In this document: piece after piece, positions 1 to 55,290 of the stretch
How the letters are laid out: every line of letters begins with the position of its first letter
How positions within the stretch are numbered: the first letter of the stretch is position 1
IMG/VR virus record: IMGVR_UViG_3300046373_000115
Coordinates: 1 to 55,290 of that record
Strand: one strand, 5' to 3'
Length of the DNA stretch: 55,290 nt
Source: a virus
Taxonomy: Duplodnaviria; Caudoviricetes
Position numbers and translations under genes: made by a program
Notes under the pieces: generated by a model
The model's input: only the letters and a program-made list of their open reading frames with translations
What the model was told of the DNA's origin: nothing
Database searches by the model: none

Positions 1-127
1 ACAACTCGCCATGTCCCCGGGGAAATGACATCCAAGAGAAAGGGACAGGGACAGGGAGATTAAGTTCCGTTTCTGACGAAACGGGCGCCGATGCGCCGCT
101 GTCGTCCCGACCTCAGTTCGAAGGCAA
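1..127. repeat. 127-bp terminal direct repeat (identical to 55164-55290); circular-contig overlap
   Basis: Bases 1-127 (acaactcgcc...gaaggcaa) match 55164-55290, and an ORF reads in frame across the join. Confidence 0.97.
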
Positions 128-554
128 GGACCCCAAGGCGAAGGCCTGGGCTGTCGCCAAGACCCTGCTCACCGAGCGGGGAGGGCTGACAGCCGCCCGA
201 GCCGGCGAGGTCGTCGGCAAACTGTGGCGAGACCACAGCCTCGACGCCGATGAGCTGATCCGCATCGTAGACGCCTGCTGGTCTACCCGCAGCGAAGCTC
301 CGGTCCCGTACCTGACCAAGGCCGCGATCGAGACCGTGAAGGCCAGGACCAGCGCTGGCGGCCAGATCGACGCGCCGTCAGAGCGCCAGCAGCGGACCTG
401 GGTCGAAGACTGGCAGAAGTCCCCCGCCAGCTGGACCGGCCAGCGAGGCCCACGTCCCGGTCAGCCCGGATGTCGCGTCTCGGCGGACATCCTGAGCGAA
501 TATGGGATCGAGGTCGCGCCGGCGGCCAATAGCAACTCGGGGAGGGCTGCATGA
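1..554 (+). CDS. 3' part of DUF1376/YdaU-like replication initiator (starts at 54674 and crosses the circular join)
   Basis: Frame from the TTG at 54674 continues through the overlap into the frame of ORF 336..554; about 347 aa in total. Confidence 0.8.
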   Translation, partial: NSPCPRGNDIQEKGTGTGRLSSVSDETGADAPLSSRPQFEGKDPKAKAWAVAKTLLTERGGLTAARAGEVVGKLWRDHSLDADELIRIVDACWSTRSEAPVPYLTKAAIETVKARTSAGGQIDAPSERQQRTWVEDWQKSPASWTGQRGPRPGQPGCRVSADILSEYGIEVAPAANSNSGRAA

Positions 555-1354
555 CACCGATTTGGAGGAAGGCTGTTGCTGAAGGCTTGAAGTCCAAGGA
601 TCCAAATGTGCGCCTCACGGTCGAGGCGATCGCAAGCACCACCCATTGTTTCGACCTATCGCCAGTCGCGACCCTCTTGACCGAGACCGCCAAAGAGTTG
701 GGCCGGGCTTATTCTGGCCCGATCGACCTAGGAGAGGGCGTGGTCTTCCCTGCCGAATCCTTCTGGATCGAGTGGCCAGCGTTTGGCCTCGTGATGGCGA
801 GATGGGGCGGACTTGATCGAAAGGGCCTCGCAATCTGGGCCTTCAGGGCAGCGATGGAGCCGCTGTGGCCGCAGGGCCAAACTCAGATCCAGCAATATGT
901 GCAGGTCGGCCACATCTTCATGGGCGCGGACGGCTTGTTCACGATCGCTACGGGCCCCCATCATGACGTCGCAGAGCGCGCGTTCGGGCGAGGCGTCGAG
1001 GGCATTTTGCTTCATGCCTTAGCTGCAATCGCGATCATCAACTCGCCGTCGGCCAAGCGCGTAGACCAGGCTCCACACAAGGGCGTTCAGCGTCACCTTA
1101 GGCAGGCGTTCCCAGCGGCGCCGACCGTCAAGCCGAGCAAGATCGTGATCGCGCTCGATCGCCCAGCAGCCGACGACGGTGAGCCCGGCCATGCGAACTC
1201 GCGACGCGCATATCACTTTTGCCGCGCCCATAGCCGGATGAAGGCCGGAAGAACTGAGCACGTCAGAGCCCACTGGCGCGGCGACCCGGCATTCGGAATT
1301 CGCATCGGCCGGTACGAAGTGCGGCAGAGCCCACCGGCCGGTGAGCGCCAATGA
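551..1354 (+). CDS. hypothetical phage protein with C-terminal HxxRAHxR...VRAHWRG motif
   Basis: 267 aa, ATGA-coupled to upstream gene, GGGAGG RBS, basic His/Arg C-terminal motif common in phage proteins. Confidence 0.7.
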   Translation: MTPIWRKAVAEGLKSKDPNVRLTVEAIASTTHCFDLSPVATLLTETAKELGRAYSGPIDLGEGVVFPAESFWIEWPAFGLVMARWGGLDRKGLAIWAFRAAMEPLWPQGQTQIQQYVQVGHIFMGADGLFTIATGPHHDVAERAFGRGVEGILLHALAAIAIINSPSAKRVDQAPHKGVQRHLRQAFPAAPTVKPSKIVIALDRPAADDGEPGHANSRRAYHFCRAHSRMKAGRTEHVRAHWRGDPAFGIRIGRYEVRQSPPAGERQ

Positions 1355-1731
1355 CCCCCATCACCCCCGTCCGGGAGACCAAGACCATGAACGCCGCACC
1401 CGTCCGCGTCCAACTCAGCCGCGCCAAGGGATGGCGCATTCCTGCGAACACGGTGGTCGTGTCGCGGCCGAGCAAGTGGGGCAACCCGCACGACTGGCGC
1501 ACATGGCTGGAGAACGCGCCTCGCGAAGCACTCCCCTACGCAGCCGACCGCGAGCGCTGGGCCAAAGAGCGCGCGACCCAAGCCTTCCAGGAAGACATCG
1601 CCGACGGAACGCTCAAGTTCGACCTGAAGCCGCTCGCCGGCAAGAACCTGGCCTGTTGGTGCGAGCCGACCTCATGGTGCCACGCATCCGTCCTTCTCGA
1701 ACTCGCCAACCGCCCGGAGAACGCCGCATGA
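1351..1731 (+). CDS. DUF4326 family protein
   Basis: Motifs RVQLSRAKGWRIP, VSRPSKWGNP and LAGKNLACWC. Confidence 0.85.
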   Translation: MTPITPVRETKTMNAAPVRVQLSRAKGWRIPANTVVVSRPSKWGNPHDWRTWLENAPREALPYAADRERWAKERATQAFQEDIADGTLKFDLKPLAGKNLACWCEPTSWCHASVLLELANRPENAA

Positions 1732-2450
1732 ACGCCGACACCAAGCCGAAGCTGGTCTCCGATGAGGAGCAGTTGAGCCGCTTGACCCGGGACGAGGAAC
1801 GCGACCTAGAGCGTGCCGAGCAGGAACTGGCCAGGGCCAAGACAAAGGGCGCCCGCGACACCGCCCGCGACAAGATCGCCAAGATCGCGGCCCGACCGAA
1901 GCAGCGCGTCACCGTCACCGAGCGCCGCGCCGCCCTGGAAGAGACCAAGCGCCTGGCCCGCGCCCGCGGCGAGGAGGTCAACGAGAAGCCCGAACACGGC
2001 GCCGCCGAGATCGAGACCCGCGACGGCCTGAAGCGGATGCGCAAGCTCGGACACCTCACCGAGGAACAGCTTCGCGTCGGCCTGATCTACCGCAGCGCCC
2101 ATGAAGCGCGGGGCTCAAGCCTCAAGGCCTCACAGATCGGCGACAGCGGCGGAGCTGGGCACGACAACGACAAGTTCGTGATGAAGGCGCTCGAGCGGGC
2201 GAAGCTGGCGGAGTTCGTCGGCAAGACCGATCGGGCCGTGGCCCTCGGCTGCATCTCCAACCCGTCGGCGCTGCAGATGCTCCGCCACGTCGCCGGCGAA
2301 GGCGGAAACGTCACCGATTTCGGCAAGGGCAGGGCGCTGGAGCGCAACCGCGAAGGGCTCTCCCAAGCCCTCGACATCGCCCTCAGGGTCTGGCGCGACA
2401 CAGTGGCGCAACATCGGGTGTCGGAGGCCAAACAGGGCACACCATCTTGA
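1728..2450 (+). CDS. putative late transcription regulator (Q-position gene)
   Basis: ATG 1728 coupled to upstream stop; 240 aa, basic and helical; last gene before late promoter and terminase; function inferred from position. Confidence 0.5.
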   Translation: MNADTKPKLVSDEEQLSRLTRDEERDLERAEQELARAKTKGARDTARDKIAKIAARPKQRVTVTERRAALEETKRLARARGEEVNEKPEHGAAEIETRDGLKRMRKLGHLTEEQLRVGLIYRSAHEARGSSLKASQIGDSGGAGHDNDKFVMKALERAKLAEFVGKTDRAVALGCISNPSALQMLRHVAGEGGNVTDFGKGRALERNREGLSQALDIALRVWRDTVAQHRVSEAKQGTPS

Positions 2451-2475
2451 CGCGGAACCCTAATCGTGGTTCCGC
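2447..2475 (+). promoter_or_regulatory. putative late promoter region: TTGACG followed by 8-bp inverted repeat GCGGAACC-N8-GGTTCCGC
   Basis: TTGACG at 2447-2452; repeat arms 2452-2459 and 2468-2475; directly upstream of the packaging genes. Confidence 0.45.
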
Positions 2476-2515
2476 TTGGTTCGTTGAGAATTGCGCCACA
2501 GTTGCGCCCGACATC

Positions 2516-2552
2516 AGCCCCGCCGGTTCACGCCGCGCGGGGTTTTCTGTTT
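2516..2552 (+). terminator. intrinsic terminator in the late leader (tR'-like)
   Basis: CCCCGC (2518-2523) pairs with GCGGGG (2537-2542), followed by TTTTCTGTTT. Confidence 0.6.
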
Positions 2553-2747
2553 CCCGCCCATCGTCACCCCCGCCTATGCACTGAGCCACGGCAACGGCTA
2601 GCGCGGACACGACGACGGACGGCAAGCCTTCGCCCCAGATCAGCCCTACACCCCCAGATGACCAGCCCGCAGCAAGCCGAAGCGCCCTGCTTGAAGTGGT
2701 CTATCCCACTGAGGCCGACCTGCGGGCGAAACCACAAGGAGGCCGAC

Positions 2748-2867
2748 ATGCTCCAAGCGATCGGCTCCGCTCTCGTCACCATCCTTGCTGTGGTGTTCAT
2801 CGCCGGCATGTGCGCCGGATGTGCTGCGACCGTCACGGCGCATAGGGCGCTGAGGGGTTCCCGGTGA
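2748..2867 (+). CDS. small membrane protein (39 aa)
   Basis: Strong AAGGAGG RBS; hydrophobic stretch AIGSALVTILAVVFIAGMCAGC; GTGA overlap with terS. Confidence 0.6.
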   Translation: MLQAIGSALVTILAVVFIAGMCAGCAATVTAHRALRGSR

Positions 2868-3376
2868 GCGACGCTGACCTGCCCAAGATCGGGCGGCCCA
2901 GCGACTTCACCCCGGAGATGGGCGAGAGGATTTGTGAGGCGATCGCCGACGGTGCAAGCCTCCGCTCCATCTGCGAGAGCGCAACGATGCCGAACCGGTC
3001 GACGGTCTTTCGTTGGCTGGCCGATCCGAAGAACGCCGACTTCCGCGACCAATATGCGCGTGCGCGAGAGTTCAGCGGCGACGCAGACGCGGATGACGTC
3101 GCGCACTACTCGCGGCAGGCGGCGGACGGGAAGATCGAACCAGCCGCTGCGACCGCGGCGATCAACGGGCTCAAGTGGTCTGCCGGCAAGCGTAAGCCGA
3201 AGGTCTACGGCGACAAGATTGCCCACGTCGGCGGCGGCCCAGGCGATGCGCCTATCCGCCATCAAGTCGATCTGTCCGGCCTAAGCGATGAGGAGCTTGA
3301 ACAGCTTGAACTCATCCGCAGCAAGCTTGCCGTCGCTGGCGGAGATCAGGGCGGAGAGGGCGCGACGGGCGACTGA
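2864..3376 (+). CDS. terS: terminase small subunit
   Basis: GRPSDFTPEMGERICEAIADGASLRSIC...PNRSTVFRWL HTH typical of Sf6-like TerS; lies before terL. Confidence 0.9.
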   Translation: MSDADLPKIGRPSDFTPEMGERICEAIADGASLRSICESATMPNRSTVFRWLADPKNADFRDQYARAREFSGDADADDVAHYSRQAADGKIEPAAATAAINGLKWSAGKRKPKVYGDKIAHVGGGPGDAPIRHQVDLSGLSDEELEQLELIRSKLAVAGGDQGGEGATGD

Positions 3377-4817
3377 GGCTGAACGCCGGCGCCTGAGGGA
3401 GAACATCGAGGCCATCCGCGATCGCTGCGTCTCCCTGCCGCAGTTCGTCCGCGAGGCCTGGCACATCCTCGAGCCGAACACGAAGCTGGTCTGGAACTGG
3501 CACCTCGACGCGCTCTGCCTTCACCTCGAGGCGATCACCGACGGGACGATCAATCGCCTTCTCGCCAACGTTCCCCCGGGCTCATCGAAGTCCCTGATTG
3601 TGTCGGTGCTCTGGCCGGCTTGGGAATGGGGCCCGAAAGCCCGCCGCTCGCTCCGCTACCTTGCGACTTCGTTCAACGACGGCCCCGTCACCCGCGACAC
3701 CCGCAAGACTCGCGACCTGATCCGGTCGGACTGGTACCAGGCGCTCTGGCCCGAGGTCGTGCTGACCCGTTTCGGCGAGACATCCTTCGCCAACTCCGAC
3801 ACCGGAACCCGTGAGGGCGTTTCGTTCGGATCGCTGACGTCGCAACGCGGCGATCGCCTGATCATCGACGACCCGCACTCGACTGAGACCGCCGAATCCG
3901 ACGCCGAGCGGACGCGGACCACCCGCAAGTTCCGCGAAGGCGCCACCAACCGCCTCAACGACCAAGAACGGTCAGCCATCGTCGTCGTCATGCAGCGCCT
4001 GCACGAGCAGGACATCAGCGGCGTGATCATGTCGCTGGGCATGGACTTCGTTCGGCTCTGCATTCCCATGGAGTTCGAGCCCGAACGCCGCTGCAGGACC
4101 TCGATTGGATGGGAAGATCCCCGGACTAACGACGGCGACCTGATGGACCCTGTCCGGTTCCCGCGCGCCGTGATCGACGCCCTCAAGCGCGACATGGGCT
4201 CGTATGCCTGGGCGGGCCAGTATCAGCAGCGGCCGACGCCTCGCGAGGGCGGCCTGTTCAAACGTCACTGGTTCGAAGGCAAATTCATCAAGGCCGCGCC
4301 GGCCGGGACGATCTGGTGGCGGCACTGGGATTTGGCAGCCACCAAGAAGATCACCGCGGCGCGAACCGCCGGCGTAAAGATGGGTGTCGCGCCAGACGGC
4401 CGGTTCATCGTCGGCCATGTGGTCAAGACACAAGCCGAGGGCGCAGAGGTCCGCAAGCTCATCAAGACTATGGCCGAACTCGACGGCAAGGACGTCGGGA
4501 TCAGCCTGCCCCAGGATCCAGGCCAGGCCGGCAAGGTGCAGAAGCAAGACTACGTCGCGGGCCTGGCAGGCTGGAACGTTCGCGCGGAACCGGAGACCGG
4601 CGACAAGATCACCCGCGCCGAGCCGTTCTCGGCCCAGTGCGAGGCCGGCAACGTCTACTTGGTCGAGGCTGAATGGAATGCCGACTACCTCGACGAGCTC
4701 TGCATGTTCCCGGCCGGCGCCTTCAAGGACCAGGTCGACGCCTCGTCCGGCGCATTCGGCCGGCTGCTGAAGCCCAGGGCCGCGCCTGCGCTCTTCGGCA
4801 CCTACGCGACCAGATAG
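3288..4817 (+). CDS. terL: terminase large subunit (start may be TTG 3327)
   Basis: Walker A-like NVPPGSSKS, Walker B LIIDDPH, VVMQRLH, YQQRP, nuclease WDLA and DQVDA. Confidence 0.95.
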   Translation: MRSLNSLNSSAASLPSLAEIRAERARRATEAERRRLRENIEAIRDRCVSLPQFVREAWHILEPNTKLVWNWHLDALCLHLEAITDGTINRLLANVPPGSSKSLIVSVLWPAWEWGPKARRSLRYLATSFNDGPVTRDTRKTRDLIRSDWYQALWPEVVLTRFGETSFANSDTGTREGVSFGSLTSQRGDRLIIDDPHSTETAESDAERTRTTRKFREGATNRLNDQERSAIVVVMQRLHEQDISGVIMSLGMDFVRLCIPMEFEPERRCRTSIGWEDPRTNDGDLMDPVRFPRAVIDALKRDMGSYAWAGQYQQRPTPREGGLFKRHWFEGKFIKAAPAGTIWWRHWDLAATKKITAARTAGVKMGVAPDGRFIVGHVVKTQAEGAEVRKLIKTMAELDGKDVGISLPQDPGQAGKVQKQDYVAGLAGWNVRAEPETGDKITRAEPFSAQCEAGNVYLVEAEWNADYLDELCMFPAGAFKDQVDASSGAFGRLLKPRAAPALFGTYATR

Positions 4818-4827
4818 GAGGGCGATC

Positions 4828-6345
4828 ATGGCCTCGACGCCCGCAACGCCGAGTTCCGACTACACCGCCATGCTGCCGTACTGGAACATGGTCGAGACGA
4901 TGCTCGATGGCGCTGACGCGATGCGCGCGGCTCTCGAAGCCTACCTGCCGAAGTTTCCCAACGAGACCGAGGCGGACTACACCTATCGAGCGGCGAACGC
5001 CAAGTTCACCAACATCTTCGCCGACATCGTCAGCAACCTCGCCTCCAAGCCCTTCGCCGAGAAGGTGCAACTCGAGGACGGCGCGTCGGAGCGGATCAAG
5101 ACGCTGTCAGAGGACATCGACGGCCGCGGAAACAACCTGCACGTCTTCTCGTCATCGACGTTCTTCTCCGGCATCGCCATGGCGATCGACTGGATCCTGG
5201 TCGACTTCACTCGGGCCAAGCCCCGCCTCGACGGAAAGCCGCTGTCGCTCGCCGAGGAGGCCCAGCAGGGCCTGCGTCCGTACTGGGTGAGCATCCCCGC
5301 CAAGTCGATGATCGCCGTCTACAGCGAGGCGGTGCGCGGCAAGGAAGAGTTCGTTCACGCCCGCATGGTCGAGTGCATCAAGCGCCGCAGCGGATTTGAT
5401 GAAGTCGTGATCGAGCGGGTTCGCCAATTCAACCGCGAGCCGATCCTGGATGACCTCGGAAATGTCGCGGACTATGCCCGTGCTACCTTCACCGTCTGGG
5501 AGAAGGACGCCAAGAGCGCAGCATGGAAAATCGTTGACGCCGGACCGGTCACCATCGGCGTCATCCCCATCGTTCCCTTCATCACCGGGCGCCGCAAGGT
5601 CGGCAGCTGGCGCTTTGTCCCCGCGATGAAAGACGCCGCAGACCTGCAGAAGGAGCACTATCAGCAGGAGACGGCGCTCAAGTCGATCAAGGAGCTGACG
5701 GCATTCCCGATGCTGGCCGGCAACGGCGTCCAGCCAGCGATGGAGGGTGACAAGGTAGTCGCCGTGCCCGTCGGCCCCCGAACCGTTCTCTACGCTCCGC
5801 CCTTTGGCGAAAGCGGCAATCACGGCGAGTGGGCGTTCATCGAACCGAGCGCGGAGTCGCTGCGCTTTCTCTCCGACGACGTCAAAAACACTGAACAGCA
5901 GTTGCGAGAACTCGGCCGCCAGCCGCTGACCGCGACCCAAGGGATCACGGTCGTCTCGGCGGCCTATGCGGGCCAGAAGGCCAGCAGCGCCGTCCAAGCC
6001 TGGGCCTGGCAGCTGAAGGACGCGCTCGAGCAAGCCTACAGGCTGACCGGCCTGTGGCTGCGCGACACGACTCCGACCGTGGTCAAGATTTTCACCGACT
6101 TCGCCCTGGAGATCGGCGACGACAAGGGCCCGGACGCCCTGGCCACCATGCGCAGCACCGGCGATCTCAGCCAGCAGACGCTGTGGGACGAGATGAAGCG
6201 TCGCAACGTCCTTTCATCGGACTTTGACGCGGACGCAGAGCGCCTACGCCTTGAAGAAGAGCTTCCGGACCCGGACAGCGCGGCCGATGCTGAAGCGGCG
6301 CTAACGCCCGAGAAGCAGGCGGAGCAGGACGCGCTCGCCGCATGA
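4828..6345 (+). CDS. portal protein (DUF4055 type)
   Basis: 505 aa directly after terL; YLPKFPNETEADYTYR, WILVDF, RPYW and IPIVPF motifs; GGAGG RBS. Confidence 0.88.
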   Translation: MASTPATPSSDYTAMLPYWNMVETMLDGADAMRAALEAYLPKFPNETEADYTYRAANAKFTNIFADIVSNLASKPFAEKVQLEDGASERIKTLSEDIDGRGNNLHVFSSSTFFSGIAMAIDWILVDFTRAKPRLDGKPLSLAEEAQQGLRPYWVSIPAKSMIAVYSEAVRGKEEFVHARMVECIKRRSGFDEVVIERVRQFNREPILDDLGNVADYARATFTVWEKDAKSAAWKIVDAGPVTIGVIPIVPFITGRRKVGSWRFVPAMKDAADLQKEHYQQETALKSIKELTAFPMLAGNGVQPAMEGDKVVAVPVGPRTVLYAPPFGESGNHGEWAFIEPSAESLRFLSDDVKNTEQQLRELGRQPLTATQGITVVSAAYAGQKASSAVQAWAWQLKDALEQAYRLTGLWLRDTTPTVVKIFTDFALEIGDDKGPDALATMRSTGDLSQQTLWDEMKRRNVLSSDFDADAERLRLEEELPDPDSAADAEAALTPEKQAEQDALAA

Positions 6346-6863
6346 TCGACCCGGCCGCCTTCATTCACCCCAAGGCCCACGTCGAGGGCTCTGAAATCGG
6401 CCCAGGCTGCAAGGTATGGCAGTTCGCCACCATCACCCGGGGCACGCGCCTTGGGAAAGGCTGCAGCGTCGCTCCATTCGCGCTACTCGACGGCGCTGAG
6501 TTTGGCGACCGCTGCGTGATCTCGATGCACGTCGCCATAGGAGCCGGCTTCGTGATCGGCGACGACTGCTTCATCGGGCCGAATGTCGTGTTCGCAAACG
6601 ACGCCTGGCCGTCGGCGGACAAGGCCGGCTGGGATTACGATGCGCTGGCGTCTGGCCAACTCGTCACCATCCGGATCGGCAATCGTGTCAGCATCGGCGC
6701 TAACGCGGTCATTCTTCCGGGCGTGACCCTTGGCGACAGCTGCTTCATCGGCGCTGGCGCCGTCTGTGGCGTCAATGTCCCAGCTGGCCACCTTTTCAAG
6801 CGCGATGGCTCGATCGTCGAGATCAACCCTGCCTGGACCAAGCGCCGGATGCGCGCCGCGTGA
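6342..6863 (+). CDS. hexapeptide-repeat (left-handed beta-helix) acyltransferase, similar to sugar N-acetyltransferases
   Basis: IHPKAHV, IGDDCFIGPNVVFAND, IGNRVSIGANAVILPGVTLGDSCFIGAGAV repeats. Confidence 0.9.
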   Translation: MIDPAAFIHPKAHVEGSEIGPGCKVWQFATITRGTRLGKGCSVAPFALLDGAEFGDRCVISMHVAIGAGFVIGDDCFIGPNVVFANDAWPSADKAGWDYDALASGQLVTIRIGNRVSIGANAVILPGVTLGDSCFIGAGAVCGVNVPAGHLFKRDGSIVEINPAWTKRRMRAA

Positions 6864-7474
6864 TCACCATCGCGACGCTACTCTGGGATCCGAACGCGAC
6901 CAGCCTAGCGTTCTCACGCTGTTACAACGAGGCGTGGGTCGACAAGCTCTATCGCGGGTTCGCCCGCAACCTGACCCATCCTTTCCGGTTCGTGTGCTTC
7001 ACCGACCGGCCGCGGACATTCGCCGAGCCCATCGACCAGGTCGCGATCCGATCCGCGACCCCGGGCTACGGCGACTGCGTCCAGCCCTTCGAGCTCGACT
7101 GCCCGATGATCCTGGTCGGCCTTGACACCATAATCACCGGCAACATCGACCACCTCGCCGCCTTCTGCCTGGAAGCGGAGGTCATCGGCCTGCCGCGCGA
7201 TCCGTTCAAGCCCAGTCAGGCCTGCAACGGCATCGTCCTCTCGCCGGCCGGCATGCGCCACGTCTGGGACAGCTGGGCCGGCGCGAACGACATGGAGCAT
7301 ATGCGGGCCCAAGACCACGTCTTCATTGACGACGTCTTTCCGGGCCACGTCCAGAGCTTTAAGGGCGCTGTGCGCGACCAAGGACTCGGGGACACCCGCA
7401 TCGTCTACTTCCACGGCTACGAGAAGCCTCACGAATTGCCGAGCATGCCCTGGATCGCTGAGCACTGGCGGTGA
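6860..7474 (+). CDS. putative GT-A fold glycosyltransferase (GT8-like phage family)
   Basis: WVDKLYRGFARNLTHPFRFVCFTD, GLDTIITGNID and IVYFHGYEKPH pattern. Confidence 0.7.
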   Translation: MITIATLLWDPNATSLAFSRCYNEAWVDKLYRGFARNLTHPFRFVCFTDRPRTFAEPIDQVAIRSATPGYGDCVQPFELDCPMILVGLDTIITGNIDHLAAFCLEAEVIGLPRDPFKPSQACNGIVLSPAGMRHVWDSWAGANDMEHMRAQDHVFIDDVFPGHVQSFKGAVRDQGLGDTRIVYFHGYEKPHELPSMPWIAEHWR

Positions 7475-8019
7475 AAGCCGCTCTTGTCCTCGGCGGTGCG
7501 GGTAACGTCTGGGAAGATCTCGACGCAGCGCTGGGCCTTGGTGAGTTCGACGGCGTCATCGCCTGCAACGATGTCGGGGCCGCCTATCCTGGCGATCTGG
7601 ACGCCTGGGTCAGCCTTCACGCCGAGAAGTTCGGCATCTGGACCGCCCAGCGCGTCGCCGCCGGCAATTCCTGGCCCAAGGCTATCCTGGCCCATGCTCA
7701 GGCCAACAAGGGCCTTCCGCCCTGCGTCACCGGCCGCACAGACTTTCGCTTCCCCGGCCAGCCCACAACGGGATCGTCCGGCCTCTTCGCGCTGAAGGTC
7801 GCGCTGATCGACCTAGGCTTTGATCGAGCAGTTCTCTGCGGCGTGCCCATGGCGGCGGCCGCTGGCCACTTCTTCGACCTCGCGGCCTGGACGGCCGTGA
7901 CGTCTCACATGCAGGGCTGGAAAGAGGCTCTGCCGCACATCAAGAACCGGGCCCGCTCGATGAGCGGCTGGACCAGGGATCTCCTGGGCGCGCCGGACGA
8001 GGAATGGCTGGGCCAGTAG
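7471..8019 (+). CDS. Rossmann-like putative transferase (MptE/Maf/GT29-like fold), paralog 1
   Basis: LVLGGA, VIACND, GSSGLFAL, AVLCGVPM...GHF motif order; clear paralog at 14054. Confidence 0.55.
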   Translation: MKAALVLGGAGNVWEDLDAALGLGEFDGVIACNDVGAAYPGDLDAWVSLHAEKFGIWTAQRVAAGNSWPKAILAHAQANKGLPPCVTGRTDFRFPGQPTTGSSGLFALKVALIDLGFDRAVLCGVPMAAAAGHFFDLAAWTAVTSHMQGWKEALPHIKNRARSMSGWTRDLLGAPDEEWLGQ

Positions 8020-8029
8020 CCCACCAGAC

Positions 8030-8061
8030 AGCCCGCGCGAGGTGATCACGGCGGGCTTTTT
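8030..8061 (+). terminator. intrinsic terminator after the modification cassette
   Basis: AGCCCGC...GCGGGCT stem followed by TTTT. Confidence 0.65.
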
Positions 8062-8104
8062 CATGCGCGGGACGCGCGACCACCATCCGGGAAGGATTGA
8101 CCCC

Positions 8105-8899
8105 ATGGCGCTCAAAGCCATTCTGACCAAGCTCGAAGACGCGCCGGAAGCGCTTCGCGAGCACTATCAGCCGGGCGCAGCCGCCGACGGCACCGAAGGC
8201 AAGTTCGTTCTGAAGGTGGAGCCGGTCGAAGGCTTCGCGCTTGAGAACGTCACTGGCCTGAAGTCGGCCCTCGGCGCCGAACGCACCCAGCGCGAGCGCC
8301 TGGAAAAGGATGTCGTCAAGTTCAAGGATCTCGACCCGGATCGCGCCCGCGCCGCCCTGATCGAGCTCGAAGAGCTGAAGAAGATCGACCCGGCCTCCGA
8401 GGCCGACAAGATCGCCAACACCAAGTTCGAAGCGGCCCGCGCCCAGCTGCTGGAAAAGCACACCGGCGAGCTCACCGGCCGCGACCAGCGCATCGGCTTC
8501 CTCACCGGCACTGTCGACGAACTGCTCCGCGAGCAGCGCGCCACCGCGGCGATCGCTGAAGCCAAGGGCTCGGTCGATCTGCTGCTGCCGCACGTCCTGA
8601 AGAACACCCGCACCGTCGAGAAGGACGGAAAGTTCTTCGTCGAGGTCATCGACGCCGCAGGCAACGTCCGCATCGCCGACGGCAAGGGCAATCCGATGCA
8701 GATGTCCGATCTGGTCGCCGAGATGCGCAAGCACGAGACCTTCGCGCGCGCCTTCGACGGCGACGGGCAATCCGGATCTGGCAAGGAACACGATCAAGGC
8801 GGCGGCGGAGGTGGTGGCGGCGCCGGCAGCTTCGGCGGTTCGCGTGAGGAACGCCAAGCCGCCATCGCCGCGAAATTCCCCGGCCTGCCCGCAAGGTAG
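8105..8899 (+). CDS. capsid scaffolding protein
   Basis: Charged coiled-coil protein (MALKAIL...GLKSALGAER) with Gly-rich C-terminus, directly before the capsid gene. Confidence 0.85.
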   Translation: MALKAILTKLEDAPEALREHYQPGAAADGTEGKFVLKVEPVEGFALENVTGLKSALGAERTQRERLEKDVVKFKDLDPDRARAALIELEELKKIDPASEADKIANTKFEAARAQLLEKHTGELTGRDQRIGFLTGTVDELLREQRATAAIAEAKGSVDLLLPHVLKNTRTVEKDGKFFVEVIDAAGNVRIADGKGNPMQMSDLVAEMRKHETFARAFDGDGQSGSGKEHDQGGGGGGGGAGSFGGSREERQAAIAAKFPGLPAR

Positions 8900-9010
8900 A
8901 CCGCCACAGCACGCCTGGGTTCTCGGGATGAGGGCCAGCGACCGAAGCGGGGAGGGATCCCCCGCACCAAAACCCCCGAGAACCCAACCCCCAAGCTTTA
9001 GGAGCTACCC

Positions 9011-9997
9011 ATGTCGCTGACCCAAATGAAGGTCTTCAACGAATACATCATGCCCGCCACGATCGAGACCCTGGGTCAGATGGTGGAGAAGTTCAACGCG
9101 GCCTCGCGCGGCGCCATCCGCCTGACGATGGAGGGCTTCACCGGCGACTTCCTGCAGGAGTCGTTCTTCGCCGCGGTCCACTCGGCCCAGCGCCGCGTGG
9201 ACCGCTACGCCTCGAACGGCGCGGCCTCGGTCACCGATCTGACCGAGCTGAAGCGCTCGTCGGTCAAGATCGCCGGCGGCTTCGGTCCGATCCGCTACGA
9301 GCCGTCGCAGCTGACCTGGCTGCAACGCCCGACCGCCCAGGGCATCGAGGTCGCGTCGCGCAACTTCGCCGAAGCGATGCTGAAGGACCAGCTGAACACC
9401 GCCATCGCCGCGCTGGTCGCCGCGATCGAGAACCAGTCCACGGCCACCTATAACGGCCTGGCCTCGTCCCCCGACCTGGGCATCAGCTACCCGACTATCA
9501 ACGCCTCGCACGCCAAGTTCGGCGACCACTCGGGCGATCTGGTGGCCGAGGTGATGACCGGCAGCGTTTACCACAAGCTGATCGGCCAGAACCTGACCAA
9601 CGCCGCGCAGCTGTTCACCGCCAGCGGCGTGACCATCGTCGACATCCTGAACAAGGCCGTCATCGTCACCGACGCCCCGGCCCTCTATCAGACCGCCTCG
9701 CCGGTCTCGAAGGAGAAGGTGCTCTCGCTGGTCGACGGCGCGGCCGTCGTCTTCGATGGCGGCGACGTGATCTCCAACATCGAGACCACGAACGGCAACA
9801 GCCGCATCGAGACCACGATGCAGGTCGACTACACCTTCGGTCTGGGCCTGAAGGGCTACACCTGGGACGAGACCAACGGCGGCAAGTCGCCCACCGACGC
9901 TGAACTGGCGACCGGCTCGAACTGGGACAAGGTCGCCAGCGACATCAAGCACACCGCCGGCGTCATCGCCGTCGGTGCGGCCAACATCGGTAACTAA
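9011..9997 (+). CDS. major capsid protein
   Basis: 328 aa, AGGAG RBS, strong codon bias; MKVFNEYIMPATIETL, KFNAAS, GYTWD..GGKSPTDAELATGSNW and KHTAGV typical of this MCP family. Confidence 0.92.
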   Translation: MSLTQMKVFNEYIMPATIETLGQMVEKFNAASRGAIRLTMEGFTGDFLQESFFAAVHSAQRRVDRYASNGAASVTDLTELKRSSVKIAGGFGPIRYEPSQLTWLQRPTAQGIEVASRNFAEAMLKDQLNTAIAALVAAIENQSTATYNGLASSPDLGISYPTINASHAKFGDHSGDLVAEVMTGSVYHKLIGQNLTNAAQLFTASGVTIVDILNKAVIVTDAPALYQTASPVSKEKVLSLVDGAAVVFDGGDVISNIETTNGNSRIETTMQVDYTFGLGLKGYTWDETNGGKSPTDAELATGSNWDKVASDIKHTAGVIAVGAANIGN

Positions 9998-10057
9998 GCC
10001 TGCAATCGAGGGGCCGGCGGGAAGCTGGCCCCTCTCTCGCTCTGACGGGAGGATCCC

Positions 10058-10624
10058 ATGAGCAAGACCATCGAGCTGATCTATTCGGACCAGACGAGCG
10101 ACTTCGTTCCGGGCCGCGCCTACAGCAACCCCCGGTTCTTCACCTCGGCACGTAGCGGCGTCTCGAAGGTGTTCCTGGTCGGCCAGTGGCCCAACATCGA
10201 ATCGGCCTATCTCGCCCGCGATGTGCCGGTCGAACATCTCGATATCGCACCGCGCGCCGAGCCCCTGATCGCCGTTCCGCCGCCCAAGACGGACGTCGAC
10301 GCCGGCAACGTTGCCATCCCCGACGATTGGGCCGGTCTGGCCTGGCCGAAGTTGCGCGCCCTGGCCAGCAGCGTCTCGGCCGCCCCCATCATCAACTCCG
10401 CCGGCGCCCGCGCCGCGATCGAGGCTGAACTGGCCCGCCGCGTTGTCGACATCCTGGATCCGCTCGACCGGCCGATCGACGAGGTCGGCGGCCTGACGCT
10501 GCGCCAGCTGCACGCCGACATCGCCGGCCTGGGCCTCGACGTCGACCCAACCATGAGCCCGGCCGACCTGTTGGCTCTCCGCGATCTGCACCGCGAAGAG
10601 CGCGACAAACAGGGCGTGGAATAG
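10058..10624 (+). CDS. hypothetical head-associated protein
   Basis: 188 aa after MCP, GGGAGG RBS, IPDDWAGLAWPKLRALA helical segment. Confidence 0.65.
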   Translation: MSKTIELIYSDQTSDFVPGRAYSNPRFFTSARSGVSKVFLVGQWPNIESAYLARDVPVEHLDIAPRAEPLIAVPPPKTDVDAGNVAIPDDWAGLAWPKLRALASSVSAAPIINSAGARAAIEAELARRVVDILDPLDRPIDEVGGLTLRQLHADIAGLGLDVDPTMSPADLLALRDLHREERDKQGVE

Positions 10625-10627
10625 CCG

Positions 10628-11047
10628 ATGACCACGATCGCCTATCGTGATGGCGTGATGGCCGCCGACACCCAGATCAACAGCGGCAACGGCTGTCGGG
10701 CGGGTTCGATCACCAAGATCGGACAGACGGCGGACGGGCATTGGTGGGGCTTCTCCGGCAACACCGAAATGCAAGCTGCGTGCGTCGACTGGGCTGAAAG
10801 CCGCACCGGTAACCCTCCTGAGATTGACGGGGTCCTGATCATCGTGGATCCGGCCGGCGACAAGCGCGAATGGTGGGGTAAGGGCTGGCTCGTTTGCGAC
10901 GACGAGCAAGCGGCTTGGGGCAGCGGCGAGCGGATTGCTCGGGGCGCAAAGTTCGTCGGCGGCTCCGCCGTCCAAGCCGTCCAGGCCGCCATCGCGCTGG
11001 ACCTTGAGAGCGGCGGCGAAGTCACCGTCCTGCGCAGGGAGGCCTGA
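10628..11047 (+). CDS. HslV/proteasome-like Ntn peptidase
   Basis: N-terminal MTTIA...MAADTQ, KI, GSG...A.GA and AVQAAIALD.ESGG signature. Confidence 0.8.
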   Translation: MTTIAYRDGVMAADTQINSGNGCRAGSITKIGQTADGHWWGFSGNTEMQAACVDWAESRTGNPPEIDGVLIIVDPAGDKREWWGKGWLVCDDEQAAWGSGERIARGAKFVGGSAVQAVQAAIALDLESGGEVTVLRREA

Positions 11048-11049
11048 CT

Positions 11050-11565
11050 ATGGCGCTGATCGTCACCCCCGGCGCCGGAAACGCCGACGCCTTCGTCGAA
11101 GTGGCCGACGTCACCGCCTACGCCGCGGCGCACGGCCTGACCTGGGTGGCGACGACCTCGGTCGCTGAGCCCGCTATCCGTCGGGCGACGATCGCCCTGT
11201 CGACCGGCTTTCACTGGAAGGGCTACCGGACCAGCGGTCGGGCCCAATCGCTGGCCTGGCCCCGGACGGACGTCGAGGACGCCGAGGGCGAGACGGTCAA
11301 CCCCGACAGCATCCCCGCCGAGATCTTCGCCGCATGCTGCGAGATGGCGGTCTATGAGCAGGCCAGCCCTGGCGGCCTGTCGCCGACCGTGATCCTGACC
11401 GACCGGGTCAAGCGCGAGCGGATCGGACAGATCGAAACTGAATACGCGTCTAGCGCTATGACGGCCGAAGCCGCGCGTCCGATCCTGACCAGGGTCAACG
11501 ACCTGATCTCCGGGTTGCTCGCCGGCTCCAACAACCCGCTCGTCGGGACGGCGGCCCGCTGGTGA
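11050..11565 (+). CDS. head-tail adaptor (DnaT-like family)
   Basis: MALIVTPG..NADAFV, QSLAWPR, IP.EI..ACCE.A, VKRERIG.IETEY. Confidence 0.8.
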   Translation: MALIVTPGAGNADAFVEVADVTAYAAAHGLTWVATTSVAEPAIRRATIALSTGFHWKGYRTSGRAQSLAWPRTDVEDAEGETVNPDSIPAEIFAACCEMAVYEQASPGGLSPTVILTDRVKRERIGQIETEYASSAMTAEAARPILTRVNDLISGLLAGSNNPLVGTAARW

Positions 11566-11921
11566 CCGCCTTCGACTACTCACGGCCGCTCGCAACCGCC
11601 GACCGCCTGATCAAGCGCTACGGCCAGACCGGCGTCCTCCGCCGCATCGTCTCCACCGGCCCGGCGAACAACCCGACGCAGACGAAGACCGACTACGACG
11701 CGGTGTTCGCGGTCCTGGATTATGAGAACCGCCAGATCGACGGCACCCGGATCCTTGCCACAGACAACCTCGTCTATCTGTCTGCGAAGGATCTGCCCAT
11801 CAAAGTCGCGGTGACCGACAAGCTGGTTGACGCCGAGGGTTTGGTTTACAACATCATTCGACCCAAGCGCCTCTCGCCGGCGGGCGTCATTGTCTATTAC
11901 GAGATCCAGGCCAGAAGGTAG
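11562..11921 (+). CDS. head closure / head-tail joining protein
   Basis: ADRLIKRYG, IDGTRILATD, SPAG...YEIQAR; position in neck module. Confidence 0.75.
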   Translation: MTAFDYSRPLATADRLIKRYGQTGVLRRIVSTGPANNPTQTKTDYDAVFAVLDYENRQIDGTRILATDNLVYLSAKDLPIKVAVTDKLVDAEGLVYNIIRPKRLSPAGVIVYYEIQARR

Positions 11922-11924
11922 CGG

Positions 11925-12152
11925 TTGAGCGACGAAGCCATCATCCCGCCGAGCCTGGGCGCCCTGGCCACATGGACAGAGCTTGAAGCGACCGCTGGGC
12001 TGCTGATGGTCGCCGCGATCCGAAACGACGCCAAGGAGTCCGAAGCACTCCGGCGCAAGGCTCACGACATCCTAGACCACCACCTCGACTGCAAGATCGC
12101 GACCATAGCGGCGATCCGCGAGCGGGTGCGGAAGCAGAACGACTCCATCTGA
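11925..12152 (+). CDS. hypothetical protein
   Basis: 75-aa ORF filling the gap between neck genes. Confidence 0.55.
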   Translation: MSDEAIIPPSLGALATWTELEATAGLLMVAAIRNDAKESEALRRKAHDILDHHLDCKIATIAAIRERVRKQNDSI

Positions 12153-12162
12153 AAGGCCAGGC

Positions 12163-13191
12163 ATGACGCGACAACAGCGCCTCTTTGAGGAGCTGCTGGC
12201 CCGCTATGCGCCCGAGGTCGCCGCAGCCTTTCGCGAGGCGGTGGCGGACATCGCTGCGCAGGCTGACCTGCAACGGATCATCACTGCGCTCCAGCGGGGC
12301 GACATCGATGCGGCGATCGAGGCGCTGCATCTGGACCCGGCGGCCTATGCCAAGATCGAGGACGCCATCCGCTCGGCCTACAACGCGGCGGGGCAGGGCG
12401 CCGTCTCCACCCTGCCCAAGATCACCGACGGCCAGGGCCACGCCGTCGTCATCCGCTTCGATGGCCGCAACTACCGCGCCGAGGCCTGGCTGCGGTCCAA
12501 CTCGGCCGATCTGGTCACCCGCATTGTCGACGACCAGCGCGCCGCCGTCCGCGCCGCGCTCACCGAGGGCATGGTCAAGGGCCAGAACCCGCGCACCGTC
12601 GCGCTCGACATCGTCGGCCGCACCAACCGCGCCACAGGGGCCCGGGAAGGCGGCATCATCGGCCTGACCAGCCAGCAGGAAGAATACGCCCGCACGGCCC
12701 GCGAGGAGCTTGCCAGCAGCGATCCGGCCCTGCTGCGCCACTACCTCACCCGGACGCGCCGCGATAAGCGGTTCGATCGATCCGTCACCAAGGCGATCCG
12801 CGAGGAAAAGCCGGTCCCGGCCGATATCGTGGGCAAGGCGACGGTCGCCTATAAGCGCCGGCTGCTCCAGCTGCGCGGCGAGACCATCGGCAAGGTCGAG
12901 GCCTTCACCGCGATTGCCGAGGGCAAGCACGAAGCCTTCGCCCAAGCCGTCGACGCCGGGAAGATCAGCGCGGCCGAGATCACCAAGACCTGGCGCCACT
13001 TCCCGAGCGAGCATCCTCGGCTTCAACACATCGCCATGGCCGGCAAGAAGGCGGGCTTCAGCGAGGACTTCGTTCTCCCCGACGGTACGCGGATGCGCTA
13101 CCCGCACGACCCGCGCGCGCCGATCAAGCATCGGGCCGGCTGCAAATGCCAGGCCGACTACCGCATCGATTTCCTCGCCGGCCTGACCTAG
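12163..13191 (+). CDS. MuF-like head morphogenesis (minor head) protein
   Basis: C-terminal KTWRH...R..H, F.LPDG..MRYPHDP..P..H..GCKC motif. Confidence 0.8.
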   Translation: MTRQQRLFEELLARYAPEVAAAFREAVADIAAQADLQRIITALQRGDIDAAIEALHLDPAAYAKIEDAIRSAYNAAGQGAVSTLPKITDGQGHAVVIRFDGRNYRAEAWLRSNSADLVTRIVDDQRAAVRAALTEGMVKGQNPRTVALDIVGRTNRATGAREGGIIGLTSQQEEYARTAREELASSDPALLRHYLTRTRRDKRFDRSVTKAIREEKPVPADIVGKATVAYKRRLLQLRGETIGKVEAFTAIAEGKHEAFAQAVDAGKISAAEITKTWRHFPSEHPRLQHIAMAGKKAGFSEDFVLPDGTRMRYPHDPRAPIKHRAGCKCQADYRIDFLAGLT

Positions 13192-13628
13192 TGGCCAAGT
13201 CCGCTACGGCTACCGTCTCCGCCTGGGTCTTGGAGACGAAAGCCCGCATGCTCGCCGTTCGGAACGAAAGCGCCCAGCGCATCGTCGAGATCGCCCAGAC
13301 GCCTATGTCGGAAGGTGGGCGGATGCGGGTCGACACCGGCTTCCTCCGCGCCTCCCTAGTGGCGTTCACGGGCGACGCCGGCATGCCGGCGGCCCGGGCC
13401 AATCCCGGGGGAAAGTTCACCTACGACGCCGGCGCGATCTCGCTCGTGATCCTCGGCGCCGACCTCGATGACAAGCTGACCTTCGCCTATACCGCCAACT
13501 ATGCCCGGCCGCGCGAATACGGCGCGAACGGCCAGCCACCCGATGCCTTTGTCCGCATGGCCGCCCAGCAATGGGGTCGAGTCGTCGGCGAGGTCTGCAT
13601 CGAAGCAAGAGGGAAGGCCGCGAAATGA
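13191..13628 (+). CDS. HK97 gp10-like neck protein
   Basis: RVDTGFLRAS, YTANYARPREYG, PDAFVRMAAQQW; GTG overlaps upstream TAG. Confidence 0.8.
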   Translation: MAKSATATVSAWVLETKARMLAVRNESAQRIVEIAQTPMSEGGRMRVDTGFLRASLVAFTGDAGMPAARANPGGKFTYDAGAISLVILGADLDDKLTFAYTANYARPREYGANGQPPDAFVRMAAQQWGRVVGEVCIEARGKAAK

Positions 13629-14050
13629 CGATCGCCACCAAGCCCTTCCTGATCCCGCAGGCCCTGCTGGACTACGTCGATCAGGTCGCTCTGGGCCTGG
13701 ACATGCCGGTCGCTCGGCCGGAGATCAACGCCGACCCCGAGACCGACGACAACGGCCAGATCAAGCCGTTCCTCCGCATCGACTACCTACCCAACCGCCT
13801 GAAGTGGGAGGGCCTGGCCTCGGGCCGCATCGATCAGGGCCTGCTTCAGATCACCGTCACCTTCCCGCCCAATCGGGGCATCCTCGCGCCGGCGGAGATT
13901 ATCGGTCAGGTGCTCGCCGCGTTCGCGAAGGGCGCCACCCTTCAAGCCGACGACGTCACGGTGCGGATCGACAAGGAGCCCTGGGTTTCGGCCCAAATCT
14001 CGGAAAGCGATCGCGTCGGCTATCCGATCTCCATTCCCTGGATCGCCTAG
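13625..14050 (+). CDS. tail terminator protein
   Basis: FLRIDYLPN, GLLQITVTFP, PISIPW; position before the tail tube gene. Confidence 0.75.
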   Translation: MTIATKPFLIPQALLDYVDQVALGLDMPVARPEINADPETDDNGQIKPFLRIDYLPNRLKWEGLASGRIDQGLLQITVTFPPNRGILAPAEIIGQVLAAFAKGATLQADDVTVRIDKEPWVSAQISESDRVGYPISIPWIA

Positions 14051-14053
14051 CGG

Positions 14054-14818
14054 GTGATCGCTCTCGTTCTCGGCGGCGCGCCCTCGGTCTGGACGGATCT
14101 GGCGGCGGCTAAAGCCATGCTCGCCGGCCAGCGCCACCTGATCGTGGCCGCCAACCTCGCCGGCATCCACCACCAGGGCCCGCTCGACGCCTGGGCGACC
14201 CTTCACCCTGAACATCTCGACGAGTGGACCGAGGCGCGCGGGCAGGGCGGCTATCGCGTGTTCTCGCCTGCCAAGGTCTGCGACTGCGTCGACGTGGAGG
14301 TCGCTCCCGAGCGCTGGAACGGATCGTCGGGCCTCTACGCCCTCCAGATCGCGCTCGAGCAGATGAACGCCTCGGCCGCCATCCTCTGCGGCGTCCCGAT
14401 GGAGCAAGCGGCCGGCCACTTCCTCACCGGCGGGCCATGGGCGCCAGTCACGTCCTACCGCCAAGCCTTCGCCGCCGCGCTTCCGATCCACGGCGGCCGG
14501 GTCCGCTCCATGGGCGGCTGGACCGCCGACCTGTTCGGAACACCAAGCCCCGCCTGGATCGCCGCCGCCTCCACCATGAAGCCCGGCCAGCGTGGTCGGC
14601 CAGCAAGGACCCGACCCATGCACAAGGTGACCAACACCTCGAAAACCACCCAGCGCTTCAACGCCATCCGCCCCGAAGGCGGCTTCGACCTGGTCCGTCT
14701 CGCGCCGGGGGAGAGCAAGGACGTCGAGATCGACACCATGCAGCCCAAGTTCACGGGCGGCGCCCTGAAGGTCGATGAGATCAAGCCCACCAAGGCCGCC
14801 GGCAAGCCCGAAGCCTGA
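14054..14818 (+). CDS. Rossmann-like putative transferase, paralog 2, with about 66-aa C-terminal extension
   Basis: Aligns by eye to 7471..8019 (ALVLGGA.SVW.DL, LDAW..LH.E, GSSGL.AL, LCGVPM...GHF, RSM.GWT.DL.G.P); internal ATG 14618 preceded by AAGGA. Confidence 0.6.
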   Translation: MIALVLGGAPSVWTDLAAAKAMLAGQRHLIVAANLAGIHHQGPLDAWATLHPEHLDEWTEARGQGGYRVFSPAKVCDCVDVEVAPERWNGSSGLYALQIALEQMNASAAILCGVPMEQAAGHFLTGGPWAPVTSYRQAFAAALPIHGGRVRSMGGWTADLFGTPSPAWIAAASTMKPGQRGRPARTRPMHKVTNTSKTTQRFNAIRPEGGFDLVRLAPGESKDVEIDTMQPKFTGGALKVDEIKPTKAAGKPEA

Positions 14819-14897
14819 CCACCAACGCCACCGGCCATCGGTGCGTCCTCGCGCGGCATCTGCCGTGCTCCTCCATCCAGCAATTTAGGAGACCTCC

Positions 14898-15359
14898 ATG
14901 GCTGGTTCCACTGATGCACAAACCGCCGCCGGCTCGACCATCGCGATCTCGGCCGCGCTCCCCGCTGCCGTCACGCCGACCGGCTATGCGGCCCTGTCCT
15001 ACACCCTGATCGGCGAAGTGACCGAGCTGCCGGCCATGGGCCGCACCTACAACGAGGTCACGCATTCGCCGCTGGCCGAACGCGGCGTGGTCAAGCTGAA
15101 GGGCTCCTACAACGACGGGACCCTGACGGTTCCGGCCGCCTACGCCCCCGGCGACGCCGGCCAGGTACTCGTCAACACCGCCCTCGACGACGACGACTAC
15201 TACAGCTTCAAGACCGTGCTGCAGGACGGAACGATCCGTTACTGCCAGGCCCGCGTCATGAGCGCGCCGATCACCCCGGGCGGCGTCGACTCCGTCGTCA
15301 CCGTGGCCATCGGCTTGTCCGTCAAGTCGGGCTCCATCGTGACCGTGCTGCCGGCCTAA
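14898..15359 (+). CDS. major tail (tube) protein
   Basis: TAAGSTIAIS..LPA, IGEVTELPAMGRTYNEVTH.PL..R...KLKGSYNDG; AGGAG RBS. Confidence 0.85.
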   Translation: MAGSTDAQTAAGSTIAISAALPAAVTPTGYAALSYTLIGEVTELPAMGRTYNEVTHSPLAERGVVKLKGSYNDGTLTVPAAYAPGDAGQVLVNTALDDDDYYSFKTVLQDGTIRYCQARVMSAPITPGGVDSVVTVAIGLSVKSGSIVTVLPA

Positions 15360-15437
15360 GACCGGCGCCAAAACAGCTACTCCCCTCAACTTTACGCGCC
15401 GGTCGCGCCGGCGTGCTTTTTCCCGAAAGGAAGAGCC

Positions 15438-15884
15438 ATGTTCGACATCTCCACCATCGACGTCGCCGATACGTTCGAAGTCCAGATCAAGCATCCCAAG
15501 ACGGGCGACGTCATCATCGTCGGCGGCGAAGCCAAGGTCGTCGAGGGTGAAACGGTGACCGTCGGCGGCGCGGCCATGTCAGTCACGGTCTACGGCCCCA
15601 GCTCGCGCCAGTATCGTTCGGCTCAGTCGGTGGCCAGCGCCAAGCTGATCAAGCGCCTCCGCGCCAAGACCGAGCCGGACCCCGATGAAGACACGGCGGC
15701 TACGGCGGCGTTCTTGTCGGCCTGCACCGTGTCTCTCAATAACTTCGGCTACAAGGGGCAGAGCGAAGGCCGGGAGGCCTATCGTGCGCTCTATCTCGAC
15801 CCGAAGATGGGCTGGCTGACCGAACAGGTGAACAGCGCCATGGGCGATTGGGCCAATTTTACGAAGGCCTCCTCGACCAGCTGA
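15438..15884 (+). CDS. tail assembly chaperone (gpG-like)
   Basis: Between tube and tape measure genes; ends ...WLTEQV...GDWANFTK. Confidence 0.8.
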   Translation: MFDISTIDVADTFEVQIKHPKTGDVIIVGGEAKVVEGETVTVGGAAMSVTVYGPSSRQYRSAQSVASAKLIKRLRAKTEPDPDEDTAATAAFLSACTVSLNNFGYKGQSEGREAYRALYLDPKMGWLTEQVNSAMGDWANFTKASSTS

Positions 15885-16393
15885 TCCTCTACGTCCGCCA
15901 CACGGCCTGGCTGCATGCGACCCCCAAGGACTCCAAGGGGAAAGCGGCGGCCAGGTCACGGCTGGAGAGCTTCAGGATCGACGAGGAGGCGGGCCGGACC
16001 CGCATCGAGTTGATCATGCCGCCCATCGAGGGCGGCGACTACATCGTCGGATACCTCTTCGAGGTCGGCCCCTCATGTGCCGGCGAGCCGCTGTCGTTCT
16101 GCGAGATCGAGGCCTGGGCGCGGCAGACCGGCCGCATCCTGAACTGTTGGGAGCCGGTCGCGCTTAAGCGGCTGTCAAACTCGTACCTCGCCGAGCTTCA
16201 GGCCGCCGAGGCGCACGATCGGCCGGCGCCCAACGCCGTTGTCGTCGCTAAGCCGCCGGTCTCGCGCAAGGTCATCTCTGACCAGCTAGGCGCAATTTTC
16301 GACCGGCTGGCGGCCCAGGACGCCAAGCACGCACCGCCCGTCCGTCAGCCCCGTCCGCCCCGACCACCTCGCCCAGGGAGATCAAGACCATGA
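15848..16393 (+). CDS. tail assembly chaperone gpT-like, -1 frame extension
   Basis: Overlaps the gpG end in the -1 frame; YLFEVGP, LSFCEIEAW.RQTG..L..WE...LKRLS..Y. Confidence 0.75.
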   Translation: MGQFYEGLLDQLILYVRHTAWLHATPKDSKGKAAARSRLESFRIDEEAGRTRIELIMPPIEGGDYIVGYLFEVGPSCAGEPLSFCEIEAWARQTGRILNCWEPVALKRLSNSYLAELQAAEAHDRPAPNAVVVAKPPVSRKVISDQLGAIFDRLAAQDAKHAPPVRQPRPPRPPRPGRSRP

Positions 16394-19300
16394 GCCTTCC
16401 TGACATCGCGGAACTCGGCTTTTCCGTTAACTCGAAGCCAGCCGTCGACGGAGCGCAAGACCTCGACAAGCTGACGGCGGCGACGGGACGGGCGGAGGCT
16501 GCGACCACCAAGCTCACCGCGACCGAGCGGGCGTTTGGCCAGACCACAACCGCGGCCTTCTCTCCGGTGCGTGACGCGGCCACGGCGACCAAGATGCTGG
16601 CAGCCGAGCAAGAGGCGCTGGTCAAGACGCAGACGCGGCTCAACGCGGCGCATGGCGACGCGGTGAAGTCGACCCGGAACCTCACCTACGCCGGACTCGG
16701 CCTTTCGCGCCAGCTTGCCGACATCGGTGTGCAGGGTTCGCAGTTGAACGCGAATTGGGGGATGATCTTCATCCAGCAGGCACCCCAGATCGTCGACATC
16801 TTTGCGGGCCTAAAGGCGGAGGGCATCGGTGTTTCGGCAGCGCTGAAAGCCATGTACGTCCAGGCTGCGCCGCTCCTTGCGATCCTCGCTCCCATCGCGC
16901 TCGCAGCCGGCGCTGTCGGCTCGGTCTTCGCCCTGTCGGCCCAGCAGATCAACAAGGAGAACAAAGACCTAGTCGCCGGCCTGGGTCTAACCGCCGACCA
17001 GTTGGACAAGGTCAAGAACAAGACCGTGACCATGGGCGACGTCGCGGTCGGCACCTTCAACGCCGCCAAGGGTGCACTGGCTTCTGCCTTTGGAGACGAG
17101 CTGAACACTGCGGGCAAGGCGATCGACAAATTCTTCGACGACATGGCCGCCAAAACGGTCAAGGAGGCGAAGGCGATCGTCGGCGGCTTCATGGGCGCGT
17201 TCGAGGCGGTCAAGGCGACGTGGTCGATGCTGCCGGGCGCGTTTGGCGACGCCACTGTGAAGGCCGCTCAGGCTGCGCTCGACGCGCTGGCCAAACTGGT
17301 CAACGGCGCGATCGGCCTGATCAATCCAGTGATCGGTGGTCTGAATAGCCGCTTCAAGCTGGGCCTGCCGCAGCTCGATCGCGTTGCCTTCGGCAAGCTG
17401 CGGAACGAGTACGAAGGGCAGATGGCGGCGACCGCTAAGGCTGGCGCTGACGCTTTCGCGCGGGGCAACGCGGCCGGCGGCGCACTGGTCGAGAAGGGTC
17501 TGGCCGCGATCACGCGAGAGACCCTGAGGGCGGCGCAGGCGCGCATCAAGGACGAGGCAGGCAAGGCGAAAGCCGCGAAGGCCACCAAGGATCACGCCGA
17601 CCGTGTCCAGTTGGAAACGGACGTCCTGGTCGCTCAGAACGAAATCTGGCCTGAGCGCGCCGCCGCGATGGAGGCCGCCGCCAAGCAGGCTAAGGCCCTG
17701 GCTGCCGCCCAACAGGCGCTGAACGACAACATCAAGGCATCCGACCGCCCCGCGACCGGCCTCGAAAACCTGATCGCGGGCTTCGAGGAGGCGCTGAGCA
17801 AGGCCGACGCCACCCGCTACGCCGTTGAGGACATCTTCTCCTCGATCGCTGGCAACGATTGGGCCGGCGCGTTCTCGGGTCTCCTTCGCGCGATCGACCT
17901 CGTAAAGAAGGCCTTCGACAGCGCCGCCACGTCCAAGGACAAGATGTCCGCCATCGCCGGCGTCGCCCAGGGCGTGGGCGGGGCCATCGGCGGCTCTACC
18001 GGCTCGGCGATTTCCGGCGCGGCGTCCGGCGCGATGACCGGCTTCACCATGGGCGGCGTTCCGGGCGCGGTAATCGGGGGGCTGCTCGGGGGTATTTCGT
18101 CCCTGTTCGGCTCCAGCAAGGCCAAGAAGCAGGCCAAGGCCGAAGCGGAGGCTCAGCGCCTCGCCGCCGAGCAAGCCCGCCTGCAGGAGGTCGCCAACCA
18201 GAAGCGCAGCCTCGAACTTCAACTGATGGAGGCGCAGGGCTGGTCGTTCGTGGCCCTGACCGCTCAGCGGGCCGACGAGCTTGCGAAGATGGACGCGACC
18301 AACCGCGCCCTCGCTGAGCAGGTCTACGCGGCTCAGGACGCAGCCAAGAGCAAGGAGTTGGAGATCCAACTGCTGGAGGCGACGGGCCAGGCCGAGGCCG
18401 CGCTGTCGATCCGCCGGCACCAAACGCTGGCGACCCTGTCCGAGCAGGATCAGGCCCTGCAAAAGCAGATCTGGGCCGCGCAGGACGCCACCAAGGCAGC
18501 CGAAGCTCTGGCTGACGCTCAGGCCAAGGCGACGGCCGAGGCGGAGGCTCTTGCTGAAGCGCAGGCAAAGGCGGCTGAAGTCGCGGCGCGCGCGGCCGCC
18601 GAGGCCGCCCAGGCGCAGGCCGACCTGAACAGCGCCCGGCAGGCCGACGCCGCTACGCTGGTCTCGAACGCCCGCTCAGCGCTGACGGAGGCCTATCAGC
18701 GCGAGGCCTCGGCGATCGAGGCGACCCGCGACAGGTTATCGGGCTTCGCGTCTGACCTGAAAGCGTTCCGCCTGTCTCTGTCGGGCGGCGCGGGCACGGC
18801 CGGTTCCGACTTCTTCAAGCTGGCGGCCAAGGCTCGGCTTGGTGACGCTGATGCGCTTGGCCAGCTGGTCAGCGCGGGCACGGCGGCCGACGCCGCGGCG
18901 AAGGCCGGCGCGAGTTCTCAGCAGGAATACTTGCGCGAACAGGCCAAGATCCGCAGCGCTGTCCAGGCCGCCGAGGACACCGCAAACCGCCAGGTGACGA
19001 TCGCCGACCAGCAGCTGGCCGCGCTCAATGCCCAGGTCTCGGGCCTAGTCGCGATCAACAGCAGCGTCCTCACCGTCGCGGCGGGCATCGCGGCGCTCCA
19101 GTCGGCCCTGGCCGTCCAGACCGGAACCTTCGGCGGCGCTGTCGCCAACCCGAACCGAAATTGGGGCGCGAACGCCGACGCGAATATGCTGCTTGCGCGC
19201 GGGACCGGCTACGGCGGCGACTTCGGATCCGGCGGCTTCCAGAAGTGGATCGAAGCCCAGGACGAGAGCACCAAGGCCACGGCCCGGGCGATCCTGCAGG

Positions 19301-19596
19301 CCCAGGGTCAGGCCTACCGCATCGCCTTCGCGACCGGCGGCTCGTTCGAGGTCGGAGGCTCCGGCAGCACCGACACTACACCCATAAACTTCATGGCCAC
19401 GCCCGGCGAGATGGTCAACGTCACCAAGGGCGACACCATGGGCGAGATGGTCGCCGAACTTCGTGCCCTGCGCTCGGAGGTCGCCTCCTTGCGCGCCGAC
19501 GGCCGCCGCACCGCCGACGCGACCGTTTCGACCGCCAAAACCCTGAAGAACGTCACTCCGAACGGCGACGCCATCCAGACTGAGGCCGCCGCATGA
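16390..19596 (+). CDS. tail tape measure protein
   Basis: 1068 aa, Ala-rich and helical; QLADIGV..IFIQQAPQI; C-terminal FATGG. Confidence 0.93.
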   Translation: MSLPDIAELGFSVNSKPAVDGAQDLDKLTAATGRAEAATTKLTATERAFGQTTTAAFSPVRDAATATKMLAAEQEALVKTQTRLNAAHGDAVKSTRNLTYAGLGLSRQLADIGVQGSQLNANWGMIFIQQAPQIVDIFAGLKAEGIGVSAALKAMYVQAAPLLAILAPIALAAGAVGSVFALSAQQINKENKDLVAGLGLTADQLDKVKNKTVTMGDVAVGTFNAAKGALASAFGDELNTAGKAIDKFFDDMAAKTVKEAKAIVGGFMGAFEAVKATWSMLPGAFGDATVKAAQAALDALAKLVNGAIGLINPVIGGLNSRFKLGLPQLDRVAFGKLRNEYEGQMAATAKAGADAFARGNAAGGALVEKGLAAITRETLRAAQARIKDEAGKAKAAKATKDHADRVQLETDVLVAQNEIWPERAAAMEAAAKQAKALAAAQQALNDNIKASDRPATGLENLIAGFEEALSKADATRYAVEDIFSSIAGNDWAGAFSGLLRAIDLVKKAFDSAATSKDKMSAIAGVAQGVGGAIGGSTGSAISGAASGAMTGFTMGGVPGAVIGGLLGGISSLFGSSKAKKQAKAEAEAQRLAAEQARLQEVANQKRSLELQLMEAQGWSFVALTAQRADELAKMDATNRALAEQVYAAQDAAKSKELEIQLLEATGQAEAALSIRRHQTLATLSEQDQALQKQIWAAQDATKAAEALADAQAKATAEAEALAEAQAKAAEVAARAAAEAAQAQADLNSARQADAATLVSNARSALTEAYQREASAIEATRDRLSGFASDLKAFRLSLSGGAGTAGSDFFKLAAKARLGDADALGQLVSAGTAADAAAKAGASSQQEYLREQAKIRSAVQAAEDTANRQVTIADQQLAALNAQVSGLVAINSSVLTVAAGIAALQSALAVQTGTFGGAVANPNRNWGANADANMLLARGTGYGGDFGSGGFQKWIEAQDESTKATARAILQAQGQAYRIAFATGGSFEVGGSGSTDTTPINFMATPGEMVNVTKGDTMGEMVAELRALRSEVASLRADGRRTADATVSTAKTLKNVTPNGDAIQTEAAA

Positions 19597-20747
19597 GAGT
19601 GATCCCACCGCTCGAGATCACGAACGCTCGGCTCACCAGCACCACGGCGCCGGAGCCGGGTGTCGGGGAAGCCGCTTTCAACATCGCCACGACCTATGCG
19701 ACGAACGACAAGGTCATCGTGGGATCGCCCACCCATACCGTCACCATCACGGTCGCGTCGCCGGGCGTCCTGACCTGGACCGCCCACGGCCAGGCAGACG
19801 CGACGCCCGTGGTGCTGACGACGACCGGCGCGCTTCCGACCGGCCTCACCGCCGGCGCCCGCTATTTCATCGTCAACTCGACCGCCGACACCTTCCAGCT
19901 TTCGGCCGAACCCAATGGCGCGCCGATCGTCACGACCGGCGCGCAGTCGGGAACCCACACGGCCACCGCCGAGGTTCATCGGACCTACATGAGCCGGGAG
20001 GACACGAATGTCGGCAACTCGCCGATGATCTCGCCCGACAAGTGGACGGACGTTGGCCCGACCAACGCCTGGGCGATGTTCGACCTGCTGCGCAGCACCT
20101 CGACATATCTGGGCTCGCTCCTGACGGTGGTTATTACCCCTGGCGTGCGAGTCGACACCTTGGGGTTGGACGGCATCGTCGCCGATAGCGTCACGGCCGT
20201 GGTTTCTGTTGGCGGATCGCCGATCAAGACCATCACCAAGTCGCTGCGCACTCGCATAGTCCGAAGCTGGCGTAACCATTTCTTCGCGCCGTTCACCACG
20301 GCAAGTGTCTTCTCGACGCTCGATCTCCCTCCGGCCACGAACGCGGTCATCACGATCACCCTGACCCGTGCCCAAGGCGACGTTGCACTGGCCGGCATGG
20401 TCCTGGGCATGTCCGAGTTCCTGGGGACCGCTCTCAACAACACGGTCGATGATGCGGACAACTTCTCGCGCGTCGACGAGGATCCAGATTTCGGCGACCG
20501 GAAGCTCACGCCGCGCCAGACCAAGCAGCGCCTGGCCATCCCCATCCTCTGCCCGGCCTGGAATGTCGTCTCCGCGCGAAGCTTGCGCAAGAAGCTCGCC
20601 GGCAGGCCCGCTCTCTGGATCGGCCTCGACGACGAGGACGGCAATTACTTCGAGAGCGTCTTCATCGTCGGGTTCTACACCGAAATGCCCATCAACCTCG
20701 ACGACGCGAACCAAGCCGTCATCCCCCTCGTCGTGAAGGAAGTCTAG
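19593..20747 (+). CDS. tail tip / distal tail protein with inserted beta-rich domain
   Basis: Follows TMP; W.DVGPTNAWAMFD motif; insert ITVASPGVLTWTAHG...YFIVNSTADTFQLS. Confidence 0.65.
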   Translation: MRVIPPLEITNARLTSTTAPEPGVGEAAFNIATTYATNDKVIVGSPTHTVTITVASPGVLTWTAHGQADATPVVLTTTGALPTGLTAGARYFIVNSTADTFQLSAEPNGAPIVTTGAQSGTHTATAEVHRTYMSREDTNVGNSPMISPDKWTDVGPTNAWAMFDLLRSTSTYLGSLLTVVITPGVRVDTLGLDGIVADSVTAVVSVGGSPIKTITKSLRTRIVRSWRNHFFAPFTTASVFSTLDLPPATNAVITITLTRAQGDVALAGMVLGMSEFLGTALNNTVDDADNFSRVDEDPDFGDRKLTPRQTKQRLAIPILCPAWNVVSARSLRKKLAGRPALWIGLDDEDGNYFESVFIVGFYTEMPINLDDANQAVIPLVVKEV

Positions 20748-20750
20748 ACC

Positions 20751-21725
20751 ATGACGATCCCGCTCATCACCGTGGTCCTGGACCCCCCGGAAATCTCGGA
20801 TCCCGTCAACTTCGAGGTCAAGGCAGACGCCCTGCTGAACGAGGGTCTGCCCGACCTTTGCGACCAGATGAACAACAGCATCGACGGGATCAACGAGGCG
20901 GTTGATGACATCAACACCGTGTTCGCCTCGGCGGGCTTCTACGCGACCTCGACGACCAGCAACACGATTGGCACGGGCGCGAAGACCTTCTTTGTGGCGC
21001 CCGGTCTTGGGTTCAGGAAGGGAGCCTTCCTGATCATCTCTGACGCCGCCGCTTCGACCGTCAATTGGCTGTTCGCGCAGATCGACGCCAGTGATCCGGC
21101 GACAGGTCAGCTCGACGTAGTCGTGGCTGCGGATGACGCGCACGGCTCGGGAACGAAGACTTCATGGGTCCTGACCATGTCGGGCCCAAAGGGCGTCACA
21201 GGCGGCATCGGCAAGCATTCGATCCCCGTGCCCGCAGCCGCCATGATCTCGGCCACCACCAACGGCGCCGCCGCTGGACGCGTCGAGACGACCACCAACA
21301 AGGTGATGCTGGCCAGCCTGGACTTCGACCCGTCCACGGCGGAGACGGCGCAGTTCTCCATCCCCATGCCTAAGGCATGGAACGAAGGAACCGTCACCTT
21401 CAGGGCGATCTGGCGCCACGGCGCGACGACGACCAACTATGGCGTGGCCTGGGGGCTCTCGGCGATGGCGGTCTCCGATGACGATCCCCTCGACGTCGCC
21501 TTCGGAACCGAGGTCATCGTCACCGACACCGGCGGCACGACCAATGACCTCTACACATCGGCTGAGAGCGCCGCTCTCACCGTCGCCGGCACACCGGCCG
21601 CGAGTGACGTGGTGTTCTTCAAGGTGCGCCGCGTCGTCGCCGACGCCGCCGACACCCTGGCGATCGACGCCTCCCTACTGCATCTGGCCGTGTTCATCAC
21701 GACCGACGCCGGGAACGACGCCTGA
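20751..21725 (+). CDS. minor tail / fibre-associated protein
   Basis: ATSTTSNTIGTGAKTF, GSGTKTSW...G motifs; tail module position. Confidence 0.65.
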   Translation: MTIPLITVVLDPPEISDPVNFEVKADALLNEGLPDLCDQMNNSIDGINEAVDDINTVFASAGFYATSTTSNTIGTGAKTFFVAPGLGFRKGAFLIISDAAASTVNWLFAQIDASDPATGQLDVVVAADDAHGSGTKTSWVLTMSGPKGVTGGIGKHSIPVPAAAMISATTNGAAAGRVETTTNKVMLASLDFDPSTAETAQFSIPMPKAWNEGTVTFRAIWRHGATTTNYGVAWGLSAMAVSDDDPLDVAFGTEVIVTDTGGTTNDLYTSAESAALTVAGTPAASDVVFFKVRRVVADAADTLAIDASLLHLAVFITTDAGNDA

Positions 21726-22375
21726 TGTTGCTCCTGGCATCGACGGCGCTACTTCGGGTGACTCCGCTGAAGTATCTCGTGGGCGTCGCCGATTATACCG
21801 CGCTGGCCAATGGATCGGACATGGCGACCAAGCTGCCGGTCGGCGCTCAGAAGGGCGACCTCTGCGCTATCGTCTTGACTGCGAACGCCGACCTGGACTC
21901 GGTCTCGCTGGCTAACAGCGGGTGGACTGGCGCCACCTACGATATAGCGCATGACGGCAATCAGTACGACACCTGGATCGGCTACAAGCTCCTTGAGGCT
22001 GCCGATCTCGCATCCAACGTCATCAGCAACAGCAACTCGAACCAAGTCGCATCGATCTTCATCTTCCGCGGGCTCGCGTCGCTAGCCGTGACCGCCGTGG
22101 GCGGCTCGGCGACGCCTCTGGCCAACGGGACTGACTACTCGGACGCTACGCCCGTTGCCGGCCATAAGGCTGGCATGGGCCTCTTCGCCACGCGCGGCCA
22201 AACCTTCGCCACAGCAGTCGAAGGGCCGCCTTGGGTGTCGAACACCCTCAACGGCTCGGCCTCGGCTCACAGCTATGAGCTCTACCCCTACGGCGACTAC
22301 GACGGCGCGGTCGCCACCTTCGAGAATATCCAGAATTGCGCCCAGTGGAGCGCCTTCAGGATCGACCTCGACTAG
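21725..22375 (+). CDS. hypothetical tail-associated beta-sandwich protein
   Basis: 216 aa, TGATG-coupled; LPVGAQKGDL. Confidence 0.55.
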   Translation: MLLLASTALLRVTPLKYLVGVADYTALANGSDMATKLPVGAQKGDLCAIVLTANADLDSVSLANSGWTGATYDIAHDGNQYDTWIGYKLLEAADLASNVISNSNSNQVASIFIFRGLASLAVTAVGGSATPLANGTDYSDATPVAGHKAGMGLFATRGQTFATAVEGPPWVSNTLNGSASAHSYELYPYGDYDGAVATFENIQNCAQWSAFRIDLD

Positions 22376-22416
22376 GGCGTCAGCCCCTACGCATCCACCT
22401 ACTCCAGGAGACGCCC

Positions 22417-23013
22417 ATGGCCGCCGCAAAGGCTGCGCTTCCGATCGCTGCTGTCCGAACGGGCGGGAAGTGGACGCAGGATTTCACCTTCTTCACCGAT
22501 CGAGCGATGACGACGCCGGAGGATTGGACCGGCCGATCTGCGATCCTATCCCTGGTCCCGCGCGATCCCGACAACATCGCCGAAGGCGCCTTCCAGCTGA
22601 CGTCCGAGGCCGATGGCGGGCTGGTCATGCTCTCCAACGGAGCTGGTATCCGTGTCGCCTCGACCGCGACCGCCGGACTCGTGCCCGACACCTATGACTT
22701 CGAATTGGCCTGGCTGGATGATGGCGAGCCAGTTCCGGTTCTGATCGGCTCGATCTCGATCGAACAGGGGCTGATGGAGATCGCCGAGGGCGAGGAGCTA
22801 CAGGCTCCCGTAACCACCAGCGGCGCGGCCGGGCAGGTCGTGAGGGTCTACGCCGCCGCCGGCGTCGTCCAGGTCGTGCAAGGCGCAGGCATCCAGGGCG
22901 AAAGCGGCCTGGTCATCAGCGAGACCGAGCCGCCGGTAGCCGCCGGCAAAAGCGTCCTCTGGCTGAAGCCCGTCGGCGATCAATACGACCTCCTCATCGT
23001 GACCGGAGACTGA
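22417..23013 (+). CDS. putative tail/baseplate connector (BppU-like)
   Basis: AGGAG RBS; DWTGRSA...T.GL....YDFEL...LIGSISI pattern. Confidence 0.55.
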   Translation: MAAAKAALPIAAVRTGGKWTQDFTFFTDRAMTTPEDWTGRSAILSLVPRDPDNIAEGAFQLTSEADGGLVMLSNGAGIRVASTATAGLVPDTYDFELAWLDDGEPVPVLIGSISIEQGLMEIAEGEELQAPVTTSGAAGQVVRVYAAAGVVQVVQGAGIQGESGLVISETEPPVAAGKSVLWLKPVGDQYDLLIVTGD

Positions 23014-23017
23014 CCCC

Positions 23018-23992
23018 ATGACCGCAACTTCACTGCTGGCGGGCTTGGCCACCGAGGAAAAGCAGGACGAACTCGCCACTGCGATCGCGCTGCTCGGGAC
23101 CGACGCCAAGCTCGAGCTGATCCGCCTCCTGCTCGCCGGAACACTGTCCGTCAGCGGCCCGCTCACCAGCGCGCAACTGTCTGCCGCCGCCCTGATGACG
23201 AACGCGAAGGGCGAGGAAGTCCGCGCCCTGCTGGCGGGAACACTTGCCGTCTCGGGCCCTCTGACTGATGCGCAGCTAGCGGCTCGGGGGCTGGCGACCC
23301 AGACCACGCTAGAGGCCGTCCGGGTCTTGCTGGCGGGAACGATCGCGGTCTCTGGGCCGCTCACGAACGCCCAACTCACTGCGGCCGGATTGGCGACGGC
23401 TGCAGCCCAAACAACGGCCCAGACCACGCTAGCGGCCCTGCTGACCGCGATGCAGGCGGCGACCCCCGCCGGCGAATTTCATGTCGGCGAAGTCGGGGGC
23501 AACACCGTGGTCGCGACGGCGAACTTCACTCGCCCAGCCGACACGAACGCCTATGCCGTCGGAGACCTCGTCGCCAACAGCACCACGGCGGGCTCCGTAC
23601 TTCCGATGTCCCTGATCGTGGCGCGGAAGAACGCAGGAACCGGCCGCGTGCTGCGCGCCAGGCTCGCGAAGACCAGCGCCTCGCTGACCAACGCTTCATT
23701 CCGCGTCCACCTGTTTAAGACGGCGCCTGCGACTACGCCGGGCGACAATGCGGCATTTGCGGCTGCGGTGTCCGGCGTTGCCGCGGTCTACCTGGGTTAC
23801 GTGGACGTCACCATGGACGTGGCTTTCACCGACGGCGCCAAGGGCTTTGGCGCGCTGGCTTCCGGCCCGTGCATCAGCTTCGACGCGCCGGCTGGAGTCA
23901 TGACCATGGCGGCCTTGATTGAGGCGCGAGCAGCCTACACGCCCGGCAGCGCCGAGACCTTCACTCTTGCCCTCGAAGTGGACCGCGACTGA
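23018..23992 (+). CDS. putative fibre/decoration protein with three about 33-aa tandem repeats
   Basis: Three copies of LLAGT[LI]xVSGPLTxAQL; C-terminal FTRPADTNAYAVGDLV domain. Confidence 0.65.
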   Translation: MTATSLLAGLATEEKQDELATAIALLGTDAKLELIRLLLAGTLSVSGPLTSAQLSAAALMTNAKGEEVRALLAGTLAVSGPLTDAQLAARGLATQTTLEAVRVLLAGTIAVSGPLTNAQLTAAGLATAAAQTTAQTTLAALLTAMQAATPAGEFHVGEVGGNTVVATANFTRPADTNAYAVGDLVANSTTAGSVLPMSLIVARKNAGTGRVLRARLAKTSASLTNASFRVHLFKTAPATTPGDNAAFAAAVSGVAAVYLGYVDVTMDVAFTDGAKGFGALASGPCISFDAPAGVMTMAALIEARAAYTPGSAETFTLALEVDRD

Positions 23993-24132
23993 TGCCCGCC
24001 TTTATCGCCGCTCGCCGCATCATCGCCCTCTCTACGGGTGTGGGGGTCAACGTTCTGCGCTCGCCCCTCAACAACGCCGTCCTCTATTCCGCCATCACCG
24101 GCCAGCCCCTGACCAGCGCTAGGAGCGCCTGA
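23992..24132 (+). CDS. small hypothetical protein (46 aa, MPAFIAARRII...)
   Basis: TGATG-coupled ORF filling the gap; its end contains the next gene's AGGAG RBS. Confidence 0.5.
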   Translation: MPAFIAARRIIALSTGVGVNVLRSPLNNAVLYSAITGQPLTSARSA

Positions 24133-24134
24133 CC

Positions 24135-25994
24135 ATGACTGTTCTGAACGCGGCCGAGATTGCGGCGGGCGGCGGCATGACCGCCGACCAACTGGTCGAC
24201 TATCGCCCGGCGCTGGGCTCGACGCTCGCGACCTTCGACGCCAGCCTGGTCCTGCCCTGGTTCTACGGGGATAGCCGTCCGGTCTTCACGCTCGACGCGC
24301 TGCTGGCCTCACTCAACGGCGTCTTCCGCCGCTCGTCGATCGGTCGCTATCTGGCCAGCACCGCTCTGATCACCCCGGCCGCCGCCAACAGCCCGCGCGT
24401 GCCGGTGGTCAGCGGCGTCAGGCAGGGCCTGCTGATCGAGGCCGCCAGTGAGAACAAGATGGTGCAGGCCACCGGAGCGTCGCAGATCACGGCGGGGGGC
24501 AACACCAACGTTACGGTCACCGCCAGCCCCGTTATGGGGCCGGACGGGGCGTTTTCGATGCAGCGGACCACGAGCACCGTGGCCAGCGGCTATGCTCAGT
24601 CTTCGAACATCACCCTGCCGGGCGACAACTCGATCTGGTCGTTCTCGGCCATGATCCCCAAGGCGGTGGCGAGCAACGCCGTGAAGATCGAAGTCGTCTG
24701 CGTCGGTGGATCCGCGTTCACCGACAACGTCCTTTTCGACCAGTTCACCGGGGTGATCACGAGTTCGGTCGGGACGATCACCGGCGTCATCGACCTCGGG
24801 GCCTATTGGCTGGTCTATATCGTCCACAACATCAACACCAACACGACGGCCCAAGTCCGCCACTACCCCGTGTTCGGCGGCACCGGCTCGTGCGACATCG
24901 TCTATGTCCAGGCCGAAAAGCGCCCTTGGCCGACGTCGCGGATCAAGACGGTTGGCGCGGCCCTGCGACGCGAGCGCGACTTTATCAGCTTCCCGACAAC
25001 GAAACTGATCGGCGCGGCCCAGGGCACGCTGGCGATCACCGCCAAGCCGCCCGGCGGCGCGATCGACCGGGTCATCGCCCAGTTCGACGAAGGCACGGAA
25101 AACAACCGGATCACGATCCGCCGGTCGTCGGCGGGCAATATCGAGGTGGTCTGGGTTAGCGGTGGCGTGACCTTGGGTACGTCGAGCCTTGGCGCGCACA
25201 CCGCCCTGGCCGAAACCACGGTCACGATCGGCTGGCAGGCCGGTAGCCTGAAAGCCGTCCGCGACGGCGGCGACCCGGTGACCATCGCCGCGACGGCCCC
25301 GACCGTGACCACCCTGCGGCTGGGCGGCAACAGCGTCGACGCCTCGCTCGATGGCGTGATCAGCCGCGTCTCGACGTGGAACACCTATCGCGCCGAGGCC
25401 TTCTACGCCGCGCCGGCAGTGTCTCTGGTCGCATGGGGCGACAGCATGGCGGCCGGTTCTGGCGTCTCCACCGTTCCGGAACACTGGATCGACATGCTGG
25501 GCGTTGACCTTGGCCGCACCATCTACAACGGCGGCGTCGGCGGCGAGACCTCGACCCAGGTCAAGACGCGTCATCTCGCCGATACGACTCACCTGTCGTG
25601 GGTCTCACTCTACTTCCTGGGCCACAACGCGCCCAACGCCGTCACGACGGTCGCCGATCTTCAGGCGATGATTGCCCACCAGAACGTCGATGACCGCAAC
25701 AAGCCCTTCCTCATCGACCTTCCCGTGCAGAACACGACCAATGCCGTCGGATCAGCGGGCTTCCTTGAGATCCTTGCCACGCGGGCGGCGATCATCGCGG
25801 CGTTCCCCAACAACTATGTCGACATCCCGGCGGCCCTGGCCGCTGCGGGCGACGGCAGCGCCAACGACAACGCCGACATCGCGGCGGGTTACACCCCGCG
25901 CAGCCTGCTGGCCGACACCATCCACCTGAATCTGGCGGGGCAGACCGTGGTCAAGAACGCCAACAAGGCCGCGATCATCGCTCGCGGCTACTGA
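24135..25994 (+). CDS. receptor-binding/tail fibre protein with lectin-like domains and C-terminal SGNH hydrolase
   Basis: GLLIE..SEN, QAEK..PTS.I.T, then GDS(M), NGGVGGETS, LGHN and DTIHLN SGNH blocks. Confidence 0.8.
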   Translation: MTVLNAAEIAAGGGMTADQLVDYRPALGSTLATFDASLVLPWFYGDSRPVFTLDALLASLNGVFRRSSIGRYLASTALITPAAANSPRVPVVSGVRQGLLIEAASENKMVQATGASQITAGGNTNVTVTASPVMGPDGAFSMQRTTSTVASGYAQSSNITLPGDNSIWSFSAMIPKAVASNAVKIEVVCVGGSAFTDNVLFDQFTGVITSSVGTITGVIDLGAYWLVYIVHNINTNTTAQVRHYPVFGGTGSCDIVYVQAEKRPWPTSRIKTVGAALRRERDFISFPTTKLIGAAQGTLAITAKPPGGAIDRVIAQFDEGTENNRITIRRSSAGNIEVVWVSGGVTLGTSSLGAHTALAETTVTIGWQAGSLKAVRDGGDPVTIAATAPTVTTLRLGGNSVDASLDGVISRVSTWNTYRAEAFYAAPAVSLVAWGDSMAAGSGVSTVPEHWIDMLGVDLGRTIYNGGVGGETSTQVKTRHLADTTHLSWVSLYFLGHNAPNAVTTVADLQAMIAHQNVDDRNKPFLIDLPVQNTTNAVGSAGFLEILATRAAIIAAFPNNYVDIPAALAAAGDGSANDNADIAAGYTPRSLLADTIHLNLAGQTVVKNANKAAIIARGY

Positions 25995-26026
25995 CCCCCA
26001 CACCCGTACTCAGTAGGATATGCAGC

Positions 26027-26203
26027 TCAACCCCTGTGAATGCGGGCGTTGATCGCGGTTTCGGCCACCTTCAACGCCCCTTCCAGCGCCTCGCGGATGA
26101 AGTCCGATCGCTTCTGCGCGCCGACCAAGGCATCGATCCGATCCGGCATTTCAGCCGGCAGGTTCACGGAAACGCGCTTCACATTGAGGGAGGGGCGGCC
26201 CAT
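26027..26203 (-). CDS. ribbon-helix-helix (CopG/Arc-like) regulator
   Basis: MGRPSLNVKRVSVNLP....RIDALVG..KRSDFIREA; AAGGAG RBS. Confidence 0.8.
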   Translation of the reverse strand: MGRPSLNVKRVSVNLPAEMPDRIDALVGAQKRSDFIREALEGALKVAETAINARIHRG

Positions 26204-26253
26204 CGGGTCTCCTTTGGCAAGCCCACAGGCTAGCCAGAAAGGGTAAATATCAG

Positions 26254-26271
26254 GCGCCGGATATCTGGCGC
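26254..26271. promoter_or_regulatory. palindrome GCGCCGGATATCTGGCGC, putative RHH operator
   Basis: Near-perfect 18-bp palindrome between the divergent RHH and recombinase genes. Confidence 0.45.
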
Positions 26272-26339
26272 GTAAGCTGCGCAGGTTATGGCCCGCACCT
26301 TGCGACGGTCGCCCCGTGTCCAACCACGGAGTGCCGGAA

Positions 26340-27154
26340 ATGCACACCTTCCAAGAAGCCGCCGAGTCCTACGTCCAGCACGGCGGCGAGGCGCGCTATC
26401 TCTCAAGGCTGATCGAGCGCTTTGGGTCGGAGGACGTCACGGCCATTACGCCGCTCGCCGTGCGGTCCGCGGCGGTCGAGCTCTATCCTGATGCCTTGCC
26501 TGCAACCCGCACCGACACTGCATCACGCCGGCCCGCGCTGTCCTCTACCACGCGCATGAACTTGGCTGGCGCATGCAGGCCCGGATTCGTCCGTTCCCAG
26601 CGCCGAAGACCCGCAAGACCGTCCCGGCAAGCCGCCGCTGGCTGGAGCGGTTTATCGAGCAGTGCGACGAAGATGACCTGCCGCACCTCGCCGCCTGCAC
26701 GCTCATGATGAACTTGACCGGTGCCCGGATCTCCGAGGCGATCAATCTGCTCGGAGAACACGTCGACCTGGGCCGGCGCACCGCCCTTCTGGTCAAAACC
26801 AAGACCGACACGAACAGTCTGCGCTACCTGCCCGATCATCTGCTCGAGCGGATCCGCGCGCTGGGCATCGAGCCGGGCCAGCGGGTCTTTCGCTACACCT
26901 CTCGCTTCTCGGTCAACGAGCGCATCGCCGCGGTCTGCGAGCGGGCGGACCTGCCTTACAAGTCCAGCCACACCATCGGACGCCACGCCTTCGCGACCAA
27001 CGCCCTCAATGCTGGGGTAGGCGTGCGGGTCGCCATGGACGCCGGCGGGTGGAAGTCGTCGACGATCTTCCTTGAGACGTACTCGCACACAATCGATGCC
27101 GGCCGCACCGTGGCCGACCGGTTCAACGCGATCCACCACGCCGACCAGTTCTAG
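26340..27154 (+). pseudogene. small tyrosine recombinase split by a 1-nt frameshift near 26511
   Basis: One extra A at 26511 gives PATRNRHCITPARAVL and joins the two ORFs; catalytic motifs TGARISEA, KTK, HTIGRH and TYSH. Confidence 0.78.
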
Positions 27155-27221
27155 CGCCTGGGCTCTGCAGGCCTAACCCCCTCCGATCACCCACCGACCC
27201 CACAGAAAGGGCCGATGACCT

Positions 27222-27716
27222 ATGCCTGATCCTGGGACGGAAGCGCTCTTGCGAGAAGTATTGGCCGGCATGGCTGGCCTGGAGGCGCGCCTCGACAGCG
27301 TCGCCAAGGCCCAAGAGGTCACCCAGGAGGACGCCCGCGAGGCCCGGGACGTGGCCAACCGGATCACGACCATCCTGCAAGAGCAGAACATCAATGTCCG
27401 CTTGACCGAGATCAAGACAGAGATGCGCCAGGCCTTCGCTGACGCCCGGCGGGAGGCTAGGGCGGACGTCGACGCGCTGCGCACCGACGTGGTTCTGGCC
27501 AACACCCGGCTCAAAACCGAGTTGGACGCTGCCGAGACGCGCCACCGCGCCGACCAAGCCGCCAATGAGGCGCGCTTCAAGACCCTCGAGACCGACCTGA
27601 CCAAGCGGGCCGGGATGAAAGACCTCATCGGCTGGCTGATGAAGAACGCGCCCTGGCTGTTTGCCGGAGCTGCGGCCTTCGCGGCAGGCCTTGGCTTCAA
27701 GGATCGGATCACATGA
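27222..27716 (+). CDS. coiled-coil protein with C-terminal TM segment (lysis module)
   Basis: Heptad-rich with hydrophobic end APWLFAGAAAFAAGLG; lies before the holin. Confidence 0.65.
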   Translation: MPDPGTEALLREVLAGMAGLEARLDSVAKAQEVTQEDAREARDVANRITTILQEQNINVRLTEIKTEMRQAFADARREARADVDALRTDVVLANTRLKTELDAAETRHRADQAANEARFKTLETDLTKRAGMKDLIGWLMKNAPWLFAGAAAFAAGLGFKDRIT

Positions 27717-28006
27717 CCACCAACCGACCCCACCCTCCGTTCTGGTGGCCCGAGACGCGCGGCTGGATCGTCATCGGCCTGTTCGCCCTGACCGGCTACA
27801 TCCTACGCACCGCTGCGCCCGAGCCTGGTGTTGAGCCCAGCGAGTTCTTCAAGGCCATCGCCCAGGCCGTGGTCTTGACCGGCTTCCTCGCGGCCGTCGG
27901 GTTCTTCTTCCAGGCGTCCAAGGGCGCTTCTGACGCCAATGCCCGGGCGGACAAGGCCATCGAGGTCGCTCAGAACGCCGCGACGGCGTCGGACGGCAAG
28001 TCATGA
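27713..28006 (+). CDS. putative holin (2 TM)
   Basis: Two hydrophobic helices, FFFQASKGA motif, directly before the endolysin. Confidence 0.7.
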   Translation: MTTNRPHPPFWWPETRGWIVIGLFALTGYILRTAAPEPGVEPSEFFKAIAQAVVLTGFLAAVGFFFQASKGASDANARADKAIEVAQNAATASDGKS

Positions 28007-28698
28007 CCGTCGCCACTCTCCGGGCCAACCTCGCGCGTCTGGGCTTCACGCCCGGGCCCGCCGACGGCGATCTAGGCGCGCGCACCCTCCAGGCCCTAGT
28101 CGACTTCGCCACGAACCGCCGCGCGCCGGCCGACACCGGAGCCTTGATGGCGAAGTGGTTGCCGTTCGCCTCGATCGACAGCCGCGACGAGATCATCGAG
28201 TTTGTCGCCAACTGCGCGCACGAGAGCGCCTTCCTGCCGCGCGAGGAGGGGCTGAGCTATTCGGCCGAGCGCATGGCCCAGGTCTGGCCTGGCCGCTATG
28301 CCGTCGATCCCCGCGCCAAGGTCAAGACGCCCAACGCCCTTGCCAAATCGCTGGCGCGCAACCCTCGCGCCTTCGCCAACGCGACCTATGGCGGCCGGAT
28401 GGGCAATACCAAGCCTGATGACGGTTTCACCTTCAGGGGCCGCGCCGCGCCGCAGCTCACCGGCCGGGAAGCCTACCGCGCCGTCGGCGAGATCGTCGGC
28501 AAGCCGTTCGAAGCTGACCCCGACCTGCTGCTGACCCCCGAGGGCTCAATGGCCGCCGCTGTCGGCTTCTGGCGCTGGAAGAACATCGGCAGGCTTGTCC
28601 CTGACACCAAGGCCGTGCGGCGCGCTTGGAACGGCGGGGATGTAGGCCTCGACGACGTCACCGCCATTGGCAACCGCCTTCGGGAGATTTGGTCATGA
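28003..28698 (+). CDS. endolysin: peptidoglycan-binding domain + GH19 lysozyme
   Basis: LARLGFTPGPADGDLGART (PG-binding); AHES, E.LSYS, YGGRMGN, FRGR..QLTGR..Y. Confidence 0.9.
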   Translation: MTVATLRANLARLGFTPGPADGDLGARTLQALVDFATNRRAPADTGALMAKWLPFASIDSRDEIIEFVANCAHESAFLPREEGLSYSAERMAQVWPGRYAVDPRAKVKTPNALAKSLARNPRAFANATYGGRMGNTKPDDGFTFRGRAAPQLTGREAYRAVGEIVGKPFEADPDLLLTPEGSMAAAVGFWRWKNIGRLVPDTKAVRRAWNGGDVGLDDVTAIGNRLREIWS

Positions 28699-29288
28699 TG
28701 GCCGGCCTCGCAATCACCCTCCGCGCCTGGGGCTCCGGCCTCTGGCACTTCCTCAAGACCCCCACCGGCCGCTACCTCGGCGCGGCCCTGGTGGTCATGG
28801 CCGCGTTGTTCATGGTTCGCGCCGAGGGCTACCGCGCTGGCGTCAAGCACGAGGTCGCCGCGCAGGCTGAGCGCGTGAAGGCGGCCCAGAAGCACGTCGC
28901 CAAGGTCGAGGCCAAGTCGGCGGAGATCGGCGCGAAGACCGCCGAAAAGCTGGCGGCCAAGAAGGTCGAGATCCGAACCATCACCAAGACCCTGTTGAAG
29001 GAGATCCCCTATGCGGTTCCTCAAGACCCTACTCGCGGGAGCTTGTCTGTCGGCTTTGTCCGCCTGCACGACGCAGCCGTCCTTGGTCTGCCCGGCCTTT
29101 CCGACCCCGCCGGCCGAGCTGATGCAACGCCCAGCGGCGTTACAGACGCTGCTGCCGCATCCGTCCTTATCGCCAACGCAGAAACATGCCGCATCAACGC
29201 CGAAGCCGTGACGGCCTGGCAGACCTATTGGGCCAGCCAGGCCGCACTCTGGAAGAAGACCATCAAGGCGCCTGATCCCGCGCCCTGA
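28695..29288 (+). CDS. Rz-like inner-membrane spanin
   Basis: N-terminal TM, coiled coil, GFVRLHDAA; follows the endolysin. Confidence 0.8.
   Translation: MMAGLAITLRAWGSGLWHFLKTPTGRYLGAALVVMAALFMVRAEGYRAGVKHEVAAQAERVKAAQKHVAKVEAKSAEIGAKTAEKLAAKKVEIRTITKTLLKEIPYAVPQDPTRGSLSVGFVRLHDAAVLGLPGLSDPAGRADATPSGVTDAAAASVLIANAETCRINAEAVTAWQTYWASQAALWKKTIKAPDPAP
29011..29211 (+). CDS. Rz1-like outer-membrane lipoprotein spanin, nested in Rz
   Basis: Lipobox LSA-C, Pro-rich mature part (PTPPAELM), AAGGAG RBS, different frame. Confidence 0.85.
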   Translation: MRFLKTLLAGACLSALSACTTQPSLVCPAFPTPPAELMQRPAALQTLLPHPSLSPTQKHAASTPKP

Positions 29289-29339
29289 CTGCTCGCCCTA
29301 GGGCTTGAGCTCCAATTACTTGCAGATTTTGCAAGTTCC

Positions 29340-29380
29340 GGCCCGCTGCTTCTTCGGAGGTAGCGGGCCCTTCGTCGTTT
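29340..29380 (+). terminator. terminator of the late/lysis operon
   Basis: 13-bp stem GGCCCGCTGCTTC/GAGGTAGCGGGCC with cUUCGg loop and pyrimidine-rich tail. Confidence 0.65.
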
Positions 29381-29438
29381 CTGGGCCGAACACACCGGAG
29401 CGGCTTAGGTCTGGGGTTCCTCGGACGGGTCGCCCCCT

Positions 29439-29702
29439 TCACTTCGCCACAGATTTATCGATCGGACCAAGCGCCCTGGCTGGGAATTCAGGATCCAGAC
29501 CCTCATCGAAATCCGGGTTGAGCGTTAGCGACGCCAGGAGAAACGCAATGCCATCGTCCAAACCACTGCTGTGATCCCGGTCCAGATAGCCTACCGACGC
29601 GACATCTTGCGCATCTGAGGTGATGATCGCTATGGCCGCAATTTCGCCGCGCTGGGCTCGATCGAGCGCGACGGAAAGCATGTTGACGATCTGTTGATCC
29701 AT
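29439..29702 (-). CDS. hypothetical moron protein (87 aa, MDQQIVN...)
   Basis: GGAGG RBS; lies opposite to the late operon. Confidence 0.6.
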   Translation of the reverse strand: MDQQIVNMLSVALDRAQRGEIAAIAIITSDAQDVASVGYLDRDHSSGLDDGIAFLLASLTLNPDFDEGLDPEFPARALGPIDKSVAK

Positions 29703-29772
29703 GGCGCGTTCCCTCCACACGGAAGGTTGTGGCGATAGGACGTATCCTGTCAAAGGATTTCGTGTCCGACAC

Positions 29773-30072
29773 TCAGGACGGCATAGCGTCATCACCAAGC
29801 CTCCAGAACAAGATCCTATCAGCATGCTCCGACGAGTTGATCGACACCGCGTCGGCGAATTTCTTGCACTTTTTGCAAGTAAAGACACCCTCTCGCATGA
29901 GGTCTAGAACCTTGCGCTCGGACAGCGGCTTGAGCCTGGCCAGATCAACCGGTCGGCCTCCACATCGCCCCGCGCACCAGATCGCCACGTCCAGCCAGCC
30001 TTCGACGCAGTCAGCTATCGTCAGGTCGGCGGGAGCGGTGCGAGCAAGGACGGGGTCGGAGAAGTGGCCCAT
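29773..30072 (-). CDS. hypothetical Zn-finger-like protein
   Basis: CAGRC...CKKC cysteine pairs; 99 aa. Confidence 0.55.
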   Translation of the reverse strand: MGHFSDPVLARTAPADLTIADCVEGWLDVAIWCAGRCGGRPVDLARLKPLSERKVLDLMREGVFTCKKCKKFADAVSINSSEHADRILFWRLGDDAMPS

Positions 30073-30080
30073 GGCTGTAA

Positions 30081-30300
30081 CCTGGGGAGCATTCTGGGGA
30101 GTGCGTCAGGTTGATGCGCGCTAAGCAATTGAAAACATTGGTGGATGCTGCAGGGATTGAACCTGCGACCCCCTCGGTGTGAACGAAGGGCTCTCTTACC
30201 GCATCCCTTATTCACAAGGGATTTCTCGTTTCATACTCCCCTAAATGGTCGCGTTTCGTTCACGTCAAAACGTTTCATTCTGGGGAATAACTGGGGAATG
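30081..30300. mobile_element. attP: attP region: tRNA-Val core flanked by CTGGGGA(G/A) arm-type repeats
   Basis: CTGGGGAG at 30082 and 30094, CTGGGGAA at 30280 and 30291, inverted partial copy at 30235-30243; adjacent to the integrase stop. Confidence 0.8.
30139..30206 (-). tRNA. partial/pseudo tRNA-Val(CAC) used as att core; D-arm missing
   Basis: Minus strand reads GGATGC..GAGC-C-CTTCG-TT CAC AC-CGAGG-GGGTC-GCAGG-TTCAATC-CCTGC-AGCATCC-A-CCA. Confidence 0.8.
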
Positions 30301-30303
30301 AGT

Positions 30304-31536
30304 TCAGAGCGCGCCTCGCGCCTCGGCCTGGAAATCGGGCCGGTGGTGGGCGTAGTGCTTCTCCAGTGTCGCTATCGACATGCCGATGTAGGACGCGGCC
30401 AGCCACGGGTCGACACCCGCCTCCATAAGCAGCGTCGCGGCTGTGTGCCGGAGCCAGTGCGCGGTCACTTCGTGCGGAAGGCCGGCGTCCCTGACGCAAC
30501 CCGAAAAGCCCTTCTTGACCTTGGCGACAGGTAGCCCGCCGTGATGGACGACGGCGTTGAGAAGGCGCACCGGCCGGCCAGGTCCGAGGCGCGCGTCTTC
30601 CTCACGCCAGGCTATCTCTTGGGCCTCGTCAATCCGACGCCATCGCCGCATATGGCTAAGAAGGCGCGGCGAGAGCTTCACCACGGGCCGGCGCTTGGTC
30701 TTGTGGTCCCTTTCCGCGCGGCCGCGCCTGTAGACCATGCCGCGCTCGAGATCGACCCATGCCTGGGCTGGGCTTTCGCGCCAGAGCAATGACGTGACTA
30801 CAGCCGAGCGCGACCCGGTGTAGAGGGCGATCAAGACGAAGCGAGCCATGTGCGCCCGGTTGGCGCGCGAAGAGCCTGGCAGCAGGCTCCAGCTGCCGTT
30901 CGGCGCTCTCCGCCGGCCACGGGCCGCGAGGAGTAGCGCGGCCACCTGTGAGCGCGTGAGGGCGTCCCTTGGGCTGGGCGGCTTCGGCGGCAACCAGACC
31001 TCCGGCCGGGACGAAAGCTTGTCCTCGCCGTGCCAGTAGCCGATCGACGCCGACAGGACCTCGAGTTCGCGGCGGGCCGTCTGGTCCGAGACCTTCCGCC
31101 CGGTCTCCAGGCCGGCCCTTCGAACGGTCTGAGCGGTGCGGTGGGCGACATACTCCCGGCAGGTCGACCGCCGAACATCCCCCAGGGTCTTCTCGAACCA
31201 GAAGCCCAAGAGGTGGCTGATGAAGCCGGCGATCGAGACGGCGTCGCCGGCCAGTTCTGGCGCCCGCTCATGGGCGTAGAGCGCTAAGACCTCAGCGACT
31301 AGGACCTGATCGGGATCACGTCGGCGATCGGCTGCTGTCGGCGGCGTGACGTACTTGCTGGCGATGTAGGCGGCAAGCGCCCTCTCAGCCTCTCGCAGGC
31401 CATCAGGGCCGCAGCCTGTGCCGACCTCCTTCTGTCCGTCTCGGATGAAGTATCGCGACGGGAGTTGGGCGCCGGTACGCCGGTCGATCCGCCCTTGTCG
31501 GAGGTAGAGGCGGGGACCTTTGGCGTGTCGGGACAT
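30304..31536 (-). CDS. int: tyrosine integrase
   Basis: 410 aa; IALYTGSR, KTK, HWLRHTAAT, LEKHYAHH catalytic motifs. Confidence 0.95.
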   Translation of the reverse strand: MSRHAKGPRLYLRQGRIDRRTGAQLPSRYFIRDGQKEVGTGCGPDGLREAERALAAYIASKYVTPPTAADRRRDPDQVLVAEVLALYAHERAPELAGDAVSIAGFISHLLGFWFEKTLGDVRRSTCREYVAHRTAQTVRRAGLETGRKVSDQTARRELEVLSASIGYWHGEDKLSSRPEVWLPPKPPSPRDALTRSQVAALLLAARGRRRAPNGSWSLLPGSSRANRAHMARFVLIALYTGSRSAVVTSLLWRESPAQAWVDLERGMVYRRGRAERDHKTKRRPVVKLSPRLLSHMRRWRRIDEAQEIAWREEDARLGPGRPVRLLNAVVHHGGLPVAKVKKGFSGCVRDAGLPHEVTAHWLRHTAATLLMEAGVDPWLAASYIGMSIATLEKHYAHHRPDFQAEARGAL

Positions 31537-31760
31537 GTCGGCGGCCTAAAGAGGGCCCGCACCTGGGCGGGCGTGACATAGAACTTCCCCGCGACGGGAG
31601 CGGGGGTCAACCGACCCTTGCGGATCTCGGTTCGGAGCATGGCGACGGTGACGGGCAGCTCGGTAGCCATGACTGCAGCGGCTTCATCCAGCCGCATCGG
31701 CGCATCGTCCGACCAGTCGGCCGGCAGCGGCCTCGCTATGACGCGGGCAAGGTCACCCAT
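31299..31760 (-). CDS. excisionase-like HTH protein overlapping int
   Basis: GGGAGG RBS before MGDLAR; MRLDEAA...LRTEIRKGRL....GKFYVT winged-helix pattern. Confidence 0.65.
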   Translation of the reverse strand: MGDLARVIARPLPADWSDDAPMRLDEAAAVMATELPVTVAMLRTEIRKGRLTPAPVAGKFYVTPAQVRALFRPPTCPDTPKVPASTSDKGGSTGVPAPNSRRDTSSETDRRRSAQAAALMACERLRGRLPPTSPASTSRRRQQPIADVIPIRS

Positions 31761-31944
31761 TCTTACCTCCCAGCTGCGCCAGAACTCGATCGATGCAGTA
31801 TCGGAGGTCATGAAGGCCCGCCAAATTGGTCCGGACCTCGACCTTGTCGCCATTGGGCTCGATGCTGAAGATCGACGGCCAAAGCGGATGGCCATCTGTG
31901 TAGACCTCGATGCGGAAAACACCGGCAGTTTGCTCGACCTTCAT
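31753..31944 (-). CDS. hypothetical protein (MKVEQTAG...)
   Basis: ATGA-coupled in the left operon, GGAG RBS. Confidence 0.55.
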   Translation of the reverse strand: MKVEQTAGVFRIEVYTDGHPLWPSIFSIEPNGDKVEVRTNLAGLHDLRYCIDRVLAQLGGKNG

Positions 31945-32159
31945 GGCTGATCTCCTTGCCGCTTGGCGCCAGAGATCGCCGACAACCACGTCGTAACGCT
32001 TTCGGTCACTGCGGTCAGGGCGTCCCCATAACTGGGGTGCTGACCGCTGACACCGGTGATGGTGTTGGCGTGGACGACACCCTTGGCGGTCTCGTGCCAG
32101 GTCCCGACGCGCACGCCGTTGATGAGGAATTCGCCCGCCGTCGGTCGCATGGTGATCAT
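31941..32159 (-). CDS. hypothetical protein
   Basis: 72 aa, coupled overlap, AGGAGG RBS. Confidence 0.55.
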   Translation of the reverse strand: MITMRPTAGEFLINGVRVGTWHETAKGVVHANTITGVSGQHPSYGDALTAVTESVTTWLSAISGAKRQGDQP

Positions 32160-32458
32160 GGCTTTCCGCCCTCCTGCTGAAGGGCGAGGCGGCCGGCTGG
32201 AAACAGCGATGCAACATGATCGAACGCATCTTGTCTTGTCAGAAACAGACGAAGTCGGCTCTGATCAGCCCAGTCTTTTCCCGTGCCTAGCGTCCGGTAG
32301 GCACCCTTGCGGCGATAGACACTCCACCCCCAAATGGCGCGGCCACAGTCGGGATAATCCCGCAGCTTGCAGGCGAACACGGTCGGAAAGCAGTCCGAAC
32401 CATAGACGCCCCAAAGCGGGAAATTGGCCGGCGCTGTATCGAAGGTCAGCTTGGTCAT
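32156..32458 (-). CDS. hypothetical protein
   Basis: 100 aa, coupled overlap. Confidence 0.55.
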   Translation of the reverse strand: MTKLTFDTAPANFPLWGVYGSDCFPTVFACKLRDYPDCGRAIWGWSVYRRKGAYRTLGTGKDWADQSRLRLFLTRQDAFDHVASLFPAGRLALQQEGGKP

Positions 32459-32646
32459 GCGGGGTCTCCCTTGGAGCGAGCGGCGTCATAGATCGCCTTG
32501 CACACCGGCTCGTCGTGGAACTCTTCGTCGTCGAGTTGACCACAGACGCCACAGCGGGTCGTTCCATCCGTGACGGGCTCGGGATAGCTGACGAAGCGGC
32601 GGACCTGGCGACCACCGTAGTAGACCATTTCGGCTGGACCGCTCAT
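32455..32646 (-). CDS. hypothetical protein (CxxC)
   Basis: 63 aa, coupled overlap. Confidence 0.5.
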   Translation of the reverse strand: MSGPAEMVYYGGRQVRRFVSYPEPVTDGTTRCGVCGQLDDEEFHDEPVCKAIYDAARSKGDPA

Positions 32647-32876
32647 GGTGCGGGGTCTCCGGCTTTAGCGACGCGCACCGAGCGGTTGGCCGTGATCGAC
32701 AGGCCGTCCTTGATCCGGCGGACGAAGAAGGTCGCGTCGGGATAGTTCGACCTGCTGTAGCTCCAGCCCCAACCGATGCGGTTGTAGCGCCCCTCGACAT
32801 AGCGCGGAGTTTCCTGGCGGATGATCCTGACGGCCTCGTCGAAGTCTTCGGGATCGGCGTTGATGATGACCTTCAT
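32643..32876 (-). CDS. hypothetical protein
   Basis: 77 aa, GGGAG RBS. Confidence 0.6.
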   Translation of the reverse strand: MKVIINADPEDFDEAVRIIRQETPRYVEGRYNRIGWGWSYSRSNYPDATFFVRRIKDGLSITANRSVRVAKAGDPAP

Positions 32877-32879
32877 GGT

Positions 32880-33755
32880 CTACTCCCCTCCCTCAAGGGT
32901 GGACGGCAGCGCTAGGATAGCGTCCATGATGTACTCGAAGCGGGCCTTTCTAGCCGTCTCGCGCGCCTCATTCATCGCGGCCGGAAGCATGCCGTCGCGG
33001 CCACGACGCCCCAGCCATTCCCCATCGCTGATCGCGAGAGCGACAGCTGTCCGCACCCGGTCAGCGATCACATCCCTATCCGGCTTCCACCCGCCCGCTG
33101 TCGGCGGCGTGGGCCGCTCGTAAAGCGGACGGACGTCGGACATGAACTCGCTCTTGGCCATGCGTTCGTCGCACGTGGCCACCCATTCGCGCTCGGGTCC
33201 GCACGAGCGGCCGCGCCAAGCCACAGGCTCACCACCCGGCGCGGACTTCTCCCCTTCGTCGGCGAGCGGCAAGATCCCGTCCATACGGACCATGAAGTCG
33301 GCCTCGCGGTCGTTCCAGCCGCGCTTGTAGGCTTGCTCGATGGTCTCCGCCCCTTCGGCTAGGGCGGCGGTGAGAGCGGCGCGGATGCGGGCGCGAAATT
33401 CGTCCGTTGGATTATAGGCGATGGCTAGTCCGAGGTCGTCCGCAACCTGCGCCGTCCAAGCCATAGCCGCCGCCTCAACCATCGCCTCCGTCACCCCGCC
33501 CTCTGTACCGCTGGACTTGGGGGTGGTGGCGTCGAGGAGCGCGCGGTTTTCGGCCGTCAGAGCGGTGATGCGCTCGGCTTGACGGCCGAGAGCGGCCAAC
33601 AGTTCGGTGACCGCGTCCACCGCATCCCAGCGCGCCACATCGTCGCCGTCCATGTGGCAATCAATCGTCGCCCATAGCGCCGTTTCTGCGGTCTTGATCA
33701 GATCGCTTTCGGCGGGGTCTTCACGCATGGTTGACCTCGCTGGGGTGGCTGTCAT
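32880..33755 (-). CDS. mosaic early-region hypothetical protein (start 33755 or 33728)
   Basis: Modular segments VTEAMVEAA and EPVAWR typical of lambdoid ea/ead-region genes. Confidence 0.55.
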   Translation of the reverse strand: MTATPARSTMREDPAESDLIKTAETALWATIDCHMDGDDVARWDAVDAVTELLAALGRQAERITALTAENRALLDATTPKSSGTEGGVTEAMVEAAAMAWTAQVADDLGLAIAYNPTDEFRARIRAALTAALAEGAETIEQAYKRGWNDREADFMVRMDGILPLADEGEKSAPGGEPVAWRGRSCGPEREWVATCDERMAKSEFMSDVRPLYERPTPPTAGGWKPDRDVIADRVRTAVALAISDGEWLGRRGRDGMLPAAMNEARETARKARFEYIMDAILALPSTLEGGE

Positions 33756-34117
33756 GCTGCACCTGGGGTTTGAGGGCCGGCGAAGAGAGGTTGGCATTCC
33801 CAACCGGATCGACCCAAGAAATCGAGACCAGCACCGGCTGTACGCAACTGCCACTCTTCTGGGTCAGCACTTGTTGGCCTGATGCGCCACGCCACCGGCT
33901 CTTGCGAGGTGGGTGGGCTGTCGGCGTCAAAACTTCCTCCCTCGATCTCAGCCGCGAATTCATACAGCGCATCAGCACGGTAGAACGCGGCGTCTTTCAG
34001 GCTTTTGGCCAAGCCGTCCTTGGCGTCGTGGATGGCCATTTGGCGGTCAGCCCACGTCCTAGCCGTGTCGATCAGGGCTGTACGGTTCATAGTCTGCCAT
34101 TGCGTCGGAACACTCAT
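33752..34117 (-). CDS. hypothetical protein (EPVAWR module)
   Basis: 121 aa, coupled overlap. Confidence 0.55.
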   Translation of the reverse strand: MSVPTQWQTMNRTALIDTARTWADRQMAIHDAKDGLAKSLKDAAFYRADALYEFAAEIEGGSFDADSPPTSQEPVAWRIRPTSADPEEWQLRTAGAGLDFLGRSGWECQPLFAGPQTPGAA

Positions 34118-34398
34118 GCCTCCGCAAATCCATCGAGCAGTCGGACAAGCATAGCCGCCGCTTCGTCGGCGTCCTTGTGGCTATCGGTCCAGCCTGCGAT
34201 CTCGTCTGGCTCCCACGACCCAGGCTCGCCATCGACGCGGCAGTAGGTCTCGCGGCCGGTGTAGAGCTTGTAGTCGTCGCTGTAGGCGACCTCATGTACC
34301 TCCCCTTCCTCCGTCACGATCCAAAAGATGCGATCGCGCGGGCAGGGCATCCCTAAAAGCCTCCACCAATGCGGCTTCCCGTTCCAGTCGATGCTCAT
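34114..34398 (-). CDS. hypothetical protein
   Basis: 94 aa, coupled overlap. Confidence 0.55.
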   Translation of the reverse strand: MSIDWNGKPHWWRLLGMPCPRDRIFWIVTEEGEVHEVAYSDDYKLYTGRETYCRVDGEPGSWEPDEIAGWTDSHKDADEAAAMLVRLLDGFAEA

Positions 34399-34581
34399 GT
34401 CATCAGTTCCGATTGAGATTGAGGGGCGATATGTGGCTGGAGTACCTGGAGAGGACGACGTGAGCCCTGACTGTCGAAAAGCAGTCAGCAGCAGCCGCTC
34501 CGCGCTCCTGCGCCAGGCCCACTTCGGACAACAGCCCTCCAGCGCCCGCCCTCAAAGTTTCGACTTCGCTTAGGCCAGTGG

Positions 34582-35247
34582 TCATGCTGCAAGCCTTTCA
34601 GCTTGAACCCGCGCCATCAGTTGGCGGCCCAGATACTCAGTGAAGGCTGGCGGGATGGCGTTCATCAGGTCGCCCGTGACGCCGCGCTTGCGGCTTGCGC
34701 CGCCCTGCATCGGTATCCATGGTGTGTCCTGCGCCTGGCGGAATTGGTCAGCCGTGCGGCCCTTGCCATGCCATGGGTCGTAGACGTCCGAATGGTCGCA
34801 CGGCGGCAGGAGATCGAAGGCGACCGGGAAGCTGCATTCGAAAATGCGATGCTTGGCGATCTTCAGGCCGAACATGGTTCCGCAGAGCGTGATGTCAGCC
34901 CGGATCGGCGCGCCAACCACGTTCTCGATGATGTACGGCAGGCCGGCGGCATCCAGCAGGGCGCGTGTCGGCTCGATCAGGTCAGCATGGCTGTCTGCAT
35001 TGCCATGGAAGCGCGTCGCCATCGTGTGCTTGCTGCAAGGCGGGCTGGCGTGGACCGCGTGGGCTTCGCGCCGGATCTTCCCTGACGTCAGGTCCAGGAC
35101 GTTGCCCTGGCGAAACTCGCACTCACGCGGGTAATGCGGCTGCGGATTGATGTCCCATCCGATCACGCGAAAACCGGCGCGGTGATAGCCCATCGCAGCA
35201 CCACCAGCAGCGCAGAAGAGGTCGTAGAGAACGGGGCGCTCAGACAT
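34582..35247 (-). CDS. short C5-cytosine DNA methyltransferase
   Basis: DLFCAAGG (motif I), ASPPC (IV), IENV (VI), HRIFE (VIII), NAIPP (X). Confidence 0.85.
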   Translation of the reverse strand: MSERPVLYDLFCAAGGAAMGYHRAGFRVIGWDINPQPHYPRECEFRQGNVLDLTSGKIRREAHAVHASPPCSKHTMATRFHGNADSHADLIEPTRALLDAAGLPYIIENVVGAPIRADITLCGTMFGLKIAKHRIFECSFPVAFDLLPPCDHSDVYDPWHGKGRTADQFRQAQDTPWIPMQGGASRKRGVTGDLMNAIPPAFTEYLGRQLMARVQAERLAA

Positions 35248-35560
35248 CCGCCACCCCATCAGCAGGAGCGGGAGCGGCGGCAAGCATGGCGCGGTAGATC
35301 TTTACGCCCATAGCGGTCGTTCCGATCTTGACGTGATCAGTAGCCGAGTAGGCGTCCCAAGCCGCCATTCGCATATCGCCGTTGGGCTCAATCGGCACCA
35401 ACTTCCACCCTTCCACCTTCTCCCGCTCTTCGGCACGAGCGGCGTCGATCAACGTGTTCAGCGCGGCCCAATAGCCCTTTCGCGGAAACTGCGAAGCATC
35501 CTTCCAGACCGACTGGTAAAGTGCGAAATTCTCAGGGCTCAGCCCCTTGGCTTCGGTCAT
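35240..35560 (-). CDS. hypothetical protein
   Basis: GWKLVPIEP...IYRAMLAAAP module common in phage early genes. Confidence 0.6.
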   Translation of the reverse strand: MTEAKGLSPENFALYQSVWKDASQFPRKGYWAALNTLIDAARAEEREKVEGWKLVPIEPNGDMRMAAWDAYSATDHVKIGTTAMGVKIYRAMLAAAPAPADGVADV

Positions 35561-36069
35561 GCGGCACCTGATTTCGATGGGGTGGCTTCGCAGGGCGACG
35601 GGTTCAGGCCCTCGGGATCGCGAACCGCTTCCAGATGCTCCCAGAGCGTTTCGACCGACTGGCCACCGAACCAGATGACGTCGTCCTGGGTGATCAGCGA
35701 GCCTTGGGCTTCCAGAATGCCTGCTTCGAGATAGGCGACCCGCTCCCTTAGGATGGTCTCTCGCTCTTGGGAGGAGGAGAGGGCGGCTGCAATCGTGTCG
35801 AAAAGCTCGCGGGCTTCGTCAGCCTTCGCCACAGCCCCGACGACGTCCAAGCTGTCGCTGGACTCCAAGGCGATCCACCAGCCGACGCCTTGGACGTGCT
35901 CGCCAATGCCGTTTTCTTCCAGCGTCTGTTCGGCAAGCTCGCCCACGTAGAGCGCCTGACCGCCGCCGAGGCCAAGCGAGAGCCCTACATCAGGACCGGA
36001 ATCCTCGTCGCTGGAATGCCACGTCACGCGGCCAAGTGTGGTCTCGTCGTCTCGCACTTGATCAGACAT
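35557..36069 (-). CDS. hypothetical protein
   Basis: 170 aa acidic, GAAAGG RBS, coupled overlap. Confidence 0.6.
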   Translation of the reverse strand: MSDQVRDDETTLGRVTWHSSDEDSGPDVGLSLGLGGGQALYVGELAEQTLEENGIGEHVQGVGWWIALESSDSLDVVGAVAKADEARELFDTIAAALSSSQERETILRERVAYLEAGILEAQGSLITQDDVIWFGGQSVETLWEHLEAVRDPEGLNPSPCEATPSKSGAA

Positions 36070-36138
36070 GATCGGCCTTTCGGTCTTGGGAGGGCTGGCG
36101 CTCGGCGAGGTAGGCGTCGAGGTCCACGACGGCGCGAT

Positions 36139-37191
36139 TCATGCTGCGAGCCTTTCGGCATCGATCGCGGTCAGCAGGGCTCGACCGAGGATTTCGGGGA
36201 CTTGCGGGACGACCGCATTGCCGAGGCCATGCAGGCGGTCCACTCGAGCGGGAACCCCATGAGCCACTCGACCCACGTCGGGTTCAGAGAGCCACCAACC
36301 ACGGCCCCCAAGTCGGGGCCTTTGTTGCGCTCCACTTCCCGGGCCGCACCCTCCGGCGTTCGCAAGCCCTTGGTCCCATCCGTCGCCCGCGGCGTCGGGT
36401 AAAGCGCCACCATCTGCGCCAGCGGAACACCCTTGTCGTGCGGCCTCGGCGGTTGGTTGCCTCGTCGCCCCTCGACCGCGGTCGGTGTCGGTGTCGGCCA
36501 CATGCGCAGGGCCATCACATCCTCCAAGCGCGATCGGCCTTGCCCCTGGATGTTCTTCGGGTTGCGAAGCGGCGAACTCATCCCGCTCGCACTCCTCGGC
36601 GTTGGCCACAGCGGCGCGAGAAAGTTCCGCGGCGACCGCCCGCCTGAACGCATCGCCAAAGCCTTGGTGTTGCTCGCCTCTGGGGTAGGCAACAATCCAG
36701 ACTCGGTCGCGCCGGTGAGGGGCGCCAACGGCGAAAGCTGGTATGCAATCCCACCAGAGATCATACCCGAGCGCGGCCAAGGCCCCGAGAACCTCTCCAA
36801 GTCCTCGACCAAGGAGCGCTGCGACGTTTTCCAGAATGAGGTACTTGGGTCGCCGTCCTGCTGCGATAAGCTCGCGAACCAGTCGGACGATTTCCCAGAA
36901 GAGGCCCGAGCGAGCGCCGTCAAGCCCAGCCCCGGCACCCGCGTAACTGAGGTCTTGGCAGGGGAATCCTCCACAGATGACATCGACGGCAAGTCCATCT
37001 GAGGCCAGTCGCTCAGCGGTAAGGGTGGTGACGTCGTCATATTGTTTGACCTCGGGCCAATGGTGGGCGAGCAGATGTCGGCAGATCGGAGAGACTTCGC
37101 AGAAGGCGACTGTCACCAATCCAGCGGCCTCAAGGCCGAGGGTGAAGCCGCCGATCCCGCTAAAAAGGTCGATGACGCGAAGCTCGCTCAC
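36139..37191 (-). CDS. C5-cytosine DNA methyltransferase, alpha-like chain (motifs I-VIII and X)
   Basis: DLFSGIGG, GGFPCQDLS, ENV, HRRDRVWI, LGNAVVPQV; no motif IX in this frame. Confidence 0.92.
   Translation of the reverse strand: MSELRVIDLFSGIGGFTLGLEAAGLVTVAFCEVSPICRHLLAHHWPEVKQYDDVTTLTAERLASDGLAVDVICGGFPCQDLSYAGAGAGLDGARSGLFWEIVRLVRELIAAGRRPKYLILENVAALLGRGLGEVLGALAALGYDLWWDCIPAFAVGAPHRRDRVWIVAYPRGEQHQGFGDAFRRAVAAELSRAAVANAEECERDEFAASQPEEHPGARPIALGGCDGPAHVADTDTDRGRGATRQPTAEAARQGCSAGADGGALPDAAGDGWDQGLANAGGCGPGSGAQQRPRLGGRGWWLSEPDVGRVAHGVPARVDRLHGLGNAVVPQVPEILGRALLTAIDAERLAA
36171..37040 (-). CDS. nested +1-frame beta-like chain carrying motif IX and PTP repeats (start may be ATG 36998)
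   Basis: 289-aa open frame inside the MTase ending LNPTWVEWLMGFPLEWT; four [LM]xPTP modules. Confidence 0.75.
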   Translation of the reverse strand: MTTSPPLPLSDWPQMDLPSMSSVEDSPAKTSVTRVPGLGLTALARASSGKSSDWFASLSQQDGDPSTSFWKTSQRSLVEDLERFSGPWPRSGMISGGIAYQLSPLAPLTGATESGLLPTPEASNTKALAMRSGGRSPRNFLAPLWPTPRSASGMSSPLRNPKNIQGQGRSRLEDVMALRMWPTPTPTAVEGRRGNQPPRPHDKGVPLAQMVALYPTPRATDGTKGLRTPEGAAREVERNKGPDLGAVVGGSLNPTWVEWLMGFPLEWTACMASAMRSSRKSPKSSVEPC

Positions 37192-37736
37192 GCTGCCGCC
37201 TCCGCCCGATTGGCCTTAGCCGCGGCGACCCAGGCCATGACGACGTCCCGGCCGCTGTTTCCGGCCCTGAAGGCGTTGAACAGGTCGCGGCAGAAGTCGG
37301 CGACGTCGGTGCCCAAGCCCACGCGGGTGAAGAACTTCAGCTGGCCGCCGGTGTCGCAGCTGTTGGCGGCGAGGCGATGATGCCACGCGCACATAGCGAC
37401 ACATTTCTGGTCATGGGTGCGGTTGCCGAGCCCGGCCTTGGCCCAGCCCTTGCCGGCGATCGATATCTTGAGGTGGCACGCCTCGATCGTGGCGAACTCG
37501 ACCGGCCCCGGCCCTTCGATCAGGCAACCGATGCAGGGGATGTCGACGTGCAGCCACGACAGGAACTCCGCGTCCCGTTGGCGCGGGTCACGCTTCCCCG
37601 GCGCCGTGCTGGCGATCACCGCCTTGGTGCGCTCCTTGCGCTCGGCTCGGAGGGTTCGGTTGCGGGCTTGGTTCTCCCGGCGGGTCAGCTTCTTGCCCAG
37701 GTCGACGGCTTGGCGCTCTTCGTGGGTCAGGGTCAT
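37188..37736 (-). CDS. HNH-like (DUF968/Ref-type) nuclease
   Basis: FLSWL...PCIGC, EACH, D..CVAMCAWHH. Confidence 0.65.
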   Translation of the reverse strand: MTLTHEERQAVDLGKKLTRRENQARNRTLRAERKERTKAVIASTAPGKRDPRQRDAEFLSWLHVDIPCIGCLIEGPGPVEFATIEACHLKISIAGKGWAKAGLGNRTHDQKCVAMCAWHHRLAANSCDTGGQLKFFTRVGLGTDVADFCRDLFNAFRAGNSGRDVVMAWVAAAKANRAEAAA

Positions 37737-38377
37737 TCCTGCACCCGCTTGAACTCGACGACCCAGACGAAGGGGTTGGCGTTCCAGGCTCCCGGCCCGT
37801 TGATGGTGTCCCAGAGCAACTGATACATGCGGCGCTGCGAGATTTTCGCACCTTCGCCATAGCCGTAGACAGCGCCTTCCGCTTGCGCGTCCTGTTCGGA
37901 GCACTCATTCAAGCGCTCGACGCGGACGCCAGTGATCTCCAAGGCAATCCGCGACGCCCAGCGGGGCATGTGGATCGACGGCCACCAGCGCAGTTCGTTC
38001 TGGACCTCCGCGTCGTCCTCGGTGGCGCGGAAGACCAGATACTGACTATCCGGCTCATCGAAGTCGGCGGGCCGCGATTTCGGAATCGGGCCATGCTCGA
38101 ACTGGTAGTGGTTCATGCCCCAGGTCTCTCGGACCCAGAGGTGGTCGCCCGGCTTGCCATATGGGCACCGGATCGCCGGCAGATCGCCTTCTTCACCGTG
38201 GGTGAAATGGAAGGTCCCGGGGCCGCGAATGCCGAAATGCGCCTCGCCACGGATCATGTGCGCTTCGGCGTCGGGATGATCTGACGCGCGCTTCACCACG
38301 CGCCGGGTCTGCGTCTTTTCGCCGGACAAGATCGCGCGCACCATCGGCGCGCTGAAGAGGATCGGGCGCTCAGCCAT
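37733..38377 (-). CDS. ASCH/PUA-like domain protein
   Basis: RPILFSAPMVRAILSGEKTQTRR, PGD.LWVRETW, PSIHMPRWASRI, NPFVWVVEF. Confidence 0.85.
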   Translation of the reverse strand: MAERPILFSAPMVRAILSGEKTQTRRVVKRASDHPDAEAHMIRGEAHFGIRGPGTFHFTHGEEGDLPAIRCPYGKPGDHLWVRETWGMNHYQFEHGPIPKSRPADFDEPDSQYLVFRATEDDAEVQNELRWWPSIHMPRWASRIALEITGVRVERLNECSEQDAQAEGAVYGYGEGAKISQRRMYQLLWDTINGPGAWNANPFVWVVEFKRVQE

Positions 38378-39415
38378 CTACGCCGCCCCCTGATCGCGCT
38401 CGGCCTCTTCGAGGAAGTCGCAGCGGTCGCTGAACAGTTGCTCCAGCTCGGCCATCATCTCCGGTTCGGCGGCGTCTAGGGCCTCGCGCAGGCGGGCGTT
38501 AGCCTCGCGGACAGCGCGCAACTTGATCAGGTTTGGCGCAGCCTTCAGGCGGTCCTCGTACATCGAGGCGCGCTGGGCCAGGGTCAGTTCGGACGTGCTC
38601 GACGTGGCCGTCTGGCCCTGCGCCTGGGCTGGGGCGCCACCGCGCGCCCATTCAGCCAGCAGCCGGCCATGCTCTTCCGACAGCGGCGCGCCCTTGGCGA
38701 ACATCTGGCGGAACTGGCCCGGCAGTTTCATCGCCATGCGCTCGCCCTGCAGGTCGCTATCCCAGGTCGGCACGCCGTCGGAGCGCGGATAGAGCAGGGC
38801 GCTCATCGTCATCTCGTAGACGAACTCGGGGCCGGCGATCGGGGTGAAGCCCATGCCAGTCGGCTTCAGCTTGCCGTTCTGATCCTTGATCGGCTTGGTC
38901 TTCTCGCCTGCGCGGAAGCACATGATGCAGGACACGCCCATCTGGACAATCCCGTTCAGCAGGGTGCGGCGGGCGGCCTTGGGCTTCTGCCAGGCAAGCA
39001 TCGCCATGCGCTCACGCTTGCCGTAATCGTCGCCGGCCATGTTGGTCAGGATCTGGTCCTGCCAGTCGATCATCCCGCCCGGGCCTTCATGCTCGTGCGA
39101 CATGGAGTCGACGACGATGACGCCGGCTTTGGCTTCGGCGCACTGTCGGATGGCGTCCAGATAGTCGAGCGAGCCGAACGGAGCGCCGAAGTCGATGTGC
39201 TGGAACTTGAACTTGCCCGGGCCTTCGCCCGCGTAGTGCAGGGCGCGGCGGGCCTCGGTGTCGATGAAGAAGATTTCCCCGCCGGTCACCTGTTGGACGC
39301 CGGAGGCGAGGCGCAGGGCCGAATAGGTCTTGCCGGAGCCGGAGGGGCCAACCAGCCCGACGAGAACAGGAACCTGCTCACGGGCGGCCGGGCGGACTTG
39401 GAACGTGCGGGTCAA
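38378..39415 (-). CDS. AAA-family ATPase (Sak4-like recombination protein)
   Basis: GPSGSGKTYSAL, FIDTE, VVDSMSHE; adjacent to the exonuclease. Confidence 0.85.
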   Translation of the reverse strand: MTRTFQVRPAAREQVPVLVGLVGPSGSGKTYSALRLASGVQQVTGGEIFFIDTEARRALHYAGEGPGKFKFQHIDFGAPFGSLDYLDAIRQCAEAKAGVIVVDSMSHEHEGPGGMIDWQDQILTNMAGDDYGKRERMAMLAWQKPKAARRTLLNGIVQMGVSCIMCFRAGEKTKPIKDQNGKLKPTGMGFTPIAGPEFVYEMTMSALLYPRSDGVPTWDSDLQGERMAMKLPGQFRQMFAKGAPLSEEHGRLLAEWARGGAPAQAQGQTATSSTSELTLAQRASMYEDRLKAAPNLIKLRAVREANARLREALDAAEPEMMAELEQLFSDRCDFLEEAERDQGAA

Positions 39416-40383
39416 TGGTCAATCTCCACGGGATTGAGGGTGTCGTCGGTCATCGCGCGCTCTTCCCAGGTCGAGAGCTCCCAGGGCTTGGGCGAGGCGC
39501 TGTAGGCTTCGAGGGGGTAGGCGGGCCATTCGCCGCTCAGCAGCGCTCGGTCCCAGATGTTGCAGGCGGCTTCGACCTGTTCGTCGGCCAGGGAGCGGTT
39601 CGCTTCGTCGCATTCCACGAAGGCGATCGCGTGCGGCGCCTCGACCTCTTGGAACATGAACTCGAACTTGCGCCGGCCGACGCCGTCGGGGTCGAGGGCG
39701 TTGAAGCCCCGGCGATAGAACCCCTCTTGGAAGGGGTAGCCGTTCGAGTTGACGAACTGCGCGGCGACCGACGGCGGGCACGGGCGGCCCGAGGTCTTGT
39801 AGTCGACACCCCTGCGCATGTTCGGAGCGGTGGCGTCGACCAGGCCGCGCCGCCACATGCCGCGCTCCTGCCAGGTCAGCATCGCCTCCGGCACGAACTC
39901 GCCATCGAGCCGGTCCAGCAGGATCGGCCGCGCGATCTCCGCCATGCGCTGAGCGATCCGGTAGTGCTTGGACTTGAGCGGGATGCCGCCCGCGTCCAGC
40001 ACCAGTTTGCGCTTGGCCTTGGCGTCGTTGGTCGTGAACTTCTTGACCTTGATCTCGACGACGGGAGCGCCGGCGCCGAGAACCATGGCGTGAGCCGCCG
40101 AGCCGATCAGGAGATGCGCGGCGGGCGCCGGCTTGTCGTCGTCGTCCTCGTCGGCCTCGTCCAGCACCGGCTCGGCGAAGCGCGGGTGCGCGACCTGGGC
40201 GTGCCGAACCGACCGCTTCAGCGCGATCTTCGCGATATGCGAGGACAGCGAAGGCTCGGGGCAAGGGTCGGCGTGGTAGACCTGATCGGGGACGCCGAGA
40301 TAGAGGCCGGGCCCGTCGATCGAGCCGGTCCAGATTTTCGCCTGGAACGGCCGGCCGCCATTGAAGGTCGCGCGCGCGTTCAT
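39412..40383 (-). CDS. RecE/exonuclease VIII-like PD-(D/E)XK nuclease
   Basis: YHADPCPEPSLSS, GSAAH, RGLVD, DYKTS, Y..Q..FY. Confidence 0.88.
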   Translation of the reverse strand: MNARATFNGGRPFQAKIWTGSIDGPGLYLGVPDQVYHADPCPEPSLSSHIAKIALKRSVRHAQVAHPRFAEPVLDEADEDDDDKPAPAAHLLIGSAAHAMVLGAGAPVVEIKVKKFTTNDAKAKRKLVLDAGGIPLKSKHYRIAQRMAEIARPILLDRLDGEFVPEAMLTWQERGMWRRGLVDATAPNMRRGVDYKTSGRPCPPSVAAQFVNSNGYPFQEGFYRRGFNALDPDGVGRRKFEFMFQEVEAPHAIAFVECDEANRSLADEQVEAACNIWDRALLSGEWPAYPLEAYSASPKPWELSTWEERAMTDDTLNPVEIDH

Positions 40384-40386
40384 CGG

Positions 40387-41526
40387 CTAGAACCGGATCG
40401 TCACGGCCGGGATGGACCCGGCGGCGATGGCAAGGACGATGTCCTTGGCGGCCTTCTCGGAGACCTTGGCGGCTTCCATGATGGCCTCCTTCGCCGCGCC
40501 CATGATCTGGCCACGGTGCGCGCGGTCGGCTTCACGAGCGGCCTGAGCGTCGGCCTCGGCCTGTAGGTCGGCGAGGCGCTGAGCCTCGGCCCTGGCCGCG
40601 CGGTCGATCTCAGCCTGACGCGCGGCTTCGGCTTCCTCGGTGCGCCGGCGTTCGGCGGCAAGAGCTTCCGCGTGCTGGCGCTCCTGGGCTTGTCGGGCTT
40701 CCTCAGCCGCCCGCGCCGCCGCTTCAGTCGCGGCCCGTTCAGCAGCCGCCGCCGCGTCGGCGATCCGCTGGCGCTCGGCAGCTTCACGCTCCTCGGCCTC
40801 GCGCTCAGCCCGGGCGGCGGCTTCCTTGCGCTCCTGCTCGGCGCGTTCTTCGGCGGCCTTGGCTTCGGCAGCGATACGATCGGCCTCGGCCTGCCGCTGG
40901 CGCTCCTCCTCCGCCGCACGCAGCCGCGCAAGTTCGGCGCGCTCCTCCTCGGCGATGCGAAGACGTTCGGCGCCGGCCTCCAGCGACTGGATGGCGCTTT
41001 CGCGCAGGGTCTTGGCGAGGTCTTCGAATTCCTGGAAGCGCTCGGCCGTGATCTCGACGGCGCGGACCAGATCAAGGCGGCCGGCGACGGTCTCGCTGGT
41101 ATCGTCGTTCGTGACCAGGCCGTCGCGCTTCAGGCCGTCGATGACCCGCTGACACGCCGCGATGCGTTCATCCTCGGCAGCGCGCCACTCGACCAGCGGC
41201 TGCTTCACCTCGTCGCGAAGGGCGTCGAGCTTGTCGCGGATGATCTTGCCCTGCTCGTCGACCTTCTTGATCTGAGCGCGGGCGTCTTCGGTCAGGGTCT
41301 TGCGAGCGTCGTCGATGGCCGTCTTGGTCTTGGAGACCTTCATGGCCAGCGACGCGATGGCCTCGCGGCCCTTGTTCGTCGTCAGGTCGGGCACGTGCGA
41401 GCGAACCTCGCGGGCGACCTCGTCATAGAACTGGTCGAACTTGACCGGCTCCAGCAGCACCATGGCCGGGTTGGCTTCGACGAGGGGGATCAGGGAAGTC
41501 GGCGCGTTCATGGGCGCGGTCTCCAT
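40387..41526 (-). CDS. long E/A/R-rich coiled-coil phage protein
   Basis: VPDLTTNKGREAIASLA.KV.KTKT N-terminus; AEE/RQA-rich C-terminal half. Confidence 0.75.
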   Translation of the reverse strand: METAPMNAPTSLIPLVEANPAMVLLEPVKFDQFYDEVAREVRSHVPDLTTNKGREAIASLAMKVSKTKTAIDDARKTLTEDARAQIKKVDEQGKIIRDKLDALRDEVKQPLVEWRAAEDERIAACQRVIDGLKRDGLVTNDDTSETVAGRLDLVRAVEITAERFQEFEDLAKTLRESAIQSLEAGAERLRIAEEERAELARLRAAEEERQRQAEADRIAAEAKAAEERAEQERKEAAARAEREAEEREAAERQRIADAAAAAERAATEAAARAAEEARQAQERQHAEALAAERRRTEEAEAARQAEIDRAARAEAQRLADLQAEADAQAAREADRAHRGQIMGAAKEAIMEAAKVSEKAAKDIVLAIAAGSIPAVTIRF

Positions 41527-41535
41527 GGTTCGGGG

Positions 41536-41637
41536 TTACGAGGGATCGCGGCCGTGCATGCCTTCCCACCACGCCCAGAGGACGAAGGCGGCGAGGGCAG
41601 CGGGATAGGCGAGGAGGAGGGCGAGGGCGGGGTTCAC
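41536..41637 (-). CDS. small membrane peptide (33 aa)
   Basis: GTG start overlapping the upstream stop; hydrophobic. Confidence 0.4.
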   Translation of the reverse strand: MNPALALLLAYPAALAAFVLWAWWEGMHGRDPS

Positions 41638-41786
41638 GGCGTCACCGTCGCGACGGTGAGGAGGAAGGCGAACCAGGCGAGAAACAGCAGCTCGAACAGA
41701 GTCGGGCGGCGGCGGCCTTCGTTGATCATGATCCAGAGCGTTAGGGCTCCGAAGGCGACCAGGGCGATCCATGCGTGGATGAACAT
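41634..41786 (-). CDS. small 2-TM membrane protein (MFIHAWIALV..., start may be 41801)
   Basis: Two hydrophobic stretches; fills the gap between coupled genes. Confidence 0.5.
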   Translation of the reverse strand: MFIHAWIALVAFGALTLWIMINEGRRRPTLFELLFLAWFAFLLTVATVTP

Positions 41787-41797
41787 GTCGGCGCTGT

Positions 41798-41995
41798 TCA
41801 TGCCGACACCGGCGCAGCCTTCCGGCCCGCGATGTCGCAGCGCCGGATTTCGGACGCGCCGAGGTGGACGCGCAGCTGGCGAGCCGTGATGCCGTGCCAG
41901 TCGCTGCGGATCACCTTGCCGTCGGCGACGTAGAGGTAGTCGGCGTAGATCGGATAATCGTCATCGAGGACGGGTTCGTTCAGCTCGATCTTCAT
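41798..41995 (-). CDS. hypothetical protein
   Basis: 65 aa, coupled. Confidence 0.6.
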   Translation of the reverse strand: MKIELNEPVLDDDYPIYADYLYVADGKVIRSDWHGITARQLRVHLGASEIRRCDIAGRKAAPVSA

Positions 41996-42249
41996 GCAGC
42001 CGCTCCCGCCATCGCGAGCGAGATCGGTTGGCTGGTGACCGACGAAACCTTCGGCGGCGCGGGCTTGTAGGCCCGGCGACGCGTGGTCGTGACCGTGACC
42101 TCGAAGACTTCGACGCCGTCCTGGCTCTGACTGGCCTCCTTGGCCCGCGCCTTGGCGATGTCCCGGCAGGGGGTCGCGAGCAACAGCGTCCCCTTGCTGT
42201 TGACGACGTGGAAATCCACGGTTGCTCTCGATGAGAAGGAAGAGGCCAT
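41992..42249 (-). CDS. hypothetical protein
   Basis: 85 aa, GGAGG RBS. Confidence 0.6.
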   Translation of the reverse strand: MASSFSSRATVDFHVVNSKGTLLLATPCRDIAKARAKEASQSQDGVEVFEVTVTTTRRRAYKPAPPKVSSVTSQPISLAMAGAAA

Positions 42250-42462
42250 CTAAGCGGCCTCCGGCACGGGCTCGACCGTCACCTGGGCCACGACCTTGGT
42301 GTAGGCGTGCAGGACGATGAACTTCTTGCCGGGGTTCAGGCCAGCGAGGCGCGCCGCTTCGGCCTCGGCGATCTCGCGGGTGGCGTGGACCTTGCGCGGC
42401 TTGTGGCCGGTCTTTGTCCAGACCATGAAGAAGTCGCAGGACTCGTTGATCAGCACAGACAT
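42250..42462 (-). CDS. hypothetical protein
   Basis: FMVW...P.K.H.T...AEAEAARLA..NPG..F.VL motif. Confidence 0.65.
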   Translation of the reverse strand: MSVLINESCDFFMVWTKTGHKPRKVHATREIAEAEAARLAGLNPGKKFIVLHAYTKVVAQVTVEPVPEAA

Positions 42463-42464
42463 GT

Positions 42465-42791
42465 TCAGGCGCTCCTAGCGTTGAGGGTTGCGGTTGGGCC
42501 GCCCCTGGTTCCGCCGTCGATGCGGCGGTCCTTGGCGACCTTGAGAAATTCAGCGGTGGCGACGGTCAGCGGCGCGGCGTCACGGGCCTTGCGGGCGTCG
42601 TTGGCGTCCATGACGGCCTTGACCAGCTCCAAGCCCCACTCGACGTGGTTGCTCTCGCTGAGCCGCCAGCCGGAGCGCCGCGCGGACATGATCGCCTTGC
42701 GGTGGATCTCCTGGAACTCGCCGACCTCGCGATCGGTCAGGACCCGGTCATGGCGCAGGACGTCGCCGAAGCGGTGGCTGTAGAGGGCCAT
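42465..42791 (-). CDS. hypothetical protein (MALYSHRF...)
   Basis: TAATG-coupled. Confidence 0.55.
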   Translation of the reverse strand: MALYSHRFGDVLRHDRVLTDREVGEFQEIHRKAIMSARRSGWRLSESNHVEWGLELVKAVMDANDARKARDAAPLTVATAEFLKVAKDRRIDGGTRGGPTATLNARSA

Positions 42792-43015
42792 TACGCGGCC
42801 CTCGCCTGGGTCCGCGCCTCGGCGATGGCCTGGGCGGCTTGCTCCTTGGCCAGGGCGAACACCTTCTCGGCGTCGCTCCCGCTCGGGGCGTCCAGCGCGG
42901 CCACGCGGAGGCCGACGTGGGCGCGCATAGCGGCAAGCTCCGACAGCGGACGGCCCAGGAAGTGGACCACGCCGCTGTGGGCCTGGAAGAAGAGGGGCAT
43001 CAGGACCGGGCGCAT
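42791..43015 (-). CDS. hypothetical protein
   Basis: TGATG-coupled. Confidence 0.5.
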   Translation of the reverse strand: MRPVLMPLFFQAHSGVVHFLGRPLSELAAMRAHVGLRVAALDAPSGSDAEKVFALAKEQAAQAIAEARTQARAA

Positions 43016-43251
43016 CAGCGGGGCGCTCCAGCGAGGCCGCAAAACGCGCCCACATCGATCCATTCGCCGTTGCCGGTCAGATCAACGTCAGCCAACGTGC
43101 CGTTCGGCGCCTTGAACTTCTGACGGCCCGTCGTGCGCCAGGCCATGCAGGAGGACCCGACGCACCAGCGGGCCGGGTATGGCTTCTCGTTGAAGTGGCC
43201 CGCGCCCTCGGGGCCGCAGCATTGCAACAGGCGGGCTTCGTCCTCGGTCAT
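43015..43251 (-). CDS. Cys-rich hypothetical protein
   Basis: MTEDEA...CC...CVGSSCMAWR...FCGLAG motif. Confidence 0.65.
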   Translation of the reverse strand: MTEDEARLLQCCGPEGAGHFNEKPYPARWCVGSSCMAWRTTGRQKFKAPNGTLADVDLTGNGEWIDVGAFCGLAGAPR

Positions 43252-43538
43252 CAGGCGGCGACCTTCTGCTGGGCGCCCGCCAGTACCTCGGCGAGGTCGG
43301 CGGCGAGGTTGAGAAGGGTGACGGCCATGCCCCGCGAGATTTCAGCCTCGGCGGGCATGTCCTTGCGGTCGGAGAGGTCGGCGTCGCGCTCGTAGGCGGC
43401 GGCCTGACGCTCGACCCGGCGCTGCCAGTCGCGGGCCTCGGCGATCGTGTAGAGCACCGGATGAAGGTCATCCGTCACGACGAACCGGCCGCAGAACGAG
43501 AGCCGGAGCGGGTTCTGGCGGGGAGCGGGGGCGGTCAT
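43251..43538 (-). CDS. hypothetical protein
   Basis: 95 aa, coupled. Confidence 0.55.
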   Translation of the reverse strand: MTAPAPRQNPLRLSFCGRFVVTDDLHPVLYTIAEARDWQRRVERQAAAYERDADLSDRKDMPAEAEISRGMAVTLLNLAADLAEVLAGAQQKVAA

Positions 43539-43819
43539 GCCTGGGCTCCCGTAGCGAGAGCGATGGCGGAGCGGGCCTTGGCTTCAGCCCTGACAGCGCA
43601 CGTCCAGGCGCAGAGAACGGTCGTCTCGCGGATGGAGTCGGCGTTCGTCATCATCTTCAGGGCCGCTTGGCAGGACCGAAGCGCCTCCATGACGGCCGGC
43701 AATGCGGCGATCTCTCTCGCGTCCTCGATCGGCAGGTTGCCCGCCACGAGGTAGGGGCCGGCGACCTCGTACATCTCGGGGTCGTTGCGGTCGGGCTGGA
43801 CCTTGCGGGCGGCGCTCAT
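43535..43819 (-). CDS. hypothetical protein
   Basis: ATGA-coupled. Confidence 0.55.
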   Translation of the reverse strand: MSAARKVQPDRNDPEMYEVAGPYLVAGNLPIEDAREIAALPAVMEALRSCQAALKMMTNADSIRETTVLCAWTCAVRAEAKARSAIALATGAQA

Positions 43820-44160
43820 TCGGCGGCCCACTTCATGCCTTGAGCCGAAGCTTCGATCTCGCGCGCCTTGGCCGCTGCCTTGTTGGCGCGAGCCCGGCAG
43901 TCCAGCGCGAAGGCCAGTGTCCGTGCGCGGACGTCACCGTTCGTGGGGACGCCGTAGAACTGCCCGACGCCGGGGTTGTAGCTCTCAGCCTTGGCGACCC
44001 AGCGGCGGGTCTGCGCCAGGGCCTGGATGCTCGCCATGCCTTGGCGGCGCTGAACCGTGGCCAGCTTCCGCAGGCGTTGAGCCTGGGTCAGGACCGGCGC
44101 ACTGCCTTCAAGAGCCGCTAGCGCGGTCTCCAGGGCGGCGATCTTCGAGGGGGTGGACAT
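43816..44160 (-). CDS. first gene of the leftward early operon, hypothetical
   Basis: ATG 44160 just downstream of the PL/OL region. Confidence 0.55.
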   Translation of the reverse strand: MSTPSKIAALETALAALEGSAPVLTQAQRLRKLATVQRRQGMASIQALAQTRRWVAKAESYNPGVGQFYGVPTNGDVRARTLAFALDCRARANKAAAKAREIEASAQGMKWAAE

Positions 44161-44187
44161 GGGCGGTTCCCGTCTGTTGACGAGGAT

Positions 44188-44243
44188 CAATATGCCATAC
44201 CGGAATATTCCTACGCAAGAGGAAAAGTCCAACTAGGAATATT
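44188..44243 (-). promoter_or_regulatory. PL/OL: operators CAATATGCC (44188), GGAATATTCC (44202), GGAATATT (44236)
   Basis: Same motif as at OR; minus strand TTGCGT-N18-CATATT promoter-like. Confidence 0.75.
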
Positions 44244-44285
44244 TTTGATCGGGTGGCCGCTCATGTGGGTTACGATGTCCACACG

Positions 44286-44312
44286 AAAAAGGCCCACCGA
44301 TGGGGCGGGCCT
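44286..44312 (-). terminator. terminator of the cI operon
   Basis: Minus strand AGGCCCGC-loop-GTGGGCCT followed by TTTT. Confidence 0.7.
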
Positions 44313-44349
44313 GGGTGGAGGTCTGACGATGTCAGAGACGGTGGCGGCT

Positions 44350-44628
44350 TCAGTCGTAGGCGCGCGATATCCAGCGGAAAGCGCGTTCTGGGATCGGCTC
44401 GGCGGTGACTTTGATCCAGGCGACCTTCCGCCCGACGTCGCGAGCCTTCTCCTGGAGGTCTCGCGCCACTACGTCGCGAGCGTGTTCGCCAGCTTCCCGG
44501 ATCACTGCTTCCTGGGCGTCGTCGACTCCGCAGACGGGGCAACGCCAACGCTGCGGCTCGGTATCAGGGATGGGCTGCGGAGCCACTTCGCAGACACCGC
44601 ACAGAATTTGGTGCGTGTTCTCAGTCAA
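44350..44628 (-). CDS. Zn-ribbon hypothetical protein (TTG start)
   Basis: GGAGG RBS; CGVC...CPVCG. Confidence 0.6.
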   Translation of the reverse strand: MTENTHQILCGVCEVAPQPIPDTEPQRWRCPVCGVDDAQEAVIREAGEHARDVVARDLQEKARDVGRKVAWIKVTAEPIPERAFRWISRAYD

Positions 44629-44653
44629 GGCTAGGCCTCCAAGGACAGGGCGG

Positions 44654-45106
44654 TCATTGCTTGAGGTCTGGAAGAGCCGGTTCCAATGATGCCGGGAGGA
44701 CTGGAAGAGGCGTGTCGCACCTAGATAGCCATAAGCTTCTGAAGGAGATTTGATCTTCCCATTGCTGGAGGGTTTGCGGGCCAACGCCAGGCGCCAGCCG
44801 CTCATCTGGTAGGCCCGGTTCGATGCTCGCCTCTCCGCTTTCCACGTAAAAGTGCCGGAATCCGATGTAGGCTCCGTAGCTGTTCTTGGCGTTGACCTCG
44901 CCGCACACGGCCCTTTCGCCGCGCTTCACATTGCGAAACTGCGCAGACGAAGGGTCCTTCAGATCGCGGGCGACAAGCTCCTTCGCCGTCGAAACCGTCG
45001 ACCATTTCTTGATCAACTTCGGGCCGACCAAGACCGCGAACACTGCCCAGACCACGACGGCGCCGAGCGCCATCAGCATGGTTGATCGGTCCATCCGAAA
45101 TGTCAT
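44654..45106 (-). CDS. membrane-anchored periplasmic protein
   Basis: N-terminal TM; LKDPSSAQFRNV...VCGEVNAKNSYGAYIGF motif. Confidence 0.75.
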   Translation of the reverse strand: MTFRMDRSTMLMALGAVVVWAVFAVLVGPKLIKKWSTVSTAKELVARDLKDPSSAQFRNVKRGERAVCGEVNAKNSYGAYIGFRHFYVESGEASIEPGLPDERLAPGVGPQTLQQWEDQISFRSLWLSRCDTPLPVLPASLEPALPDLKQ

Positions 45107-45594
45107 CAGTCTGGATCGACGATTGACGGCGTGGTAGCGACGATCATCGGCTTGCCGATGATCCGAGCCTTCTGCTCGTCAAATTCCGCCTGGGTGATGG
45201 CTCCGCTCTCTTTGAGAGCCGCGTATTTCGTCAGCTCGTCCGCAGGATCCAGTTTCACGGCAGCGGGCGTGGAGGAAGCGTTCAGCCGGGACATGAGGGC
45301 CCCGTTGTGTTGCGCAATCATGCCTGGGATCGTGAAAAGGTCGATCAACAGCCAAATGCCCAGCGCAACGAAGAAGATCACTCCTACGCCGAACCAGACT
45401 GTGCACCAGCCGAGGACATTGAGGATCAGCTGCCCAACGGCTGAGCCTGTCCGTCCCAGATAGAAGCGATGCCCGCCAAAGCCGCCCGTGAAGAACCACA
45501 GCAGGTATGCGACCCCCGTCGATTTCTTGCTCGACTCGAACGCCATGAGCGCTTGTGTGTCGGCGCTCAGGCCGGTCTGCGAAGCGGTGTTCAT
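45106..45594 (-). CDS. TM2 domain protein with C-terminal SHOCT domain
   Basis: KKSTGVAYLLWFFTGGFGGHRFYLG; ADELTKYAALKESGAITQAEFDEQKARI. Confidence 0.88.
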   Translation of the reverse strand: MNTASQTGLSADTQALMAFESSKKSTGVAYLLWFFTGGFGGHRFYLGRTGSAVGQLILNVLGWCTVWFGVGVIFFVALGIWLLIDLFTIPGMIAQHNGALMSRLNASSTPAAVKLDPADELTKYAALKESGAITQAEFDEQKARIIGKPMIVATTPSIVDPD

Positions 45595-45618
45595 TATTCC
45601 CCCTAACCGCGTGGCGGC

Positions 45619-45918
45619 CTAGCTGACTTTCTGAAGCGTCTTGGCTATCTCGACGAGCTGCTCACGTTGGACCGGCTGCATCTTTTCCCAGAGATCCCAA
45701 ATCGCCTCCGGGTCGTTGGGGTCGCGCTTAATGAGATCGGTTGTCGAGCAGTTCAGAGCGTCGGCGGCGCGTTCCAAAAACTCCAGGTCGGGGCTTTGGG
45801 CACCGCGCTCGATCTTGGAGATAAATGGCTGGCCGACGCCCATGCGCTCCGCCAGTTGCTCCTGGTTCAGATCCCGGAACTTGCGCCATTCCCGGATGAA
45901 GTGCCGTTGCTTCGCCAT
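45619..45918 (-). CDS. cI-like XRE HTH repressor without peptidase domain
   Basis: IREWRKFRDLNQEQLAERMGVGQPFISKIERG; divergent from cro. Confidence 0.88.
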   Translation of the reverse strand: MAKQRHFIREWRKFRDLNQEQLAERMGVGQPFISKIERGAQSPDLEFLERAADALNCSTTDLIKRDPNDPEAIWDLWEKMQPVQREQLVEIAKTLQKVS

Positions 45919-45920
45919 AA

Positions 45921-46012
45921 GGCATATTGTGAAGGAGCCGGCTGGCATGGTTTAGGGCCTGCTTGGAATAAATAGGCTGGACAGGAATATTCCTAATAGG
46001 CATATTCCGGCC
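45921..46012. promoter_or_regulatory. OR/PR: operators GGCATATTG (45921), AGGAATATTCCT (45983-45994), GGCATATTCC (45999-46008)
   Basis: Perfect 12-bp palindrome; TGGACA-N17-CATATT ends 6 nt before the cro ATG. Confidence 0.8.
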
Positions 46013-46207
46013 ATGACCTTAGACGAGCACATGAGCGCCAACCGCATCACCGATGCCGAACTCGCGGCGAAGGTCGGAGTGTCCCAGCCTACGATGTGGC
46101 GCATCCGCAACCGGAAGCGCCGCCCCAAGGTGGAAGTTGCGCGGAAGATCGAGGCTGCGACGGGCATTCCCGCAGCCGAACTCGTTCTTGCCGACATTGA
46201 TCAGTAG
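46013..46207 (+). CDS. Cro-like HTH protein
   Basis: 64 aa: TDAELAAKVGVSQPTMWRIRNRKRRP. Confidence 0.88.
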   Translation: MTLDEHMSANRITDAELAAKVGVSQPTMWRIRNRKRRPKVEVARKIEAATGIPAAELVLADIDQ

Positions 46208-46215
46208 GGGCGCGG

Positions 46216-46638
46216 TTAGATGCCTCTGCAGCCGCCGCATGCCGAGCAGGCTCGCTGGAGCTCCTCGAGCGCCTTTACAGGCGATGGCGCTCCTTTGCGG
46301 GCCGGCAGCGCCTTCAGGCCTGCGGATGCGCGGCGCATGTTCACCCCGCACCGTGCGACTTCCAACTGCGTTCGCTTTCCGGTGGCCAAAATCGACGCGA
46401 GGGCCAGGCGAACTGAGGGCGCTTCGGCTCGATCGGAAGGGAATGGGACGACGGTAGCGGCGGCTTCGGGCATAGACCTGACTCGCCGTTGTGACTCCGC
46501 CAAAAGCGGTCGCAGGCCCGTTAACGAATTGGCTTTGGTCAATCCGTCGCAGCGCTGCAACGCGAGCAAAGCGGCCTGCACTTCGACCGGCGCCCGTAGC
46601 GCTCTGAGCATCACGGACACCGTGTGCGGGTCGTACAT
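46216..46638 (-). CDS. hypothetical antisense protein (140 aa, MYDPHT...)
   Basis: GGGAG RBS; convergent with cro; C-terminal CSACGGC. Confidence 0.4.
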   Translation of the reverse strand: MYDPHTVSVMLRALRAPVEVQAALLALQRCDGLTKANSLTGLRPLLAESQRRVRSMPEAAATVVPFPSDRAEAPSVRLALASILATGKRTQLEVARCGVNMRRASAGLKALPARKGAPSPVKALEELQRACSACGGCRGI

Positions 46639-47219
46639 CTTGGCTCCCCCCAGCGATCGTCGATTTGCGACAGACGCTACGGCGAAGGTTTCCCCCCGTC
46701 TGGGACAATCGAACCTGTGTGACACGGAGTCGCACGCGCGGTTGTATTTTGCCGCACCACTGCAGGTCGCCGCCTGATGCGCGCCGGGGGGCAACAATCG
46801 AACATTGCGCTGATGCGGAGCTGCGACGGGGCCGGGCGCGATGAGGCGCGGGGGAGCGATCGTGATTGGGCGCATCCCTCGCGCCAGACCTCTTCACAGT
46901 TCACCAGCTTCGCCGGGGTGCGTGTCACCGCCCAGGTGAACGGGCGCGGCCGGGCTTACCCCCGGCTCGGTCGCGCCCAAGCCCATAGCGATGTAGCCCG
47001 CAGCGACGCGGGACCATCTCGCCGCGATCTTTTCGAGACCCCCGTGATCGCCAAGTCGGCGCGCGGCCGCTCGATTTCGGCCCGCCGCGACCCCCGCTCG
47101 GATCGCGCCGCCTATCCAGTCTTCCATCACCAGTCCCCACCGGTCGTCGCGAACTGCGACCGGCGGAACATGCGCGCCGCAGCGCAGCAAATCACCTTGC
47201 ACAACGGAGCCATCGCGCA

Positions 47220-47672
47220 ATGAAGGCCCTCGAATTCGAGCCTGCCATGCTCAAGGCGTTGTTCAAGCAGCTGGTCGCCGCGATCGGCACCCAGGACGCT
47301 TGCGCCGCCTACCTCAACATCACCCGCCAGCGCGTCGGCCAGCTGCTCAGCCTGAGCGAGGACCACACCGGCGACATCCCGACTTGGGGGCAGGTCTTCA
47401 CGCTGGAGAAGGCGCTGGAGCGGTCGGTGGTCTTCGCTGGCCTTGCCAAGTTGGTTCAGGGCGAGCCGGCGGAAGACCTCATGGCGACTTCAGTCGACTG
47501 CTCGCTGGCCTCGGCCGCCGCCATGGGAGCCATCGTCGAGATGCGCGCCGACGGGGTTGAGGAGCCGCACGAGCAGAAGCGGGCCGAGGAGACCGCGCGC
47601 GAGAACTTCCTGAAGGCCCAGCGCCATCTTGAGGCGGTGCTGGCCCGTCGCAACATCCGGGCGGTGTCGTGA
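47220..47672 (+). CDS. CII-like regulatory protein
   Basis: LKALFKQLVAAIG....AAYL.ITRQ.V; position after cro. Confidence 0.65.
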   Translation: MKALEFEPAMLKALFKQLVAAIGTQDACAAYLNITRQRVGQLLSLSEDHTGDIPTWGQVFTLEKALERSVVFAGLAKLVQGEPAEDLMATSVDCSLASAAAMGAIVEMRADGVEEPHEQKRAEETARENFLKAQRHLEAVLARRNIRAVS

Positions 47673-47977
47673 TGAGCGGGACGCTGCCTGACGATCGTCG
47701 CCCGATCATCGTCATGGTCGGCTCTGCCTTCTCTCTGACCGCCGCTGTGACGGAGGCCTTGTCGCGCCATGAGGTGCACATCGTCTCGCCTGACGTGGTT
47801 CTGGAGACCGATCAACGCGGAATGCCGACTCCGGTCGACACGGTCCGGATGATCGAGATGATCCAGCGCCCGGAGATGCGCGCCGAGGTCTTCTTGCCGC
47901 CGCCGGAGCGCCCGTGGAAGCAGAAGCGCTCGCGCAACTTCAAGCGCTCGCAGAAGCGGGGTCGCCGCCATGCGTGA
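47669..47977 (+). CDS. hypothetical protein
   Basis: 102 aa, coupled, basic C-terminus. Confidence 0.55.
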   Translation: MMSGTLPDDRRPIIVMVGSAFSLTAAVTEALSRHEVHIVSPDVVLETDQRGMPTPVDTVRMIEMIQRPEMRAEVFLPPPERPWKQKRSRNFKRSQKRGRRHA

Positions 47978-48071
47978 TCCGCGCTTTCCCGTCGCCTTCG
48001 CTGCAGCGCTGTCCGCCGCTCTCTGGCTGACCATCTGCACCCTCGTTTCCGTCATCCGCAGATCGCTCTGA
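47970..48071 (+). CDS. small membrane peptide (33 aa)
   Basis: Hydrophobic; overlaps the upstream stop. Confidence 0.4.
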   Translation: MRDPRFPVAFAAALSAALWLTICTLVSVIRRSL

Positions 48072-48127
48072 CGGGCCTAGCCGCAAGCGCTGGGCGGCTT
48101 TTTCCAGCGTATCTGAAGGAGGCCTCG

Positions 48128-48841
48128 ATGGCCCGTAAGCCCAAAGATGATAGCGAGCCGCCCAAGGCCGGTCACAACAATCCGCCGCTGACGAAGGAAG
48201 ATCGCGCGGCGCTGCTGGTCCACCACGTCGCCAAGCTTCGCGGCCAACTCGGCGAGATCGAGATCGCCCGCGCGCCGTTCAAGGCGGCGCAGGAAGCCCT
48301 GACCGATCTGGTCAACACCGCCAAGGGCGACCTAGGCAAGGCCTACAGCCGCAAGCGCCTGCTGGCCCTGTGCGAAGACGTCGGCTCGCGTCTCCGCGAT
48401 CTGGCCAAGGAAGAAGAACAGCGCTTCCAGGACCGCGTAGCCCTCGGCCTGCCGGTCTTCGGCGTCCAGCAAGACCTGTTCGGCGGCAACGCCTCGGCCA
48501 TGCCGCAGGAAAAGCGCGACGAGTTCGAATGGCAGTCGGACGGCTTCCTGGCCGGCCGTCGCGGCGACGAGCGCAAGGCCCCCGAGGGCTGTCCGCCTCG
48601 CATGGATCAGTTCTGGCTCACCGGCTACGACCTGGGCCAGGCCGAGACCGTGAAGTCCTTCTCCAAGGTCGAGGAGATGATCTCGGCCCGCACGCCGAAA
48701 GAGCCCGAGCCCGAGCCGACCGAGTTCGACCCCGACAAGGAGGCTCGTGCCCTGAAGAAGAGCGGCTTCCTCGACACCACGGCGCCGGACGATGACGACG
48801 ACAGCGAACACGCTCAACCCGAACTGGCGGCGGCCGAGTAA
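48128..48841 (+). CDS. hypothetical protein, possibly GapR-like N-terminus plus Rmf-like C-terminal motif
   Basis: AAGGAGG RBS; GHN leader, helical AK..G segment, DGFLAGRRG...P...WLTGY. Confidence 0.55.
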   Translation: MARKPKDDSEPPKAGHNNPPLTKEDRAALLVHHVAKLRGQLGEIEIARAPFKAAQEALTDLVNTAKGDLGKAYSRKRLLALCEDVGSRLRDLAKEEEQRFQDRVALGLPVFGVQQDLFGGNASAMPQEKRDEFEWQSDGFLAGRRGDERKAPEGCPPRMDQFWLTGYDLGQAETVKSFSKVEEMISARTPKEPEPEPTEFDPDKEARALKKSGFLDTTAPDDDDDSEHAQPELAAAE

Positions 48842-49275
48842 TGGCGCCGCTGGCCTTCTCCGTGACGATCGATCCGCGCGGAAAGGGGCGCCCTCGCACA
48901 GCCGTGCGCGGGAACCACGCCACGATCTACACGGACTCCCGAACCCGCGCCTATGAGGCCAAGGTCCGTGGCGTCGCTGAGAAGGCCATGGCCGGCGCGC
49001 CGCCGCTCGAGGGCCCGCTGGCGGTGTCCCTCCGGTTTCGGCTGCCGATCCCTGTCAGCTACTCGAAGAAGCGCCGCGCCGCGATCCTGGCGGGCCAGGA
49101 GCCGTTCTACGGCCAATTCGACGCCGACAACCTCGGCAAGGCTCTGCTGGACGCCTTCAACGCCGTCGTCTTCGTCGACGACAAGCAGATCACCCAGCTG
49201 ATGATCATCAAGACCCCCGCCGAGCGCGGCGGCGTCGACATCCACATCACCCCCATTTCAGGAGCTGCCGCGTGA
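48841..49275 (+). CDS. rusA: RusA family Holliday junction resolvase
   Basis: PRGKGRPR, DADNLGKALLDAFNAVVFVDDKQI. Confidence 0.92.
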   Translation: MAPLAFSVTIDPRGKGRPRTAVRGNHATIYTDSRTRAYEAKVRGVAEKAMAGAPPLEGPLAVSLRFRLPIPVSYSKKRRAAILAGQEPFYGQFDADNLGKALLDAFNAVVFVDDKQITQLMIIKTPAERGGVDIHITPISGAAA

Positions 49276-49736
49276 ACCAGCCTCGCGTGATCGACCTTTC
49301 GCGCCCGCGCGCGCCCGACCTGGCCCCCGAGCCTCGCTTCAGACGGACTGCGCAGGACAACAAGCATGCGCGGCCCTGGCGTCAGCCGAACGACGGCCCG
49401 GGCTGTCTGGAAGAGCGCCAGCGCAAGTCGGACGCCATCCGCGCCGTGATGATCAAGCCGACCACCAGCACCAACCGCGACAGCCATGCCGCCCGGTCGG
49501 CGGCCTTCGAGGAGCGGATGCTCCAGGCGCTTCACAACATCGCCGCCGGCGCCGAGATCCTGAACGACATCGCCGAGCCGATGAACGTCGGGATCGAGCG
49601 GGTGCGAGACCTCCTCGCCGAAGCGCTGCGACGCGGCTTGGTGAGCAAGAAGCCCCTTCCACAGCAGGGCCGGACCTTCAACGTCTGGGCGCTCACCGAG
49701 GCGGGCCTGGCCCTGGTCGGCGGGGTCGGCCAATGA
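49272..49736 (+). CDS. winged-helix hypothetical protein
   Basis: C-terminal wHTH-like segment ending VWALTEAG. Confidence 0.55.
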   Translation: MNQPRVIDLSRPRAPDLAPEPRFRRTAQDNKHARPWRQPNDGPGCLEERQRKSDAIRAVMIKPTTSTNRDSHAARSAAFEERMLQALHNIAAGAEILNDIAEPMNVGIERVRDLLAEALRRGLVSKKPLPQQGRTFNVWALTEAGLALVGGVGQ

Positions 49737-50368
49737 GGAACGAGGACACATTCACGTGGCCAGAACCGGCCGTTGACCGCCTGAAGGCGATGTATCTGGC
49801 CGGGCAGTCTGCCGCCCAAACAGCCAAAGCGATCTCCGCCGAGTTCGGGGCCTCGATTTCGCGCCTTGCCGTCTCGGGGAAAATCAATCGCCTTGGCCTG
49901 TCGCGGACCGTGACGCAGGCGAACGAAGCACAGAAGGCGCACGGGGCTCGCCGGGCGGCCGCGCGCAACCTGAAAGCGCCGCCGGTCCCCAAGGGCCCGC
50001 CCAATCCTGTCGGGGCCAATGCGTCGCGCACCTATGAGGCGCCTCCGGTAGATGGCCCGCTGACCGACCGTCAGAAGGCCGTCGATGCGATCGCCATCTC
50101 GCCGAAGGTCATGCTCGATCCGGCATGGGGTGGTTGCCGGTGGCCGCTCTATCGGACGACCTCCGATGGAACGCCGCTGTCGTGCTGCAACGATCGCCCG
50201 GCCGGCAAGCAATACTGCCCAGGGCATCATCGCCTCGCTTTCCAGGCCACCCGCCCGGCGGACGCTAAGGCCAATGACGCCAAGACCAGGGCGGAGAACG
50301 TCCAGCGCTCCGGCGCGCGTCTTGGAGCGACCCGGCACTTCAACACCCCGATCGCGGTGGCGTCGTGA
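49733..50368 (+). CDS. GcrA family cell-cycle regulator homolog
   Basis: TWPEPAVDRLKAMYLAGQSAAQTA...SRLAVSGKINRLGL; CRWP...CC....YCPGH..LAF. Confidence 0.85.
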   Translation: MRNEDTFTWPEPAVDRLKAMYLAGQSAAQTAKAISAEFGASISRLAVSGKINRLGLSRTVTQANEAQKAHGARRAAARNLKAPPVPKGPPNPVGANASRTYEAPPVDGPLTDRQKAVDAIAISPKVMLDPAWGGCRWPLYRTTSDGTPLSCCNDRPAGKQYCPGHHRLAFQATRPADAKANDAKTRAENVQRSGARLGATRHFNTPIAVAS

Positions 50369-50640
50369 TCCAGAACAGCACCCTCCAGAAGCTGACCGAC
50401 GACGACATCCGCGAGATCCTGCTGACGCCGATGGATGTCGGCCACACAGATCTCGCCAAGCGCTACGACATCTCGTCGACACGGGTCGCCAGCATTCGGA
50501 ACCGCAAGAGCTTCCGCGCCATCGCCCTGGCCAAGGAGCTTGGCCTCTTGCCGCTGTCGCCGAAGCGGTGCGTTTGGGCCGCCCACACCAGGGGCAAGGC
50601 CAGCATCACGGTCACCGCCAGTGCGGCGAGGCGCGCATGA
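50365..50640 (+). CDS. small HTH protein
   Basis: KLTDDDIREI...LAKRYDIS...VASIRNRK. Confidence 0.65.
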   Translation: MIQNSTLQKLTDDDIREILLTPMDVGHTDLAKRYDISSTRVASIRNRKSFRAIALAKELGLLPLSPKRCVWAAHTRGKASITVTASAARRA

Positions 50641-50861
50641 GCGGCGTGATCGACGACATGGCCCACGCGACGATCAGCCGAGCGGCCGGGGAGTGCGGCG
50701 CGCGCAAGCCCTTCCTTCTGGCCATCATCCGGATCGCCGTCGAGATGCTGTCCGAGATGATCGGCTTCGACGAAACCGCCCGGTACCTCGCCCCGATGGC
50801 GCACACCTACGCGCGGAAGGCGGCGTCGCTCGGCACGGCCGGCGGGAGGAACCGCCGATGA
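50637..50861 (+). CDS. hypothetical protein
   Basis: ATGA-coupled, 74 aa. Confidence 0.55.
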   Translation: MSGVIDDMAHATISRAAGECGARKPFLLAIIRIAVEMLSEMIGFDETARYLAPMAHTYARKAASLGTAGGRNRR

Positions 50862-51070
50862 TCCTTCAGCCCTCCGTTCAATCGGCCATCGACCGCGGAC
50901 TCCGCACGTCCGAGGAAATCCAGATCGAACACGCCCGACTGCGCGGTGACTTCGAAGCAGTCCTGCGTCTCGTCGGCTTCAAGGGTCTGGACAAGATCAT
51001 CGCCACCGAGCGGCAGCGTCTGGCTGAGCGCTTCCCCCTTCAGTCTCGATCGGAGGGTTTCATCTCGTGA
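50858..51070 (+). CDS. hypothetical protein
   Basis: GGGAGG RBS, 70 aa. Confidence 0.55.
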   Translation: MILQPSVQSAIDRGLRTSEEIQIEHARLRGDFEAVLRLVGFKGLDKIIATERQRLAERFPLQSRSEGFIS

Positions 51071-51396
51071 CCCCGAAAGAACAACAGACCCTCGACGCCT
51101 TGCGCCGCTTGACCGTCGGCGCAGTGTCACCGTCCCTGGATGTGATCGCCTCCGAGATCGGCTCCAGCAAGAGCCACGTTCACAAGCACCTCGCCAGCCT
51201 GAAGGCCAAGGGCGTTGTCGACTGGAAGCCGCGATCCTGGCGCTCAATCACCATCGTCCGCGAAGGCCCCACCCGCGAGCAGATGGCCCGCTGGTCCTCG
51301 GCCGAGCTGAGCCGGGTTCGCGCCGAGGCCTACGCGATCCTCGATGAGCGGCTGGACCAACCGGCGGGCGCCGGCCATCGGCGGGTGTCGGCATGA
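51067..51396 (+). CDS. LexA-type DNA-binding domain protein without peptidase
   Basis: TPKEQQTL...SPSLDVIASEIG.SKS.VHKHL..L..KG.....R.I. Confidence 0.75.
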   Translation: MTPKEQQTLDALRRLTVGAVSPSLDVIASEIGSSKSHVHKHLASLKAKGVVDWKPRSWRSITIVREGPTREQMARWSSAELSRVRAEAYAILDERLDQPAGAGHRRVSA

Positions 51397-52166
51397 CCTT
51401 CCGCACGGAAATCATCGGCGACGCGACGCTCTACCTGGGTGACACCTTTGATGTCATGCCGACCCTGTCCGGCATCGACCATGTGATCGGCGACCCGCCA
51501 TACGAGAAGGAGGCCCACAAGCAGGGCCGGCGGACGCAGGCTTCAGTGAAGCGCGGCGAGAACGCCGACCTCGATTTCGACGCGATCACCGAAGATCAAC
51601 GCCTTCGAACGGCCGCTGAAGGCGTCCGCCTGTCCCGTGGCTGGTTGCTGCTGTTTTGTCAGGCCGAGGCGGCTGGCGTCTGGCGCGACGCCATCGAGGC
51701 GGGTGGCGGCAAATACAAGCGCACCATGGTCTGGATCAAGCCGGACTCCACCCCCCAACTGAACGGGCAGATGCCCGCGCCTGGATACGAGAGCATGCCG
51801 CTGGCTTGGTGCGGCGCCGGTCACAGCAACTGGAATGGCGGCGGCAAGCGCGGGGTCTACACCCGCATGACCAACGCGCCTGACCGCCACGGCGTCCACA
51901 AGACCGAAAAGCCGGTCCTGCTAATGACGGACCTCATTGCCGACTTCACCCAGTACGGCCAGACGGTTCTGGACCCGTTTATGGGATCTGGCACCACGGG
52001 CGTTGCGTGCGCTCGGCTCGGACGGAAGTTCGTCGGCGTCGAGCTGAACGAAACGTATTTCGATATTGCCTGCCGACGGATCGAGCAGGCGTACATGCAG
52101 CCGCGCCTGTTCGCGGAGCCGCCGCCCAAGCCCGTCCAGACCTCCATGCTGGAGAGCTTTGGATGA
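51393..52166 (+). CDS. N6A/N4C DNA methyltransferase (beta class)
   Basis: DPPY, HKTEKP, VLDPFMGSGTTG. Confidence 0.92.
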   Translation: MTFRTEIIGDATLYLGDTFDVMPTLSGIDHVIGDPPYEKEAHKQGRRTQASVKRGENADLDFDAITEDQRLRTAAEGVRLSRGWLLLFCQAEAAGVWRDAIEAGGGKYKRTMVWIKPDSTPQLNGQMPAPGYESMPLAWCGAGHSNWNGGGKRGVYTRMTNAPDRHGVHKTEKPVLLMTDLIADFTQYGQTVLDPFMGSGTTGVACARLGRKFVGVELNETYFDIACRRIEQAYMQPRLFAEPPPKPVQTSMLESFG

Positions 52167-52357
52167 ACCGTTCCGACGTCCTCGCCGCCGCAAAGTTCTA
52201 CCACGACGGCCTCCGCCGCGAGGCTCGTGCGCGCCGCAAGCGCTACCCCGCCGCCGCTGAGCAGCTGACCCGTCTCGCCGCCCAGGTCGGCCGCCAGATG
52301 GAGGAGATCAAGCACGGCCCTCTGTTCGCTGAGACGCCAAAGGGAGACGCTGCATGA
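52163..52357 (+). CDS. hypothetical protein
   Basis: ATGA-coupled, 64 aa. Confidence 0.6.
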   Translation: MNRSDVLAAAKFYHDGLRREARARRKRYPAAAEQLTRLAAQVGRQMEEIKHGPLFAETPKGDAA

Positions 52358-53199
52358 TCGAGCCCGACCTCTTTGGCGGCCTGGCCGCTAGCCTGAAGCC
52401 TGCACCCGACCTCGACGAGAAGATCGCGGAGTCGCGCGAGATCATCGAGGCGATGCTGGCCAAGCATAACCCCGTCGCGGTGTTCGGCGCGTTCAGCGGT
52501 GGGCACGACAGTGCGTGCGCCACCCACCTGATCAGCCAGCACCCGCGCTTCGTGGGCGCCGTCGCGGTGAACACGACGATGGGCATTCCCGAGACGGCGG
52601 AATATCGCCGCAAGGTCGCCGGCCTCTATCAATGGACGTACACCGAGCTTTTCCCGCCGACCTCCTATCGGGAGATCGTGCTCGAGCACGGCTTCCCTGG
52701 ACCGGCCAGCCATCCGCACATGTATCGGCGGCTGAAGGAGCGCGCCCTGCGGCCCTTCGTGCAGGCCCAGAAGACGTCGTGGTTCAGCCGCGTCGCCTTC
52801 ATCTCCGGCGCGCGCCTTGGCGAGAGCGAACGCCGCTTCGGCACGGTGACGCCCATGTCGCGGGCTGGCGCGCTCGTCTGGTGCTCGCCGATCCTGAATT
52901 GGACCGACGCGGACAAGAACGCCTATATGGCCCGGTTCGATATCCCGCGAAATCCGGTCGTCGATCAGCTCTGCATGTCCGGCGAATGCCTGTGCGGCGC
53001 CTTCGCCGCGCCGGGCGAGATCGCGATCATCGAACACGCCTTCCCGAAGACCGGCGCCGAAATCCGCGCGCTTGAAGTCGAGGCAAAGGCCAAGGGCGTC
53101 CACTGCCATTGGGGCACGCGCCCGCCCGGCCGCCAACCCAAACCAGACCCGCGCCAGCTGGCCATGTGCCTGTCGTGCGTCGACCGGAGGCCTGCCTGA
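52354..53199 (+). CDS. PAPS reductase-like (PP-loop) protein
   Basis: FSGGHDS, NTTMGIPET, GAR..ES.RR, PILNW, SGECLCG. Confidence 0.85.
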   Translation: MIEPDLFGGLAASLKPAPDLDEKIAESREIIEAMLAKHNPVAVFGAFSGGHDSACATHLISQHPRFVGAVAVNTTMGIPETAEYRRKVAGLYQWTYTELFPPTSYREIVLEHGFPGPASHPHMYRRLKERALRPFVQAQKTSWFSRVAFISGARLGESERRFGTVTPMSRAGALVWCSPILNWTDADKNAYMARFDIPRNPVVDQLCMSGECLCGAFAAPGEIAIIEHAFPKTGAEIRALEVEAKAKGVHCHWGTRPPGRQPKPDPRQLAMCLSCVDRRPA

Positions 53200-54677
53200 T
53201 GGACGGCGACATCGACTTCGCCCGGGCGCATGGGCTGGGGCAGGGGGCGGAGAGCGTTCAGGCGCCGCGCACCCTGCCGCACAGCCTGGAGGCTGAGCAT
53301 GCGTTCCTCGGCATCGCCCTGTATGAGAACGAGGCCCTGCACGGCATAGAGCCGCTGGAAGGTCGCCTGCTGTATGAGCCGTTCCACGGCCGCCTGCTGG
53401 ACGCCATCAACACCGCATTCCAGCACGGAGTGCTCGCCGAGCCGATCGGCTTGGCTGAGCGCTTCAAGGATGACCCAGCCTTCAAGGAGCTTGGCGGCCT
53501 TCGCTACCTGGCCGACCTCGTTGAGCATGCGCCGCCGGCCGCCAACATCCGCACCTATGCCGAGACGATCATCACGGCCGCCCGACGGCGGACCCTGATC
53601 GAAACCGGCGAGGCGATCATCGCTGGCGCCCGCGACGGCACGTCCAAGGTCGAGGACGTCCTATCCGAAGCCGAGCGAGCCATCCACGGCGCCACGGCGG
53701 CCGGCGGCGGCTCAGCCCGGTTCGTCCACTCAGGCGCGGCTGCGGCGGCTGTCCTCGATCGCTTGGACCACCCTGAAGAGGCCGAGGGCGTCTCGTGGGG
53801 TCTGGAACCAATGGACCGCCAGCTGGGCTCGATGCAGGCCGGAGACCTCGTCGTCCTGGGCGGTCGCACAAGCATGGGCAAGAGCGCCCTGGCCTCCGAC
53901 CTCGCCCTGAACATCGCCCTACAGGGCAAGGCCATCATCGAGGTCAACGGCGAGATGAGCATCGAGCAGATGACGCGCCGCCACCTGACCAGCCTGGCGT
54001 TCACCCGCTGCGGTTTCGACGCGCCCGGCTACAGCGACATCCGCAAGCGCATGATCAGCCCGAGCCAGCGCAAGATGCTGGAGAACGCCTCCAATGAGTT
54101 CGGCGGCCTGCCGGTGTCGATGCTGAAGCGCACCGGCCTAGGCCTCGGCGCGCTCCGGTCCCTGGTGCGTCGCGAGCGGGCCGTATGGGAGCGCAAGGGC
54201 GTAGAGCTGGGCGCCCTGATCGTCGACCACGTCGGCTTGATCAAGGCTGATGGCGGCGGCCGGTCCCGATACGAGGACCAGACGGCGGTCTCCAACGGCA
54301 TGAAGGAACTTGCCGACGAACTCGGCATCCCCGTCATCGCCCTGGCCCAGCTGAGCCGGGAGACCGAGAAGCGCGACAACAAGCGGCCCATCCTCTCCGA
54401 TTTGCGCGACTCCGGCGCCTGGGAGCAGGACGCCGACGTCGTGATCGGCATCTACCGAGACGCCTATTACGCCGCGCGCGAGCCGGAGCCCAAGGATGAT
54501 GGACGTCCGAATAGCTCCAGCACTTGGGCCGAATGGGACCAGCGCCGGCGATCCAAGACCATCGAAGCGATCGTGCTCAAAGCCCGCGAGGGCGAGTGCG
54601 GCACCGTAGAACTGTGGGGCGACATGCGGACAAACGCGATCCGCGCCTCCGAACCTGACCATGGGGGTTTCCTTTGA
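53199..54677 (+). CDS. DnaB-like replicative helicase
   Basis: PHSLEAE, GGRTSMGKS, EMS.EQ, IVDH, LAQLSR, RP.LSDLRDSG..EQDAD, K.REG. Confidence 0.95.
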   Translation: MDGDIDFARAHGLGQGAESVQAPRTLPHSLEAEHAFLGIALYENEALHGIEPLEGRLLYEPFHGRLLDAINTAFQHGVLAEPIGLAERFKDDPAFKELGGLRYLADLVEHAPPAANIRTYAETIITAARRRTLIETGEAIIAGARDGTSKVEDVLSEAERAIHGATAAGGGSARFVHSGAAAAAVLDRLDHPEEAEGVSWGLEPMDRQLGSMQAGDLVVLGGRTSMGKSALASDLALNIALQGKAIIEVNGEMSIEQMTRRHLTSLAFTRCGFDAPGYSDIRKRMISPSQRKMLENASNEFGGLPVSMLKRTGLGLGALRSLVRRERAVWERKGVELGALIVDHVGLIKADGGGRSRYEDQTAVSNGMKELADELGIPVIALAQLSRETEKRDNKRPILSDLRDSGAWEQDADVVIGIYRDAYYAAREPEPKDDGRPNSSSTWAEWDQRRRSKTIEAIVLKAREGECGTVELWGDMRTNAIRASEPDHGGFL

Positions 54678-55290
54678 CCGCGCCTCTCACCCCGCCAGAC
54701 TGCGACCTGCAGGACTTCCCGTTCATGCCGCTGCATGTCGCCCGGCTGCGCGACAGCGACCTCGCCAGCGAGGAGCACCCGGAGGCCTGCTGGTATGCCG
54801 TTTTGCTCTGGTCGGCGTCCTGGCACCAGCTGCCAGCCGCCTCGCTGCCGGACAACGACGCCGTCCTGGCCAAGCTGGTCGGCCTCGGCCGCGACGTGAA
54901 GACCTTCCGAAAGCACCGCGCCGGCGCCCTGCGCGGGTTCGTACAGTGCGATGATGGCCGGCTCTACCATCCGATGGTCGCCGAGCAGGCCATGATCGCC
55001 TGGGAAGGCAAGCTCCAGCAGCGCTGGCGCACCGAGTGCGCGCGGATCAAGAAGCACAACCAGCGCACCGAGCAGAACCTTCCGACGCCGTCCTACGAGG
55101 CGTTCCTGTCCTCGCTGAAATCTGGTCCTCGTCCCGACAGTGTCCCTGGGGACGTCCACAGGGACAACTCGCCATGTCCCCGGGGAAATGACATCCAAGA
55201 GAAAGGGACAGGGACAGGGAGATTAAGTTCCGTTTCTGACGAAACGGGCGCCGATGCGCCGCTGTCGTCCCGACCTCAGTTCGAAGGCAA
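54674..55290 (+). CDS. DUF1376/YdaU-like replication initiator, 5' part (continues at 1..554)
   Basis: TTG start; PLTPPDCDLQDFPFMPLHVARLRDS, SWHQLPAASLPDND, DDGRLYHP.VAE. Confidence 0.85.
   Translation, partial: MTAPLTPPDCDLQDFPFMPLHVARLRDSDLASEEHPEACWYAVLLWSASWHQLPAASLPDNDAVLAKLVGLGRDVKTFRKHRAGALRGFVQCDDGRLYHPMVAEQAMIAWEGKLQQRWRTECARIKKHNQRTEQNLPTPSYEAFLSSLKSGPRPDSVPGDVHRDNSPCPRGNDIQEKGTGTGRLSSVSDETGADAPLSSRPQFEG
55164..55290. repeat. second copy of the 127-bp terminal overlap
   Basis: Identical to 1-127. Confidence 0.97.

Follow-up and report, generated by a model that had tools for sequence, protein, structure and literature searches.

To our knowledge, P22 is the one tailed phage for which control of the ratio of scaffold to capsid protein is understood in outline, and we know of no definition of the RNA target of P22 autoregulation. 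Hairpins of the MS2 coat protein/replicase type and the operator of E. coli thrS, which holds two like hairpins, are translational operators of dimeric proteins. The boxB elements of lambdoid phages have a stem of ~5 bp and a purine-rich pentaloop with a GNRA-like fold, and are read by N proteins. Pairs of hairpins with GGA in the loop, one of them over the Shine-Dalgarno (SD) sequence, represent the textbook target geometry of CsrA, the loop consensus of which has an A located one or two positions 5' of GGA. A hairpin at the 5' end of a transcript occupies the classic position of a stabiliser, and intrinsic terminators or attenuators occur after major capsid genes. A preprint (10.1101/2022.12.13.520362) notes in its Introduction that the N-terminus of the P22 scaffolding protein is implicated in translational autoregulation.

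The DNA analysed here (the window) comprises 55,290 nt of a Caudoviricetes soil phage, IMG/VR record IMGVR_UViG_3300046373_000115. On the + strand it encodes a head scaffolding protein (8105..8899; 264 aa, phrog_206), a major capsid protein (9011..9997; 328 aa, Pfam Gp13-like PF20036, E 1.2e-121) and ORF 10058 (10058..10624; 188 aa), for which no function was assigned and the N-terminus of which matches phrog_21114. The original prediction described six GGGA motifs in the leaders of three consecutive head genes. All six were located where claimed: CGGGACG at 8068-8074, CGGGAAG at 8088-8094, CGGGATG at 8924-8930, AGGGAT at 8953-8958, CGGGAAG at 10018-10024 and CGGGAGG at 10046-10052. Four of them form the GGGAN pentaloop of a hairpin, one more sits at the tip of a hairpin and the sixth is an unconserved SD hairpin. 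The relatives used for comparison came from 145 phage records, together with 54 loci from IMG/VR and 56 from metagenomes.

Hairpins of the scaffold leader

The first hairpin of the scaffold leader, hpA (8064..8078, + strand), has the sequence TGCGC[GGGAC]GCGCG, with the loop in brackets, and the second, hpB (8085..8097, + strand), ATCC[GGGAA]GGAT. The loop and 3' arm of hpB constitute the scaffold SD, 8 nt before the ATG at 8105, as had been claimed. Upstream, at the end of ORF 7471-8019, lies the terminator-like hairpin hp0 (8030..8060, + strand), with a 7-bp stem, a 13-nt loop containing GAGGTGATC and a following TTTTT. A terminator scan admitting loops of up to 8 nt found no + strand site within the three head-gene spacers; hp0 was missed because its loop exceeds 8 nt. 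In the place of hp0, 55-71 nt upstream of the AUG, 28 of 38 leaders carry a third hairpin of the form G-N-G-A-N, and the pentaloops found there in relatives are GUGAU, GUGAA, GCGAU, GAGAC or GGGAC.

The + strand of the 55,290 nt contains 31 copies of CGGGANG, five of them within the three head-gene spacers (256 nt in total). Hairpins with a GGGAN pentaloop and a stem of at least 4 bp number seven on the + strand of the whole window and one on the - strand. First-order Markov simulations (n = 30) gave an expectation of 5.9 ± 2.4 against the seven observed, and the window total is therefore not unusual. Their clustering is unusual, four of the seven lying within the head-gene spacers, which make up 0.46% of the window. 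The folding-energy z-scores of the three spacers, in order, were +0.41, -1.81 and -2.25, which were counted as weak evidence; the scaffold leader is no stabler than shuffled sequence, and this counts against the operator reading set out below. An extra GGGAC hairpin is present at 11545, 17 nt upstream of the head-closure gene, and was not found in relatives L001, L108 and L110.

On sequence grounds, the decisive evidence for the GGGA hairpins is the comparison with relatives. Tandem hairpins with GGGA(A/C/U) loops, the second over the SD, were found in 35 of 38 distinct leaders of the same scaffold family, whereas 44 of 45 control leaders, belonging to other scaffold types with the same capsid family, held no G-N-G-A-N hairpin. 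Across 22 distinct scaffold leaders, 97.7% of alignment cells were paired compared with 90.5 ± 1.1 in shuffles, and double changes were present at 4/8 pairs, a value reached by 0/500 shuffles. Three of the four pairs of the hpB helix show double changes, with stem variants that include ATCC/GGAT, TTCC/GGAA, TCAC/GTGA, AGCAA/TTGCT and CTCC/GGAG. The hpA helix was paired in 100% of cells and shows little covariation (double changes at 1/4 pairs) because its stems are nearly invariant (GCGC/GCGC). Both the conservation and the covariation that leader alignment and a covariance model had been expected to reveal were therefore found in the scaffold leaders of relatives. A covariance model of the hairpin pair located one site in the window at 48.7 bits, the next best scoring 9.4, and one strong site per genome in five host genomes, in each case at the prophage.

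The pair is also retained where the neighbouring genes differ. It is kept with a capsid gene of another family (L086, L087, L100 and L104); in L151 and L170, where the next gene starts just past the scaffold stop with the same initial residues as in those four loci; without a following capsid gene in PaMx28 and Xp12; and despite a different upstream gene. By this distribution, the hairpins follow the scaffold gene through changes of neighbours. G-U pairs are present in the stems of hp1 (see below), the post-capsid hairpin and hpA of L068, and these, together with the strand bias of seven hairpins to one, indicate that the element would act as RNA rather than DNA.

A functionless origin, in which GC-rich spacers and SD sequences yield such motifs by chance, agrees with the window-wide hairpin count and with the overlap of two of the six motifs with SDs. 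It does not account for the difference between the scaffold family and the control leaders, for the compensating stem changes, or for the presence of the pair in phages whose scaffolds are 27-36% identical. Chance was rejected on these comparative data and its probability is regarded as negligible. The hairpins are conserved, covarying, strand-specific and tied to the scaffold family and, judged by these comparisons, are a real, uncatalogued RNA element and a probable control signal before the scaffold and capsid genes, shared with many distant relatives. An earlier suggestion that they be compared with Rfam produced no family for the head-gene leader hairpins: over the whole window 0 matches reached any family's gathering score, and seven weak matches within 7950-10150 (E 1.3-3.6) all fell far under theirs. 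A published catalogue (PMC10690425) comprises 10,006 candidate structured RNAs of viruses; searches of six of its supplementary files with three short motifs found none of them, and the element may be listed in three other files.

Among 27 leaders examined, the 26 holding the pair all have the loop context C[GGGAH]G. For hpA the loops are GGGAA (14), GGGAC (10) and GGGAU (2), and for hpB, GGGAU (16) and GGGAA (10); GGGAG was never seen as either loop in the 26 leaders. This bears on the possibility that the loops are SD-like standby sites which recruit ribosomes and so enhance translation of the two head proteins made in the largest amounts. In L108 and L156 the hpB loop, 5 nt from the AUG, is the sole purine-rich SD candidate; the spacers are C/A-rich and G-free; and the single hairpin of the distant relatives L229 and L230 shows GGGAG right before the AUG, the lone loop there being simply the SD, which also counts against the operator reading. 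The loop region of hp0 could presumably pair with 16S rRNA near its 3' terminus, next to the anti-SD, and was counted on the same side. However, a fifth loop base of G would extend SD pairing and is the base never used in hpA or hpB, loops that are not SD-like (CGAGY, GAGAU, GCGAC) occupy the same places in relatives, and L106 has a separate canonical SD downstream of the pair. Ribosome recruitment is accordingly considered highly improbable.

Concerted loop switches were observed in three lineages, in which both loops are GGAAU (L169), CGAGU (L106 and L107) or CGAGC (L177). GANTC methylation sites were considered as a source of the CGAGU loops and dropped, as L177 has CGAGC. Complementary pairing was also considered, in the form of a phage sRNA with UCCC loops kissing the GGGA loops; hairpins with UCCC in the loop number 28 on the + strand and 23 on the - strand, none was tellingly placed, and the idea was dropped.

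The capsid leader and the post-capsid region

The capsid leader contains hp1, GGTTCTC[GGGAT]GAGGGCC (8916..8936, + strand, the hairpin itself at 8918-8936), and hp2, GCGGGG[AGGGATC]CCCCGC (8947..8965, + strand), the loop of which always holds GGGA. Both are present here and in 21 further distinct spacers. Positions 8916-8927 double as the 5' arm of a long-range helix, P1, which encloses hp2 as an apical hairpin; its 3' arm, CCCGAGAACCCA (8975..8986, + strand), ends 24 nt upstream of the capsid AUG. In the minimum-energy fold the 5' arm of hp1 pairs with 8975-8986 instead, and P1, of 9-12 bp, was found in 22/22 minimum-energy folds of distinct capsid spacers. When partial transcripts were folded, hp1 formed in 15 of 16.

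A formal alignment count for the capsid leader gave 70.8% of cells paired against 63.0 ± 1.2 in shuffles, with double changes at 10/18 pairs, a value reached by 16/500 shuffles. This count is diluted because, in both the MAFFT and the model-fitted alignment, the 3' arm of several sequences stands one column out of register; per-sequence folds and an anchored count were used in its place. By the anchored count two P1 positions covary (U-A 4 versus G-C 19; U-A 18, G-C 3 and C-G 1). In this count the wrong 3' arm was picked for L110, L108 and L156 use a shifted register, and L068 was left out on the same account. L116 carries an extra G, for which both of the partners of that stretch show compensating changes. 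From covariation and predicted folds, a conserved long-range helix, P1, competes with the GGGAY hairpin hp1 in the capsid leader. The two would be mutually exclusive, P1 invading via the exposed GGGAU loop of hp1, so that the fold adopted would be set by a reader occupying this loop. Any effect on capsid translation would be indirect, because the capsid-leader hairpins lie at least 40 nt from the SD. The 80 capsid-family loci kept of 275 mostly have scaffold-capsid spacers of 10-25 nt, without the element.

After the capsid gene, the hairpin GAGGGGCCGGC[GGGAA]GCTGGCCCCTC (10008..10034, + strand) has 11 bp with one G-U pair, and is followed by TCTCGCTC; there are four T among the eight bases after it, without a U run. 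In relatives the corresponding loop is GGGAT (L001, L104 and L110) or belongs to UUCG-type terminators. Both this hairpin and hp0 resemble intrinsic terminators in form and position, and relatives have clear terminators there; in contrast, hpA, hpB, hp1 and hp2 are not terminators, and the post-capsid hairpin lacks the U run. The small hairpin GGGA[GGA]TCCC (10047..10057, + strand) over the SD of ORF 10058 is not conserved among relatives. The claim of three consecutive leaders therefore stands for the scaffold and capsid genes, while the third is mainly a strong terminator-like post-capsid hairpin, and the SD hairpin noted there at 10046 finds no counterpart in relatives.

Distant cultured phages and the loop class

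Scaffolds 27-36% identical to that of the window are found in YuA, LK3, PaMx28, Xp12, RcSimone-Hastad and BDU-MI-1, and a tandem pair of G-N-G-A-N hairpins was present in six of seven cultured phages with homologous scaffolds. The loops in YuA, LK3, PaMx28, Xp12 and RcSimone-Hastad are GUGAU, GUGAG, GAGAU and GCGAC. As these homologous loops lack GGA, the conserved letters are G1, G3 and A4 rather than GGA. The class as a whole comprises a pentaloop on a stem of 3-6 bp, mostly closed by C-G. Loop starts are 15-24 nt apart in the scaffold-leader hairpins; in YuA, LK3 and RcSimone-Hastad a pair also precedes the capsid gene, with loop starts 29-32 nt apart, compared with 29 nt in the capsid leader of the window. 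In RcSpartan, KL1, HHBS29_1 and K1H, which share the capsid family but are more distant, the leaders have other hairpins, none of them G-N-G-A-N.

These loops bear directly on the framing of the original prediction, which likened the hairpins to CsrA/RsmA sites. If host CsrA/RsmA bound the GGA loops and repressed head-gene translation, GGA within hairpin loops and two sites per leader, 20-29 nt apart with one over the SD, would be as expected. The window loop is nonetheless one base shorter than a CsrA site and lacks the leading A of the CsrA consensus (C[GGGAH]G in the window's family), and GGA is not kept across the wider family: homologous hairpins carry GUGAU in phages whose hosts are known to have RsmA. 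The phage has no CsrA gene, as originally noted (PF02599 search, 0/1), and CsrA was found in 0/5 host genomes with related prophages and in 29/151 sampled genomes of that class. The absence of CsrA from the five prophage hosts and the GGA-less loops of relatives (GUGAU, GAGAU and GCGAC) largely rule out CsrA control and the framing built upon it, leaving only a very slight probability.

YuA provides the closest comparison. Its scaffold, gp55, is ~32% identical to that of the window, and two hairpins equal in size to those of the window, with G-N-G-A-N loops, stand in its scaffold leader and two more in its capsid leader. Loop starts in these leaders are 20 and 30 nt apart, respectively (20 and 29 nt in the window); the YuA loops differ in being GUGAU and GUGAG rather than GGGAN. 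The supplementary tables of PMC10914365 list a mapped YuA transcript start at 38492, which is the second base of the first scaffold-leader hairpin. A second start in the same source, at 39396, lies upstream of the pair in the capsid leader. The 5'UTR-derived ncRNA candidate at 39396-39519 and promoter P015, both reported by Putzeys et al. 2024 (PMC10914365), occupy the homologous place. For this candidate the sections of their paper concerned give transcript ends and sequence conservation within Yuavirus, and do not describe the hairpin motif or its spread. The small-terminase leader of YuA also holds GUGAN hairpins, and a scaffold reader would consequently need to control the terminase too. 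In the window, a scan of positions 1-20000 for sigma-70-type promoters found 0 sites versus 1.6 expected, using a consensus without alphaproteobacterial promoters.

The YuA transcripts are relevant to two further explanations. The hairpins might be passive RNA architecture, that is, 5' and 3' protectors and partial terminators through which the parts of the late message that encode scaffold and capsid would be long-lived and high-yielding. The YuA scaffold transcript starts at the foot of the first hairpin (PMC10914365), nearly all relatives have a strong hairpin after the capsid gene, in many of them with UUCG-type loops and a U run, and hp0 is terminator-like both here and in the L085 group. 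The G-N-G-A loop would have been chosen for its fold, like that of a stable GNRA tetraloop into which a single base has been added. Stability alone, however, leaves unexplained a fixed five-base loop with an invariant third-position G, the absence of the usual stable-cap tetraloops from 35/38 leaders and the concerted change of the two loops seen in three lineages; the 4-bp stems are weak and the leader no stabler than its shuffles. Passive architecture is thus judged unlikely, though not extremely so.

Alternatively, a small phage protein might bind the pentaloops on nascent RNA shortly downstream of a late promoter, in the manner of nut/boxB, and alter polymerase at nearby terminators, for which hp0, the YuA 3' ends before and inside the capsid gene, and the post-capsid hairpin would be candidates. 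The hairpins match boxB in size, with 4-6 bp and a purine-rich pentaloop; G1 and A4 could form a sheared pair, so the sequence is compatible with a GNRA-like fold; and the loop classes vary among phages as boxB/N specificities do. In YuA the hairpins span +1 to ~+65 of two mapped primary transcripts, and many transcripts end early, at 39519 and 39736 (transcript data: PMC10914365). The family's terminator-like hairpins themselves carry G-N-G-A-N loops. Unlike lambdoid boxB, the hairpins of the window stand at head genes, in tandem and with one over the SD, and the overlap of hpB with the SD points to translation. Furthermore, hp0 is upstream of hpA and hpB rather than downstream, and a scan for K/R-rich stretches yielded 16 ORFs or frames, none convincing as an N-like protein. 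Control of the nut/boxB type therefore seems distinctly unlikely.

The scaffold protein as candidate reader

Post-transcriptional control of head-protein synthesis by some binder, the central proposal of the original prediction, remains the best reading of hairpins that are conserved and strand-specific, with one over the SD. The GGGA loops of the window, with G as second letter, may represent the local form of a widespread, uncatalogued class of G-N-G-A-N pentaloop hairpins that are read as operators by a loop-specific RNA-binding factor, with the scaffold protein the best candidate; we consider this reading about evenly balanced between right and wrong. Such a factor would act after transcription start, at operators marking the scaffold and capsid 5' leaders of siphophages with this scaffold family. 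In the scaffold leader the two hairpins would bind a dimeric reader, which on the SD-holding hpB would block the ribosome. The arrangement resembles the MS2-type and thrS operators in its short hairpins, sequence-specific loop and placement of one hairpin over the ribosome-binding site, and two hairpins would suit a dimer; it differs from them in having no sequence or protein homology and in its further copies (hp0, hp1, hp2 and the post-capsid hairpin) far from start codons.

The scaffold protein was compared across loop types. Thirteen columns are invariant among 28 scaffolds with G-N-G-A loops, of which twelve persist in three proteins with switched loops. The only one replaced is Arg60, within the motif GLKSALGAER, which becomes Q, Q and M, with M going with the GGAAU loops of the L169 type and Q with the CGAGU loops of the L106 type. 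These switched-loop proteins fall in two separate clades, and the link between Arg60 and the loop thus rests on two evolutionary events. L217 has L at the place of residue 60, a first hairpin loop of GGAAU and a second, larger loop containing GGAAA. In the metagenome set, R was present in all 22 cases in which the leader has two G-N-G-A-N hairpins and the motif could be read. Five distant relatives with a single such hairpin (L224, L229, L230, L231 and L234) retain Arg60 as well, which counts against the link. The covariation of residue 60 with loop type lends some support to the remark in the original prediction on autoregulation by the P22 scaffold.

An AlphaFold model of the scaffold is mostly helical, with a mean pLDDT of 73.5 and low confidence around residue 60 (block pLDDT 48-67). 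Foldseek of this model against the PDB gave no match at E <= 0.001, and hence none to an RNA-binding fold, and Pfam identified no RNA-binding domain among 82 ORFs scanned. Binding of a factor, its identity as the scaffold protein and an effect on translation are suggested by the comparisons of loops, leaders and proteins. With the scaffold protein as reader, control would be autogenous, as in P22, and the synthesis of head proteins would depend on how much scaffold remains unassembled. The scaffold gene would then be under post-transcriptional feedback in both phages, and the candidate determinant, Arg60, falls within the N-terminal quarter.

Taken together, these data allow a more specific proposal, which we put forward tentatively and regard as somewhat doubtful. 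The scaffold of a large family of proteobacterial siphophages, comprising YuA-, PaMx28- and Xp12-like phages and temperate phages of Caulobacterales and Rhizobiales, would be a sequence-specific RNA-binding protein. Via a surface to which the invariant Arg60 belongs, it would read twin G-N-G-A-N hairpins on its own and the capsid message (in YuA, also that of the terminase), flip the capsid leader between hp1 and P1, and tie head-protein synthesis to free scaffold. The specificities of loop and protein would have changed together at least twice.

The analysis defines a precise, mutable RNA signal common to dozens of phage lineages, among them the cultured and genetically tractable YuA, PaMx28, Xp12 and RcSimone-Hastad. 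A residue that may read the signal, an RNA switch predicted in the capsid leader and natural variants of altered specificity come with it, and all of these together make the question of how head-protein synthesis is controlled directly testable. An RNA family is added to regions of phage genomes that are usually annotated as plain spacer, and the hairpins and their reader may constitute a compact, possibly orthogonal pair for engineering.

Head module and leader hairpins of the phage

The window, a complete IMG/VR virus record bounded by direct terminal repeats, spans 55,290 bp and has a G+C content of 66%. The head module is encoded on the + strand and comprises genes for the small terminase (2864-3376), large terminase (3288-4817), portal (4828-6345), a hexapeptide acyltransferase (6342-6863), a glycosyltransferase (6860-7474), ORF 7471-8019, the scaffold (8105-8899; phrog_206) and the major capsid protein (9011-9997; Pfam Gp13-like, E 1.2e-121), followed by ORF 10058-10624 and then the adaptor and head-closure genes. 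Judged by eye, ORF 7471-8019 presumably resembles DUF115/Maf-type sugar transferases. The trio between the portal and scaffold genes (6342-8019) is kept in place in several loci of relatives (L003, L081, L083, L084, L108-L110 and L113), and from this constancy the three genes seem to be a fixed head-module cassette for sugar modification rather than a moron.

Integrase-family ORFs, two of which lie on opposite strands (26573-27151 and 30307-31536), together with cI/Cro-like HTH proteins, a GcrA-like protein and an N6 methylase, indicate a temperate phage. Related prophages were found in Caulobacter, Brevundimonas, Phenylobacterium, Shinella, Mesorhizobium, Phyllobacterium and one Rhizobiales bacterium. 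The GcrA-like regulator and the N6/N4 DNA methylase are located at 49733-50365 and 51393-52163, in the early or replication region. The two phage proteins may drive late transcription in the manner of GcrA and CcrM in Caulobacter.

Six GGGA motifs had been described in the three head-gene spacers, and each was present at the position given. On the + strand, folding placed a terminator-like hairpin with a T5 run (hp0) at 8030-8060, and folding and a hairpin scan both identified hpA, TGCGC[GGGAC]GCGCG, and hpB, ATCC[GGGAA]GGAT, in the scaffold leader; the loop and 3' arm of hpB form the Shine-Dalgarno sequence (SD), 8 nt upstream of the AUG. In the scaffold-capsid spacer hp1, GGTTCTC[GGGAT]GAGGGCC, can form with the CGGGATG motif as its cap. 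In the minimum-energy fold the 5' side of hp1 is instead taken into P1, a long-range helix of 12 bp (8916-8927 paired to 8975-8986), which encloses hp2, GCGGGG[AGGGATC]CCCCGC. The region 3' of the capsid gene has a hairpin of 11 bp whose loop is GGGAA and a 4-bp hairpin covering the next SD.

The hairpins exceed chance in placement and not in number: seven GGGAN-loop hairpins on the + strand are at chance level (5.9 ± 2.4 in 30 Markov simulations), but four of the seven fall within the 256 nt of head-gene spacers, as do 5 of 31 CGGGANG motifs. Folding z-scores for the three spacers were modest (+0.41, -1.81 and -2.25). A further hairpin, TCGTC[GGGAC]GGCGG, at 11540-11554 within the adaptor ORF, 17 nt upstream of the head-closure gene, is absent from L001, L108 and L110 and is therefore probably a chance occurrence.

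Conservation in relatives

Loci of relatives were collected by scaffold-protein searches of IMG/VR, genomes and metagenomes. Both hpA and hpB, with GGGAH loops, occurred in 35 of 38 distinct leaders of the scaffold family, and hp0, further upstream, in 28. Of 45 distinct leaders belonging to other scaffold types, drawn from capsid relatives with the first ATG of the ORF as start codon, 44 had no G-N-G-A-N hairpin; the capsid relatives (80 loci retained of 275) mostly had short spacers without the element. The recurrent GGGA-loop hairpins of the original prediction are thus confirmed, on comparison of sequences, as a real, conserved RNA element of the operator-hairpin kind.

Within a subset of 27 leaders, 26 of which held the pair, the hpA and hpB stems were separated by 3-11 nt and the hpB loop ended 5-14 nt from the AUG. 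Loops in the 26 were GGGAA (14), GGGAC (10) and GGGAU (2) for hpA and GGGAU (16) and GGGAA (10) for hpB, with no case of GGGAG in either. In the three leaders that depart from the GGGAH rule both loops differ jointly: CGAGU twice in L106/L107, CGAGC twice in L177 and GGAAU twice in L169. Stems changed in a compensating manner in hpA (GCGC/GCGC, GTGC/GCAC, GGGC/GCCC, GCGGCA/TGTCGC) and in hpB (ATCC/GGAT, TTCC/GGAA, TCAC/GTGA, AGCAA/TTGCT, CTCC/GGAG). As had been proposed, relatives were compared by covariation, and the pair proved conserved: in a MAFFT alignment of 22 scaffold leaders, 97.7% of cells were paired against 90.5 ± 1.1 after shuffling, with double changes in four of eight pairs and the observed value reached by 0 of 500 shuffles. 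A covariance model of the pair matched the window once, at 48.7 bits (runner-up 9.4), and in five host genomes it gave a single strong match apiece, located at the prophage (46.9-55.5 bits), other matches among the 150 candidates scored per genome reaching at most 18.5 bits. Weak look-alikes of hpA picked up by this model in the window were GCGC[CGGAA]GCGC within the scaffold ORF (8136-8160, 7.6 bits) and GCGC[CGGAT]GCGC upstream of the glycosyltransferase start (6837-6870, 9.4 bits).

The hp0 loop is mostly GUGAU, with GUGAA, GCGAU, GAGAC and GGGAC also found. Its region GGTGATC is conserved (the window, L082, L084, L108, L110 and others), even in a non-coding setting (L085 group), and in several relatives the TGA stop of the upstream gene lies inside this loop. 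The stretch is presumably complementary to the 3'-terminal 16S rRNA beside the anti-SD.

Where this scaffold type adjoins this capsid type the spacer measures 94-129 nt. P1 appeared in the minimum-energy folds of all 22 distinct spacer sequences, its core TCTCGGG/CCCGAGA being common to 20; flanking pairs covary (U-A 4 vs G-C 19; at the second position U-A 18, G-C 3, C-G 1), an additional G in L116 is offset by an additional C in each of its two partners, and the paired fraction of 0.684 (0.624 ± 0.016 in shuffles) was reached by 0 of 1000 shuffles. In L068 and L108/L156 a stretch beginning GGGATGA pairs instead with another downstream partner. GGGA is present in the hp2 loop of every spacer examined. 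In partial transcripts ending upstream of hp2, hp1 forms in 15 of 16 (exception L084) with 9-11 bp, and its lower stem covaries (CTGG/CCAG, GCTGCT/AGCGGC, CCGCT/GGCGG, GCCGTT/GACGGC). hp1 and P1 are mutually exclusive, and both look to be under selection; pairing of P1 could start at the open loop of hp1.

A strong hairpin stands 3' of the capsid gene in nearly all relatives. Its loop is GGGAT or GGGAA in L001, L104 and L110, as in a small hairpin of L081, and many others have a UUCG-type loop, with a U run after the hairpin, which indicates that the function at this place does not need GGGAN; by this comparison the loop is dispensable here yet often used by the phage group. In L081, GCGC[GGGAT]GCGC directly follows the capsid stop codon. 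The close relatives L081 (4389-5118) and L003/L084 have one more gene, inserted between the capsid gene and the homologue of ORF 10058; upstream of it stands a hairpin of 12-13 bp whose loop measures 9-10 nt.

The wider family and YuA transcripts

Scaffold homologues were present in 145 phage records. A tandem G-N-G-A-N pair precedes the scaffold gene in six of seven phages examined for leaders: YuA (GUGAG, GUGAU), PaMx28 (GAGAU, GUGAC), Xp12 (GCGAC, GUGAU), Bradyrhizobium BDU-MI-1 (GGGAC, GGGAU, GGGAU), Bordetella LK3 and RcSimone-Hastad. From these loops the invariant letters are G1, G3 and A4, and GGGAN is the local form at the second letter. Two more such hairpins precede the capsid gene in YuA, LK3 and RcSimone-Hastad, their loop starts being separated by 29-32 nt; those of hp1 and hp2 are 29 nt apart. 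Brevundimonas phage Delta (L192) has no G-N-G-A-N hairpin upstream of the scaffold gene. Two hairpins with GGGAUA hexaloops, a further loop variant, lie upstream of its capsid gene.

According to supplementary data in Putzeys et al. 2024 (PMC10914365), a YuA transcript starts at 38492; this is the second base of the first scaffold-leader hairpin. A second start is given at 39396, upstream of the capsid-leader pair, with 3' ends mapped to 39519 and 39736; 39396-39519 is termed a 5'UTR-derived ncRNA candidate (PMC10914365). GUGAN hairpins occur in the YuA small-terminase leader too (L194, 33417-33520), where GUGAG and GUGAU hairpins lie downstream of a mapped start at 33417, the annotated ATG is partly within the last hairpin's loop, and 3' ends at 33511 and 33553 fall just past that hairpin. 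No Rfam family matched the element, and in the literature covered, including part of the PMC10690425 catalogue, only the YuA transcript is published and the motif is unmentioned.

Candidate readers of the loops

The hairpins had been likened to CsrA/RsmA-type sites, which they resemble in form. CsrA is absent from the phage, as already noted, and also from all five prophage hosts (of 151 genomes sampled from the class, 29 have it), and the family motif contains no GGA; CsrA was therefore rejected as the reader, and the tests made do not place the element among CsrA sites. The likeness in form extends to boxB hairpins, and in its working the element would be like a translational operator read by a dimer. 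A Pfam scan of 82 ORFs returned no RNA-binding domains.

The hairpins stay with the scaffold gene despite a changed capsid family, a changed upstream gene or a missing capsid gene; the reader would thus be a factor common to all hosts or one encoded together with the scaffold gene. P22 scaffold protein offers a precedent for N-terminal translational autoregulation (10.1101/2022.12.13.520362). In an alignment of 31 scaffolds, the 28 with G-N-G-A loops share 13 invariant columns, down to 29% identity, and 12 of these are unchanged in three proteins with switched loops. The sole replaced column is Arg60 (in GLKSALGAER), which is Q in L106 and L177 and M in L169. Among metagenome loci (49 of 56 analysed, giving 44 distinct leaders, with some contigs duplicating IMG/VR loci) the residue was R in all 22 that had a readable motif and carried two G-N-G-A-N hairpins in the leader. 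In L217 the position is occupied by L, the first leader hairpin has a GGAAU loop and the second a larger loop containing GGAAA. The covariation of Arg60 with the loop comprises only two events, the switched-loop scaffolds forming two separate clades by FastTree topology alone, and Arg60 is present too in five distant relatives, each of which has only one hairpin. Residue 60 falls within a long helix predicted at low confidence, and a structural fold search with the scaffold model gave no match. The Arg60 pattern makes the scaffold protein a lead as candidate loop reader, and scaffold autoregulation would be the boldest reading.

Small hairpins with a shared loop are also repeated in scaffold leaders of other scaffold types within the same capsid family: L042 has three C[GGAT]G hairpins, the L004/L031 group has two of the form C[AGT]G, and C[GAT]G is the form seen in the L021/L027 group, with L061/L066 and L015 as further cases. 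Sets of like-loop hairpins before scaffold genes may represent a general scheme that takes many specificities.
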